DNA of 43,312 nucleotides from a virus (lineage: Duplodnaviria; Heunggongvirae; Uroviricota; Caudoviricetes): positions 1 through 43,312 of the IMG/VR virus record IMGVR_UViG_2565956616_000006; one strand, written 5' to 3'. Positions 1 to 43,312 of this stretch are shown here, one piece after another. The position numbers were made by a program, and so were the translations under genes. The notes beneath the pieces were generated by a model that was not told the origin of the DNA, made no database searches, and saw only the letters and a list, made by a program, of their open reading frames with translations. Numbering within the stretch: position 1 is the stretch's first letter; each line of letters begins with the position of its first letter.

Positions 1-30
1 GAGCCAGAGCCAGAGCCAGAGCCAGAGCCA
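1..30 (+). repeat. (GAGCCA)x5 perfect hexanucleotide tandem repeat, coding (Glu-Pro)5
   Basis: Read directly. Frame 1 gives [10 protein letters not shown], continuing [23 protein letters not shown] and then TGA at 100-102. Confidence 0.9.
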
Positions 31-102
31 GAAGAAAAACAGCGTAAAAAGCCTGGTCGAAAACCTAAGGCGGCAGCAGATGAACCTGACAACGAAGGGT
101 GA
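1..102 (+). CDS. 3' end of an upstream phage late gene (partial, cut by the window edge) with an EP repeat and a basic tail
   Basis: Frame 1 is open from the window edge to TGA at 100-102 and overlaps the gene 4 start. The product cannot be identified from 33 codons. Confidence 0.4.
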
Positions 103-580
103 TTTAGTTCTTGCGGCATTACGTAAGCTCGGTGTGGCATCAAATGCCACGTTAACCGATGTCGAACCGCAGTCTATGGAAGACGGCGTCAACGACCTTG
201 AAATGATGATGGCTGAATGGCTTGGCGGTGATGTGTCACCTGGCATCAACGTTGGCTACATTTTCGCTGATGCAGATGTCGCTCCAGATCCGGGCGATGA
301 GCACGGTTTATCAAATAACGCTATCAATGCCGTCATTTTCAACCTTGCCTGCCGCATTGCTCCGGATTATGCGCTGGAAGCGTCTGCAAAACTTATAACC
401 ACTGCCAGATACGGGAAAGAGCGACTCGTCAAACTGTCTGCAATGGACAGAGCAAAAGCCGCTAAATGTAAGTCCGGTTATCCAAACCGTATGCCTGTTG
501 GTAGCGGTAACCAGTTGGCGAAGTGGAATGGTTGGAATTACTTCCACCGAAAGGAACCTTGCGATAACGGGAGCGAATAA
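80..580 (+). CDS. gp4: P22 gp4-like head-completion (portal-proximal tail adaptor) protein, 166 aa
   Basis: Same length as P22 gp4. Recognisable motifs: [40 protein letters not shown]. First gene of the collinear 4-10-26-14-7-20-16 block. Confidence 0.85.
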
Positions 581-1998
581 TGCCGATTCAGCAACTTCCG
601 CTTATGAAAGGTGTAGGCAAAGACTTCCGAAACGCCGACTATATCGACTATCTGCCAGTGAATATGCTGGCTACACCCAAAGAAATCCTGAACAGCAGCG
701 GATATCTTCGCTCATTCCCGGGAATTGCCAAACGTTCTGATGTGAACGGTGTATCGCGCGGCGTCGAGTACAACATGGCGCAGAATGCTGTTTATCGCGT
801 GTGTGGCGGCAAGCTGTACAAAGGAGAAAGTGAAGTCGGTGATGTTGCCGGAAGTGGTCGCGTATCAATGGCGCATGGTCGGACATCGCAGGCGGTAGGC
901 GTTAATGGTCAACTTTTCGAGTATCGCTATGATGGCACGGTTAAAACCGTCTCAAACTGGCCTACAGACAGCGGATTCACACAGTACGAGTTAGGTTCAG
1001 TTCGCGACATTACGCGCTTACGTGGGCGTTATGCGTGGTCAAAAGACGGAACTGATTCATGGTTTATCACTGACCTTGAAGACGAATCGCACCCTGACCG
1101 ATACAGCGCACAATATCGCGCAGAATCGCAGCCAGACGGCATCATCGGCATAGGTACATGGCGAGATTTCATCGTCTGCTTTGGTTCATCGACGATTGAA
1201 TATTTCTCCCTGACTGGTGCAACCACCGTTGGTGCTGCTTTGTATGTCGCACAGCCATCACTGATGGTGCAGAAAGGCATTGCCGGGACTTACTGCAAAA
1301 CGCCGTTTGCTGATTCCTATGCGTTTATCAGCAATCCGGCAACGGGTGCGCCGTCTGTATACATTATCGGCTCCGGTCAGGTATCACCAATCGCCAGCGC
1401 GAGCATTGAGAAAATCCTCCGCTCTTACACTGCTGATGAACTGGCTGATGGCGTGATGGAATCTCTGCGATTTGATGCGCATGAGCTTCTGATTATCCAT
1501 CTTCCGCGCCATGTTCTGGTGTACGACGCATCTTCAAGCGCCAATGGTCCGCAATGGTGTGTGTTGAAAACTGGCTTGTATGACGATGTGTACCGCGCTA
1601 TCGACTTCATTTACGAAGGCAATCAGATAACGTGCGGCGATAAGCTGGAATCTGTTACCGGGAAACTGCAATTCGACATCAGCAGCCAGTACGACAAGCA
1701 ACAGGAACACCTGCTGTTTACTCCGTTGTTCAAAGCGGATAACGCCAGAGTTTTCGACCTTGAAGTTGAATCGTCAACTGGCGTTGCGCAGTACGCCGAC
1801 CGCCTTTTTCTCTCTGCAACCACTGACGGCATCAATTACGGACGTGAGCAGATGATTGAGCAGAATGAACCGTTCGTTTACGACAAACGCGTTTTGTGGA
1901 AGCGAGTTGGGCGCATCAGGAAAAATGTCGGCTTCAAATTGCGTGTTATCACTAAGTCACCTGTCACTCTGTCAGGCTGCCAGACAAGGATCGAGTAA
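580..1998 (+). CDS. gp10: P22 gp10-like head-completion/tail hub protein, 472 aa
   Basis: Near-collinear match by eye to remembered P22 gp10 ([46 protein letters not shown] through to the C-terminus). Identical length. TAATG start overlap with gene 4. Confidence 0.9.
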
Positions 1999-2699
1999 TG
2001 GCTGATTCGAATCTCAATGAGCCGGTAATCATTCAGGCTACACGACTCGATACATCAATCCTTCCACGCAATATATTCAGCCAGTCTTACCTGCTGTATG
2101 TCATAAATCAGGGAGCTGATGTCGGCGCAATTGCCGGGAAAGCAAATCAGGCTGGTCAGGGCGCTTACGATGCTCAGGTGAAAAACGATGAACAGGACGT
2201 CGAACTGGCTGATCACGATGCAAGAATCACCGCAAACACAAAAGCGATAAATCTACTTGAGGTCAGGTTAACAACTGCCGAAGGGAAGATAGTCGTACTG
2301 CGTAGCGATGTTGATTACTTGCTGGATGAGGTTATCGATATTCAGGCGCATCTGGTCACTGTTGACCAAAGACTGGATGGCGTAGAAAGCGATGTATCTG
2401 ACATTAAGAGTGATTACGTATCGAAAACTGTAACCGAATCGCAGTCTCTTGCGTCACCGCTGGATGTAAAAACATCATATTCAGTTGATGGAATTCAGGT
2501 CGTTGGAGCAAGGCAGACCGGATGGACTGCAGCCACAGGTACGCCACTTCTTGGCTCATTCAACGCTAACCAGTCATACACGGTCGGCACTACGTACACA
2601 CAATCCGAAGTCGCGGCTCTCGCTACAGGTTTGCAGCAGGCGCGGCAGCGTATTCTGGCGCTTGAAACGGCACTTAGATTACATGGGCTGATTGACTGA
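1998..2699 (+). CDS. gp26: P22 gp26-like tail needle (trimeric coiled-coil plug), 233 aa
   Basis: N-terminus ([59 protein letters not shown]) and C-terminus (LR.HGLID) match remembered P22 gp26. Same length, with a heptad-rich middle. Confidence 0.9.
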
Positions 2700-3154
2700 T
2701 GATTACATTCAAACCAACGCGAAACATCGACCTGATCGAAGCAGTCGGAAATCACCCTGACATTATCGCTGGTAGCAACAACGGTGATGGATACGACTAC
2801 AAACCTGAATGCCGTTACTTTGAGGTGAACGTGCACGGGCAGTTCGGCGGCATTGTTTACTATCAGGAGATTCAGCCGCTGACATTCGATTGCCACGCCA
2901 TGTACCTGCCAGAGGTTCGTGGATTCAGCAAGGAAATCGGGCTGGCGTTCTGGCGATACATTCTGACTAACACCACCGTTCAGTGCGTCACATCGTTCGC
3001 CGCGCGCAAATTCCGCCACGGTCAGATGTACTGCGCAATGATTGGCCTTAAGCGTGTAGGAACCATCAAGAAATACTTCAAAGGCGTGGATGACGTGACG
3101 TTTTACAGCGCCACACGCGAAGAACTAATCGACTTCCTGAATCACGGGAGATAG
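2699..3154 (+). CDS. gp14: P22 gp14-like protein (ejection-protein assembly factor), 151 aa
   Basis: Sits between gene 26 and gene 7 exactly as in P22. TGATG coupling to gene 26. Confidence 0.7.
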   Translation: MITFKPTRNIDLIEAVGNHPDIIAGSNNGDGYDYKPECRYFEVNVHGQFGGIVYYQEIQPLTFDCHAMYLPEVRGFSKEIGLAFWRYILTNTTVQCVTSFAARKFRHGQMYCAMIGLKRVGTIKKYFKGVDDVTFYSATREELIDFLNHGR

Positions 3155-3156
3155 CC

Positions 3157-3852
3157 ATGTTATATGCATTTAAGCTGGGCAGAAAACTGCGCGGCGAGGA
3201 ACCTTATTGCCCTGAAAAAGGCGGGAAAGGTGGCAGCTCTGATAAAAGCGCAAAGTATGCAGCAGAAGCTCAGAAGTATGCCGCAGACCTGCAAAATCAG
3301 CAGTTCAACACCATCATGAACAACCTGAAACCGTTTACTCCTCTGGCTGAGAAGTATGTCGGCAGCCTCGAGAACTTATCGTCTCTGGAGGGGCAAGGTC
3401 AGGCGCTTAACCAGTATTACAACTCTCAGCAGTACAAAGACCTTGCAAGTCAGGCGCGCTATCAGAGTCTGGCGGCAGCGGAAGCAACAGGTGGATTAGG
3501 TTCCACCGCAACCAGTAATCAGTTAGCAACAATCGCACCAACGCTTGGTCAGCAATGGCTATCTGGTCAGATGAACAACTACCAGAATCTGGCAAATATT
3601 GGTCTTGGCGCACTGCAAGGTCAGGCAAACGCCGGGCAAACATATGCCAACAACATGAGTCAGATTTCGCAGCAAAGTGCGGCTCTTGCAGCGGCAAATG
3701 CCAACAGACCATCAGCAATGCAATCTGCTATTGGCGGAGGTGCGTCTGGTGCTATTGCTGGGGCTGGACTTGCGAAATTAATTGGTTCATCAACTCCGTG
3801 GGGTGCTGGTATCGGTGCTGGTATCGGTCTGCTTGGTTCACTGCTTTATTAA
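3157..3852 (+). CDS. gp7: P22 gp7-like ejection (E) protein, 231 aa
   Basis: MLYAF.LGRKLRGEEP..PEKGGKGGSSDKSAKYAAEA, AEATGGLGSTATSNQL and a Gly/Ala-rich hydrophobic C-terminus, as in P22 gp7. Confidence 0.85.
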   Translation: MLYAFKLGRKLRGEEPYCPEKGGKGGSSDKSAKYAAEAQKYAADLQNQQFNTIMNNLKPFTPLAEKYVGSLENLSSLEGQGQALNQYYNSQQYKDLASQARYQSLAAAEATGGLGSTATSNQLATIAPTLGQQWLSGQMNNYQNLANIGLGALQGQANAGQTYANNMSQISQQSAALAAANANRPSAMQSAIGGGASGAIAGAGLAKLIGSSTPWGAGIGAGIGLLGSLLY

Positions 3853-3862
3853 GGGGTAATCA

Positions 3863-5278
3863 ATGGCTACGTGGCAACAGGGTATTAATTCTGGTAGTTT
3901 TCTGGCTGGCATCGGTACGCAAAATGAGAATGCGCCAAAGGCAAGCGACATTAACGCAACGCTTGGTCTGATCCGCGAAAACAATGAACTGGCTCGCTCA
4001 GGTGCAAATAACGTTGGCCTGACCGCGTTACGTGGTCTGGCTGGAGTTGCTGATATTTACAATCAGGAACAGCAACAGAAAGCTATTAGTGCGTTCAATA
4101 AGGTTCACGCTGATGCATGGGCTTCTGGTGATCCATCGGGACTATTTAAGTTTGCCCAGGAAAATCCAGCGTTTGTTGCACAGGCACAACAGGCGTTTTC
4201 TGGTCTTAATGATCAGCAACGCAACGATATGGGCGATTTAGCCATGATGGCTAACGTCGCTCTTTCTCAGGGGCCGGAAGCCTACAGTAAATTCATTACT
4301 GACAACAAGGACAGGTTAAATCGCGTTGGTGCTAATGCTGACTGGATGATTCAGACAGGTATCCAGAATCCAGAGCAGTTATCACACATGCTGACTACTA
4401 TGTCTCTCGGTGCACTTGGGCCAGAAAAGGCGTTTGCTGTTCAGGACAAGATGGCTGGTCGTGAAATTGACAGAGGCAGGCTGGCAGAGACAATCCGCAG
4501 CAATCAGGCTGGTGAAGCACTTCAGGCGAGAGGGCAAAACCTTTCCTATCAATCAGCAATGACTGGGCACAATATCGCAGCACAACGCTTGGCTCTGGAT
4601 CAGCAAGAGTTCGGGTTTAAAATGCAGCAAGCGCAGGAAAAGGCTCAGCAGTTGATTAGCGAAGCACCTAAGCTGTCAGTAAACATGGAAAAAGGCATCG
4701 AGACGGCTGTAAACAATGCTACAGCATCATCAAACTCAGCCAATTCTATGAGTGCGCTTGCTCAACAGTTCAGAGCAGAAAAACCAACGACAGGTTTGTT
4801 CGGTAACGCACAGAACATGTTCGCAAAACTTACCGGAAGCGATACAACATTGCGTGATTTGCGCATTCGCCAAAATGCCCTTGTTAACAGTCAGGTTCTT
4901 AAATTCCTACCTCCCGGCCCAGCAACGGATAAAGACGTTGAGATCGTTCGACAGGGTGCTCCAACTGACATGGATAACCCTGAGACGGTCGCAAGATGGC
5001 TTGATGCAATGGCAAACCTTGAGCGACGAAACGCGCAGTTTAATGAGTTTAAAGCCGAGTGGATGAGCGCGAATGGCAACCCTGGACAATCGCGTAATGG
5101 CGGTCAGATATTGGGGTTGGATGTTAAAAAAGGTGAATCATTGGGGAGTGCCGTTAAGCGGTATATGTCAATGAATACTGACGCAGCGCCAGCACAAGAT
5201 TCGACACCTTCAGGAGAACCACGGAATCAGGTTGGATCATATACCTCAAAATCAGGCATTCAATTTACGGTGGAATGA
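3863..5278 (+). CDS. gp20: P22 gp20-like ejection (E) protein, 471 aa
   Basis: Same length and position as P22 gp20. MATWQQG start, Gln/Ala-rich. Confidence 0.8.
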
Positions 5279-7116
5279 TGAAAGTAACTGCAAACGGTAA
5301 GACATTTACCTTTCCTGATGGTACGAGCACCGAAGATATTGGCACCGCCATTGATGAGTATTTTGCTGGTCAGGCTGTTCAGCAACAAACAGTTAATCAG
5401 GCCAATAATGCACCAACACGGGAAGAACCATCATTGATGCAACAAGCTGGCGATTGGCTCACTGGTGGTCAAAGTGCAGGGCAAATTGCAGAACAGGCTG
5501 GTCGTGGTCTGGTAAACATACCATTTGACGTATTGCAGGGCGGCGCAAGTCTGATTAATGCAATCAGCCAGGGGCTTGGTGGGCCAAAAGTATTGGATGA
5601 TGTTTATCGTCCAGTAGACAAACCGACAGACCCATACGCACAAGCCGGTGAAACAATTGGTGGGTATTTAGTTCCAGGAGTTGGAACGGCAGGAAGCATG
5701 GCTATTGGATCGCTGGCAGAGGCCGCAAATCAGAAAGGTGATTTCGCACAAAATGCAGCTAAAAATGCCGGAGTTAACCTTGCCGCTCAGGGTGTTCTTT
5801 CCGCAGCAGCAAAGGGAATAGGGCGTGGAATAACGGCTATAAAAGGTGATATTGCGCCAGAAGTGGCGAAGAAAATTGCCACATCAGAATCGATGGGCGT
5901 GACACCAATGACATCTGATGTTATCCCGCCGAAAAATGCTTTCACTCGCGGACTTACTCAGGATGCTGAGGGGGCTTTGCTCGGGACAGGCTCAAAGCGA
6001 GCGGAGCAATATGCAACGCGTAGTAAGCTGGTAAGCAATTATTTTGACCGTTTTGGTGAGTACAACCCTGATGATGTGGTGAAATCTCTGACCACCACGT
6101 TAAGGGGACGGAAGGATGCCGCTGGCGCTGTTATCAATGACGTCACCAATAAAATGGGTAATGCCGCAGTTGATACCACAAATACCATGAATGCTCTGAA
6201 TACAGCGATCGCAAGACAGGAACGGCTTGGGACGTCTGCCAATCAAAGCCTGCTTACATCCTTGCGTAACCTACGTGAAGAATTAGCAAACCCTGCAACT
6301 GATTTGGATGTTACGTTTGATCTCTTGCGTCAGCACAGAACAGCATTTAGATCCAATGTTCAGGGAGATGCTATGGTCTTCCCCAACCAGGCAAAAGCAG
6401 CTACCAATATGGTAGAGAATGCAATGTCAAAAGACCTTCGTAACGCAGTTGCTAAAAACCTCGGTGCATCAGACGCAGCAAAATACCTTAAAGCAAATTC
6501 CGATTATGCAAACGTTTATAATAAGGTGCTTAATAAAAACATTGCCAACAAGCTCAACAAGGCAAGCAGTGAAGCCAGTCCTGAACTTATAAATACCGTT
6601 GTATTAAGCAGAAAACCATCTGACGTGAAACGAATCTGGAGCGCACTGGATGATAAGGGAAAAGATGCTATGCGTGCAGCTTACGTCAGCAAAATAGCGG
6701 AAAAGGCCGGGGACTCTCCAGCCAAGTTCATCACTGAAGTTAATAAGCTGAAATCTCAGTCAGGCGGTGAAATTTACAACACTATTTTTTCTGGAAAGCA
6801 CATGAAAGAGCTTGATGCTCTTCATGAAGTTCTACAGCAAACAGCAAGGTCAGACACCGCAAATGTAGTAACTCAGACGGGGCAATCGCAAGCCAACAGG
6901 ATAAGGACGATTGGCGCAACTGCGACCCTTGGCGTATCAATGGGGCTTGAGGCTGGTTTTGGTGCAATGATGCGCTTGTATGAGTCAAAAGCAGCAAGGA
7001 ATGCTCTCTTACGTTTGGCAAACACCAAAGCAGGAACACCAGCCTATGAAAGAGCGATAAATAACGCTGCGAATGCCATCAGACCGCTGTTTGCTACTGA
7101 GGCAACACAGCAGTAA
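5275..7116 (+). CDS. gp16: P22 gp16-like ejection (E) protein, 613 aa
   Basis: Position after gene 20 with ATGATG coupling. Size close to P22 gp16. C-terminal motif NALLRLANT...AY.RAI. Confidence 0.8.
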
Positions 7117-7140
7117 CGTATGGGAAATTGGATTCAATCG

Positions 7141-7530
7141 CTAACATTTTCTTTTTACTTTTCCAACAAAAGCTTTGGTTGAATCCATATTTCCATAACC
7201 GGAAATGGTTTTTGACATTAAAACTGTTCCAGTAGGATGTATTACCCATGAGTCGATAACGCGTTGAGTTTCGCCATTCGCGCCGATTCCTATGATGGAG
7301 TTTTTAGACAATGCTTTGTAAGCCATGCCGCCCGCATCTGTCCCAGAATATGTGATGCTGGCATCTTCACCGTTTGTCTTAATGATGAATGTTCCACTAA
7401 AACCATCTTCTTCCGGATGGAAATTATTTCGTTCTGAATAGCTTATTCCGCGCATATCTCCAACGACCCAGCACTCTGCTGTAGCCCCAAAAGATATGAA
7501 TAAGAACATAGCAGTAAGAAATTGCTTCAC
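7141..7530 (-). CDS. Small exported protein of unknown function (moron), 129 aa
   Basis: GTG start preceded by AAGGAGG. Signal-peptide-like N-terminus MKQFLTAMFLFISFGATA/E. Opposite strand to the late operon, in the slot where P22 carries sieA. Confidence 0.6.
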   Translation of the reverse strand: MKQFLTAMFLFISFGATAECWVVGDMRGISYSERNNFHPEEDGFSGTFIIKTNGEDASITYSGTDAGGMAYKALSKNSIIGIGANGETQRVIDSWVIHPTGTVLMSKTISGYGNMDSTKAFVGKVKRKC

Positions 7531-7647
7531 GCCAACCTCCTTAGTTTTGAGCAGGATACCATGAAAAAAGTAAACATCTTTTGCCTACTTCACATTTGAA
7601 TGGTTTGTCATTAGGATGTTTCCGGTTTTTTAAATATGGAAATTGAT

Positions 7648-8067
7648 ATGAAGAGGATTATTGGCGTCGTTGCTGGCGCTATATTGTTATCTGGGTGCGC
7701 AACTATTGTTGGTGACGAAACGCAGCTTGTGCAAGTGAACAGCAATCCTTCCGGTGCGAGCTTTAAGGTAAAAGACGAATCAGGCGTGATTGTTGCGCAA
7801 GGCAAGACCCCGCAAGGAGTAACTCTTGCCAAGTCAGATGGTAGTTATTTTGGCAAAAAGAGCTACCAGCTCACTATGGAAAAGGATGGGTACGAACCAG
7901 TCACCCTGCCAATCAAAGCCAATGCTAATGGTTGGTATATTGGTGGAAACCTTGTGTTTGGTGGGTTAATTGGTTGGCTTGCTGTAGATCCTTTTAATGG
8001 TGGGATGTATACCTTGAAGCCAAAAGAGGCAAACGCATCTCTTATACCATCAACAAAGCAAGACTAA
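7648..8067 (+). CDS. Lipoprotein with a PEGA-like domain, ~139 aa (the ORF track starts at 7636)
   Basis: MKRIIGVVAGAILLSG/C lipobox. NPSGASFKV...G.TP..V.L...Y.L...KDGYEPV resembles the PEGA fold pattern. Followed by a strong terminator. Confidence 0.7.
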   Translation: MKRIIGVVAGAILLSGCATIVGDETQLVQVNSNPSGASFKVKDESGVIVAQGKTPQGVTLAKSDGSYFGKKSYQLTMEKDGYEPVTLPIKANANGWYIGGNLVFGGLIGWLAVDPFNGGMYTLKPKEANASLIPSTKQD

Positions 8068-8075
8068 TAAATAGG

Positions 8076-8098
8076 ACCCACCTTCAGGTGGGTTTTTT
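8076..8098. terminator. Bidirectional rho-independent terminator between the lipoprotein gene and mnt
   Basis: ACCCACC-TTCA-GGTGGGT stem-loop followed by TTTTTT. The mnt stop codon lies within it on the other strand. Confidence 0.8.
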
Positions 8099-8335
8099 GT
8101 ACAAATCCTTCAGCGTATCAAACACCATCTTCTTAACAAGCTCTGACTGCTCATCAGCGAGTCGTTCTGCATCGTCGCGATATCCAGTCACAGGCGATGG
8201 TTTTGATAGAGCATCTTGGACGATTTGTAACAACTCGGAGTTCATTGATCTCCCATTCGCCTCCGCCCTGAATTTTAATTTCTCCCTTACTTCCATAGGC
8301 ATACGGAAGTTAAAGTGCGGATCATCTCTAGCCAT
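8084..8335 (-). CDS. mnt: Mnt repressor (RHH), 83 aa
   Basis: MARDDPHFNFRMPMEVREKLKFRAEANGRSMNSELLQIVQDAL... is essentially the P22 Mnt sequence. Confidence 0.95.
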   Translation of the reverse strand: MARDDPHFNFRMPMEVREKLKFRAEANGRSMNSELLQIVQDALSKPSPVTGYRDDAERLADEQSELVKKMVFDTLKDLYKKPT

Positions 8336-8357
8336 GCCATCACTCCAAGTTAGTGTA

Positions 8358-8409
8358 TTGACATGATAGAAGCACTCTACTATATTCTCAATAGGTCCAC
8401 GGTGGACCT
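8358..8409. promoter_or_regulatory. immI control region: Pant (-35 TTGACA 8358-8363, -10 TATATT 8381-8386), Arc operator (8363-8383), Mnt operator (8393-8409)
   Basis: ATGATAGAAGCACTCTACTAT is the classical 21-bp Arc operator. AGGTCCACGGTGGACCT is the 17-bp symmetric Mnt operator. The 17-bp promoter spacer was read directly. Confidence 0.9.
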
Positions 8410-8425
8410 ATATTGTGAGGTGAAT

Positions 8426-8587
8426 ATGAAAGGAATGAGCAAGATGCCGCAGTTCAATTTGCGGTGGCCTAAAGAAGTATTGGATTTGGTACGCAAGGTG
8501 GCGGAAGAGAATGGTCGGTCTGTTAACTCTGAGATTTATCAGAGAGTAATGGAAAGCTTTAAGAAGGAAGGGCGCATTGGCGCGTAA
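8426..8587 (+). CDS. arc: Arc repressor (RHH), 53 aa
   Basis: [52 protein letters not shown] matches P22 Arc. The ORF-track start at 8363 is an upstream in-frame artefact running through the operators. Confidence 0.95.
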
Positions 8588-8589
8588 AG

Positions 8590-8658
8590 TTGAAGCCCCA
8601 ACTGCGGGAACAGTCAGGGCTTCGGTATCAACAAATCGGATTAGGAAATATTGACATG
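8590..8658 (-). ncRNA. sar: Candidate sar antisense RNA (covers the arc-ant intercistronic region and ant RBS)
   Basis: A 68-bp arc-ant spacer, as in P22. On the minus strand a TATACT -10 lies just inside ant, and a GAAGCCC...GGGCTTC hairpin (8592-8624) sits at the distal end. Exact ends are not determinable by eye. Confidence 0.45.
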
Positions 8659-9534
8659 AAAAGTATAGCAAAGGCACAAAACGATTTCACCATCTTCAAA
8701 TTCGGCGACAGTGAAATCCGCGTCATCAACAAATGCGGTGAGCCGTGGTTTGTAGCAAAAGATGTTTGTGATGCTTTAACCCTGACTAACTCACGCAAGG
8801 CGCTTACTGCACTTGATGACGATGAAAAGGGAGTAACTTTAAGTTACACCCTTGGTGGTGAGCAGAATCTAAGCATTGTTAGCGAATCAGGTATGTATAC
8901 ATTGGTTCTGCGCTGCCGCGATGCTGTCAATAAAGGTTCGGTACCGCACAAATTCCGCAAGTGGGTAACAGCAGAAGTTCTACCTTCAATTCGCAAACAT
9001 GGCGAGTATGTGAAAGGCAAGAAAACCACTGTTGAGGAAAGAACGCCGCTACGCGATGCAGTAAACATGCTGGTAGGAAAGAAAGGACTTCGCTATGACG
9101 ATGCATACAATATGGTTCATCAGCGTTTTGGTATTGACAGCATTGATGAACTTTCAATTGAACAAATCCCGCTGGCCGTAGAGTACATCCACAGGGTAGT
9201 GCTTGAAGGCGAGTTTATCGGCAAGCAAGAGAAGAAAGCAAACGAGCTTTCTGCAAAAGAAGCAAACAGCCTTGTATGGCTATGGGATTATGCTAACCGT
9301 TCACAGGCATTATTCCGCGAACTGTATCCGGCATTAAAACAAATTCAATCGAACTATTCCGGAAGATGCTACGACTACGGTCATGAATTCTCGTATGTTA
9401 TCGGAATGGCGAGAGACGTTTTAATAAACCACACACGAGATGTTGATATTAATGAGCCAGACGGACCAATGAATCTTTCCGCATGGATGAGACTTAAGAA
9501 TAAAGAATTACCTCCTTCAGTACATAACTACTGA
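8656..9534 (+). CDS. ant: Antirepressor Ant, ~292 aa (the ORF-track start at 8590 is a TTG upstream extension)
   Basis: Position after arc. ATG at 8656 with AGGAAA 8 nt upstream. N-terminal BRO/Ant-type pattern (F.F....IRV......[11 protein letters not shown]...N). Terminator downstream. Confidence 0.85.
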
Positions 9535-9552
9535 CAGATAACCAACGCAACG

Positions 9553-9577
9553 ACCCAGCCTCGGCTGGGTTTTTTTA
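9553..9577 (+). terminator. Rho-independent terminator after ant
   Basis: ACCCAGC-CTCG-GCTGGGT followed by a run of T. Confidence 0.8.
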
Positions 9578-9634
9578 TGCCCAAAATTCACCGTAGCCAT
9601 GCTGCGGCCATTCCTTGTATCTGGAGCAAATTAA

Positions 9635-11440
9635 ATGACAGATTCAATAAATGCCAATGTTGTAGTGAGCATGCCTTCTCAACTCTTCACTATGGCGCGT
9701 TCTTTTAAAGCGGTTGCCAATGGCAAAATTTATATCGGAAAAATTGACACTGACCCGGTAAATCCTGAAAACCAGATTCAGGTTTATGTGGAGAACGAAG
9801 ACGGCTCTCACGTTCCTGTTTCGCAACCAATCATTATTAACGCTGCCGGATATCCGGTATATAACGGACAGATTGCCAAGTTCGTAACTGTGCAAGGCCA
9901 TTCCATGGCTGTTTATGATGCATATGGTTCTCTGCAGTTCAATTTCCCGAATGTGCTGAAATATGATCCTGATCAGCTTCGCCAGGAAATAACATCGACT
10001 GGAGATGGAAAGGGGGCTGACATGATACCCCTAACACAAGGAGGAACAATTCAGAATGCTGTGTTCGCAGTAACACCTCAGGCTTATGGCGCAACATGCG
10101 ATGGTGTGGCTGATGACTCAGATGCTGTTGAAGAAATGATGGCAGCCTATCCAAATCATTTGATTATTACAATCCCACCTGGTTCAGTGCTTACAATTAA
10201 ACGAAAGCTCGTATATGGAGGTAGGCGCTTTGAGGTTCGTGGATATTCTGGAGATATGACTAATAAGGTTATAGGAGCAGAGTCAAGTCAATTATATTGT
10301 GACGTTCCTGGGGACTATGCTATTCAATGCGAAAATTCGGATGTTTTTTTATCTGATGTCATTGTAAAGGGAATCCCACAGTATGGAAACGGTACTATCG
10401 GTACGAATAAAGGAATATCGACATTAAATGGTAATATTAAAACAAACCGCACTTCTTGGCTTGGGTTTGACGTTCCATGTCAAGGTATCAATTCTTTTTA
10501 CGTAACATTTATAGATACAGATTGGCTTGCAATTAAAAATGGCCCAGATATACAGCGGGCATATAACATTAAGTTTATAGGCGGAAGATCTGTTGATTTT
10601 GATACATTTTTCAAAATGTCAGCCGCTGCTGGTAATGGTCCGATTAATTTTATTGCCATGGCGTTTGAACGGTGGACGAATTACGTTGTTGGTACTGATT
10701 CTGCTGCACTTATTCGACCGCAAAATATAGCGTTTAAATTTTGTTACTTTGAAAATATGGATGACCAATCTATTTATAACGGTCTTACTGGACGGGCAGG
10801 CGCTGCGACTCCAGGTGATGCATTTTATAAAAAGTATGCTTATGCCCGCATACTGGTCGGTACGCCAACGTCTTTCAGCATGGACGAAACTAACACTGTA
10901 TATGCTAAAGGGCTTGAAAACGGATGTATAGCAATTGATTCTTGGGGTATACGGGATCTTGTGTTCAAGCCTAAAATTGTTACTCCAGCAGACTCATGGA
11001 ATAGTAACCAGAGGCCATTAAGCATGGTTAGGGCAACCTATCTTGACCATGTCGATGTTTTTAATAATAACACCTCACCAGATGGTGACTTAGGGTTTCC
11101 ATTTATATCATCTGATAACTCTACACTGTTACCAACAATAAGATCAGGCGTTGGTGTATCCCATGGGAAAACAGTATTGTTTAATGGTTTCTACAATCAG
11201 ACTATAACATTCCAAGATGTTCCAGCAGGTGTCAATGTATATCAAGATATAACAACAACAGAAAAGTTAGACATGGTAAATGCAAGTGTTAAGATAACAT
11301 CAAGAAGTGCAGCTTCTGCTATTGCCACAACTCAATTGCAGGTGTTATCTTCAAATAAAATTCGCGTACACATAACAAATGGTCACAGTAACCCTGTAAC
11401 ATTTTCTGTGGCAATTGTAATTCCATATTTATTCAAATAA
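9635..11440 (+). CDS. gp9: Tailspike: conserved P22-type head-binding N-domain plus a divergent receptor-binding/depolymerase domain, 601 aa
   Basis: Residues 1-~117 (MTD...ANVVVS......F....[34 protein letters not shown]...[28 protein letters not shown]......NVLKYDPDQ) match P22 gp9. The remainder differs, with a beta-helix-like start A.TPQAYGA.CDGV.DDS.A. Confidence 0.9.
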
Positions 11441-11446
11441 TCTAAA

Positions 11447-11468
11447 AGCCCATTACTGGGCTTTTTTA
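11447..11468 (+). terminator. Rho-independent terminator after the tailspike gene
   Basis: AGCCCA-TTAC-TGGGCT followed by TTTTTT. Confidence 0.8.
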
Positions 11469-11804
11469 TTTTCAGCACACCAATCGAGGCGTGCTTTGCA
11501 AATAGCTTTAACATTTCTTCTATCAGCTAATAATCAAAGGCATGAAGTCTATCATCCAAGTCTCAATCGATCGATACTTGCGGTAGTTGATGAAGAAAAA
11601 CTCTGGTACACAAAGCTTTGCACTGGATTGCAAGGCTTTGTGCTCTTCTGTGGATGTGTGGCTACATGTTTGAAGATCGTTGTGCCGTATTTGTGACATA
11701 TACATGACAACATCATGCATCAACTTTCTGTTTGTGCCATCAACTATAGCTTAGTGAATGCGGTTAATGCTTGCTAAAACAGATAGTTATGATTGGTGCT
11801 ACAG

Positions 11805-11850
11805 ATTCGTAATGCGAAGGTCGTAGGTTCGACTCCTATTATCGGCACCA
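11805..11850 (+). tRNA. 3' 46-nt fragment of tRNA-Thr(CGU) (thrW-type): anticodon loop through CCA. Displaced att copy, not a complete tRNA.
   Basis: ATTCGTAATGCGAAGGTCGTAGGTTCGACTCCTATTATCGGCACCA equals the 3' part of E. coli/Salmonella thrW as remembered. The upstream sequence does not supply an acceptor/D arm. P22 is known to share a 46-bp core with thrW. Confidence 0.8.
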
Positions 11851-11851
11851 T
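11834..11851 (+). repeat. att core copy 1 (TCCTATTATCGGCACCAT)
   Basis: Identical 18-mer also at 30355-30372 and 42759-42776, all in the same orientation. Confidence 0.9.
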
Positions 11852-11963
11852 TCAAACATCTCCCCAAGTCTACTAAAGTCTTTCAAAACCCCTTATAATC
11901 CGCGTATTAAAGCCCCGCTCGTCTTTTGACGTCTACTAAAGTCCCTCAAAATCTACGGTCAGA

Positions 11964-12013
11964 TGGGGGTACTTATGGGGGTATTTGCTGTTCGGTTTAG
12001 TGGAGGTACCCCC
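11964..12013. repeat. Arm-type repeats TGGGGGTA(C/T): two direct (11964-11984) and one inverted (12004-12013), next to the integrase start
   Basis: TGGGGGTACTTATGGGGGTAT here matches TGGGGGTACTTTTGGGGGTAT at 30273-30293 (20/21). The pair brackets element 2 just inside its att cores. Confidence 0.7.
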
Positions 12014-12015
12014 AA

Positions 12016-13230
12016 GTGAAACTCAATGCCCGTCAAATAGACACAGCCAAGCCAAAAGAGAAGGCTTACAAGCTGGCCGATGGTGGCGGTTTGTATCTCT
12101 TGGTAAAACCTAATGGAGGTAAATACTGGCGACTTAAATATCGTGTAGCTGGTAAAGAGAAGCTATTGGCACTAGGTGTTTATCCTGAGGTTACTCTAGC
12201 CGATGCTCGGGCAAAACGTGAAGATGCGAAAAGAGGTATCGCTGGTGGTATCGATCCGATGGAAGCGAAACGAGAGGAAAAGATTGCCCGGGAAACGCAG
12301 TTAAACAACACCTTCAAAGATATTGCCATTGAGTGGCACAGCAGCAAATTAAAAAAATGGTCTGCTGGTTATGCTTCAGACATCCTCGAAGCCTTCAACA
12401 AAGATGTGTTCCCTTACATTGGCAAAAAACCCATCGCCGAAATCAAACCACTTGAACTTCTGAATGTGCTGCGTCGCATCGAGGGGCGCGGTGCTACAGA
12501 AAAAGCCAAAAAAGTGAGGCAACGGTGCGGGGAAGTTTTCCGCTATGCAATAGTCACTGGTCGCGCAGAGTATAACCCTGCACCAGACCTTACTAGCGCG
12601 ATGCAAGGCCATGAATCTAATCATTACCCTTTCCTTACAGCCAAAGAATTACCTGATTTTTTCAAGGCATTGTCCAGTTACTCAGGAAGCGCATTGGTTG
12701 TTATGGCGGCTCGTCTACTGATTATCACCGGCTTGCGGACTGGCGAACTACGTGGCGCATTATGGGATGAAATTGATTTCAACAAGGCTATCTGGGAGAT
12801 ACCCGCTTCACGTATGAAAATGCGGCGGACTCATATTGTGCCATTGTCTGAGCAGGCTCTTTCGCTTATTGGGAAGATTAGAGAAATAACAGGCAATTAC
12901 CCTCTTATGTTTCCCGGGCGCAATGATCCAAGGAAAACAATGAGCGAGGCCAGCATAAACCAAGTGTTTAAGCGCATTGGCTACGCTGGACGTGTAACTG
13001 GTCATGGGTTCCGGCACACTATGAGTACGATTTTGCATGAGCAGGGCTATAACACCGCGTGGATAGAAACGCAGCTCGCTCACGTTGATAAGAACTCAAT
13101 TCGTGGCACATACAACCATGCGCAATATCTGGATGGAAGGCGGGAGATGCTTCAATGGTATGCCGACTATATGGATTCTCTCGAGCATGGCGGAAATGTG
13201 GTGCATATGGTGTTTGAAAAACACGCATGA
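12016..13230 (+). CDS. int: P4-family tyrosine integrase with N-terminal arm-binding (DUF4102-type) domain, 404 aa
   Basis: N-terminus L.ARQI..AKP.EK.YKL.DGGGLYL.V.P.G.K.WR.KYR..GKEK.L.LG.YPEV.LA.AR. Catalytic R (GLRTGELR), HGFRHT, Y (RGTYNH). Immediately downstream of a tRNA-derived att. Confidence 0.9.
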   Translation: MKLNARQIDTAKPKEKAYKLADGGGLYLLVKPNGGKYWRLKYRVAGKEKLLALGVYPEVTLADARAKREDAKRGIAGGIDPMEAKREEKIARETQLNNTFKDIAIEWHSSKLKKWSAGYASDILEAFNKDVFPYIGKKPIAEIKPLELLNVLRRIEGRGATEKAKKVRQRCGEVFRYAIVTGRAEYNPAPDLTSAMQGHESNHYPFLTAKELPDFFKALSSYSGSALVVMAARLLIITGLRTGELRGALWDEIDFNKAIWEIPASRMKMRRTHIVPLSEQALSLIGKIREITGNYPLMFPGRNDPRKTMSEASINQVFKRIGYAGRVTGHGFRHTMSTILHEQGYNTAWIETQLAHVDKNSIRGTYNHAQYLDGRREMLQWYADYMDSLEHGGNVVHMVFEKHA

Positions 13231-13374
13231 AACAACTGGACAAGTATACAGAGGTTTACTAAAGTATAGGGGAGTAGATTGATAAAAACTCACAGAGGAT
13301 TGCTATTTAACAGTTAGCCCTGGAGAAGGGCAATCGCTCTTTTATAAACGAAGGTGTATTGAGCCTTCTACGTC

Positions 13375-13436
13375 GCTGACAAAGCGGAATGTTCTTTAAC
13401 AGGCTTTGGCGCTGACAAAGCGCAATTGTTCTTTAA
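13375..13436 (+). repeat. Two ~25-bp direct repeats GCTGACAAAGCG(G/C)AAT(T)GTTCTTTAA upstream of alpA
   Basis: Copies at 13375-13399 and 13411-13436, read directly. Likely a regulator-binding region; function inferred only. Confidence 0.5.
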
Positions 13437-13658
13437 AACTACTGGATGTCACGCCTAATAGCGTGATCCTGCCGAAATGCAGGGTAGCTCTACCCTTGTG
13501 GAGCAAACAAACCAAAACAATCTGACTATCTTTTATAAAAGACCGCAATATGTTTTTCATATTGTGGTCTTTGGCGTATTCGACATTTGACGCAAATAAA
13601 ACTCTCGCCATTCGTTGCAGGAGGGAGTTATTGCGTCATTAGTACAGGATATTAATAA

Positions 13659-13862
13659 ATGGCTAATTACAATTCATTAATTCGTCTCTCTGAAGTTCAA
13701 AGGCGAACTGGTTATAGCAAAGCATGGATTTATCGTCTTATTAGTCAGGGGAGGTTCCCTAAACAGGTAAAAATTGGAAGTCGGGCAATTGCTTTTGTTG
13801 AGTCTGAAATAGATGAATGGATTGAGAAGTGTATATTAGAATCTAGAGACGAGGTGGCCTGA
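13659..13862 (+). CDS. alpA: AlpA-family (MerR-like HTH) transcriptional regulator/excision activator, 67 aa
   Basis: L.RL.EV..RTG.S...IYR.I..G.FP.....G.R...F...EI.EWI is the AlpA/Phage_AlpA pattern. Typical position after a P4-type int. Confidence 0.85.
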   Translation: MANYNSLIRLSEVQRRTGYSKAWIYRLISQGRFPKQVKIGSRAIAFVESEIDEWIEKCILESRDEVA

Positions 13863-14293
13863 TGGAAAAGAAAAACCGCCCATTACAGGCGGCTAATTCA
13901 GATATTCGTGTATCTGATGTTACGCCCCTTACAAAATCCCTTCAAGCACCAAAGCGCACACCGAAAAAGCATCGTGCCAGAGTCTATATGCTGCGTACTG
14001 GTATAGAGGGATGGACAGAAAATGACATTCTTCGCTACTGCCGTCTGTCTTCTGGTCGTAACTATGCAACAGAGTTAGAACGCCAGCTTGGAATCACTCT
14101 GGAGCGTATCGACGAAAAGAATCCTGATGGTATCGGAACACACCTTCGCTACCGTTTCTCCTGCCGTGGTGATGTTCTGAAAGTGATCACTCATATTAAC
14201 CATCTTGCGAACATAAATGATCACAACGGACTTTCTCAGCAGGAAATTGCCGACATTCTGAAACTCTACCCGGACGCGTTTAACGCCGCCTAA
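13862..14293 (+). CDS. Hypothetical protein, 143 aa
   Basis: TGATG coupling to alpA; same-strand operon. No family recognised. Confidence 0.55.
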   Translation: MEKKNRPLQAANSDIRVSDVTPLTKSLQAPKRTPKKHRARVYMLRTGIEGWTENDILRYCRLSSGRNYATELERQLGITLERIDEKNPDGIGTHLRYRFSCRGDVLKVITHINHLANINDHNGLSQQEIADILKLYPDAFNAA

Positions 14294-14305
14294 CGGAGAC
14301 TGAAA

Positions 14306-15139
14306 ATGAACATCGAAAAAAGCAGATTAATTTCTGAGGCCGCCCCTCATCTGAACGCCTCTCTGGGCACAATTAACGGTAATGAATTTGCCGCAATTGT
14401 CCCGGTTATTCCTGGTCATATCGGTGGGCGTGAAACCAATATTGTTAGCGCAAAAGCGTTACACAAAGCGTTGGGCGTGGGAAAAGACTTCTCTACATGG
14501 ATCACTGATCGCATCTCTGAATATGACTTCACCATTGGGCACGATTACTCAGTCCATAAAACAATTTCCCCAAATTTGGGGAAAAGCCCGAATGGCGCGG
14601 CTTACAGCAAGATAAAGCACTCTGGCAGACCCGGCAAAGACTATCTGTTAAGTGTCGGAATGGCGAAAGAACTGGCAATGATCGAACGCAATGATCAGGG
14701 TCGCGCTATCCGCCGTTATTTCATCCAGTGCGAGGAAGAATTACAGCGTAGCGTGCCTGAAATCGCCGCCCGCTATCGTCGCCAGCTAAAAGCCCGTCTC
14801 AGTGCCGCAAACAACTTTAAGCCAATGTGCGATGCGCTGAATATGGCCCGTGCCGAGATGGGTAAAACGACGCAGCAACACCACTACACAAACGAGAGCA
14901 ATATGATTTCTCGTATCGTTCTTGGTGGGCTAACTGCTAAGCAGTGGGCGCGGATAAATGGCTATTCTGGCGAACCTCGCGACCATATGAACGCAGAACA
15001 GCTTGAGCACCTCTCATATCTCGAAAGCACCAATATCACGTTAATTGATATGGGCATGGAATATGAGCAGCGCAAAGGAGAACTCACCCGCCTGTCGCAA
15101 CGCTGGCTCGCCAAGCGTCTGGAGGTGGTCAATGTCTAA
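14306..15139 (+). CDS. AntA/AntB-type phage antirepressor-like protein, 277 aa
   Basis: N-terminal pattern (....V.AK.LH..LGV.KDFS.WI..RI..Y.F..G.DY, YLLS..MAKELAM.ER...G...R.YFI.CE) resembles the AntA domain. Confidence 0.65.
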   Translation: MNIEKSRLISEAAPHLNASLGTINGNEFAAIVPVIPGHIGGRETNIVSAKALHKALGVGKDFSTWITDRISEYDFTIGHDYSVHKTISPNLGKSPNGAAYSKIKHSGRPGKDYLLSVGMAKELAMIERNDQGRAIRRYFIQCEEELQRSVPEIAARYRRQLKARLSAANNFKPMCDALNMARAEMGKTTQQHHYTNESNMISRIVLGGLTAKQWARINGYSGEPRDHMNAEQLEHLSYLESTNITLIDMGMEYEQRKGELTRLSQRWLAKRLEVVNV

Positions 15140-15314
15140 GCCAACAGGAACACCACAACCACAAAAACGCTACAAAGATGCCCACGGAGCACTCGTTACT
15201 GTCGAAAGCGTGTCTCACAACCGAGTGACGTTTTATCGCGACGGGTATCAATCGCCATGCGTACAACCGCTGGCGCGTTTCATGAAGGAGTTCGCGGAGG
15301 TTAACAAATGCTAA
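15132..15314 (+). CDS. Small protein, 60 aa (DUF4222-like by recollection)
   Basis: ATG at 15132 preceded by GGAGGTGG. Overlaps the stop of the upstream gene. The ORF-track start at 15045 is an extension. Confidence 0.5.
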   Translation: MSKPTGTPQPQKRYKDAHGALVTVESVSHNRVTFYRDGYQSPCVQPLARFMKEFAEVNKC

Positions 15315-15745
15315 CCGTCCAGAAGAAGACATTTTCACTGGCTGGTATGTCGCCAAAATCCAGCAATATGACGGCAAAGTCAGGCATTAATACCGCAGAT
15401 ACAAGCAAAGTTTATCATTTGCTGGTGGTCGGAACGGATGCCTTAACCATATCAGAAATCTCGGGCGATGATATTAGCATTGAGAAGGTCAGCGGCTGCG
15501 CCAGAAAATTTCTGGTCGTAGATGATGTCTTCCGCTCGTGTAGTGACTCCACAAAAACATTCGTCCACGCGCGTGACGTTAACGAAATGAGCGCGATGTA
15601 CTGTGCATCTGGTGCTTCCAATAGCGAGTTTTCGGAGTCCATAAAAAAGAGCTTGCCGTTATGCGGCAACACGGTTTATGGTTATAAGGCACCTCATAAA
15701 ACGGGTGCCGGGATTGGCGTCCTGGTAAATCGAATGGCGACATAT

Positions 15746-15767
15746 GACGCGCCGAGCGTCTTTTTTT
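15746..15767 (+). terminator. Intrinsic terminator inside the early operon, 9 nt downstream of an antisense-RNA target site
   Basis: GACGC-GCCGA-GCGTC followed by TTTTTTT. ATCGAATGG at 15729-15737 is complementary to the loop of the RNA at 15835-15913. Confidence 0.6.
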
Positions 15768-15834
15768 ATGTCGTAGGTCTGACTCACCCATTTTTTGGGC
15801 GTTGGTGTATAATCCAGCGCCTTTGTCAATCAAT

Positions 15835-15913
15835 GGTGGCTCAGGCAGGGGCTTCTTCGGAAGCGCCGGTATCCATTCGAGCCGGTTACGCCAACCCTGT
15901 CTGGGCTACCACC
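15835..15913 (+). ncRNA. C4/CI-type immunity antisense RNA candidate (79-nt cloverleaf-like fold)
   Basis: The closing stem pairs 15835-15850 with 15895-15913 (5 bp, then a bulge, then 11 bp including G-U pairs). One inner hairpin is GCTTC-TTCG-GAAGC (UUCG tetraloop). A second hairpin, GCCGG...CCGGT, carries the loop TCCATTCGA. That loop is complementary to TCGAATGG(A) at 15730-15737 and 15952-15960. A TATAAT -10 lies at 15808-15813. Confidence 0.7.
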
Positions 15914-15969
15914 AGCGAAATTGGCGTTTCCGGTGGTAGCGTTACATGCTATCGAATGGAGGCTGCCAC

Positions 15970-16164
15970 ATGCTGGCTACTACCCCTACCCAAAAACCGC
16001 AATTTATCTGGATTATCGCCGCAGTTCGCCGCGATTGCCCGACAATTACCGCCAAAATTCATCATATTGCTGCCGAGTCTGAACGCGATGCTCGCCGTTC
16101 TCTGGTGCGCGATCACGTCTGCTTTTTTGCTGGTCGTATCCGCATGGAGGTGGCTCATGATTAA
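15970..16164 (+). CDS. Icd-like (host cell-division inhibitor family) small protein, 64 aa
   Basis: MLATTPTQKPQFIWIIAAV.... resembles Icd-like proteins of P1/P4-type elements as remembered. Its GGAGG SD (15958-15962) is overlapped by the antisense target site. Confidence 0.6.
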   Translation: MLATTPTQKPQFIWIIAAVRRDCPTITAKIHHIAAESERDARRSLVRDHVCFFAGRIRMEVAHD

Positions 16165-16375
16165 AACCTACGATGTGCATATGGATCCCCTCGAACGCAC
16201 AAGCCAGATCATCACACTGACAGAAGTGATTAACGACATTCTGGTGAGCAACTCTCCCTCACGAGACGAAAGACTGAAGGCGTTACTCGCGATATTGGAT
16301 CTCGCCGTTCGTGACGTTCATTTCCTGCTGGAAGGTGGCGAAATGCCAGGAAAAACGGGGGCAACCAATGAATAA
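16157..16375 (+). CDS. Hypothetical small protein, 72 aa
   Basis: ATG at 16157 after GGAGGTGG. Overlaps the icd-like stop. This is the C-terminal part of the 355-aa ORF-track call. Confidence 0.55.
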   Translation: MIKTYDVHMDPLERTSQIITLTEVINDILVSNSPSRDERLKALLAILDLAVRDVHFLLEGGEMPGKTGATNE

Positions 16376-16562
16376 CTCAATTAATACCCCTCGCCTTACG
16401 TCCGCACTTCAATTAATCGAGCAAGCAGCGGCTGTCCTGGTTGCTGTCAGTCTTTCGGCTGAAGAAATGGACGCTGCTGATGTCGTGGATGCGATTAAAG
16501 CGTGCTCATCTTTGGTTAACGATGCCCGTGCCGAGCTGGTAATTCTTGGGGGTGAAAAATGA
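16368..16562 (+). CDS. Hypothetical small protein, 64 aa
   Basis: ATG at 16368 overlapping the previous stop. Compact same-strand operon. Confidence 0.5.
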   Translation: MNNSINTPRLTSALQLIEQAAAVLVAVSLSAEEMDAADVVDAIKACSSLVNDARAELVILGGEK

Positions 16563-16822
16563 ATATCAACTTAATTTATCGTCATCCGTGTGAGCTGGAA
16601 ATTGAATCATTGCTGGGGCGTGAAGAGCCATATCCAGACACATTCACTCCCGCAGATTGCGCGACTGAACGGCTTACCAGAGCGCGCACAGGTCTGGTTC
16701 ATGTGATGAATGAGATTGTTCCCTCGGTGGGAGGGGAACAGGCGACAGTAATCAATAGCTGGCTACAAAAAGTTACCTCCCTGATAGATATCGGTTTAAT
16801 CGATGTGGAGAGTGCGAAATGA
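16559..16822 (+). CDS. Hypothetical protein, 87 aa
   Basis: ATGA start/stop overlap with the upstream gene. Confidence 0.55.
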   Translation: MNINLIYRHPCELEIESLLGREEPYPDTFTPADCATERLTRARTGLVHVMNEIVPSVGGEQATVINSWLQKVTSLIDIGLIDVESAK

Positions 16823-17040
16823 CCAACATCCAGCTCATTGAAGCGCAATGTCGCATCGAACAGGTTCAGACTGTTTTAGGGTTCTGGCTTGAAGGGGCCA
16901 GCCCCAGCAACAGAGACAAGTTAATGATTGGCGCGGTTATGTCACTGCTTAATGGCGTACCAGAAGCTATTCAGGAAGCGGACGAATTGTTGGGCAAATA
17001 TGAGTTACAGAATCATTCAGGCGAGGCGAAACATGAATAA
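16819..17040 (+). CDS. Hypothetical protein, 73 aa
   Basis: ATGA start/stop overlap with the upstream gene. Confidence 0.55.
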   Translation: MTNIQLIEAQCRIEQVQTVLGFWLEGASPSNRDKLMIGAVMSLLNGVPEAIQEADELLGKYELQNHSGEAKHE

Positions 17041-17635
17041 TTTCTTAACTTTCCATGCAGAAGCAACGCCTGACGGCGTAAACATCATGTACCGCAGCAA
17101 CGATGGCATGACAGAACGCGTTGAGGCCATCTCATATATTGATGCCGTAAATCGTCTGGATGCCGGGGATTATGACGATAAACCAGATGAAGGTATGTCA
17201 ATACATCTCGCTATTGCCGATGGCGGCAACCAGGGATATTTCGATTACACATCACAGCATAACGTCATTATGTGGAGATGGCTGATCGCAACAGTATTCA
17301 TGCTGGAAATGAGAGAGGAAAACGGCACTGTCAGCATCATTGATGATACTGGCAATCCTTCCGAAGTGGCTGTTTATTCCAACGGCATCGTCGCCATGCC
17401 GCTGTATCCAGTAGCAGAGCGCCTCGCTATGGCAAACAACATTGAGGGCGCGATGATAGAACGTTTTGGCATCGAGTCTGGCACAGAACGCGCCATCATT
17501 TTCTACAGAGCCATGATGGATGTGGAACAAGGAGCACTGACTCCATTTGGTCGTGAAACGCTTGCTGAACTTCACAACAGCTTTATAGCTGAACTGAATG
17601 AAAACGGCATGCCAGCGGAACCAGTGACGCACTGA
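17033..17635 (+). CDS. Hypothetical protein, 200 aa (ORF-track start at 16928 trimmed)
   Basis: ATG at 17033 overlaps the previous stop (ATGAATAA). The upstream extension lies inside the preceding gene. Confidence 0.55.
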   Translation: MNNFLTFHAEATPDGVNIMYRSNDGMTERVEAISYIDAVNRLDAGDYDDKPDEGMSIHLAIADGGNQGYFDYTSQHNVIMWRWLIATVFMLEMREENGTVSIIDDTGNPSEVAVYSNGIVAMPLYPVAERLAMANNIEGAMIERFGIESGTERAIIFYRAMMDVEQGALTPFGRETLAELHNSFIAELNENGMPAEPVTH

Positions 17636-17645
17636 GGATGGAGCC

Positions 17646-17987
17646 ATGATTACTAAAAATTTCCGACTGAATGCGCTGGCAAATAAGTATGCGTCGGCAC
17701 TGTATAACCACATTACCTCCACCAGCGGCGGGGACTATTTCATGGTTGATGCGGACGGCGAGGCCGTCCGTGTGGAAATCGTCAATGGAGTAAAAGGCGT
17801 TCGCAGCCTGATCGATAGCTACACACTGGCAGCCATGAAAGTGTTCTACCCGCAGTGGGAAACCGTGGGGATCGAGCTTCTTGAACGTTGCGTCACTAAG
17901 GACGGATTGACTGACGTCGGGCGTGAGATATGGCAAAGCATGGTTAATGACATGGGCGCAACTGTAGCGGGAGGTTCTCATGCGTGA
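17646..17987 (+). CDS. Hypothetical protein, 113 aa
   Basis: SD-like GGATGGAG 4 nt upstream. Same operon. Confidence 0.55.
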   Translation: MITKNFRLNALANKYASALYNHITSTSGGDYFMVDADGEAVRVEIVNGVKGVRSLIDSYTLAAMKVFYPQWETVGIELLERCVTKDGLTDVGREIWQSMVNDMGATVAGGSHA

Positions 17988-18351
17988 AAATGCAGAAATG
18001 GCGCTTAGCTCAGCAATCGGAGAGCAGGTGGCAAAGATTGCTGGTGCTGTGTGGATTCATAACCTTCATTCTACTGGTGAAGAGAAAATGGTAATTCAGA
18101 CGCCAGAGGGACGCACCATTACTACATCTCTGAAGCCGTCAGATGTTTGTGATCTGATTTGCGCATTCATGTACCCAGCAATGAGGACTGTCCACGGCGA
18201 TAAGTGGAAACTTGCGACAACCGCTGAATTTGATATGTGGCTAAACAATGATGGCATGCTGACTGATTACGGAATAACCAAGTGGCAGATGCTGGTTAGC
18301 CATATCGCAAACGCTATAGACCACGTGGGGTACGGTGATGCGAAACATTGA
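17980..18351 (+). CDS. Hypothetical protein, 123 aa
   Basis: Overlaps the previous gene by 8 nt. Same operon. Confidence 0.55.
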   Translation: MRENAEMALSSAIGEQVAKIAGAVWIHNLHSTGEEKMVIQTPEGRTITTSLKPSDVCDLICAFMYPAMRTVHGDKWKLATTAEFDMWLNNDGMLTDYGITKWQMLVSHIANAIDHVGYGDAKH

Positions 18352-21094
18352 TCTTATCCGTCAGGTTATCAGTGCGTCTGAAAACAACTGGCCTCATGTG
18401 CTGGGCTGCCTGAACATAAATGTCCCTGACTCTCCGCGCCGTCATGCTCCCTGCCCTGCATGTGGGGGCAAAGATCGATTCCGGTTCGATGACAACGGGC
18501 GCGGTAGCTTCATCTGTAATCAGTGCGGCGCTGGTGATGGGCTGGATTTAATTAAACGCGTAAATAACTGCGACACAACAGAGGCGGCGCTTCTTGCCGC
18601 TGATGTTCTGGGTATTGATTACCGGACAACGGAAACACCAGAAGCCACCAGCCAGAAACGGGAACAACTGGAAACCGAGCGCCAGCGACGCGAACAGGAG
18701 CGCCTGAAAAGGGCAGAGAAGGACGAACAACAAAGACGGGATACGTTTTCCCGTCAGTTTGATGACATGCGCAGAAAGGCTGTAAACGGCAAATCTGATT
18801 ATCTGGTTGCGAAAGGGGTAGGTGATTTTACATTCCCCGTGTTGCCCGATGGATCTCTGTTGCTGGCGCTGGTGGATAAATCCGGCGCAGTAACAGCAGC
18901 ACAGACTATTACCTCACATGGTGAAAAAAGACTCCTGACAGGTTCAGCAAAGCGGGGGGCATATCACGCCATAAACGCACCAGAAACAACACAGAGCATC
19001 TTAATCGCAGAAGGTCTGGCAACGGCATTATCTGCCCATTTAATTCGTCCAGAGGCGCTGACAGTGGCGGCGATTGATGCCGGGAACCTGTTATATGTCG
19101 CCCAGGTACTGCGGGATAAATTTCCTTCAGCACAAATCATCATTGCTGCGGATAACGACCACAGCGAAGGAAGACAAAACACGGGGAGAATAGCAGCAGA
19201 AAAAGCAGCTTTATCTGTTTCTGGATGGGTGGCATTACCCCCGACAGATCACAAAGCAGACTGGAATGATTACCACCAAAAACACGGCATTAAATGCGCC
19301 ACAGAAGCGTTCAATAAGTCAATGTACCAACCACAGGGTAATGGCGTGAAACAGGAGCCACAGACCATTGAGGGAAGCGATTTTAAGGTTATGGATACCG
19401 ACCCACTGAAACCAAGAATAGAAAGCCGCGAGGATGGTATTTATTGGGTATCTCCGAGAGCTGACAGCCAGAGTGGAGAAATCATCAATAACGAAAGCTG
19501 GTTATGTTCTCCGTTAAGCGTTATCGGTACTGGCAGAGACGATAAAGACCAGTATCTCATTCTTCGCTGGCTGTCGTTTGGTTCTGAAACGCCGACAACC
19601 GCTGCCATTCCACTGGCTGATATTGGTGAACGTGAAGGATGGCGCACACTTAAAGCTGGTGGGGTAAATGTCACGACCAAAAGCAGCCTCAGAGCAATAC
19701 TGGCAGACTGGCTACAACGCAGTGGCTCTCGTGAATTGTGGCGTGTTGCTCATGCCACTGGCTGGCAATGCGGAGCGTACATCATGCCTGATGGGGAAAT
19801 CATCGGAACACCTGAAAATCCTGTGCTGTTCAGCGGGAGAAGCTCAGCCGCAGCCGGATATACCGTCTCAGGGAGCGCGAAAAGCTGGCGTGATAACGTG
19901 GCGCGTCTGGCCTTTGGTAACTATTCAATGATGACCGGGATCGGCGCAGCACTGGCAGCGCCATTGATTGGGCTGGTGGGCGCTGACGGGTTCGGCATTC
20001 ATTTCTATGAGCAGTCGAGCGCAGGTAAGACCACCACGGCAAACGTGGCGAGCAGCTTATACGGCAACCCTGATTTACTGCGGCTGACGTGGTACGGAAC
20101 CGCGCTGGGGCTGGCAAATGAGGCCGCCGCCCACAATGACGGACTAATGCCGCTTGATGAAGTTGGTCAGGGCGCTGATCCTGTCAGCGTTTCACAGTCT
20201 GCCTATGCGTTATTTAACGGTGTAGGGAAACTGCAAGGCGCTAAAGATGGTGGAAACCGGGATCTAAAACGCTGGCGTACAGTGGCAATCAGCACCGGAG
20301 AAATGGATTTAGAAACATTTATCGCTACTTCCGGGCGAAAAACCAAAGCCGGGCAACTGGTGCGACTGCTGAATATTCCGTTGAGTAAAGCAGTACGCTT
20401 TCACGATTACCAGAACGGAAAACAGCACGCAGACGCACTGAAAGACGCTTACCAGCATCACCACGGCGCGTCCGGGCGTGAGTGGATTAAATGGCTGGCA
20501 CACCACCAGCAACAGGCTATTAAAACCGTTCGTGATTGCGAAAGCAGATGGAGAAGCCTGATCCCATCCGATTATGGTGAGCAGGTTCACCGTGTAGCCG
20601 CGCGATTTGCCATTCTAGAGGCCGCATTGTTGTTAGGCGAGGTTGTAACAGGCTGGGATGCTCAGACATGCCGTGATGCGATACAGCACAGCTATAACGC
20701 ATGGTTGCGCGAGTTCGGCACAGGTAACAAAGAGCATCAGCAGATTATTGAACAAACGGAGGCATTTCTTAATGCCTATGGGCTTAGCCGTTTTGCACCA
20801 TTTCCATACAGCCCGGCAGATTTGCCCATCAAAGATTTAGCCGGATACCGTCAGCGTGGAGAACATGACGAAAGCCCAATGATTTTCTACACATTCCCGG
20901 CCACATTTGAAAAGGAGATCGCATGTGGTTTCAACGCAAAACAGTTTGCTGAAGTGTTGAAAAAAGCCGGGATGCTAACCCCACCAAACAGCGGTCGTGG
21001 ATACCAAAGAAAATCACCACGTATTCAGGGACGACAAATAAACGTTTATGTACTCAATTACCAGCCAGGAGATTATAACTCATCTGAAGAATGA
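18335..21094 (+). CDS. P4 alpha-type primase-helicase: Zn-ribbon, Toprim and DUF927/D5-like NTPase, ~919 aa
   Basis: CPACGGKDRFRFDD...G.FICNQCG zinc motif. Toprim-like LIAEGLATALS...IIIAADND. Walker A SSAGKTT. Followed directly by iterons. Confidence 0.85.
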   Translation: MMRNIDLIRQVISASENNWPHVLGCLNINVPDSPRRHAPCPACGGKDRFRFDDNGRGSFICNQCGAGDGLDLIKRVNNCDTTEAALLAADVLGIDYRTTETPEATSQKREQLETERQRREQERLKRAEKDEQQRRDTFSRQFDDMRRKAVNGKSDYLVAKGVGDFTFPVLPDGSLLLALVDKSGAVTAAQTITSHGEKRLLTGSAKRGAYHAINAPETTQSILIAEGLATALSAHLIRPEALTVAAIDAGNLLYVAQVLRDKFPSAQIIIAADNDHSEGRQNTGRIAAEKAALSVSGWVALPPTDHKADWNDYHQKHGIKCATEAFNKSMYQPQGNGVKQEPQTIEGSDFKVMDTDPLKPRIESREDGIYWVSPRADSQSGEIINNESWLCSPLSVIGTGRDDKDQYLILRWLSFGSETPTTAAIPLADIGEREGWRTLKAGGVNVTTKSSLRAILADWLQRSGSRELWRVAHATGWQCGAYIMPDGEIIGTPENPVLFSGRSSAAAGYTVSGSAKSWRDNVARLAFGNYSMMTGIGAALAAPLIGLVGADGFGIHFYEQSSAGKTTTANVASSLYGNPDLLRLTWYGTALGLANEAAAHNDGLMPLDEVGQGADPVSVSQSAYALFNGVGKLQGAKDGGNRDLKRWRTVAISTGEMDLETFIATSGRKTKAGQLVRLLNIPLSKAVRFHDYQNGKQHADALKDAYQHHHGASGREWIKWLAHHQQQAIKTVRDCESRWRSLIPSDYGEQVHRVAARFAILEAALLLGEVVTGWDAQTCRDAIQHSYNAWLREFGTGNKEHQQIIEQTEAFLNAYGLSRFAPFPYSPADLPIKDLAGYRQRGEHDESPMIFYTFPATFEKEIACGFNAKQFAEVLKKAGMLTPPNSGRGYQRKSPRIQGRQINVYVLNYQPGDYNSSEE

Positions 21095-21112
21095 GCTTCT
21101 TCATGTGCGTAG

Positions 21113-21230
21113 AAAAGGTGTTGGTTCAGTTGGTTCAGTTGGTTCAATTTGTAAAGTGTATTGTTTTATAAGGATTTTATTCTTTTTATTGAACCAACAC
21201 TGAACCAACAACACGGTATTTTGAACCAAC
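21113..21230. repeat. Iteron origin candidate 1: 3 tandem TTGGTTCA(G/A), a ~40-bp AT-rich spacer, then 3 inverted TGAACCAAC
   Basis: Tandem 9-mers at 21121-21147. Inverted copies at 21190, 21201 and 21222. Lies immediately 3' of the primase-helicase gene. Confidence 0.75.
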
Positions 21231-21283
21231 ACAATGTGACTGAATTGATGCGCACAACACCTGGCTGGCATCAGAGAGTGTTT

Positions 21284-21355
21284 TACGAGACTTTCGTAAA
21301 ATCCTGTGTACAAGGGCGTGACGTTTTTGAAAGTGAGCACTACGAAATTTTCGTA
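21284..21355. promoter_or_regulatory. Two TACGA-N5-TCGTA inverted-repeat sites (21284-21298, 21341-21355)
   Basis: Read directly, 57 bp apart. Operator-like; the binding protein is unknown. Confidence 0.45.
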
Positions 21356-21550
21356 GTTCAAAAAACAGCCTCTGAGAAGTTGTTATGCCTGTTCAGCAAA
21401 CCATCCGCATAGCTGATCGCGAATCAAATTACCAATGGAGCCAGAAGCAAGGGCAGAACTGAAAAGCGCCTGCCGTGAAGAGTAATGCGACACCATAAAT
21501 ATAGTTTTTAGAGTCCATAAAAAACCTGTCAAAACCTGACACACAGAACG

Positions 21551-21583
21551 ATGCCACCAGCTACTGAGCGGTGGCATTTTTTT
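21551..21583 (+). terminator. Strong rho-independent terminator ending a non-coding stretch
   Basis: ATGCCACC-N11-GGTGGCAT followed by TTTTTT. No credible ORF in the ~300 nt upstream on the + strand. Confidence 0.75.
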
Positions 21584-21678
21584 GTGCTATTTGTTTCATA
21601 TTTTGCAATTACTATGATGAATATTGCGATTTGTGAAACTATAATAACTGTTGTTTTATACAGTTCTAAGGGGGCGTT

Positions 21679-21840
21679 ATGGCTATTTCAGTAAAGCCGG
21701 TATTGATAAGTGAGAAGCAAATGGAAGCGATAAAGAAAATTCAGGAAGAGCAGCGTAAAAAATCAGGAATTGGAGTAGCGCCAACTCTGCATGAAATTGC
21801 ACGAGGGTTAATAGATAAGGCGCTGGCAGGCTGTATGTGA
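21679..21840 (+). CDS. Small ribbon-helix-helix-like protein, 53 aa (below the ORF-track cutoff)
   Basis: ATG at 21679 after AAGGGGG. Translation MAISVKPVLISEKQMEAIKKIQEEQRKKSGIGVAPTLHEIARGLIDKALAGCM has a beta-strand, helix, helix layout. The inverted repeat TTGCAAT-N13-ATTGCGA at 21603-21629 lies upstream. Confidence 0.5.
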   Translation: MAISVKPVLISEKQMEAIKKIQEEQRKKSGIGVAPTLHEIARGLIDKALAGCM

Positions 21841-21856
21841 AAATGGATGGCATCGC

Positions 21857-22318
21857 ATGGAACTAAAATTTATTGATAACCCTGTGCGATTACAGGCCTT
21901 TCTTAACGAGCCAGGCAATACCGAAAATATTGTTGAGCCGGGGCACACGTACTACATCAAGCCTGATGCGGTATATCTCGGCATCTACGAAGGATTGGTG
22001 CTGGCTGGCGTTCATGAAGTGCGTAACTTCTGGCATAGCATTGTTGAATGCCATGCGGTGTACGACCCCGGATTCCGTGGTGAATATGCACTGCAAGGGC
22101 ATCGATTATTCTGCAAATGGCTTCTCGAAAACTCACCATTCCTTAACAGCATTACCATGGTTCCTGACACCACCAAATACGGACGGGCAATTATCCGTTT
22201 GCTTGGCGCTACCCGTGTTGGTCACCTTGATGATGCTTATATCAGATGTGGTAAACCCGTCGGCGTAACGCTTTATCAGTTAACTCGGCAACAATATAAG
22301 GAATTCAGCGAATGTTAA
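21857..22318 (+). CDS. gp14-like protein, second copy (satellite-borne), 153 aa
   Basis: Same size and position as 2699-3154. Shared motifs: CHA.Y.P..RG, G.....(L/I)G..RVG. Confidence 0.65.
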   Translation: MELKFIDNPVRLQAFLNEPGNTENIVEPGHTYYIKPDAVYLGIYEGLVLAGVHEVRNFWHSIVECHAVYDPGFRGEYALQGHRLFCKWLLENSPFLNSITMVPDTTKYGRAIIRLLGATRVGHLDDAYIRCGKPVGVTLYQLTRQQYKEFSEC

Positions 22319-22989
22319 TTACCCACATAGCTCATAAACATCTCAATCGTGCCGTATACGAAAAAGGCGGTGATGGTGGTGCCTCTAAAGCTCAGGCGAA
22401 GGCCCAGCAGCAGGCAATTGATTTGCAGCGCGAGCAGTGGAATACGGTGATGAATAATCTCAAGCCGTATGCAGAAGTCGGATTGCCTGCTTTACAACAA
22501 CTACAAGGACTGATGACTCTGGAAGGGCAGAATAAAGCCGCGAATGATTTCTTTGGTTCTGGTTTATATAAAACACAGGCAGATCAGGCCCGTTATCAGA
22601 ACCTTGTCTCAGCAGAAGCTACCGGGGGGCTTGGCTCAACAGCTACCAGTAACCAGTTATCTTCCATTGCGCCCATGCTTTATAACAATTGGCTTAGTGG
22701 GCAAATGCAAAATTATGGAAACCTGCTAAATGTCGGGATGAATGCGGCATCAGGGCAGGCAACAGCAGGGCAAAACTACGCCAATAATACCGGGCAACTC
22801 TTGCAGGGGCTTGGCGCTATTCGTGCAGGTCAGGCGCAGCAGCCATCCAGTCTTGCGCGTGGTATTGGTGGGGCGGCATCAGGCGCTTTAGCGGGTGCGC
22901 AACTTGGTTCCGTTGTTCCGGGTATAGGTAATGTCGCCGGGGCTATTGGTGGTGGGCTTATTGGTCTTGTTGGGGGGCTTGGATTCTAA
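22312..22989 (+). CDS. gp7-like ejection protein, second copy, 225 aa
   Basis: Aligns by eye with 3157-3852 through KGG.GG, W/FNT.MNNLKP, QARYQ.L..AEATGGLGSTATSNQL..IAP.L...WLSGQM.NY.NL and the Gly-rich hydrophobic tail. Confidence 0.85.
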   Translation: MLITHIAHKHLNRAVYEKGGDGGASKAQAKAQQQAIDLQREQWNTVMNNLKPYAEVGLPALQQLQGLMTLEGQNKAANDFFGSGLYKTQADQARYQNLVSAEATGGLGSTATSNQLSSIAPMLYNNWLSGQMQNYGNLLNVGMNAASGQATAGQNYANNTGQLLQGLGAIRAGQAQQPSSLARGIGGAASGALAGAQLGSVVPGIGNVAGAIGGGLIGLVGGLGF

Positions 22990-24410
22990 TGGCGACATGG
23001 CAACTTGGCGGGCTGCCTAGCATGGCACCGCAAAATGATAATGCTCCTCGTTCTTCCGTTCCTCAGCCTGTGCAGTATCAGCAGCAGCCAAACGTAGGTT
23101 TAATGGCGCTACAGGGGCTAAGAGGCGTTGCTGAGATTAATCAGCAGGCACGTCAACAACAGCGTAAAGCAGAGTTTCAGAAAGCATATGCCGGGGCTTT
23201 TGAGTCTGGAGACAGAAACAAAATGCGCAGTCTTATTTCTGAGTATCCAGAAGAATTTGAAAGCGTTCAGAAAGGGATGGGCTTTATTGATGACGACCAG
23301 AGAAATTCTATTGGTCATCTTGCGACTAGTGCTCAAATCGCATCTTCGCTCGGAACTGGGGCATTTGGAAAATTCATAGCAGATAACGAAGATGAAATGC
23401 GTCGCTTGGGAATTTCTCCTGAGTCTGTTGCCGAAATGCATGTTAATGATCCACAGGGATTCCAGCGGCTTGCTGGTAGTATGGCACTGTTTTCTCTCGG
23501 TCATGAGAAGTATTTCGATATCAAAGATCAAATGGAAGGTCGGGATATTGAGCGTGGCAAGTTGGCAGAAACAATCCGCAGCAATCAGGCTGGCGAAGCA
23601 CTTCAGGCGAGAGGGCAGGATATTAGCCGAGCAAATGCGTTAACGTCAGCATATGCACCAACAGCAGCAATGCAGAATTACAATCAGTACGCTCAAATGT
23701 TAAAGGAGGATCCAGAGGGGGCGGCGGCATTTGCGGCAGCGGCTGGAATTAATACAAACGCCAAAAAATTAATGAGTGTTAGAGAAAACGATGATGGCAC
23801 TGTCACAAAATACTACACAGACGGAAGTGAAGAGCAGGGAAAACTAAACCAGCCAATATCTGGAGATGGGTTTCGTCCAATAGCTTTGCCAACAGCCCAA
23901 AAGATCATGGAAAAGTCGCCAGAAGGGGCTAAAAAAGCTGCTGGATTTGCATACAGGGTTAGGGATGCTCTTGATTCAATAGATACACTGAAAGACCAGC
24001 TTAGCCCACAGCGAGTGGCGATCATTAATAATGCTTTGGGTAATGGGACGCTGGCTAACTTAACGCTCAGCCCAACAGAGCAGCAATACGTTGTTAATGC
24101 TAATGACGCAATAATGGCAATACTCCGTCAGGAAACAGGGGCAGCTATCGTACCTGCTGAAATGTCAAAATATTATCAAATGTATTTCCCTCAGCCTGGC
24201 GACTCCACAAAAACCATTGATACCAAGCGCCGGAAGATGGAAAACCAGTTCAATTCGCTGAAAGCTGCTTCTGGTCGAGCTTATGATGCTTTGCGGGTTA
24301 TTTCAGCAGTTGACAGAGGAACTTCTTCTTCGTCGCAGACATTGCCGCAATCTGAGCAGGTATCACAGCCAGCAGCCAGCAGTAACTTTTCTTCACTATG
24401 GGGTGATTAA
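22989..24410 (+). CDS. gp20-like ejection protein, second copy, 473 aa
   Basis: MATWQ.G start, 473 vs 471 aa. Shared [20 protein letters not shown] block, which is 52/55 nt identical to the prophage copy. Confidence 0.85.
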   Translation: MATWQLGGLPSMAPQNDNAPRSSVPQPVQYQQQPNVGLMALQGLRGVAEINQQARQQQRKAEFQKAYAGAFESGDRNKMRSLISEYPEEFESVQKGMGFIDDDQRNSIGHLATSAQIASSLGTGAFGKFIADNEDEMRRLGISPESVAEMHVNDPQGFQRLAGSMALFSLGHEKYFDIKDQMEGRDIERGKLAETIRSNQAGEALQARGQDISRANALTSAYAPTAAMQNYNQYAQMLKEDPEGAAAFAAAAGINTNAKKLMSVRENDDGTVTKYYTDGSEEQGKLNQPISGDGFRPIALPTAQKIMEKSPEGAKKAAGFAYRVRDALDSIDTLKDQLSPQRVAIINNALGNGTLANLTLSPTEQQYVVNANDAIMAILRQETGAAIVPAEMSKYYQMYFPQPGDSTKTIDTKRRKMENQFNSLKAASGRAYDALRVISAVDRGTSSSSQTLPQSEQVSQPAASSNFSSLWGD

Positions 24411-26515
24411 TGGCTAAAGCATGGAAAGATGTTATCGCCTCTCCACAGTATCAGGCGTTAGCACCAGAACAAAAAGCGCAGGCTCAGGAGCAATACTTCA
24501 ATGAAGTCGTTGCCCCGCAAGCCGGAGAAAGTGTAGAGCAGGCTAAGCAGGCTTTTTATGCTGCCTATCCACTACCATCAACGAATGAAATAGACCGAGC
24601 CCAATCAGCAACTCAAAATATTCAACATACATCATCTGATAATTCTCTTGCGTCAGGGTATGCAAAGTTAGCTACTCAGCAAAGAGAGGGGCTTGAGCGT
24701 TCAGCAGAACAGGGAGCCAGCCTTGGGGCTGCGATGCGCGATGCTATAACAGGCGAAAGCCGAATGACTCCAGAGATGGAGAGACTGCAAAATGTCGACC
24801 TTGCCCCAGAGTTAACCTCACTCAGCATGGATGCTCTAAAAGCTCGATGGTCTCAACTTTTCGGCTCTGACGCATCTCAGGAAAAGATTCTTCAGAGCAT
24901 GGGAGCGAAATTAAGGCAGGATGAGAAGGGTAACACTATCGTTTCCCTGCCATCCGGTGATTATGCTCTGAACAAGCCGGGTTTATCGCCGCAAGACGTG
25001 GCATCGTTTCTGGCTAATGCGCTGGCGTTTACACCAGCGGGCAGGGCCGGAACGGTGCTGGGGGCCATAGGGAAATCAGCAGCTACAGATTTAGCACTAC
25101 AGGGAGCCACCAGCCTCGCTGGTGGAGAAGATATTGATCCGTTACAAACGGTAATTTCTGCTGGCATTGGTGGTATTGGTAAGGGGCTGGAAAATACAGC
25201 GAGTGCGGTTTCGAGGGCTGTTCGTGGTGATATGTCGCCTGAAGCAAAGGCTGCTGTCGACTTTGCATCGGAAAGAAATCTGCCGTTAATGACCAGTGAC
25301 ATGCTGAAAGATAAAACCTTTATGCAGAGTCAGGCTCAGACATTAGGCGAAAGAGTTCCTTTTTTTGGAACCGGTAAGAATCGGCTGAATCAACAACAAG
25401 CACGAGAAAATTTAGTCAGAACATTTAGCGATGGTCTGGGTGGCATTTCTGATAAACAGCTTTATGAATCTGCGACTAAAGGGCAACAAAAATTCATTGA
25501 GGCAGCAGGAAAGCGATATAACCGCATAATTGACGCTATGGGGGATACCCCTGTCGATCTCTCAAACACGGTAAAAGCTATCGACAATCAGATTGCTGTG
25601 TTAAGCCGCCCGGGTAAATCTCAGGATAGAGCCGCGGTAAAAGTCTTGCAGCAATTTAAAGACGATATCACCAGCGGACCAAATGACCTGCGTCTGGCGA
25701 GGGAAAACAGAACCGATCTTCGAAAGCGGTTTATGGCGTCATCTGACACTGTTGATAAAGATACGCTCCAGAAAGCCAGCGATATTATCTACAAGGCATA
25801 TACGGCGGATATGAAAAAAGCCGTAGCCAAAAATCTTGGAGCAGACGAAGCCATTAATATGGCAAGGGTTGATCGCTCATGGTCTAAATTCAATGACATG
25901 ATGGGAAGAACGCGCGTTCAAAAGGCAATAGCCAGCGGCAAGGCCACGCCTGAGGATGTAACAAAACTCGTTTTTAGCCAAAGCCCATCAGAACGTTCTC
26001 AGCTTTACAGGCTTCTGGATGACAATGGTAGGCAAAACGCACGAGCAGCCATAGTTCAGAATGCTGTAGATAAGGCGACTGATCCGTCTGGAAATATCAG
26101 TGTTGAGAAGTTTATTAATGCGTTACACCGGAACAGGAAGCAATCAGCAACTTTCTTTAAAGGCGTACATGGAAAGGAACTGGACGGCGTTATTAAATAC
26201 CTCAACGATACAAGACACGCGGCAAAAGCGAACGTTCAAAACTTAAATGGTCAGCAGCTTTATGGATTGTTAGTTGGTGGTGGCATCATAAACGCAGCAG
26301 TATTAGCGGGGATGCTAAAAACGGCTGCGTTTGTTGTTCCTGCTGCTGGTGCCGTAGGCGGAGCCGCGAAGGCATACGAAAGCCCTGTTATACGAAATGC
26401 CTTGTTACGTTTGGCAAATACGCCAAAAGGTAGCACAGCATATGACAGAGCGATCAGTACGGTCACACAATCGCTCACCAGAGTCGCACAGGCATCACAA
26501 AAAGAAGCTCAATAA
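24410..26515 (+). CDS. gp16-like ejection protein, second copy, 701 aa
   Basis: Position and TAATG coupling. Shared motifs with 5275-7116: MTSD(V/M), KD...AVAKNLGA(S/D).[17 protein letters not shown]. Confidence 0.8.
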   Translation: MAKAWKDVIASPQYQALAPEQKAQAQEQYFNEVVAPQAGESVEQAKQAFYAAYPLPSTNEIDRAQSATQNIQHTSSDNSLASGYAKLATQQREGLERSAEQGASLGAAMRDAITGESRMTPEMERLQNVDLAPELTSLSMDALKARWSQLFGSDASQEKILQSMGAKLRQDEKGNTIVSLPSGDYALNKPGLSPQDVASFLANALAFTPAGRAGTVLGAIGKSAATDLALQGATSLAGGEDIDPLQTVISAGIGGIGKGLENTASAVSRAVRGDMSPEAKAAVDFASERNLPLMTSDMLKDKTFMQSQAQTLGERVPFFGTGKNRLNQQQARENLVRTFSDGLGGISDKQLYESATKGQQKFIEAAGKRYNRIIDAMGDTPVDLSNTVKAIDNQIAVLSRPGKSQDRAAVKVLQQFKDDITSGPNDLRLARENRTDLRKRFMASSDTVDKDTLQKASDIIYKAYTADMKKAVAKNLGADEAINMARVDRSWSKFNDMMGRTRVQKAIASGKATPEDVTKLVFSQSPSERSQLYRLLDDNGRQNARAAIVQNAVDKATDPSGNISVEKFINALHRNRKQSATFFKGVHGKELDGVIKYLNDTRHAAKANVQNLNGQQLYGLLVGGGIINAAVLAGMLKTAAFVVPAAGAVGGAAKAYESPVIRNALLRLANTPKGSTAYDRAISTVTQSLTRVAQASQKEAQ

Positions 26516-26533
26516 CTGGTAGCCATGGATGGC

Positions 26534-27148
26534 TTAGATATCTCTGCTGTCTCCATTAGGAAATAAAAGATAATATGGATTTGCCTTTCTTGCTCTCCTT
26601 GCTTCACCTGGATACCTGTTAGTCAGTAGTTTGCATAATGAGCAGAGAACAACACTCAAGAAAATTCCGAATGAGAAGATCAATATCTCACCAAAAATCA
26701 ATGGCGATATTAAATTTTCAGGATTTAATGATAAGTCAATGTTAAAAACATATTGAGCAATACCAGTAAGTATCAATAATATAATCCCTATGGAATACAT
26801 TGCTGTTTCCCAAACATCAGACAGTCTATTTTTGAATTGTTCGCTGGAGTAGTAGTTTGTTATAAAGTCAGAAAAATCACTCTCATATGCATCATCTTTA
26901 GGTGATGTTAGAAATCCTCTGTCTCTCCATACCTTCTCCCAATTAGTCGATTCTTTTTTTAAGGAAAAATAAATATGTATTGCCAAAAGGATAGCCAAAA
27001 TTGGTGTTAGCTCTAAAAAATAGAATGTTATGGAATAAATAATACTGCCATGTTCAAACTCATCTGGGACTATCATGTATGCACAAAAATAAATTGAAAA
27101 GTACACCATGCAGATAGTTAGCAATTCTTTAGTATCTTTTCTGCTCAC
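26534..27148 (-). CDS. AT-rich polytopic inner-membrane protein, 204 aa, unknown function (sits where sieA follows gene 16 in P22)
   Basis: At least 4 hydrophobic segments with an acidic ~60-aa central loop. Markedly lower GC than its neighbours. Convergent with the E cassette. Confidence 0.65.
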   Translation of the reverse strand: MSRKDTKELLTICMVYFSIYFCAYMIVPDEFEHGSIIYSITFYFLELTPILAILLAIHIYFSLKKESTNWEKVWRDRGFLTSPKDDAYESDFSDFITNYYSSEQFKNRLSDVWETAMYSIGIILLILTGIAQYVFNIDLSLNPENLISPLIFGEILIFSFGIFLSVVLCSLCKLLTNRYPGEARRARKANPYYLLFPNGDSRDI

Positions 27149-27262
27149 ACCAACCCCCTTTAGCGTTGTTTAGAATGGCAATCATCATATATCCAAGACA
27201 TGGCATTTGGTACATAGCTTGGGTCGGGATTTCAAATCCGATCCCCGTTGATGGGGCCGTTA

Positions 27263-27644
27263 CAGTACGCGCATATCCGCTTTATGTGAAACAGGAAGAT
27301 TTTTCTGATATCACTGCCACAGCAAAACACCAATTTCGTGACCAGTACGCGCGCGAGGGGTATCAGTTGCAAAAATTTTGCAACTACGTCCGACCAGTAC
27401 GCACACGATGGCGGGGGATACCATGAAACTGTTCTCTACACGAGACAGAGTGGTGGTGATGTGTTGATTATCGGCGTATATGCGCACAGGACGCGCTATG
27501 ACGATGTTTTATGCGGGTACACCAATCACATGTATCTGATGTGATAAATCGTGTTACATGACATCTCATGTTGTGCTGGTGGTTATCACGACGTTCTGAA
27601 TCTGGCCTTTGCCTGATATTTTGCGACAAGTACGCGCGCGTAGC
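27263..27644 (+). repeat. Four same-orientation copies of a (C/A)AGTACGC(G/A)C motif plus the 19-bp palindrome GTTGCAAAAATTTTGCAAC
   Basis: Copies at about 27263, 27343, 27395 and 27628. The palindrome at 27365-27383 lies between copies 2 and 3. Copies 2 and 3 fall in different reading frames. Confidence 0.6.
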
Positions 27645-28017
27645 ATCGAAATTATCGGATGGCGTATGCTGCTGGCAATATGAAGACCGATAGTATTAAC
27701 CGAAAAGCGATTAAGGAGTGCCAACTTTTCAGTAGAGAAACTAGCCAGCATAGGAAAATGTAGAAATTACCCAATTAATAGGTAAAAGTTATTGACACAG
27801 CCTGTAGTGGATAACGATATGAATAAAAACCACATATAGTGGTTTTTCGTGAGTGATGATAGTATCTATGTTAGTTTCCTAAGTAACTGTGCATTGACAT
27901 GTGGATAACTTCGGATAGAGTTACAGGCAACCGAGCCCGATCCTCTGTTTCTCCGCCGCCGATTTCAGGCATGTGAGTTTCACGGTCGGGCCTTTTATTA
28001 TCTTTTGTTTCGCCACT

Positions 28018-28995
28018 ATGATTGCCGCAAAGCCTCATAAGGACTATCACGAATTGCTAGGATTGCTACTTGAACGTGGCATGATTATCAATGATCGAAA
28101 TCGTGCGATACGTAAGCTGTCGCAGGTTGGATATTATCGATTGTCAGGTTTTTGGTACCCATCAAGAATTATTGCGACAACAGATAAAGGTCTTTCGTAC
28201 AGAACAGACCGATTTCTTGCTGGTACCAGTTTCGAGAAGACGTACGATCTATATCTTTTTGACAAAAAACTGCGTCTTTTGATGATTGATGCTATCGAAA
28301 GAATAGAGATTCATGTTCGTTCAGTCATCGCGCATGAGGTTGGTCGCAATGATCCACTTGCCTACATGTCATCAAAATACATTAATCCAAAATTCTCATC
28401 TGCCTTCGAGCATTGGGTGTATAAGCAAAAAGTAAAATTAGACGAAAGCAGAGATGACTGTATTGAATGGCATCGAAGCCAAGGCAAGGAGATTCCATTT
28501 TGGGTGGCGGTGGAGACCTGGGATTTTGGTCAGATGTCTAAATATTATGCGATGCTTAATGGTCATATGCAGGGGAAAATTATACGTCGTTTTGGCATTG
28601 ATAATAAGCAGACATTTGCAAAATGGTTGAAGTGCCTTAATCTCATAAGGAATCGTTGCGCTCACCATTCCAGAATATGGAATAGAAAGCATCCCCGAGT
28701 TCCAGTACCGGATAATGAATACTTTGACGGACTTAATCTCCATCCAGAGAGTTGCGAGAGGATTTTTAGCGCGATCTGTATTATCTGGTACTTAGTTAAA
28801 CGACTTGGTCCGGGATCAACATGGCTTCGGCAAATTGCAGACCTTATTGACTCTAAACCAAATGTTCCCGGATGTGGATATGATTCAATGGGTTTACCTG
28901 CTAAAGGATTCCCACGAGAGAGATTCTCTCAGGACTTAGGTTTTGTTATCGCCGACAACGACCCTGTAGCTGAAGGGCGGAAAGGGAGCGATTGA
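28018..28995 (+). CDS. Abi_2 family (AbiD/AbiF-like) abortive-infection protein, ~325 aa (ORF-track GTG start at 27973)
   Basis: Family pattern: KP....E.L.LL..RGM.I.D...A...L...GYYRLSG(F/Y)W, LY.FD..LR.L....IE.IE...R, CLN.IRNRCAHH.R.WN. Confidence 0.8.
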   Translation: MIAAKPHKDYHELLGLLLERGMIINDRNRAIRKLSQVGYYRLSGFWYPSRIIATTDKGLSYRTDRFLAGTSFEKTYDLYLFDKKLRLLMIDAIERIEIHVRSVIAHEVGRNDPLAYMSSKYINPKFSSAFEHWVYKQKVKLDESRDDCIEWHRSQGKEIPFWVAVETWDFGQMSKYYAMLNGHMQGKIIRRFGIDNKQTFAKWLKCLNLIRNRCAHHSRIWNRKHPRVPVPDNEYFDGLNLHPESCERIFSAICIIWYLVKRLGPGSTWLRQIADLIDSKPNVPGCGYDSMGLPAKGFPRERFSQDLGFVIADNDPVAEGRKGSD

Positions 28996-29024
28996 GCGAT
29001 AAATATCATTTATACACTGATCAA

Positions 29025-29465
29025 TTACTGAAGCAGCGTATTGATTCTTTTAATATTGTTACCCTGACGCTTCCACGCGCTGTAAATGTCTTTATCCCAC
29101 GCTTTACCAGCTTTTGTTTGGTAGCCTGCTTCATTGAGCCGTTCCGCTATCACACGCCCATTATCAAATCCCTGTCGGATGGTATCGGCAATGATCTTTA
29201 TAACTGCCGTTTCGTTATATGGCTTTGGTGGGATGTTCGGCTTTCCGGCAATAAGCGACGCAGCGGCTTTTTCCATGCGCTCCACCAGCCCAAGCATTCG
29301 TGAATCAATAGACTTTTCCGGCTGTCCCAGCTTCATGCGAATCGCATCAACAAGCCAGGAGGTTTTATCCCCTCCAGAAGCGAGAACAGACCGATTAAAC
29401 TCATCCTGCAATTCAGATGGGATGCGGAACGCGACCAGATTAGATTTGCTCATTGCAAAGACCAT
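29025..29465 (-). CDS. Arc/RHH-type DNA-binding regulator with a C-terminal recombinase-like helical domain, 146 aa
   Basis: N-terminus SKSNLVAFRIPSELQDEFNR....G..K..WLVDAIR.KL is RHH-like. C-terminus I..RLNEAGY.TKAGK.W resembles the motif seen in recombinase accessory domains. The inverted repeats ACAGT-N5-ACTGT and ATAAC-N3-GTTAT at 29485-29512 lie in its upstream region. Confidence 0.6.
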   Translation of the reverse strand: MVFAMSKSNLVAFRIPSELQDEFNRSVLASGGDKTSWLVDAIRMKLGQPEKSIDSRMLGLVERMEKAAASLIAGKPNIPPKPYNETAVIKIIADTIRQGFDNGRVIAERLNEAGYQTKAGKAWDKDIYSAWKRQGNNIKRINTLLQ

Positions 29466-29568
29466 ATCAGTGAGTAATATCCATACAGTATACCACTGTA
29501 TAACACTGTTATACGCTCAAATATCAGCCAGAAAATAACGGACCAATCACAAAGCTATCGCTGTGTTG

Positions 29569-29695
29569 TTGGTTCAGAGCTGGGCTGTGTTGGTTCAAAA
29601 TGAGTTGATGTTGGTTCAATATTTCAGAAAAAACACAATAAAAACAACGATCTTTACAAATTGAACCAACTGAACCAACTGAACCAACACCTTTT
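29569..29695. repeat. Iteron origin candidate 2 (crr-like), an inverted copy of the 21113-21230 cluster
   Basis: TTGGTTCA(G/A) at 29569, 29590 and 29611. AT-rich spacer. Three tandem TGAACCAAC at 29662-29688. Positions 29652-29695 are the perfect reverse complement of 21113-21156. Confidence 0.75.
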
Positions 29696-29724
29696 TGCTT
29701 ATCTATATAATCTGAGAGGCAGAA

Positions 29725-30012
29725 ATGATAAGGGACAGGAAAGCTGAAGAACTGGAGTCAAAAGGGCTATACCGGAGAGCTGCCGCACGATGGGCAGAAG
29801 TCATGATGCTGGCAGATGGCGATAAAGAACGTGAACATGCAGCAAACAGACGCTCTGAATGTATCCGTAAGGCGGCACGCCCACCAGCAACTACAGACAG
29901 ATTCGGAGATTTAAGACAGGCAGTTAAGCGGACTCATTCGGCTCTTGGTATGGATGAGGAAGCGAGAGGGTATTTCAGGCGTTATCGCGATAAAGATTGC
30001 CAGAGACAGTAA
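29725..30012 (+). CDS. PerC-family-like transcriptional activator, 95 aa
   Basis: KAE.LE.KGLYRRAA.RW.EVM pattern, as remembered for PerC-type proteins of enterobacterial islands. Confidence 0.55.
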   Translation: MIRDRKAEELESKGLYRRAAARWAEVMMLADGDKEREHAANRRSECIRKAARPPATTDRFGDLRQAVKRTHSALGMDEEARGYFRRYRDKDCQRQ

Positions 30013-30272
30013 TGCTCTCTCTGTTTTGGCAAATTACCCCTCACTTTGAAGGGATCGGAGCTATAAAAATGGTGTTATCCGGCTTCCTGCATTGCAGGTT
30101 TTCGAAAGAATCAATGGGTTAGGTTATCGTGCAAATTTGCACTCTGCCAGCCAACGCAATTTCTCGTTGGCGGAAATATCAGGTATTTACTGAACGAACG
30201 GTCTACCCGCCTGTTCAACTACCAGTTGTACATGGCTGCTTTATGTGCAAATGGTGGTGAGAGAAAATTGTT

Positions 30273-30293
30273 TGGGGGTACTTTTGGGGGTAT
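30273..30293 (+). repeat. Arm-type repeat pair TGGGGGTACTTTTGGGGGTAT at the right end of element 2
   Basis: 20/21 identical to 11964-11984, same orientation. Confidence 0.7.
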
Positions 30294-30354
30294 CTCCAAA
30301 GATGTAACTGGAAAATGTCTTTATATATCAATGTATTTTTATTGTTTGTTTTGT

Positions 30355-30372
30355 TCCTATTATCGGCACCAT
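30355..30372 (+). repeat. att core copy 2 (junction of element 2 and element 3)
   Basis: TCCTATTATCGGCACCAT, identical to the cores at 11834 and 42759. Confidence 0.9.
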
Positions 30373-30975
30373 CAAGAAAATCAATAACTTAGCTTAACTT
30401 CTCTAAGAAATTGTATCTTCTGTTATCACTTACAAACGCCTATACGTTGTTATGGGCTTTGGTAGTGTAACACGTATGGGCGAGTAGTTCCCAGGCTCAA
30501 CCTCGTAACAAGTTCCTTTGAAGCTGGAAGACGTGCCACCGTCTCTAAACCTTCTACCAAAACTCTTAGCAAGATGTTCCACACCTGGCGCGGTGTCCAA
30601 TGATGCCACACGTCGTGAGACGTTGCAGAGGATAAACAGGCTAAATGATGGGAAGAGTTTTAAGTGCAATAGTGGATTAAAGCCCACCTCTTCAAAACCT
30701 AACTTGATCGGGAAAGAATCAAGCTCTAGCACGGTTTCGTCCACCGGAGTACAACGGGTGCCTGATAAGAGAAGAACTGCTAAGACTTCATAGCTTTTGT
30801 GAAAAAGCCCTTTTAGTGGATACGCCTACGGCGCTTATTTTTTGGTATAACCATCAAAGGCGCTTTATGGCTCCTATTGTCTTGAAAATGTATCTTTACT
30901 TGTATTGTGTTTTATGCGTAGTCTCCCTGTGTAGTATGTAACTTGTTAATTTTCATATGAATACAGAGGCACACG

Positions 30976-31134
30976 ATGAAAAACATTGCAGCTATCAAAC
31001 GTAATAACCGCAAGATTCACGCTCGTAAGTTCCTGTCTACGCCAGAAGGAAAAGCCTGGCTAGAGCGTAAACAGAGAGAGAACGAAGAAAGAAAACTCCT
31101 TAGTGAGTTGAAATGGCTTAGAGAGGATTTCTGA
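30976..31134 (+). CDS. Possible small basic protein, 52 aa (below the ORF-track cutoff)
   Basis: ATG at 30976 with GAGG 7 nt upstream. MKNIAAIKRNNRKIHARKFLSTPEGKAWLERKQRENEERKLLSELKWLREDF. Imperfect hairpin and T-run downstream. Confidence 0.35.
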   Translation: MKNIAAIKRNNRKIHARKFLSTPEGKAWLERKQRENEERKLLSELKWLREDF

Positions 31135-31299
31135 AAATCTCCAGAACGCAACAGGGCGCATTCTAACGCTGTTTTCATTGCTCGGTATAGGGATGTATAG
31201 GTGATGTGTGTTTAATGCGTCTGTGAGCTTGTTTTATGTCTTATTTTGCATTTTCATAATGCAGGAGAGAACACGGAAAGCCTTAAAATTAATTATTGG

Positions 31300-31464
31300 G
31301 GTATTTAAGGCTATTTTTAGGGTATTTAAGGGTATTAAACTTGATTTAATTGATTAAAATATAAACAGATAATTATGTATCTTATTGATTTATAAGGTTA
31401 TTTTTAAATAAAGGTAAATAAAAAATAAATAGCCATAAATAGCTATAAATACATCTAAATACCT
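31300..31464. repeat. Iteron/AT-rich block: GGTATTTAAGG x2 (+1 degenerate, +1 inverted) and four tandem 10-bp ATAAATA(G/C)C(C/T)-type repeats
   Basis: GGTATTTAAGG at 31300 and 31321. GGTATTAAAC at 31331. Inverted CTAAATACC at 31455. 10-bp tandem units across 31425-31464. Confidence 0.6.
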
Positions 31465-31478
31465 ATATCCCTTCCCTT

Positions 31479-31886
31479 ATGGCTAGATTGCGAGAGGTGC
31501 TTAACGCGATTTTTAGCGCCCCCCGATCTGGAAAATCCAGAATCCCCAAATATCAGCAAGGAATTTTCTTGCGTAATCAACATCGTTTTTACCTATTAAA
31601 TCATTACACAGAAAGCCTTTCTGTAATGTCTCTCACTAAACTTTCACTAAACACGAGAATGATCGGTTTTATGTCGGATCAGATGCTAGAAACAGCACCA
31701 CGTCTCACAAGGGCTGTAAGCGATGAAACCAGTGTTTATGCGGGTGCAGGTCAAAATATAGGCCAAAGTCCATTTAACATAATAAACGTAATATGCACTA
31801 AGGAACACATAGAACGCCTTGAGTTGATGTATAAGGGGAAAAGTGGTGGATTTTTTTACGTAGGAGCACGAGAGGGCTTCTATTGA
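31479..31886 (+). CDS. Doubtful ORF, 135 aa
   Basis: Open frame only. No SD, no recognisable family, and it starts inside the repeat block. Confidence 0.2.
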   Translation: MARLREVLNAIFSAPRSGKSRIPKYQQGIFLRNQHRFYLLNHYTESLSVMSLTKLSLNTRMIGFMSDQMLETAPRLTRAVSDETSVYAGAGQNIGQSPFNIINVICTKEHIERLELMYKGKSGGFFYVGAREGFY

Positions 31887-32267
31887 CTTTTGTATGCTAT
31901 GAAATATAATAGAAGGTTTTTATTTTTATGTTGATAGTGATTGCACATTAAAGATTGAAAGCAAATTTAAACATAAATTTTCAACACGTGAAAGAACTTG
32001 TTCGACAAATGATAGAACGTTTATTGAGCAACAATTTTGCAGTGATGCGCTATATGCCGCATAACATAAGGCTTTGCTGATGATGACGCAAAAGTGAAGA
32101 AAGCTAACATTGCACTTTTTAAGCTACTTTTCATTGGATTTTTACGTAGGAATTACACAGGGATTAATCATCAATTACATTGAATTTAAGCCTGTTTTAG
32201 ATGTTTAATTTTGGTAGCAAGAAACACTTTTAGAAGATCATTGCACAGATGTTATGTGATAAATGGA

Positions 32268-32426
32268 TGTAACGATGGGTTACATTCAGCTATCTGAAAT
32301 ACTCTCTGTAAGAAATTTGGTAGTAACGATTCGTTACATAGACTAATTATTGAATGTAACGATATTACACATCGGTAGTAACGATTCGTTACATCGGCAG
32401 ATGATTGGTTGTAACGAAAGGTTACA
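32268..32426. repeat. Array of five 17-bp palindromic sites (T/A)GTAACGA-N3-(G/C)GTTACA
   Basis: Sites at 32268-32284, 32322-32338, 32355-32371 (right half degenerate), 32377-32393 and 32410-32426. Start-to-start spacings are 54, 33, 22 and 33 bp. Confidence 0.8.
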
Positions 32427-33149
32427 CAATAAGACTAACATCTATAATACTAATAATAAAACTAACTATTAAACTATATAATATAATTCTTTTTTATCTT
32501 TATAAGAATAATTATAGGGATACCCGTTAGGGAGTCTAACGACTATCCCTTAATCTATTGGCATTCGCCAGAACCTTGCACAAGTTAGAGTGTTAGTCGT
32601 TAGACTGATACTTCTCATAACACATAGTTTTTTGTTTGTTGATGTTAGTTAGTAGATCTATGTTCGCTAATGCCGCTCACAACGAATATGTAATCTACTA
32701 TGTGCAAATAGCCTACGGCTTGCGTAAGGCTAAATAGTCTATGCGCTGTGCGCTTCAATAGTTCCATTGATGAGGCTTACGCCAATCTAACGATCATCAA
32801 TCTATTTAAGAGAAAATCTATTGTGCAATACTCTGACGAGTGCAATAACCTTGTGTGCTACGCGTTAGCGATGTTAGCACATAGACACAGACAACAACCA
32901 ACAACAAACAAAAAAGAAAGAATGGTTTTAGTAGTTGAAGGTTAAATAAGATTCTACCGCTTAAATCAAGCCTCTGGCGAGCTAAACAACCTCTACATAA
33001 GGGAATGTATTGTTTTTATCAAATACCTCGTTAGAACGCGTTTTAGAGCGTTTTAGAGAATAAGGAAGAATAGGAGCACTCGTAAGAGCACGAATTGCTA
33101 AGAAAAATTATAACACACTGAAAATGATCAATATTTTTATGGCCAGGGG

Positions 33150-33178
33150 TTGACAAAAGCTTTTAGTTATGGTAAAGT
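33150..33178 (+). promoter_or_regulatory. Sigma70-like promoter of the element-3 small-gene operon
   Basis: TTGACA (33150-33155), a 17-bp spacer, then TAAAGT (33173-33178). Confidence 0.6.
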
Positions 33179-33232
33179 AATATTAGGGACAGGAAAACAT
33201 TCCTATCCTCTAAATAATTAAACCAATGCACC

Positions 33233-33275
33233 GCACTTTGAAGCCCAAGAGGCTTGCAAGGTGTCTTTTTCTTTT
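33233..33275 (+). terminator. Leader hairpin plus U-run (attenuator, or the 3' end of a ~90-nt leader RNA) between the promoter and the first gene
   Basis: Outer stem 33233-33239 with 33258-33264. Inner stem AAGCC-CAAGA-GGCTT. Followed by CTTTTTCTTTT. The SD AGGAGG of the first gene lies at 33290. Confidence 0.5.
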
Positions 33276-33301
33276 AACCAAATAGAATAGGAGGTTAATT
33301 A

Positions 33302-33484
33302 GTGAAGTATTTCACTTCTCAAGATGTAGTTGAAGCCTGGAAACGTGGTGAGATCAACCGCTTTAGGGTAAGAATGAATAGGAACACAGCGCGACGCTGT
33401 GGTTATCCAGAGCGTGAAAAATGTTTTGACGATGCACTGAAAATTATTGATGAACTGCGTAAGGCAGGAGCAGAGAAAGAATAA
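33302..33484 (+). CDS. Hypothetical small protein, 60 aa (GTG start)
   Basis: AGGAGG 6 nt upstream. First gene of the operon. Confidence 0.55.
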   Translation: MKYFTSQDVVEAWKRGEINRFRVRMNRNTARRCGYPEREKCFDDALKIIDELRKAGAEKE

Positions 33485-33505
33485 TAACAGGAGAAGGAGA
33501 AAACT

Positions 33506-33673
33506 ATGAGCGAAACCAAGAAACCAATTCCACGCACTTACCTACACGTTGACCCTGAAATTTTCAAGATTTTATTTGCTGAAGCCAAGAAAAGGCAAAT
33601 TATGGTCAGTGATTTGATGTTAGAAATCATTACTGAAGCAGCAGAGAACATCAAACAAAAAAAGGGTAAGTGA
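33506..33673 (+). CDS. RHH (CopG/Arc-like) small DNA-binding protein, 55 aa (below the ORF-track cutoff)
   Basis: ATG at 33506 after GGAGAAGGAG. MSETKKPIPRTYLHVDPEIFKILFAEAKKRQIMVSDLMLEIITEAAENIKQKKGK has a strand, helix, helix layout. Confidence 0.55.
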   Translation: MSETKKPIPRTYLHVDPEIFKILFAEAKKRQIMVSDLMLEIITEAAENIKQKKGK

Positions 33674-33726
33674 TCCTCATTCACTTTAGTAGCGCATTAA
33701 GCGTGATTTATAAGGAGATAATTCTA

Positions 33727-34407
33727 ATGTCTAAAATTAAATTGATTCGTGAAAAATACCAGTATGTTGATCAACAAACAGGAGAAATTAAAGACCGAAC
33801 TTTGAATATACCACACTACTTTTGTGAGATTGAATTCATCTACTCCTCAAATATTGAGGATGGAAAAGCGAAGTTTAGTGCAGAAATGCAAAAATTATAT
33901 TGCTATGTTTCAGATTGGGAGAAATCAGGGGGGATATGTTTTGAAACACAAACGAAGTTAAGTAAAGTTTGTGGCTGTAGCCGTAAGACAGTTAATGAAT
34001 TGATTGGTCTTATGATTAAAATCGGTCTTTTAGAAGAGGTCGGAGAACGAATCCCAAAACGTCCATTAAAATTACGTGCGCTACCTCTCACAGATGCACA
34101 TATTACCCCCCCTAGAGAGTCATCACTACCTGATCCTTCTGAGAAAGAAAACGAATCTAATGAAATATTGAATGTTTCAGAAATCATCGTTGAAGAAGAA
34201 ATACAGGAATCAGAGTTCCCTGAGCGGCCCGAAATTTTTACTTGGCTTCTTTCCCTTGATAAGAAGAAACCACCGCACGAAGAAACAGAAGATTTTGTAA
34301 AACGAGCATTAGATTCAAAGAATATCTATCTTTGTGAAAATGATTTTGACTCTTTGATAATTGATCTCAAAAGTGAGAGCACAATATATGATTCACTACC
34401 CTTTTAA
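33727..34407 (+). CDS. Winged-helix DNA-binding protein with an acidic C-terminal half (possible replication initiator/regulator), 226 aa
   Basis: ATG at 33727 after AAGGAG. Central T.LSKVCGCSRKTVNELIGLMIKIGLLEEV is wHTH-like. The ORF-track start at 33670 is an extension. Confidence 0.55.
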   Translation: MSKIKLIREKYQYVDQQTGEIKDRTLNIPHYFCEIEFIYSSNIEDGKAKFSAEMQKLYCYVSDWEKSGGICFETQTKLSKVCGCSRKTVNELIGLMIKIGLLEEVGERIPKRPLKLRALPLTDAHITPPRESSLPDPSEKENESNEILNVSEIIVEEEIQESEFPERPEIFTWLLSLDKKKPPHEETEDFVKRALDSKNIYLCENDFDSLIIDLKSESTIYDSLPF

Positions 34408-34416
34408 GGAGAATAA

Positions 34417-34686
34417 ATGGCTTATAACATCACTATAGGAAACAAAACTATTGAAATAACTGAGAGCGGATACCACATTTTAAAAGCTATTTTGGAAATA
34501 GAGTTCTCACCGCCGACAGTGGTTAGCTTTTGTAGTTTAGGCGGCTACAGCGCACAACACGTGAATCATTGGTTAAACCATTTTACATCGTTCGGTGTGC
34601 TGGATTATGAAGGGATTAACCACACTACATTTCGTCTTTTGAAATTAAACAAAGATTTTGAATTGTTTATCACAAACAATCAATAA
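34417..34686 (+). CDS. Hypothetical protein, 89 aa (possible wHTH)
   Basis: AAGGAG SD upstream. Same operon. Confidence 0.55.
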   Translation: MAYNITIGNKTIEITESGYHILKAILEIEFSPPTVVSFCSLGGYSAQHVNHWLNHFTSFGVLDYEGINHTTFRLLKLNKDFELFITNNQ

Positions 34687-34782
34687 CAACAGATCGGGCA
34701 ATACATATGGCAAATGCATTTATGGCGATATTCATCGTAACTATGGCATTAAGTTTTTATAATCCACATAAAAAGAGGGAAA

Positions 34783-35169
34783 ATGGGAAAAAAGAAACGT
34801 AATAACTTAAAACGTATTGAAAAAAACAGTAACTTCAATTCAACAAGACAACGTCCACCGACACATACCAATAACGAAATTCCAGGGGAAGAGATAATCT
34901 TCATTTTAGAATCTAACAGCCCACCACTTACAAACGAAGAATTAGAAATTATTCAATCAATGGGTGATGGTGTGTATTTCAAACCCAGAACAAGAAAGAC
35001 AACGATTATAGAACCTGGCACATTAAAGAAATGGCAGCTGTTAAATTTTACCAGCTACAGGCACTATATCGGTTTTAATAGTTTCAACAATCAGGTAGGC
35101 GGCGTTACAGAAACAGATCTGATGCAGCACCTGATCGACACTCTCGCATCTAACAAACGTTCAAACTAA
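34783..35169 (+). CDS. Hypothetical protein, 128 aa
   Basis: AGAGGGA SD upstream. Same operon. Confidence 0.55.
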   Translation: MGKKKRNNLKRIEKNSNFNSTRQRPPTHTNNEIPGEEIIFILESNSPPLTNEELEIIQSMGDGVYFKPRTRKTTIIEPGTLKKWQLLNFTSYRHYIGFNSFNNQVGGVTETDLMQHLIDTLASNKRSN

Positions 35170-35186
35170 AAATAAAAGGAACAACA

Positions 35187-35390
35187 ATGATCGACCATAT
35201 ACAGGAAACACAATTATTTCAGATGATCCTGTCTGATGCAAAAAACTATGCTGAGTTAATTCGGCTGGCAAAAGAAACAGAAGACTACGAAGCATTAGAG
35301 CGTTATCGTGATGAAGTGCTGACGCTCAAGACACCTTTTAACATCGTATTGAATATGATTAATGATGCATTACAAGGAGAAGCCGCATAA
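35187..35390 (+). CDS. Hypothetical helical protein, 67 aa
   Basis: AAAGGA SD upstream. Same operon. Confidence 0.55.
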   Translation: MIDHIQETQLFQMILSDAKNYAELIRLAKETEDYEALERYRDEVLTLKTPFNIVLNMINDALQGEAA

Positions 35391-35698
35391 TGGAAGAAGA
35401 TATTAGCAATGCAATGGAACAACTTTTAGATCTGACTATCTCACTACAAACAAGAATAAATCAAGCCTATTCAGATTTATGCGATTACACGCTCTCTCAA
35501 TGCGTTATTAGCTTAATGAAGGTGAATGTAAGCCTTGACGATTTTATCTCTCTGGGGAGCGGTTTAGAGCTATCAGAGGACAATGCCAGGCTGTGCACTC
35601 AAATCATCACAGACACCGCAAGCACGTTAAAGGCTGCAAGTGAAGAGATTCAGCAATTAGTAAATGATTTAGCAAAAAGTGCTATTTCTTCTAAGTGA
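35390..35698 (+). CDS. Hypothetical helical protein, 102 aa
   Basis: TAATG coupling with the upstream gene. Confidence 0.55.
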   Translation: MEEDISNAMEQLLDLTISLQTRINQAYSDLCDYTLSQCVISLMKVNVSLDDFISLGSGLELSEDNARLCTQIITDTASTLKAASEEIQQLVNDLAKSAISSK

Positions 35699-36605
35699 TA
35701 ATGAAAATCATTTGCATTTATAACAATTTCATTATATAATGAAATTAGGGGTAGATAAAAAGGTTTTGACTGGTGTTAATCCTTCTACTGTCATAAATCC
35801 CTGCATATGGAAGGTGATAGCCTCAAAGGTTGAGTGGCATTAACCTCTAACAAATATTACCTTCCATCTCTCAAGAAGTTTTAGAATAATCATAACTCCC
35901 TCTTTGATTGTTGATTGTTTCTACGTTGTGTTGATGAATGTTGTTAGGCATTGTGCTTAATTTTGATAAAAGCGGGTAGGTGTTATCTCCTTGCCCTTCC
36001 CGCTATTATTTTTCATCTATGCTTATCCTAAAGCTCCTTATTTTGTCCGAAAACATTAAAGAGCCTTACACTGATAGTTATATTTTATAACTATTTACTA
36101 ACATCATTAAACTCTTATTTAATGACGGAAGTTAGTAACAGAATAATCTATTAAGTTGTTGTCAAAAAACTATCATCTGCATAGCGTTAGCCGCAAGTAG
36201 AGAGAGTTTAGTTAAGAATGGTGCAATAAACTTTGGAAATATTGATAGCAAAACTAGTTTTATAGAATGCGGATCTATAATCTTTGGTTGTAAAAACGAT
36301 TTTCTGAAACGGTAGATTACTGTTGGTGTAGTTAATCATTATTAAAAATTTAATCTGTGAGTAGATTGGAATAGTGATTCCTTAAAATCTGACTGGTGCA
36401 TCCACACCATGAAAGATAGCGGTTGGCCACCGCGCCCCGAATAGATATTCCTGATTGATTCCGCATGTTTTCCTAAGAGCATGTTTTCAGGAGTATCTAT
36501 TCACCCTTTAAGCATATCATCAAGTATATTTAAAAAGTGTATTTGCTGATATGTTTAATCCTCTTATAGTTTAACTTATCAATTATGTAATTGCCCGCAC
36601 GTTAA

Positions 36606-36655
36606 AGCCCCTTTGCTGGTCAGAATTAACCTCTTACGGCATTGGGGCTTTTTAT
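36606..36655 (+). terminator. Long-loop rho-independent terminator ending the 35.7-36.6 kb non-coding stretch
   Basis: AGCCCC-N32-GGGGCT followed by TTTTTATTT. Confidence 0.55.
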
Positions 36656-36683
36656 TTGTCTGGCACTAACAGGAACGTTATTT

Positions 36684-36881
36684 ATGAAACAAGAAATGAT
36701 TATCAGCAAAGACGGGGAAACGATGATTGTTAGTGATGAAAACCTCATTAAGGTTGCCGCACTGTTGGGAGTTACTCCCGAAAGTCTTCGTTCTACCACT
36801 GCTCAATTATTTAAATCGGCTGATGCGGTTAGTCTTGCTGATGCCCTTAAATCTAAAATTAAACAACTGAAAGGAAAATAA
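36684..36881 (+). CDS. Hypothetical small protein, 65 aa, first gene of the capsid-type cluster
   Basis: ATG at 36684. The ORF-track TTG start at 36642 lies inside the terminator stem. Confidence 0.45.
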   Translation: MKQEMIISKDGETMIVSDENLIKVAALLGVTPESLRSTTAQLFKSADAVSLADALKSKIKQLKGK

Positions 36882-36885
36882 TCTT

Positions 36886-37269
36886 ATGGCTAACCCATAT
36901 GGAAAATTAAAAGCAGTGAATGCGGATAACTCCCGTTCACGCTGTAAGGTAGTAGCTTACGCTGCTGATCCAGTGCTGCAAGATCGCCTCGTCAAACTGG
37001 CTTCACCTCTCACTGACGATCTTATTGTCGGGGCTTTGCTGAAAGCCGATGGCACCAAAGCAACAACCGCATCTGATATTGCTCACGTAGTAGTTGAACC
37101 GGCTTATGAAGGACAGGAAAGCGTAGTGGTTGCACATCCTACTTTCGTTATTCTGGCTGAAGATGGGATTGAATTTAACAGCATGGAAAAGGCAAGTGTT
37201 ATTGCAAAACTGCAATCTCTCGGCTTTGTAATTGCTGGTTATGAAGAACTTGCGATCCCTACGACTTAA
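36886..37269 (+). CDS. Small protein immediately upstream of the capsid candidate, 127 aa (possibly decoration/scaffold-like)
   Basis: Size and position mirror lambda D relative to E. AAGGA SD upstream. No confident sequence motif. Confidence 0.5.
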   Translation: MANPYGKLKAVNADNSRSRCKVVAYAADPVLQDRLVKLASPLTDDLIVGALLKADGTKATTASDIAHVVVEPAYEGQESVVVAHPTFVILAEDGIEFNSMEKASVIAKLQSLGFVIAGYEELAIPTT

Positions 37270-37283
37270 CAAGGAAAATAATA

Positions 37284-38315
37284 ATGAATGATTTATCAAC
37301 ATATTTTGGCGTTAATACTGCGGTAGTAACTCCATTTGCTTATGAGAATGCACTTAATACCCTGATTACTAATCTCGATCTGTTCGATGTGCAATATCAT
37401 ACAGAAAACAGCATTCTTCTTACCGACCTGATTGATCAGTTTGTGCAGGTAGCTGGGGAAACCTCGCCTTACGCTCAAAGCGACTGGAACGCCTCTAAAC
37501 GTCAGGAATGGTCAAACAAACTTTTCCAGATGAAACACGTCGGCAGTATTAACGCTGTTACTTCTCGTGACCTGGAACAATACAGCCGCCAATATCCAAA
37601 CCGTTCTGATGCTATGCTGGTAGCGGTTAATGATTTCTCTGAGGCTCATTACCGTTCACACGCAAACCGTGTTGAAGTGGATCTGATTACCGCGCTGCTG
37701 GGCCTGAAAGTTGAATCTGAATATGCCGGACAAGGTGATCTCGACTTCCTCGACGGTCAGGCTAAAACCACGGTACCCGCTATCGACTTTGCATCGACTA
37801 CTGTTAACCCGTTCCTTGCTATTCGTAAAGCGGTGCGCTTACAGAGTGAAAAGCTGGGGTCTGGTCTTGCTGCAAAGCGAACTGGTGTAATTATCTTTGC
37901 TGCTGGCACTGCTGCTGATGGTTTGTCATCTAACCCGCTGATCAGTGACATGGTGAAATATGCAGGCGATGCGAGTGCTACGGCCCTGTTTACCCGTATG
38001 GTTGATTCTAACCCAGCCTATGACTCTTTCCAGATTGGTGGGATCACTGTTATTGATGTGTCAATGTTTCCTGAGATTGTTGCTCACATCGGAGAGAACG
38101 GTTTCGCAATTGTTCCGGTAATGGATAAAGCGGCACAGTGTTACCAGCTTCATAGCGGCGTTGGTGTGCGTCATGCTGAGTTAGGTCAAGATGCCGTGTT
38201 GCATCACCAATATCTAATCAAGGATGAATTCCAATTCCCATCTGTGGTTACTGAGACATCTTATCTGCCAGTAAACAACATTCCGCAAGCTATCATCTTC
38301 GGATCTGCTGCGTAA
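37284..38315 (+). CDS. Major capsid protein candidate, lambda gpE-like (Phage_cap_E-type), 343 aa
   Basis: Length (lambda E is 341 aa). The overall pattern resembles E-family proteins: a central ...E.DLITALLG.... block, then IDF....NP...I...V.......G.......II..A.TAA..L..NP. Strong SD and its own terminator. Needs HHpred. Confidence 0.55.
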   Translation: MNDLSTYFGVNTAVVTPFAYENALNTLITNLDLFDVQYHTENSILLTDLIDQFVQVAGETSPYAQSDWNASKRQEWSNKLFQMKHVGSINAVTSRDLEQYSRQYPNRSDAMLVAVNDFSEAHYRSHANRVEVDLITALLGLKVESEYAGQGDLDFLDGQAKTTVPAIDFASTTVNPFLAIRKAVRLQSEKLGSGLAAKRTGVIIFAAGTAADGLSSNPLISDMVKYAGDASATALFTRMVDSNPAYDSFQIGGITVIDVSMFPEIVAHIGENGFAIVPVMDKAAQCYQLHSGVGVRHAELGQDAVLHHQYLIKDEFQFPSVVTETSYLPVNNIPQAIIFGSAA

Positions 38316-38350
38316 TAAAGCGTTAATAGACGATTCCCCATCGGGGCAAT

Positions 38351-38419
38351 AAGGGTAAAGGGATTAACTAACCTGTAGGCGCAAATACAGTAACGAATCT
38401 CTTTGCCCTTTTTGTTTTT
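38351..38419 (+). terminator. Long-loop terminator after the capsid candidate
   Basis: AAGGGTAAAG (38351-38360) pairs with CTTTGCCCTT (38401-38410, one G-U pair). Followed by TTTGTTTTT. Confidence 0.5.
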
Positions 38420-38466
38420 CTACTGTCTACAAACCCAAATAAAAATATATATGTGAGAGAAAACCA

Positions 38467-38679
38467 ATGAATACAGAAAACCCACAATCCTTTATTCTTA
38501 AGGCTGTAAAAGAACTGGCAGCTATTAGCGAGGAATCAGTTATAAACACATCGGCGCTTTGCCGCCTTTTAGAAATTGATGCAAATAATGTGCGCCAGCG
38601 TGTCTTTCAGACTGGGTGCAGCACTTTCGAAGCAATTCAATACTATTGCTCTAAAAACAATAATAAACAACAATCATAA
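38467..38679 (+). CDS. Hypothetical small protein, 70 aa (HTH-like)
   Basis: SD GAGAG upstream. NTSALCRLLEIDANNVRQRV looks like an HTH. Confidence 0.5.
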   Translation: MNTENPQSFILKAVKELAAISEESVINTSALCRLLEIDANNVRQRVFQTGCSTFEAIQYYCSKNNNKQQS

Positions 38680-38697
38680 TACAGGGAAACAATTAGC

Positions 38698-40539
38698 ATG
38701 TTAGACCTTACCGTCAGCCGCTTATCAAACGTTGTCACCTTCCAGGTTGATCGACCATCATTAGAGAAAGCAAAAGCAGAAGTAGAAAAACTTCGTAAAC
38801 AAATGGCGGCTGTGAAAGATATAGAATTGCGTGTTAAGACACATAAACAATCAACCGCTAAAGCAAAAAAAGACGTAGACGATATTGCTAAAAAGCAAGC
38901 ACAGGCTGATAAAGCTAATGCTAAAGCACAATTAGCCGCTCAACGTGTAGTTGCAAGAGAACAAAAAGCCCTGGCAGCACGCAAAGAGAAGGCAGAATTA
39001 AAGCTTTTAGACGTTGGATCAAGCATTAGTGCAATGCACCGTCTTTCTGTAGCGGAACAATATAAAGCTATTGCACAGGCTAGAGAAATTGCCCTCCAAT
39101 ATGAAAGAGGCGCTATTAGTCTGGCACGTATGAATAGCCAAATGAAACGCCTACAACAGCAACAACGTAAGATTAATGGCAATCGTAACGCTCACGCTAA
39201 AGCCTATGCACCTGTTAAGGGTAGCGGGAGTATTGGCGGCGGTGCTGCGGCTGTTATGCTGGGTGGCTTAGGCGCTGGCGCTGCATATATGGCTATGAGC
39301 AAAGCCTCTGAATTTGTTACTAACAGCTTTGCCAGTGCTGAAACGCTGGGAGAATTGTATAGCCGTGCGAAGCTGGGCGGTGTAGACGTTAACCAGATGA
39401 ACAATATTGAGCAATGGGCCTACAAAAACGGCGTTGATTCAATGATGGGGGATCAAGGTAAACGTAAGTATCTCGATCAGATGAAAGATGTACGGGAGAA
39501 GGCTACTAAATCTTATGATGAGGCTGAATATGTAGTTGATAAGAAAACTGGTAAAGGAGAATGGAAGGGCGGCGATAGCGGCATCAATACTTTAATGAAT
39601 GAAGGATTCTTAACTAAAAAGGATCTAAAAGACTTTGCTGATAATCCGGCTGGTCTGGTTAGTAAAGCAGTTCAGGGAATGGTGAAGAAAGGCTATTCAG
39701 ATGCACAAATCGGTAGTCGTCTGGAAGATCTGGCTGATGATTTGATGCTCACCTCTAAATACTGGACACGCTCCGCTAAAGAAGTGGAACAATCAGCACG
39801 AGAACAACGAGAATCAGGGCGCTGGGTAACACAGGCACAACAGGAAAGCGTTATTAAATTCCGTGAACTGAATAATGCACTTAGTGGGCTTTCTGACTCA
39901 CAAGGGATCGCCTTTGTTGATGGCTTTATGAAATCTCTTGATCCGAAAGTGATTGAAGAGTTTAAAAAGAGCATGGTTGCAATGCTGCCAATGTTTACCA
40001 AATTAGGCGAGGCTATCGGCGGATTGGTTAACGCTGTAATGAAAGCAATCAACTGGCTGATGAAAAACGACGAGAAGACGGCAGCTATTCAGAAGAATTT
40101 AGGTGATGCACCGCCACTATCTAACGAAGGAATGAAGCAGAATCTTTCTAATCTCACTCCTGATCAATATAAAGGCGCTGGCACCGGAACAATTAAGCCA
40201 GATAACAGCAATTCCCTGGTTAACACTATTAAAAGCTGGTTTATGCCAGAAGAAACGGTAGGTGGGGCGCAGGCTGTAAATCAATACAGTCTCGAAGGAC
40301 AAAACATTGCAAATCTGAAACAGAGTGCAGCACAACAAGCTTTCAAGGCTCCTTCTTACACCTTTGCGCCTGTTATCCACTTCAATCCAGAATTACAAGT
40401 AAATGCAGAAGTGCCGCTAACTATCGAATCAGACACCGGACGATTGAGCGAATTTATCGACTTCAAATCAAAGGCATCCTCCGCTGAGTTTAGCAAGCTA
40501 TTAACGCTGGGTGTTATGTCAGGCGGGTCAACCTATTAA
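38698..40539 (+). CDS. Tape-measure-like protein, 613 aa
   Basis: Lys/Ala/Gln-rich coiled-coil N-terminus. Gly/Ala hydrophobic segment GGGAAAVMLGGLGAGAAYMAM. Long helical remainder. Followed by a Dit-like gene, as in siphovirus tail modules. Confidence 0.55.
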   Translation: MLDLTVSRLSNVVTFQVDRPSLEKAKAEVEKLRKQMAAVKDIELRVKTHKQSTAKAKKDVDDIAKKQAQADKANAKAQLAAQRVVAREQKALAARKEKAELKLLDVGSSISAMHRLSVAEQYKAIAQAREIALQYERGAISLARMNSQMKRLQQQQRKINGNRNAHAKAYAPVKGSGSIGGGAAAVMLGGLGAGAAYMAMSKASEFVTNSFASAETLGELYSRAKLGGVDVNQMNNIEQWAYKNGVDSMMGDQGKRKYLDQMKDVREKATKSYDEAEYVVDKKTGKGEWKGGDSGINTLMNEGFLTKKDLKDFADNPAGLVSKAVQGMVKKGYSDAQIGSRLEDLADDLMLTSKYWTRSAKEVEQSAREQRESGRWVTQAQQESVIKFRELNNALSGLSDSQGIAFVDGFMKSLDPKVIEEFKKSMVAMLPMFTKLGEAIGGLVNAVMKAINWLMKNDEKTAAIQKNLGDAPPLSNEGMKQNLSNLTPDQYKGAGTGTIKPDNSNSLVNTIKSWFMPEETVGGAQAVNQYSLEGQNIANLKQSAAQQAFKAPSYTFAPVIHFNPELQVNAEVPLTIESDTGRLSEFIDFKSKASSAEFSKLLTLGVMSGGSTY

Positions 40540-40586
40540 TCATCACTGTGGGGCTGTTTAGCCCCCTTAAATAAGGATTACAAATT

Positions 40587-41255
40587 ATGGCAATGGGTCC
40601 GTTAACCATTGGTCGCCCGACTGAGGCGAAAATCAACAGCACAAGCAACGATAGAACAACCAAAGGGGGTAACGGCTTTGCGATCATTACCTCTAACCTC
40701 GGCAGTGGTGCAAATGCTGCTTACAATGACTACCAGGCATTATCATTTGATAGCGTGGAATCGACGAAAGTTAGCCGAAATGCAGACGTTACAAGCTATG
40801 CCGTCGAATCAGGATCAGAAGTTAGTGATCATGTTCAAATACGGAATAACAAGTTCACATTACAGGGGCGTATCTCTGAAACCGTATTGAAGCTCAATCC
40901 CGATATGATTAAGAATGCGGGAATTAACGGCAATCGACGTATGCTTATGCTTGAATACCTAAATCAGTTGATGGACAGTCGCCAACCTTTCCTACTTGTC
41001 ACTGAGTTAAAAAATTATGACAACGTTGTGTTAGTTGGCATGTCTTATGAAGAAGAAGCAAGCGAAAGTCTATTGTTTACTCTTGATTTTGAGCAAATCC
41101 GTCTTGTCTCTAAAGCAACTACAAGCGCAATTGCGGTAAAAACAGCACCAAATAAATCTGTAGGGGGACAGGTTAAAATGCAGGTAAATACAACAGAACA
41201 GAAAAATCAAAAAAGCCCAGGGCAAGACGTTGTAACGCCAGTATTTAAACAATAG
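40587..41255 (+). CDS. Dit-like (distal tail/baseplate-type) protein candidate, 222 aa
   Basis: Motif ADVTSYAVESGSEVSDHVQIRNNKFTLQGRISE resembles the pattern (t.hpvE.G..isDh....p..l.l.g.is) remembered for Dit-like N-domains. Position after the TMP-like gene. Confidence 0.45.
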   Translation: MAMGPLTIGRPTEAKINSTSNDRTTKGGNGFAIITSNLGSGANAAYNDYQALSFDSVESTKVSRNADVTSYAVESGSEVSDHVQIRNNKFTLQGRISETVLKLNPDMIKNAGINGNRRMLMLEYLNQLMDSRQPFLLVTELKNYDNVVLVGMSYEEEASESLLFTLDFEQIRLVSKATTSAIAVKTAPNKSVGGQVKMQVNTTEQKNQKSPGQDVVTPVFKQ

Positions 41256-41296
41256 CCTTAAACGCCTATGAAACGCTCTGTAACGATGTAATTATA

Positions 41297-41330
41297 AAAG
41301 AGGCCACCAATCTATGTTGAAGCCTCTTTA
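41297..41330. terminator. Bidirectional terminator between the convergent Dit-like and integrase genes
   Basis: AAAGAGGC-N17-GCCTCTTT flanked by A/T runs. Confidence 0.5.
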
Positions 41331-41336
41331 TTGCGC

Positions 41337-42701
41337 CTATGGCGTTGTTTTGCGCCTTAAATTTGATTTTTTATTGATTGATAAGCCTTTCTCTATTTCA
41401 GGGTAGCGTAGAAGCTCAATATAGTTTTTAAGCTCTACTGGAGAAGCTGCATTCTTGCTATATGTGCGGAATGTCTCTGTATTGCCGCGTGTATGGCCCA
41501 GGAGAAGGGCGATCCTGTCTTCTGGAATTTGATTTCGATCAAGAAGCTGTGCTACTCCGTGTCTCAGAGAATGAAACACTTTCCTTTCTGTTCCCTTTTC
41601 CCCTAAAGCCTTTCGTTTAGCTCTTGTAAATCGTTGTGTATGCCACGTAGAGCGTTTACCGTCAGCACGCTCTGTAATGCTGGCGTGATAGAACAAAAAG
41701 CCATTGTGAGGCTTTTCACGAAGAGATAACACCAATGGAGTGATAAGGCTATGCACAGGCACAAGACGTGCCGCAGCTTTCGTCTTTCCCTGTGTGATTT
41801 CAAAACACAGCACACCTTCGATCTCTTTCACATCGTCTATTGTGAGACTTGCTATCTCATTGATCCGCATACCTGTATATAAACCGATAAGACACAAAGC
41901 CATCATTTCTTTGTTTTCTGCTGAATTACCGGAAAATACTTGCAACACCTGCAATAACTCTTTGTTAGAAAATGCCTCGTAGCTCTCTCTACTTTGTGCC
42001 ACATCAAGCCTATGCCCTCGCCAGGGGGAGAGCGCCCTTTCTGGCGCATCGTGGTAACGTGATGAAGCTAACTCCCATAGCTGGGCCATTGGGCTGATAT
42101 AATTTGCAATTGATTGTTGTGAAAGGGTTTTTTGCATGTGTTCAATCCAGCCTGTAACAGTGGTGCGGCTTACATCTTGCAATGCAATATCAGGCTTTTT
42201 ACGGTAGGAGAGAAACATCTCTACCGCTTTTCTTGCCTTAGCTAAAGTGGCTGGCTTCTTCTTCGTGCTGTTAATTGTCAGGTAGATTTCAAGAATTTTA
42301 AGCAATGACGGACACGAAGACGCTGTATCTTGCATTCTGGTAGCTGTTTTGGCGTATTTAGCCTTACTGCGTAACAGTTCCAGCGTGTTTTCTATTGTGC
42401 TGTTTACAGGGGCAACACTCTCCCGTAAGCAATGGTATTCATCTGCAATCTGATCACGCTTTCTACGTGCAACACGAAGATTACTTGTGTGCAGACTTCT
42501 GACAAACGTCCTTTTTCCTTCAAAAAAGGGCTGCATATACACAGGCAGCGTGATCCTTAAATAGTAGTTACCGTAAGAATCACAGATTAAGTATTGGTTA
42601 GGCTTGTATCTCATAAAATCTCCGGCTAAAGTGTCGGAGCGTTTGTAATGTGAAAATTGATTGTGACGCATAGAAAATGATGATTTTTCTATAAGATTCA
42701 A
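41337..42701 (-). CDS. Tyrosine recombinase/integrase of element 3, up to 454 aa (the true start may be the internal MRYKPNQY...)
   Basis: R (GMRINEIASL), HSLRH, LLGH and the Y of a C-terminal tyrosine-recombinase domain. Abuts att core 3. This is the same relative layout as intF-ptwF at the distal end of E. coli K-12 CP4-6 (from memory). Confidence 0.85.
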   Translation of the reverse strand: MNLIEKSSFSMRHNQFSHYKRSDTLAGDFMRYKPNQYLICDSYGNYYLRITLPVYMQPFFEGKRTFVRSLHTSNLRVARRKRDQIADEYHCLRESVAPVNSTIENTLELLRSKAKYAKTATRMQDTASSCPSLLKILEIYLTINSTKKKPATLAKARKAVEMFLSYRKKPDIALQDVSRTTVTGWIEHMQKTLSQQSIANYISPMAQLWELASSRYHDAPERALSPWRGHRLDVAQSRESYEAFSNKELLQVLQVFSGNSAENKEMMALCLIGLYTGMRINEIASLTIDDVKEIEGVLCFEITQGKTKAAARLVPVHSLITPLVLSLREKPHNGFLFYHASITERADGKRSTWHTQRFTRAKRKALGEKGTERKVFHSLRHGVAQLLDRNQIPEDRIALLLGHTRGNTETFRTYSKNAASPVELKNYIELLRYPEIEKGLSINKKSNLRRKTTP

Positions 42702-42758
42702 TCAATTAGTAATGGTCGTAGGTGATGGCATTAACACGAGATTAATCGAGTGTTTTAC

Positions 42759-42776
42759 TCCTATTATCGGCACCAT
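42759..42776 (+). repeat. att core copy 3 (distal junction with the chromosome; tRNA 3'-end pseudo-fragment)
   Basis: ACTCCTATTATCGGCACCATT (42757-42777) matches 21 nt around copy 1. Confidence 0.9.
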
Positions 42777-42901
42777 TAAAATCAAAGAGTTACCCCATAT
42801 TTAAATACACCACGTTTCCTCCTGTGCCGCATTTGTGCCATTGTAACCCTGGCAATTCATCAAAATACTGTTCTGACATCAGGCAGTGCAGGTGCAGCTA
42901 T

Positions 42902-43312
42902 TTAAACCAATTGCTGCCGCCATTCTTTGACGTAGTCAATCAGGGCGCGGAGCTTTGGTGCAATATTGCGACGCTGTGGGAAATACAGATAGAAGCCCGG
43001 AAATTGTGGAAGAAAGTCATCAAGCAGCGATACAAGCTTACCGCTTTCAATATATGGCCTGAAAGTTTCCTGAGTGGCAATTGTTATTCCTCCGCCGGCA
43101 AGAGCCAGCCTCAACATCAGACGCAGATCATTAGTCGTAATCTGCGGTTCAATCGCAAGGTCGAAAGTTCTCCCGTTTTCTTCAAATGGCCAGCGATAAG
43201 GCGCAACCTCCGGGGACTGACGCCAGCCGATACACTTATGGGTATTTCCCCCGGAGGCGAGAAAGCGCTCTCCACGCCCGGCCGCAAGGATCAGGACGAC
43301 GGGGGCAGGCAT
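42902..43312 (-). pseudogene. LysR-family regulator fragment (C-terminal effector-binding domain only) with an unrelated 25-aa N-terminus, 136 aa ORF
   Basis: The C-terminal part (NDL.LML.LALAGGGI......F.PYIESG.LV.LL.D......GFYLY.P.R......K.RA.ID) is a LysR substrate-binding domain with no HTH. The N-terminus VVLILAAGRGERF looks like a nucleotidyltransferase start. Context and length recall K-12 yagP; not verified. Confidence 0.6.

Follow-up and report, generated by a model that had tools for sequence, protein, structure and literature searches.

Element, boundaries and gene content

The window, a 43,312-nucleotide stretch of viral DNA, carries a 12.4-kb island at the thrW tRNA gene (30373–42758; Table 1). 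The island is AT-rich, with a G + C content of 40%. It is flanked by 18-bp thrW direct repeats and encodes its own tyrosine integrase, as the sequence-only reading had proposed. An identical 12,386 bp is present in E. coli E2, alone between tRNA-Thr(cgt) and LysR pseudogene/paoD, where the attL junction adjoins an intact tRNA-Thr.

Table 1. Features of the element, with positions in the window.
Feature	Position	Strand	Remarks
attL core, 18-bp copy of thrW 3' end	30355..30372	+	TCCTATTATCGGCACCAT; direct-repeat family D2
52-aa ORF by attL	30976..31134	+	Annotated CDS in E2
Swappable non-coding cassette	31130..31995		Carries helper-specific terminal-repeat mimic
46-bp mimic of inner boundary of phi92-type left direct terminal repeat	31482..31527	-	93–96% identity
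Iteron cluster	32258..32426		5–6 copies of TGTAACGAnnnGTTACA; directly upstream of -10-like TATAAT
60-aa protein, first gene of left operon	33302..33484	+	Annotated CDS
55-aa protein	33506..33673	+	Near-identical in two virulent phages
Rep-like winged-helix protein, 226 aa from ATG	33727..34407	+	ORF start 33670; HTH_36, PHROGs
Four small genes (89, 128, 67, 102 aa)	34417..35698	+	Annotated CDS
Hairpin, then T-run	36604..36651	+	Inverted repeat I5, direct sequence reading; just upstream of capsid genes
65-aa protein upstream of capsid genes	36684..36881	+	Annotated CDS
127-aa protein	36886..37269	+	Place and size of phage head-decoration protein; 12 loci
Major capsid protein, HK97 fold	37284..38315	+	Lambda-E / PF03864 class; profile and structure matches
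70-aa protein with helix-turn-helix-like motif	38467..38679	+	Family alignment
Tape-measure protein, 613 aa	38698..40539	+	Homologue of phi92 gp134 and phAPEC8 TMP; profile and structure-entry matches
Tube initiator (Dit_like), baseplate-hub protein, 222 aa	40587..41255	+	phi92 gp135 homologue; profile matches
Tyrosine integrase, 425 aa as annotated	41337..42614	-	ORF reaches 42701; PF00589 3e-17, DUF6538
attR core	42759..42776	+	Second TCCTATTATCGGCACCAT copy; direct repeat

The largest ORFs encode 613, 454, 343, 245 and 222 aa. No candidate for a portal, TerL, protease, tube or sheath is present in the ORF list; all of these except the sheath had already been reported missing. Small terminase, Rpp/Ppi-like protein, excisionase and recognisable inducer-sensor were not identified in the element, which tells against the satellite reading given below. 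About 3.7 kb is without annotated CDS (30373–30975, 31135–33301 and 35699–36683) and is repeat-rich, in agreement with the ~3.4 kb of such DNA first noted.

In the left operon PGAP annotates seven CDS, not the eight counted earlier. The 60-aa protein is conserved (Klebsiella 64%, Raoultella 43%; dN/dS 0.03–0.2). The 55-aa protein is a probable regulator, judged by its sequence pattern. Family searches gave no match for the 52-aa ORF or the four small genes. The 52-aa ORF accompanies thrW-type elements of other genera, with 76–78% identity in Citrobacter, Kluyvera and Raoultella loci; family-wide conservation is seen for the 128-aa protein (8 loci, 7 genera, 33–47% identity). The hairpin upstream of the capsid genes is possibly a terminator or antitermination control point. 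Hairpins are also visible 3' of the capsid and tape-measure genes, but a terminator scan found 12 against 10.1 expected in shuffles, that is, no better, and the statement that several genes have their own terminators is not confirmed in that form.

Virion genes, their conservation and their relatives

The capsid protein belongs to the PF03864 class, and both the lambda-E-type assignment and the predicted HK97 fold hold. Its top structural matches are the phage capsids of ICP1, phiTE and the lambda-E class, with ICP1 best. Its similarity to the phAPEC8 capsid is weak (BLASTP E 5e-4) and runs colinearly through the N-terminal 185 aa; dN/dS is 0.05–0.31. The 127-aa protein (dN/dS ≤0.18 in the 12 loci in which it is conserved) is possibly a decoration protein, to judge from its position and from low-scoring colinear hits against phage decoration proteins with E of ~0.07 (hhalign E 0.065, PHROG 2680 E 0.068). 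Its AF2 model is unusable (pLDDT 42). The 65-aa protein has a positional equivalent in every locus; identity is 58% in L007, and the Klebsiella and Yersinia equivalents align only weakly. It does not resemble the protein encoded 5' of the decoration gene in the phage. Its role as a small scaffold is speculative.

The tape-measure protein, so described from the beginning, matches PHROG 16051 at 1e-31 and phi92 gp134 (PDB 21vq_V) at 5e-22. It is colinear with the phAPEC8 TMP from the first residue (2e-23), is 24–31% identical to its Stephanstirmvirinae/phiTE counterparts and evolves with dN/dS of 0.14–0.20. Alignable homologues, present in 11 loci, are 613–634 aa long; Yersinia L017 has a 600-aa positional equivalent. 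Since the protein is nearly phage-length (613 against 659–662 aa), a change of tail length, suggested earlier, is unlikely as its purpose. The 222-aa protein matches PF21821 (1.7e-27), phi92 gp135 (6e-52) and the phiTE 'tube initiator' (3.5e-10). The Dit-like call needs correcting: the protein forms the tube-initiator ring in the baseplate hub of a contractile tail. It is 49–53% identical to Phapecoctavirus proteins (dN/dS ≤0.11), and its gene is confined to the elements of E. coli and Phytobacter. The phiTE tube initiator is a hexamer that makes up the first ring of the tube on the hub, and the C-terminus of the tape-measure protein is buried in that hub (PMC11972413). The 70-aa protein has a conserved L..LC.LL....N.VRQR motif in the family alignment and dN/dS of 0.14–0.22. 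It was considered as a homologue of the phage 72–82-aa pre-TMP protein and rejected, no alignment being obtained.

The same architecture is found in at least 11 genera in all, with 29–56% capsid identity and intact ORFs, at tRNA-Thr or tRNA-Gly. Related loci occur in Klebsiella, Citrobacter, Buttiauxella, Kosakonia, Phytobacter, Kluyvera, Scandinavium, Raoultella, Yersinia and a second E. coli lineage. The recurring layout is small genes, 65-aa class ORF, 127-aa gene, capsid gene, HTH protein gene, tape-measure gene, optional tube initiator gene and reversed integrase gene. Of 5426 complete E. coli genomes, 761 contain the element at least in part and 135 contain at least 80% of it; carrier strains include E2, D7 and O104:H4. 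Nine IMG/VR contigs with its capsid gene are 20–58 kb long and appear to represent host or prophage surroundings instead of 12-kb genomes from particles, a point against the satellite reading.

A G + C content of 40%, the ~3.7 kb without annotated genes and the incomplete virion gene set resemble a remnant. That a temperate relative of the rV5/phi92-type phages is decaying here, keeping a few structural genes by chance, is nevertheless very improbable. The same subset is kept in the same order, every structural gene has a dN/dS far below 1, and among the 10 genome loci, 9 IMG/VR loci and listed E. coli matches none has a fuller phage complement. The 'non-coding' stretches, moreover, contain organised iterons and the mimic of a phage end. 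The recurrent architecture and dN/dS of 0.05–0.3 rule out decay.

More than 100 Stephanstirmvirinae genomes give matches to the tape-measure protein and the tube initiator, and the gene order of the element is a colinear subset of the phAPEC8 virion module. With the Stephanstirmvirinae (phi92, phAPEC8) and Vequintavirinae phiTE module the element shares homologous tape-measure, tube initiator and capsid proteins and the order decoration, capsid, then tape-measure, then tube initiator. It lacks the portal, protease/scaffold, adaptor, neck, sheath, tube, chaperones, other baseplate proteins and fibres of that module. Because the tail genes are homologous to phi92 gp134/gp135, they originate in ~150-kb virulent myoviruses (Stephanstirmvirinae), not in siphoviruses. 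The likely helpers are virulent 145–150-kb Stephanstirmvirinae myoviruses, phi92-like and phAPEC8-like, in place of the siphoviruses or lambdoid phages first supposed.

Terminal-repeat mimic, Rep/iteron pairs and exchange with phages

The phi92 terminal repeat occupies 1–343, with an exact copy at the right end. The 46-bp mimic corresponds to phi92 318–363 and thus straddles the repeat/unique boundary; the same position is matched in many Justusliebigvirus genomes. The window has a single occurrence, and none arose in 100 shuffles. It is GC-rich (55%), with AT-rich phased repeats on its flanks. The mimic is a candidate packaging or terminase site, provided that the terminase of these phages acts at the repeat boundary, as is assumed here from the way the phi92 ends are annotated in GenBank. 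The other boundary of the helper repeat has no mimic in the element. Sister elements (L018–21, L023–26), whose capsid proteins are 99–100% identical to the present one, have at the same place an unrelated ~1350-bp cassette, which matches the Phapecoctavirus terminal-repeat boundary and straddles position 328 of WPEC4. Most likely, the present copy is keyed to phi92-like Justusliebigvirus and the sister copies to phAPEC8-like Phapecoctavirus. Klebsiella elements give weak matches only to the terminal repeats of their phages.

The Rep-like protein matches HTH_36 at 1.4e-4, below the Pfam cut-off, and replication-initiator PHROGs 270, 1032 and 391 at 1e-5 to 2e-4. It is a putative initiator binding the iterons, and the iteron cluster a putative origin or operator. 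Every change of the Rep-like DNA-binding domain is accompanied by a change of iteron sequence; four iteron types accompany four domain types (window/L024, L018/L007, L019/L022 and L021). Rep-like protein and iterons are a modular pair.

The 55-aa protein is 98% identical to inny_185 and muut_153 (95–97% in DNA). The phage protein inny_184 is chimeric. Its domain 1 is 88% identical to the N-terminal 140 aa of the Rep-like protein, its domain 2 is 91% identical to the Rep of variant L018, and its C-terminal domain matches endonucleases (PHROG 681, 4e-18; Pfam MUG113, 2e-4; T5 homing-endonuclease-like ORFs). Protein muut_154 combines domain 2 with a domain 69% identical to a sequence of the Citrobacter locus L010 (12334–12675), outside the capsid-to-integrase module of that locus. 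An inny_184-type protein with at least 80% coverage is found in only 4 of 99 matching phage records, and the nuclease is therefore an accessory gene in phages. DNA identity of 95–97% over 240–625 bp indicates recent exchange between element and phages; the direction of domain transfer is inferred from distribution alone. Some Stephanstirmvirinae phages appear to carry a nuclease directed against the element.

This exchange and the terminal-repeat mimic are left unexplained if the element is an autonomous, portal-less particle producer, encapsulin- or gene-transfer-agent-like, with its own capsid, no helper and incidental tail genes. Its capsid resembles those of phages, and the tail genes are conserved alongside the capsid gene across genera. 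Such a producer is hardly to be expected.

Satellite reading, known satellites and proposed life cycle

The element probably represents a so far undescribed family of phage satellites parasitic on virulent Stephanstirmvirinae myoviruses; the evidence is computational throughout. It is strongest in three features that the sequence-only reading had no means of seeing: the mimic of the terminal repeat, the modular pairing of Rep and iterons, and the chimeric nuclease carried by phages. No description of such an element was found in the literature searched. The preferred view of the sequence-only reading, a satellite supplying selected structural proteins, is strongly supported by the architecture in at least 11 genera and by purifying selection, as is its statement that the gene set fits no P4, PICI, cfPICI or PLE archetype; helper type, 'Dit' identity and tail-length role are revised.

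Less probable, though of some weight, is a mobile anti-phage defence island, itself unpackaged, in which the diverged capsid protein, tape-measure protein and tube initiator, made upon infection, would act as dominant-negative subunits that join the phage's own parts and poison head and tail assembly, and the mimic as a decoy titrating or misdirecting the phage terminase. The structural genes are homologues of exactly the nucleators of capsid shell and tail core, no terminase-redirecting protein, portal or scaffold is encoded, and the apparent counter-weapon of the phages implies that the element harms them. Assembly interference has a precedent in Tai (PMC11364771). PADLOC, however, found no known defence protein in the element. 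Integrase, swappable helper-specific mimic and modular Rep/iteron pair are hallmarks of a mobilised replicon, unneeded by pure decoys, and the constant tape-measure length (600–634 aa), full-length structural genes and strong purifying selection across genera fit functional virion parts better than poisons. The satellite and defence readings are mutually compatible, because satellites such as PLE do both.

PLE uses a serine recombinase, whereas the element has a tyrosine integrase and an enterobacterial host. Both are integrative elements of 12–18 kb, apparently tied to a virulent myovirus. No sequence homology is seen between their genes. PLE remodels the coat protein of ICP1 via an external scaffold; the element encodes its own capsid, tape-measure and tube initiator. 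In both, the DNA-binding domain of Rep and the origin iterons form modular pairs that can be swapped (PMC8263062). The anti-PLE nuclease of ICP1, Odn/Gp88, is a chimera in which the DNA-binding domain of a satellite Rep is joined to a nuclease domain of T5orf172 type (PMC8263062); the nuclease of inny/muut likewise joins satellite Rep domains to a nuclease domain, but in inny two captured domains are present at 88–91% identity, in Odn one at 42%. For PLE, small capsids are the proposed means of keeping out the phage genome (TcaP; PMC10945586), and those of the element would act likewise.

With P4 the element shares an enterobacterial host, a size of ~12 kb, insertion at tRNA genes, a copy of the helper packaging site (cos in P4, a candidate site in the element) and a need for small capsids, the genome being about one tenth to one third of the helper's. 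P4 uses the helper capsid protein, unlike the element, and its helpers are temperate. Sid, Psu, Delta, Epsilon and alpha primase-helicase are absent from the element in family searches. The cfPICIs encode portal, protease, connectors and terminase and steal only tails from temperate helpers; the element is without these, encodes tail-core proteins and has virulent myoviruses as inferred helpers. The cfPICIs with divergent capsid proteins bring their own portal and protease, which counts against the satellite reading.

In the proposed satellite life cycle, helper infection would lead to excision and to Rep/iteron-driven replication on the phage replisome. The helper terminase would recognise the terminal-repeat mimic and cut unit-length satellite DNA of ~12.4 kb. 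The capsid protein with its 65-aa and 127-aa partners would assemble small shells on the helper portal, of about T=3–4 by volume scaling from the helper's T=13, holding the satellite genome and excluding the 150-kb phage genome. That this capsid protein is only ~21% identical to its helper counterpart speaks against the satellite reading, as it would have to use a portal and scaffold foreign to it. Tape-measure and tube initiator would nucleate tail cores, to be completed by helper tube, sheath, baseplate and fibres. Diversion of helper parts would lower phage yield, so that the element would double as a defence. Some phages would respond with the GIY-YIG/T5orf172-type nuclease, whose captured satellite Rep domains would direct it to cut the satellite origin.

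Integrative unit, gene content and conservation

The 12.4-kb element at thrW is integrative, carries a selected subset of a virion module, a mimic of a helper genome end and a modular Rep/iteron pair, and has recently exchanged DNA with phages. An 18-bp direct repeat of the tRNA-Thr (thrW) 3' end flanks it. E. coli E2 has the identical 12,386 bp on its own, with an intact tRNA-Thr(cgt) gene on one side and a LysR pseudogene/paoD on the other. The repeats and this solitary occurrence define the element as a discrete integrative unit. GC content is ~40%, against ~50% in the flanks. The gene list of the sequence-only reading stands, with seven annotated CDS in the left operon, and so do the absences that it reported: by size and similarity, no ORF of the element fits a portal, large terminase, protease or tube, nor a sheath. 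An integrase and att sites of its own, with an incomplete virion and packaging gene set, are those of a satellite in the general sense.

Location of features in the window and, where named, in related element loci (L numbers) and phage proteins
Feature	Location	Particulars
P22-like prophage, right end	1-11854	adjoins 18.5-kb element
gp10-like stabilisation protein	580-1998	P22-like prophage
gp20-like translocase	3863-5278	P22-like prophage
Tailspike	9635-11440	P22-like prophage; head-binding domain
Third thrW 3'-end copy	11807-11854	longer (46-nt); closes upstream prophage
Second integrative element	11855-30375	~18.5 kb, between thrW repeat copies
P4-type integrase	12016-13230	18.5-kb element
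Ash protein	15308-16375	18.5-kb element
DUF927/Toprim primase-helicase	18335-21094	18.5-kb element
P22-type ejection protein	22312-22989	18.5-kb element
P22-type ejection protein	22989-24410	18.5-kb element; Inj_translocase 5.7e-58
P22-type ejection protein	24410-26515	18.5-kb element
Abi_2 protein	27973-28995	18.5-kb element
18-bp repeat, left copy	30355-30372	
12.4-kb element	30373-42758	
Cassette holding mimic	31130-31995	865 bp
Mimic	31482-31527 (minus)	46 bp; phi92 318-363
Iterons	32258-32426	five to six copies of TGTAACGAnnnGTTACA
Inverted repeats	32628-32650; 32893-32915	23 nt
Segment close to L007	32737-32987	250 bp
Unannotated GTG ORF	32748-32945	65 codons
Left operon	33302-35698	seven small annotated CDS
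Stretch matching phage inny	33494-34118	625 bp
Rep-like gene	33727-34407	226 aa
Hairpin and T-run	36604-36651	AAAGCCCC...GGGGCTTT
Genes between left operon and integrase, in order		65-aa, 127-aa, 343-aa, 70-aa, 613-aa, 222-aa
Capsid gene	37284-38315	343 aa
Tyrosine integrase	element right end	reversed
18-bp repeat, right copy	42759-42776	
LysR-domain ORF	42902-43312	runs off window right end
Swapped tail-core allele	L021:11431-..; L023:11433-14066	
T5-like near-end match	L004:5956-6001	46 bp
Relative of muut_154 first domain	L010:12334-12675	Citrobacter sp. NCU1
inny_184 domain 1	residues 1-140	88% identical to window Rep-like protein
inny_184 domain 2	residues 162-251	91% identical to L018 Rep-like protein, 75% to L007
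inny_184 endonuclease domain	C-terminal	PHROG 681 3.9e-18; Pfam MUG113 2e-4; T5orf172 0.025
Iteron type	window, L024	TGTAACGA...GTTACA
Iteron type	L018, L007	GGAAATGAGTTCC
Iteron type	L019, L022	CCCnACAGAAnnCTGTTA
Iteron type	L021	GGGGGTAGGTCACTGTGAGCTA

The integrase is the sole protein of the element recognised by NCBIfam. PADLOC found no known defence proteins in it. Scans for sigma-70 promoters and terminators gave no enrichment over shuffles, and no late-promoter motif common to the element and the phage module was apparent by eye. The hairpin with T-run lies ~30 bp 5' of the first capsid-module gene and may gate the capsid operon by termination/antitermination. A 250-bp segment is 98.4% identical between the window element and the tRNA-Gly element L007; its flanks are 78-84% identical. 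It overlaps an unannotated ORF, is accompanied by inverted repeats, and is a candidate small RNA, conserved site or recombination joint. Beyond the right repeat, an ORF joins a few dozen unrelated N-terminal residues to the C-terminal portion of a LysR substrate-binding domain; its RefSeq equivalent is a LysR pseudogene without the N-terminus. The LysR gene was probably truncated at or near the insertion point of the thrW island.

Related loci were retrieved via the capsid protein. Those from Klebsiella pneumoniae, a second E. coli lineage (at tRNA-Gly), Citrobacter, Buttiauxella, Kosakonia, Phytobacter, Kluyvera, Scandinavium, Raoultella and Yersinia have the same layout. It comprises small genes, among them that of a conserved 128-aa protein; then a short ORF, the gene of a 115-133-aa protein and the capsid gene (~345 aa); then a ~65-aa ORF and the gene of a tape-measure protein (TMP) of 600-634 aa; and the reversed integrase. 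Among the retrieved loci the tube initiator is present in E. coli and Phytobacter elements only. Across loci the capsid proteins are 29-56% identical. All pairwise dN/dS values are well below 1: capsid protein, 0.05-0.31; TMP, 0.14-0.20; tube initiator, <=0.11; 127-aa protein, <=0.18. Of 5426 complete E. coli genomes, 761 have some or all of the element by megablast and 135 have at least 80% of it; O104:H4 is among the genomes with element-related sequence. Many further E. coli genomes contain mosaic relatives with a diverged capsid gene annotated 'major capsid protein'. The synteny and dN/dS comparisons had been proposed in the sequence-only reading, which argued against simple decay. They agree with it: conservation and selection contradict a decaying remnant, and no relative with a fuller virion gene set, of which the element might be a deletion derivative, turned up among 10 genome loci, 9 IMG/VR loci and the listed E. 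coli matches.

Capsid and tail-core proteins

The 343-aa capsid protein has the HK97 fold, as had been predicted. The window protein has no Pfam match and matches PHROG 29 at 5.5e-5; 8 of 13 members of its family (41-83% identity) match PF03864, the lambda gpE class, with a best E of 1.6e-8. It aligns colinearly with the capsid protein of phAPEC8-type phages at ~21% identity (BLASTP 5e-4). The link to phage capsids came from pairwise BLASTP, family profiles and fold search; tblastn of the protein against 50,697 phage genomes gave nothing at E <1e-3.

The 613-aa protein matches tape-measure PHROG 16051 (1e-31) and phi92 gp134 in the solved structure (21vq_V; 4.7e-22), and aligns colinearly with the phAPEC8 TMP from residue 1. 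Full-length homology to the TMP of a solved virion and a tube-initiator gene directly 3' identify it as a contractile-tail TMP. The 222-aa protein belongs to the Tube initiator/Dit_like family (PF21821; 96.5 bits, cut-off 24.2). It matches phi92 gp135 (5.8e-52), the phiTE tube initiator (3.5e-10) and Pam3 gp17 (7e-4), and is 49-53% identical to its phage homologues. The phiTE tube initiator is the hexameric first tube ring on the baseplate hub (PMC11972413). Given their homology to phi92 gp134/gp135 and to phiTE, both proteins are components of a contractile myovirus tail rather than of a siphovirus tail. The earlier designation of the 222-aa protein as Dit-like is correct as to family.

By tblastn, the relatives of the TMP and tube initiator are encoded in virulent myoviruses of ~145-150 kb, belonging to Stephanstirmvirinae (Phapecoctavirus, Justusliebigvirus), and their relatives. 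The module of phAPEC8_ev052 and phiWec190 encodes a 372-aa protein, decoration protein (130-132 aa), capsid (332-333 aa), adaptor, neck, sheath, tube, chaperone, a 72-82-aa protein, TMP (651-662 aa) and tube initiator (233-235 aa). The element order of 127, 343, 70, 613 and 222 aa is a colinear subset of it. A producer of particles independent of any helper would leave the tail genes and the phage links unexplained. In certain thrW elements (L021, L023), a nearly identical capsid gene is accompanied by a swapped C-terminal third of the TMP and a swapped tube initiator. The swapped allele (TMP 633 aa; tube initiator 218 aa, 54% identical) is ~67% identical to Phapecoctavirus at the DNA level. 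Such a swap beside a near-identical capsid gene indicates that the tail-core module recombines independently of the capsid module.

The 127-aa protein occupies the decoration-protein position and has weak colinear matches to the decoration family (E 0.065 and 0.068), which make it a tentative candidate for a head decoration protein. Its family profile gave noise only against PDB sequences, and its AlphaFold model, built with close E. coli homologues only, was unusable (pLDDT 42). Two further assignments were rejected. The 70-aa protein does not align with the small pre-TMP protein of the phages, a possible chaperone, and its family has an HTH-like motif instead. A resemblance of the 65-aa protein to the C-terminus of the putative phage scaffold did not withstand comparison.

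The neighbouring 18.5-kb element is a satellite-like island. Its ejection proteins are the podovirus counterpart of a TMP and parallel the 12.4-kb element. Its ejection genes and those of the adjoining P22-like prophage share ~74% identical DNA stretches (repeats D1, D3), which makes the prophage a candidate helper of the island.

Genome-end mimic, replicon and phage nuclease

In blastn of the left half against phage genomes, the mimic matches phi92 at 93-96% identity, and the match recurs at the same place in dozens of Justusliebigvirus genomes. The phi92 record has an annotated direct terminal repeat at 1-343, an exact right-end copy of which was verified; the genome ends ...CGCGTTA. Of the 46 matching bp, 26 are the end of the repeat and 20 the start of the unique sequence. 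The mimic is GC-rich in AT-rich surroundings with phased repeats, is unique in the window and occurs in 0 of 100 shuffles. In sister thrW elements with capsid proteins 99-100% identical, an unrelated ~1350-bp cassette replaces the one that holds it. This second cassette contains an 83-bp match to Phapecoctavirus genome ends, covering 273-357 and so straddling the inner boundary of the WPEC4 repeat, measured as 328 bp. Klebsiella elements give weak matches (77-83%, E 1e-3 to 1e-5) within terminal repeats of Stephanstirmvirinae phages of Klebsiella, Salmonella and E. coli. A search for a mimic of the outer repeat boundary was negative. Two independent cassettes copying the same position in two phage genera are hard to explain unless the mimic is a packaging or terminase signal that determines helper specificity. 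The repeat boundary would then be the terminase site of the helpers.

The non-coding left part of the Klebsiella element L004 contains a 46-bp sequence 87.5% identical to near-end sequence of many T5-like Salmonella phages. In several records the matched sequence lies at ~210-520, and in one it falls inside an annotated repeat region. The stretch may be another type of phage-end mimic, or else a regulatory site that element and phages have in common.

The Rep-like protein, a putative initiator, has a winged-helix domain and matches replication-initiator PHROGs (1e-5), with HTH_36 below threshold. Iterons lie upstream of its gene. Across sister elements the DNA-binding domain and the iterons co-vary. 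PLE replicons have the same organisation of Rep domain and iterons (PMC8263062).

Part of this replicon is present in phages. The stretch found in phage inny is 95% identical, and 240 bp of phage muut, like inny a Justusliebigvirus, are 97% identical to the window element (blastn). The inny-matching stretch spans the DNA-binding domain of the Rep-like protein and a 55-aa gene, the product of which is 98% identical to inny_185 and muut_153. The phage protein inny_184 (367 aa) joins two Rep-like domains to an endonuclease domain, which also matches homing-endonuclease-like ORFs of T5-like phages (38.6% identity). Domain 2 and the nuclease domain are common to muut_154, whose first domain is 69% identical to a sequence of L010 that is not part of the capsid-to-integrase module there, an indication that the phage nuclease draws on Rep-like specificities from more than one genus. 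Among 99 phage records with a match, only four cover at least 80% of the nuclease; the listed ones include inny, Mt1B1_P17 and BI-EHEC. Its gene is thus an accessory one in phages, unlike the Rep-like gene, whose position in the elements is fixed.

In ICP1 Gp88/Odn, a T5orf172 nuclease domain is joined to an N-terminal domain with 42% identity to PLE RepA_N; the protein cleaves PLE origins and rescues the phage (PMC8263062). The same architecture, a satellite Rep domain with a T5orf172/GIY-YIG nuclease, is found in inny_184 and muut_154. By this analogy, the likeliest course is that coliphages captured the origin-binding domains of satellites, two together, as weapons against them. Such capture points to satellites that are activated by, and costly to, those phages. 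A pure defence island that works by poisoning assembly would fit with a counter-weapon in the phages, and a defence role may coexist with a satellite role; on its own it does not account for the combination of integrase, swappable helper-specific mimic and replicon.

Proposed life cycle, satellite affiliation and significance

In the satellite reading, helper infection would induce excision and replication of the element, and the helper terminase would cut at the mimic, giving ~12.4 kb units. Indirect evidence for such dependence on a helper comes from the terminal-repeat mimic, the Rep/iteron module and the recent exchange of DNA with phages. Small shells would be built on the helper portal from the satellite capsid protein, possibly together with the 65-aa and 127-aa proteins. 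The shell of phiTE, a relative of the helpers, is T=13 (PMC11972413). By our own volume scaling, (12.4/148)^(2/3) x 13 = ~2.5, a shell of about T=3 would suit a monomer and one of T=4 a dimer. The satellite TMP and tube initiator would nucleate tail cores, to be completed by helper tube, sheath, baseplate and fibres. The TMP is nearly as long as that of the helper; tail length is therefore not the point, and the earlier suggestion of a tail-length determinant is not upheld. Possible reasons for an own TMP are a conduit matched to the small capsid, tails marked for satellite heads, interference with tail nucleation, and evasion of TMP-directed exclusion systems. The complete reading is of widespread enterobacterial satellites of virulent 150-kb myoviruses, with chimeric virions (own small shell and tail core; stolen portal, sheath, baseplate and fibres), packaging by swappable mimics, and dual-specificity helper nucleases (origin-directed, built from captured satellite Rep domains). 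It is offered tentatively, with rather less than even confidence.

The defining gene sets of P4, PICI, cfPICI and PLE are all lacking, in agreement with the misfit stated in the sequence-only reading. P4-like satellites have Sid, Psu, Delta, Epsilon and the alpha primase-helicase. This core set is absent: no ORF of the element has a Pfam, PHROG or NCBIfam match to it, and Rfam, with zero matches at E <=1, revealed no P4-like C4/CI RNA. Classical PICIs have a pri-rep primase-helicase, TerS or Rpp/Ppi redirection and AlpA- or Stl-type control; the element has only the winged-helix Rep-like protein, and no primase/helicase domain, TerS, Rpp or AlpA match. cfPICIs share with the element an own capsid protein but add their own portal, prohead protease, connectors and terminase, of which portal, protease and terminase are absent here. 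PLEs, of Vibrio hosts, have RepA_N, TcaP, NixI and others, and a serine recombinase, whereas the element integrase is tyrosine-type and no ORF has a PHROG/Pfam match to PLE proteins. The element is PLE-like in its probable virulent myovirus helper, modular replicon and putative Odn-like counter-defence. Judged from sequence, the resemblance is functional and not of shared ancestry. By analogy, the element would work most like a PLE and, in its own capsid, like a cfPICI. No description of the element family was found in the literature searched, a scope that excluded subscription-only papers. On computational evidence the element most probably belongs to a new family of phage satellites, which satellite finders built on P4, PICI, cfPICI and PLE gene sets would miss.

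If confirmed, exploitation of virulent coliphages would be demonstrated for a satellite family for the first time. Phi92-like and phAPEC8-like phages are popular candidates for therapy and biocontrol. With element-related sequence in ~14% of complete E. coli genomes and related elements in Klebsiella, Enterobacter and Citrobacter, the family could be a hidden determinant of host range or treatment failure. An own capsid protein without own portal or terminase would be a new answer to the satellite capsid problem. We know of no earlier satellite supplying a TMP and tube initiator, so that this case, if confirmed, would be the first; why a satellite needs its own DNA-delivery conduit would become testable. 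The P22-type ejection proteins of the neighbouring island hint that such a need may be general among satellites. The swappable cassette would pinpoint the likely packaging site of phi92/phAPEC8-type phages, a group in which, to our knowledge, packaging has not been studied before. The two-headed phage nuclease would mean that the Odn strategy evolved independently outside Vibrio, and the 88-98% identities would mark the conflict between satellite and phage as ongoing. If true, E. coli would have its counterpart of the ICP1-PLE arms race, one that involves therapy phages.
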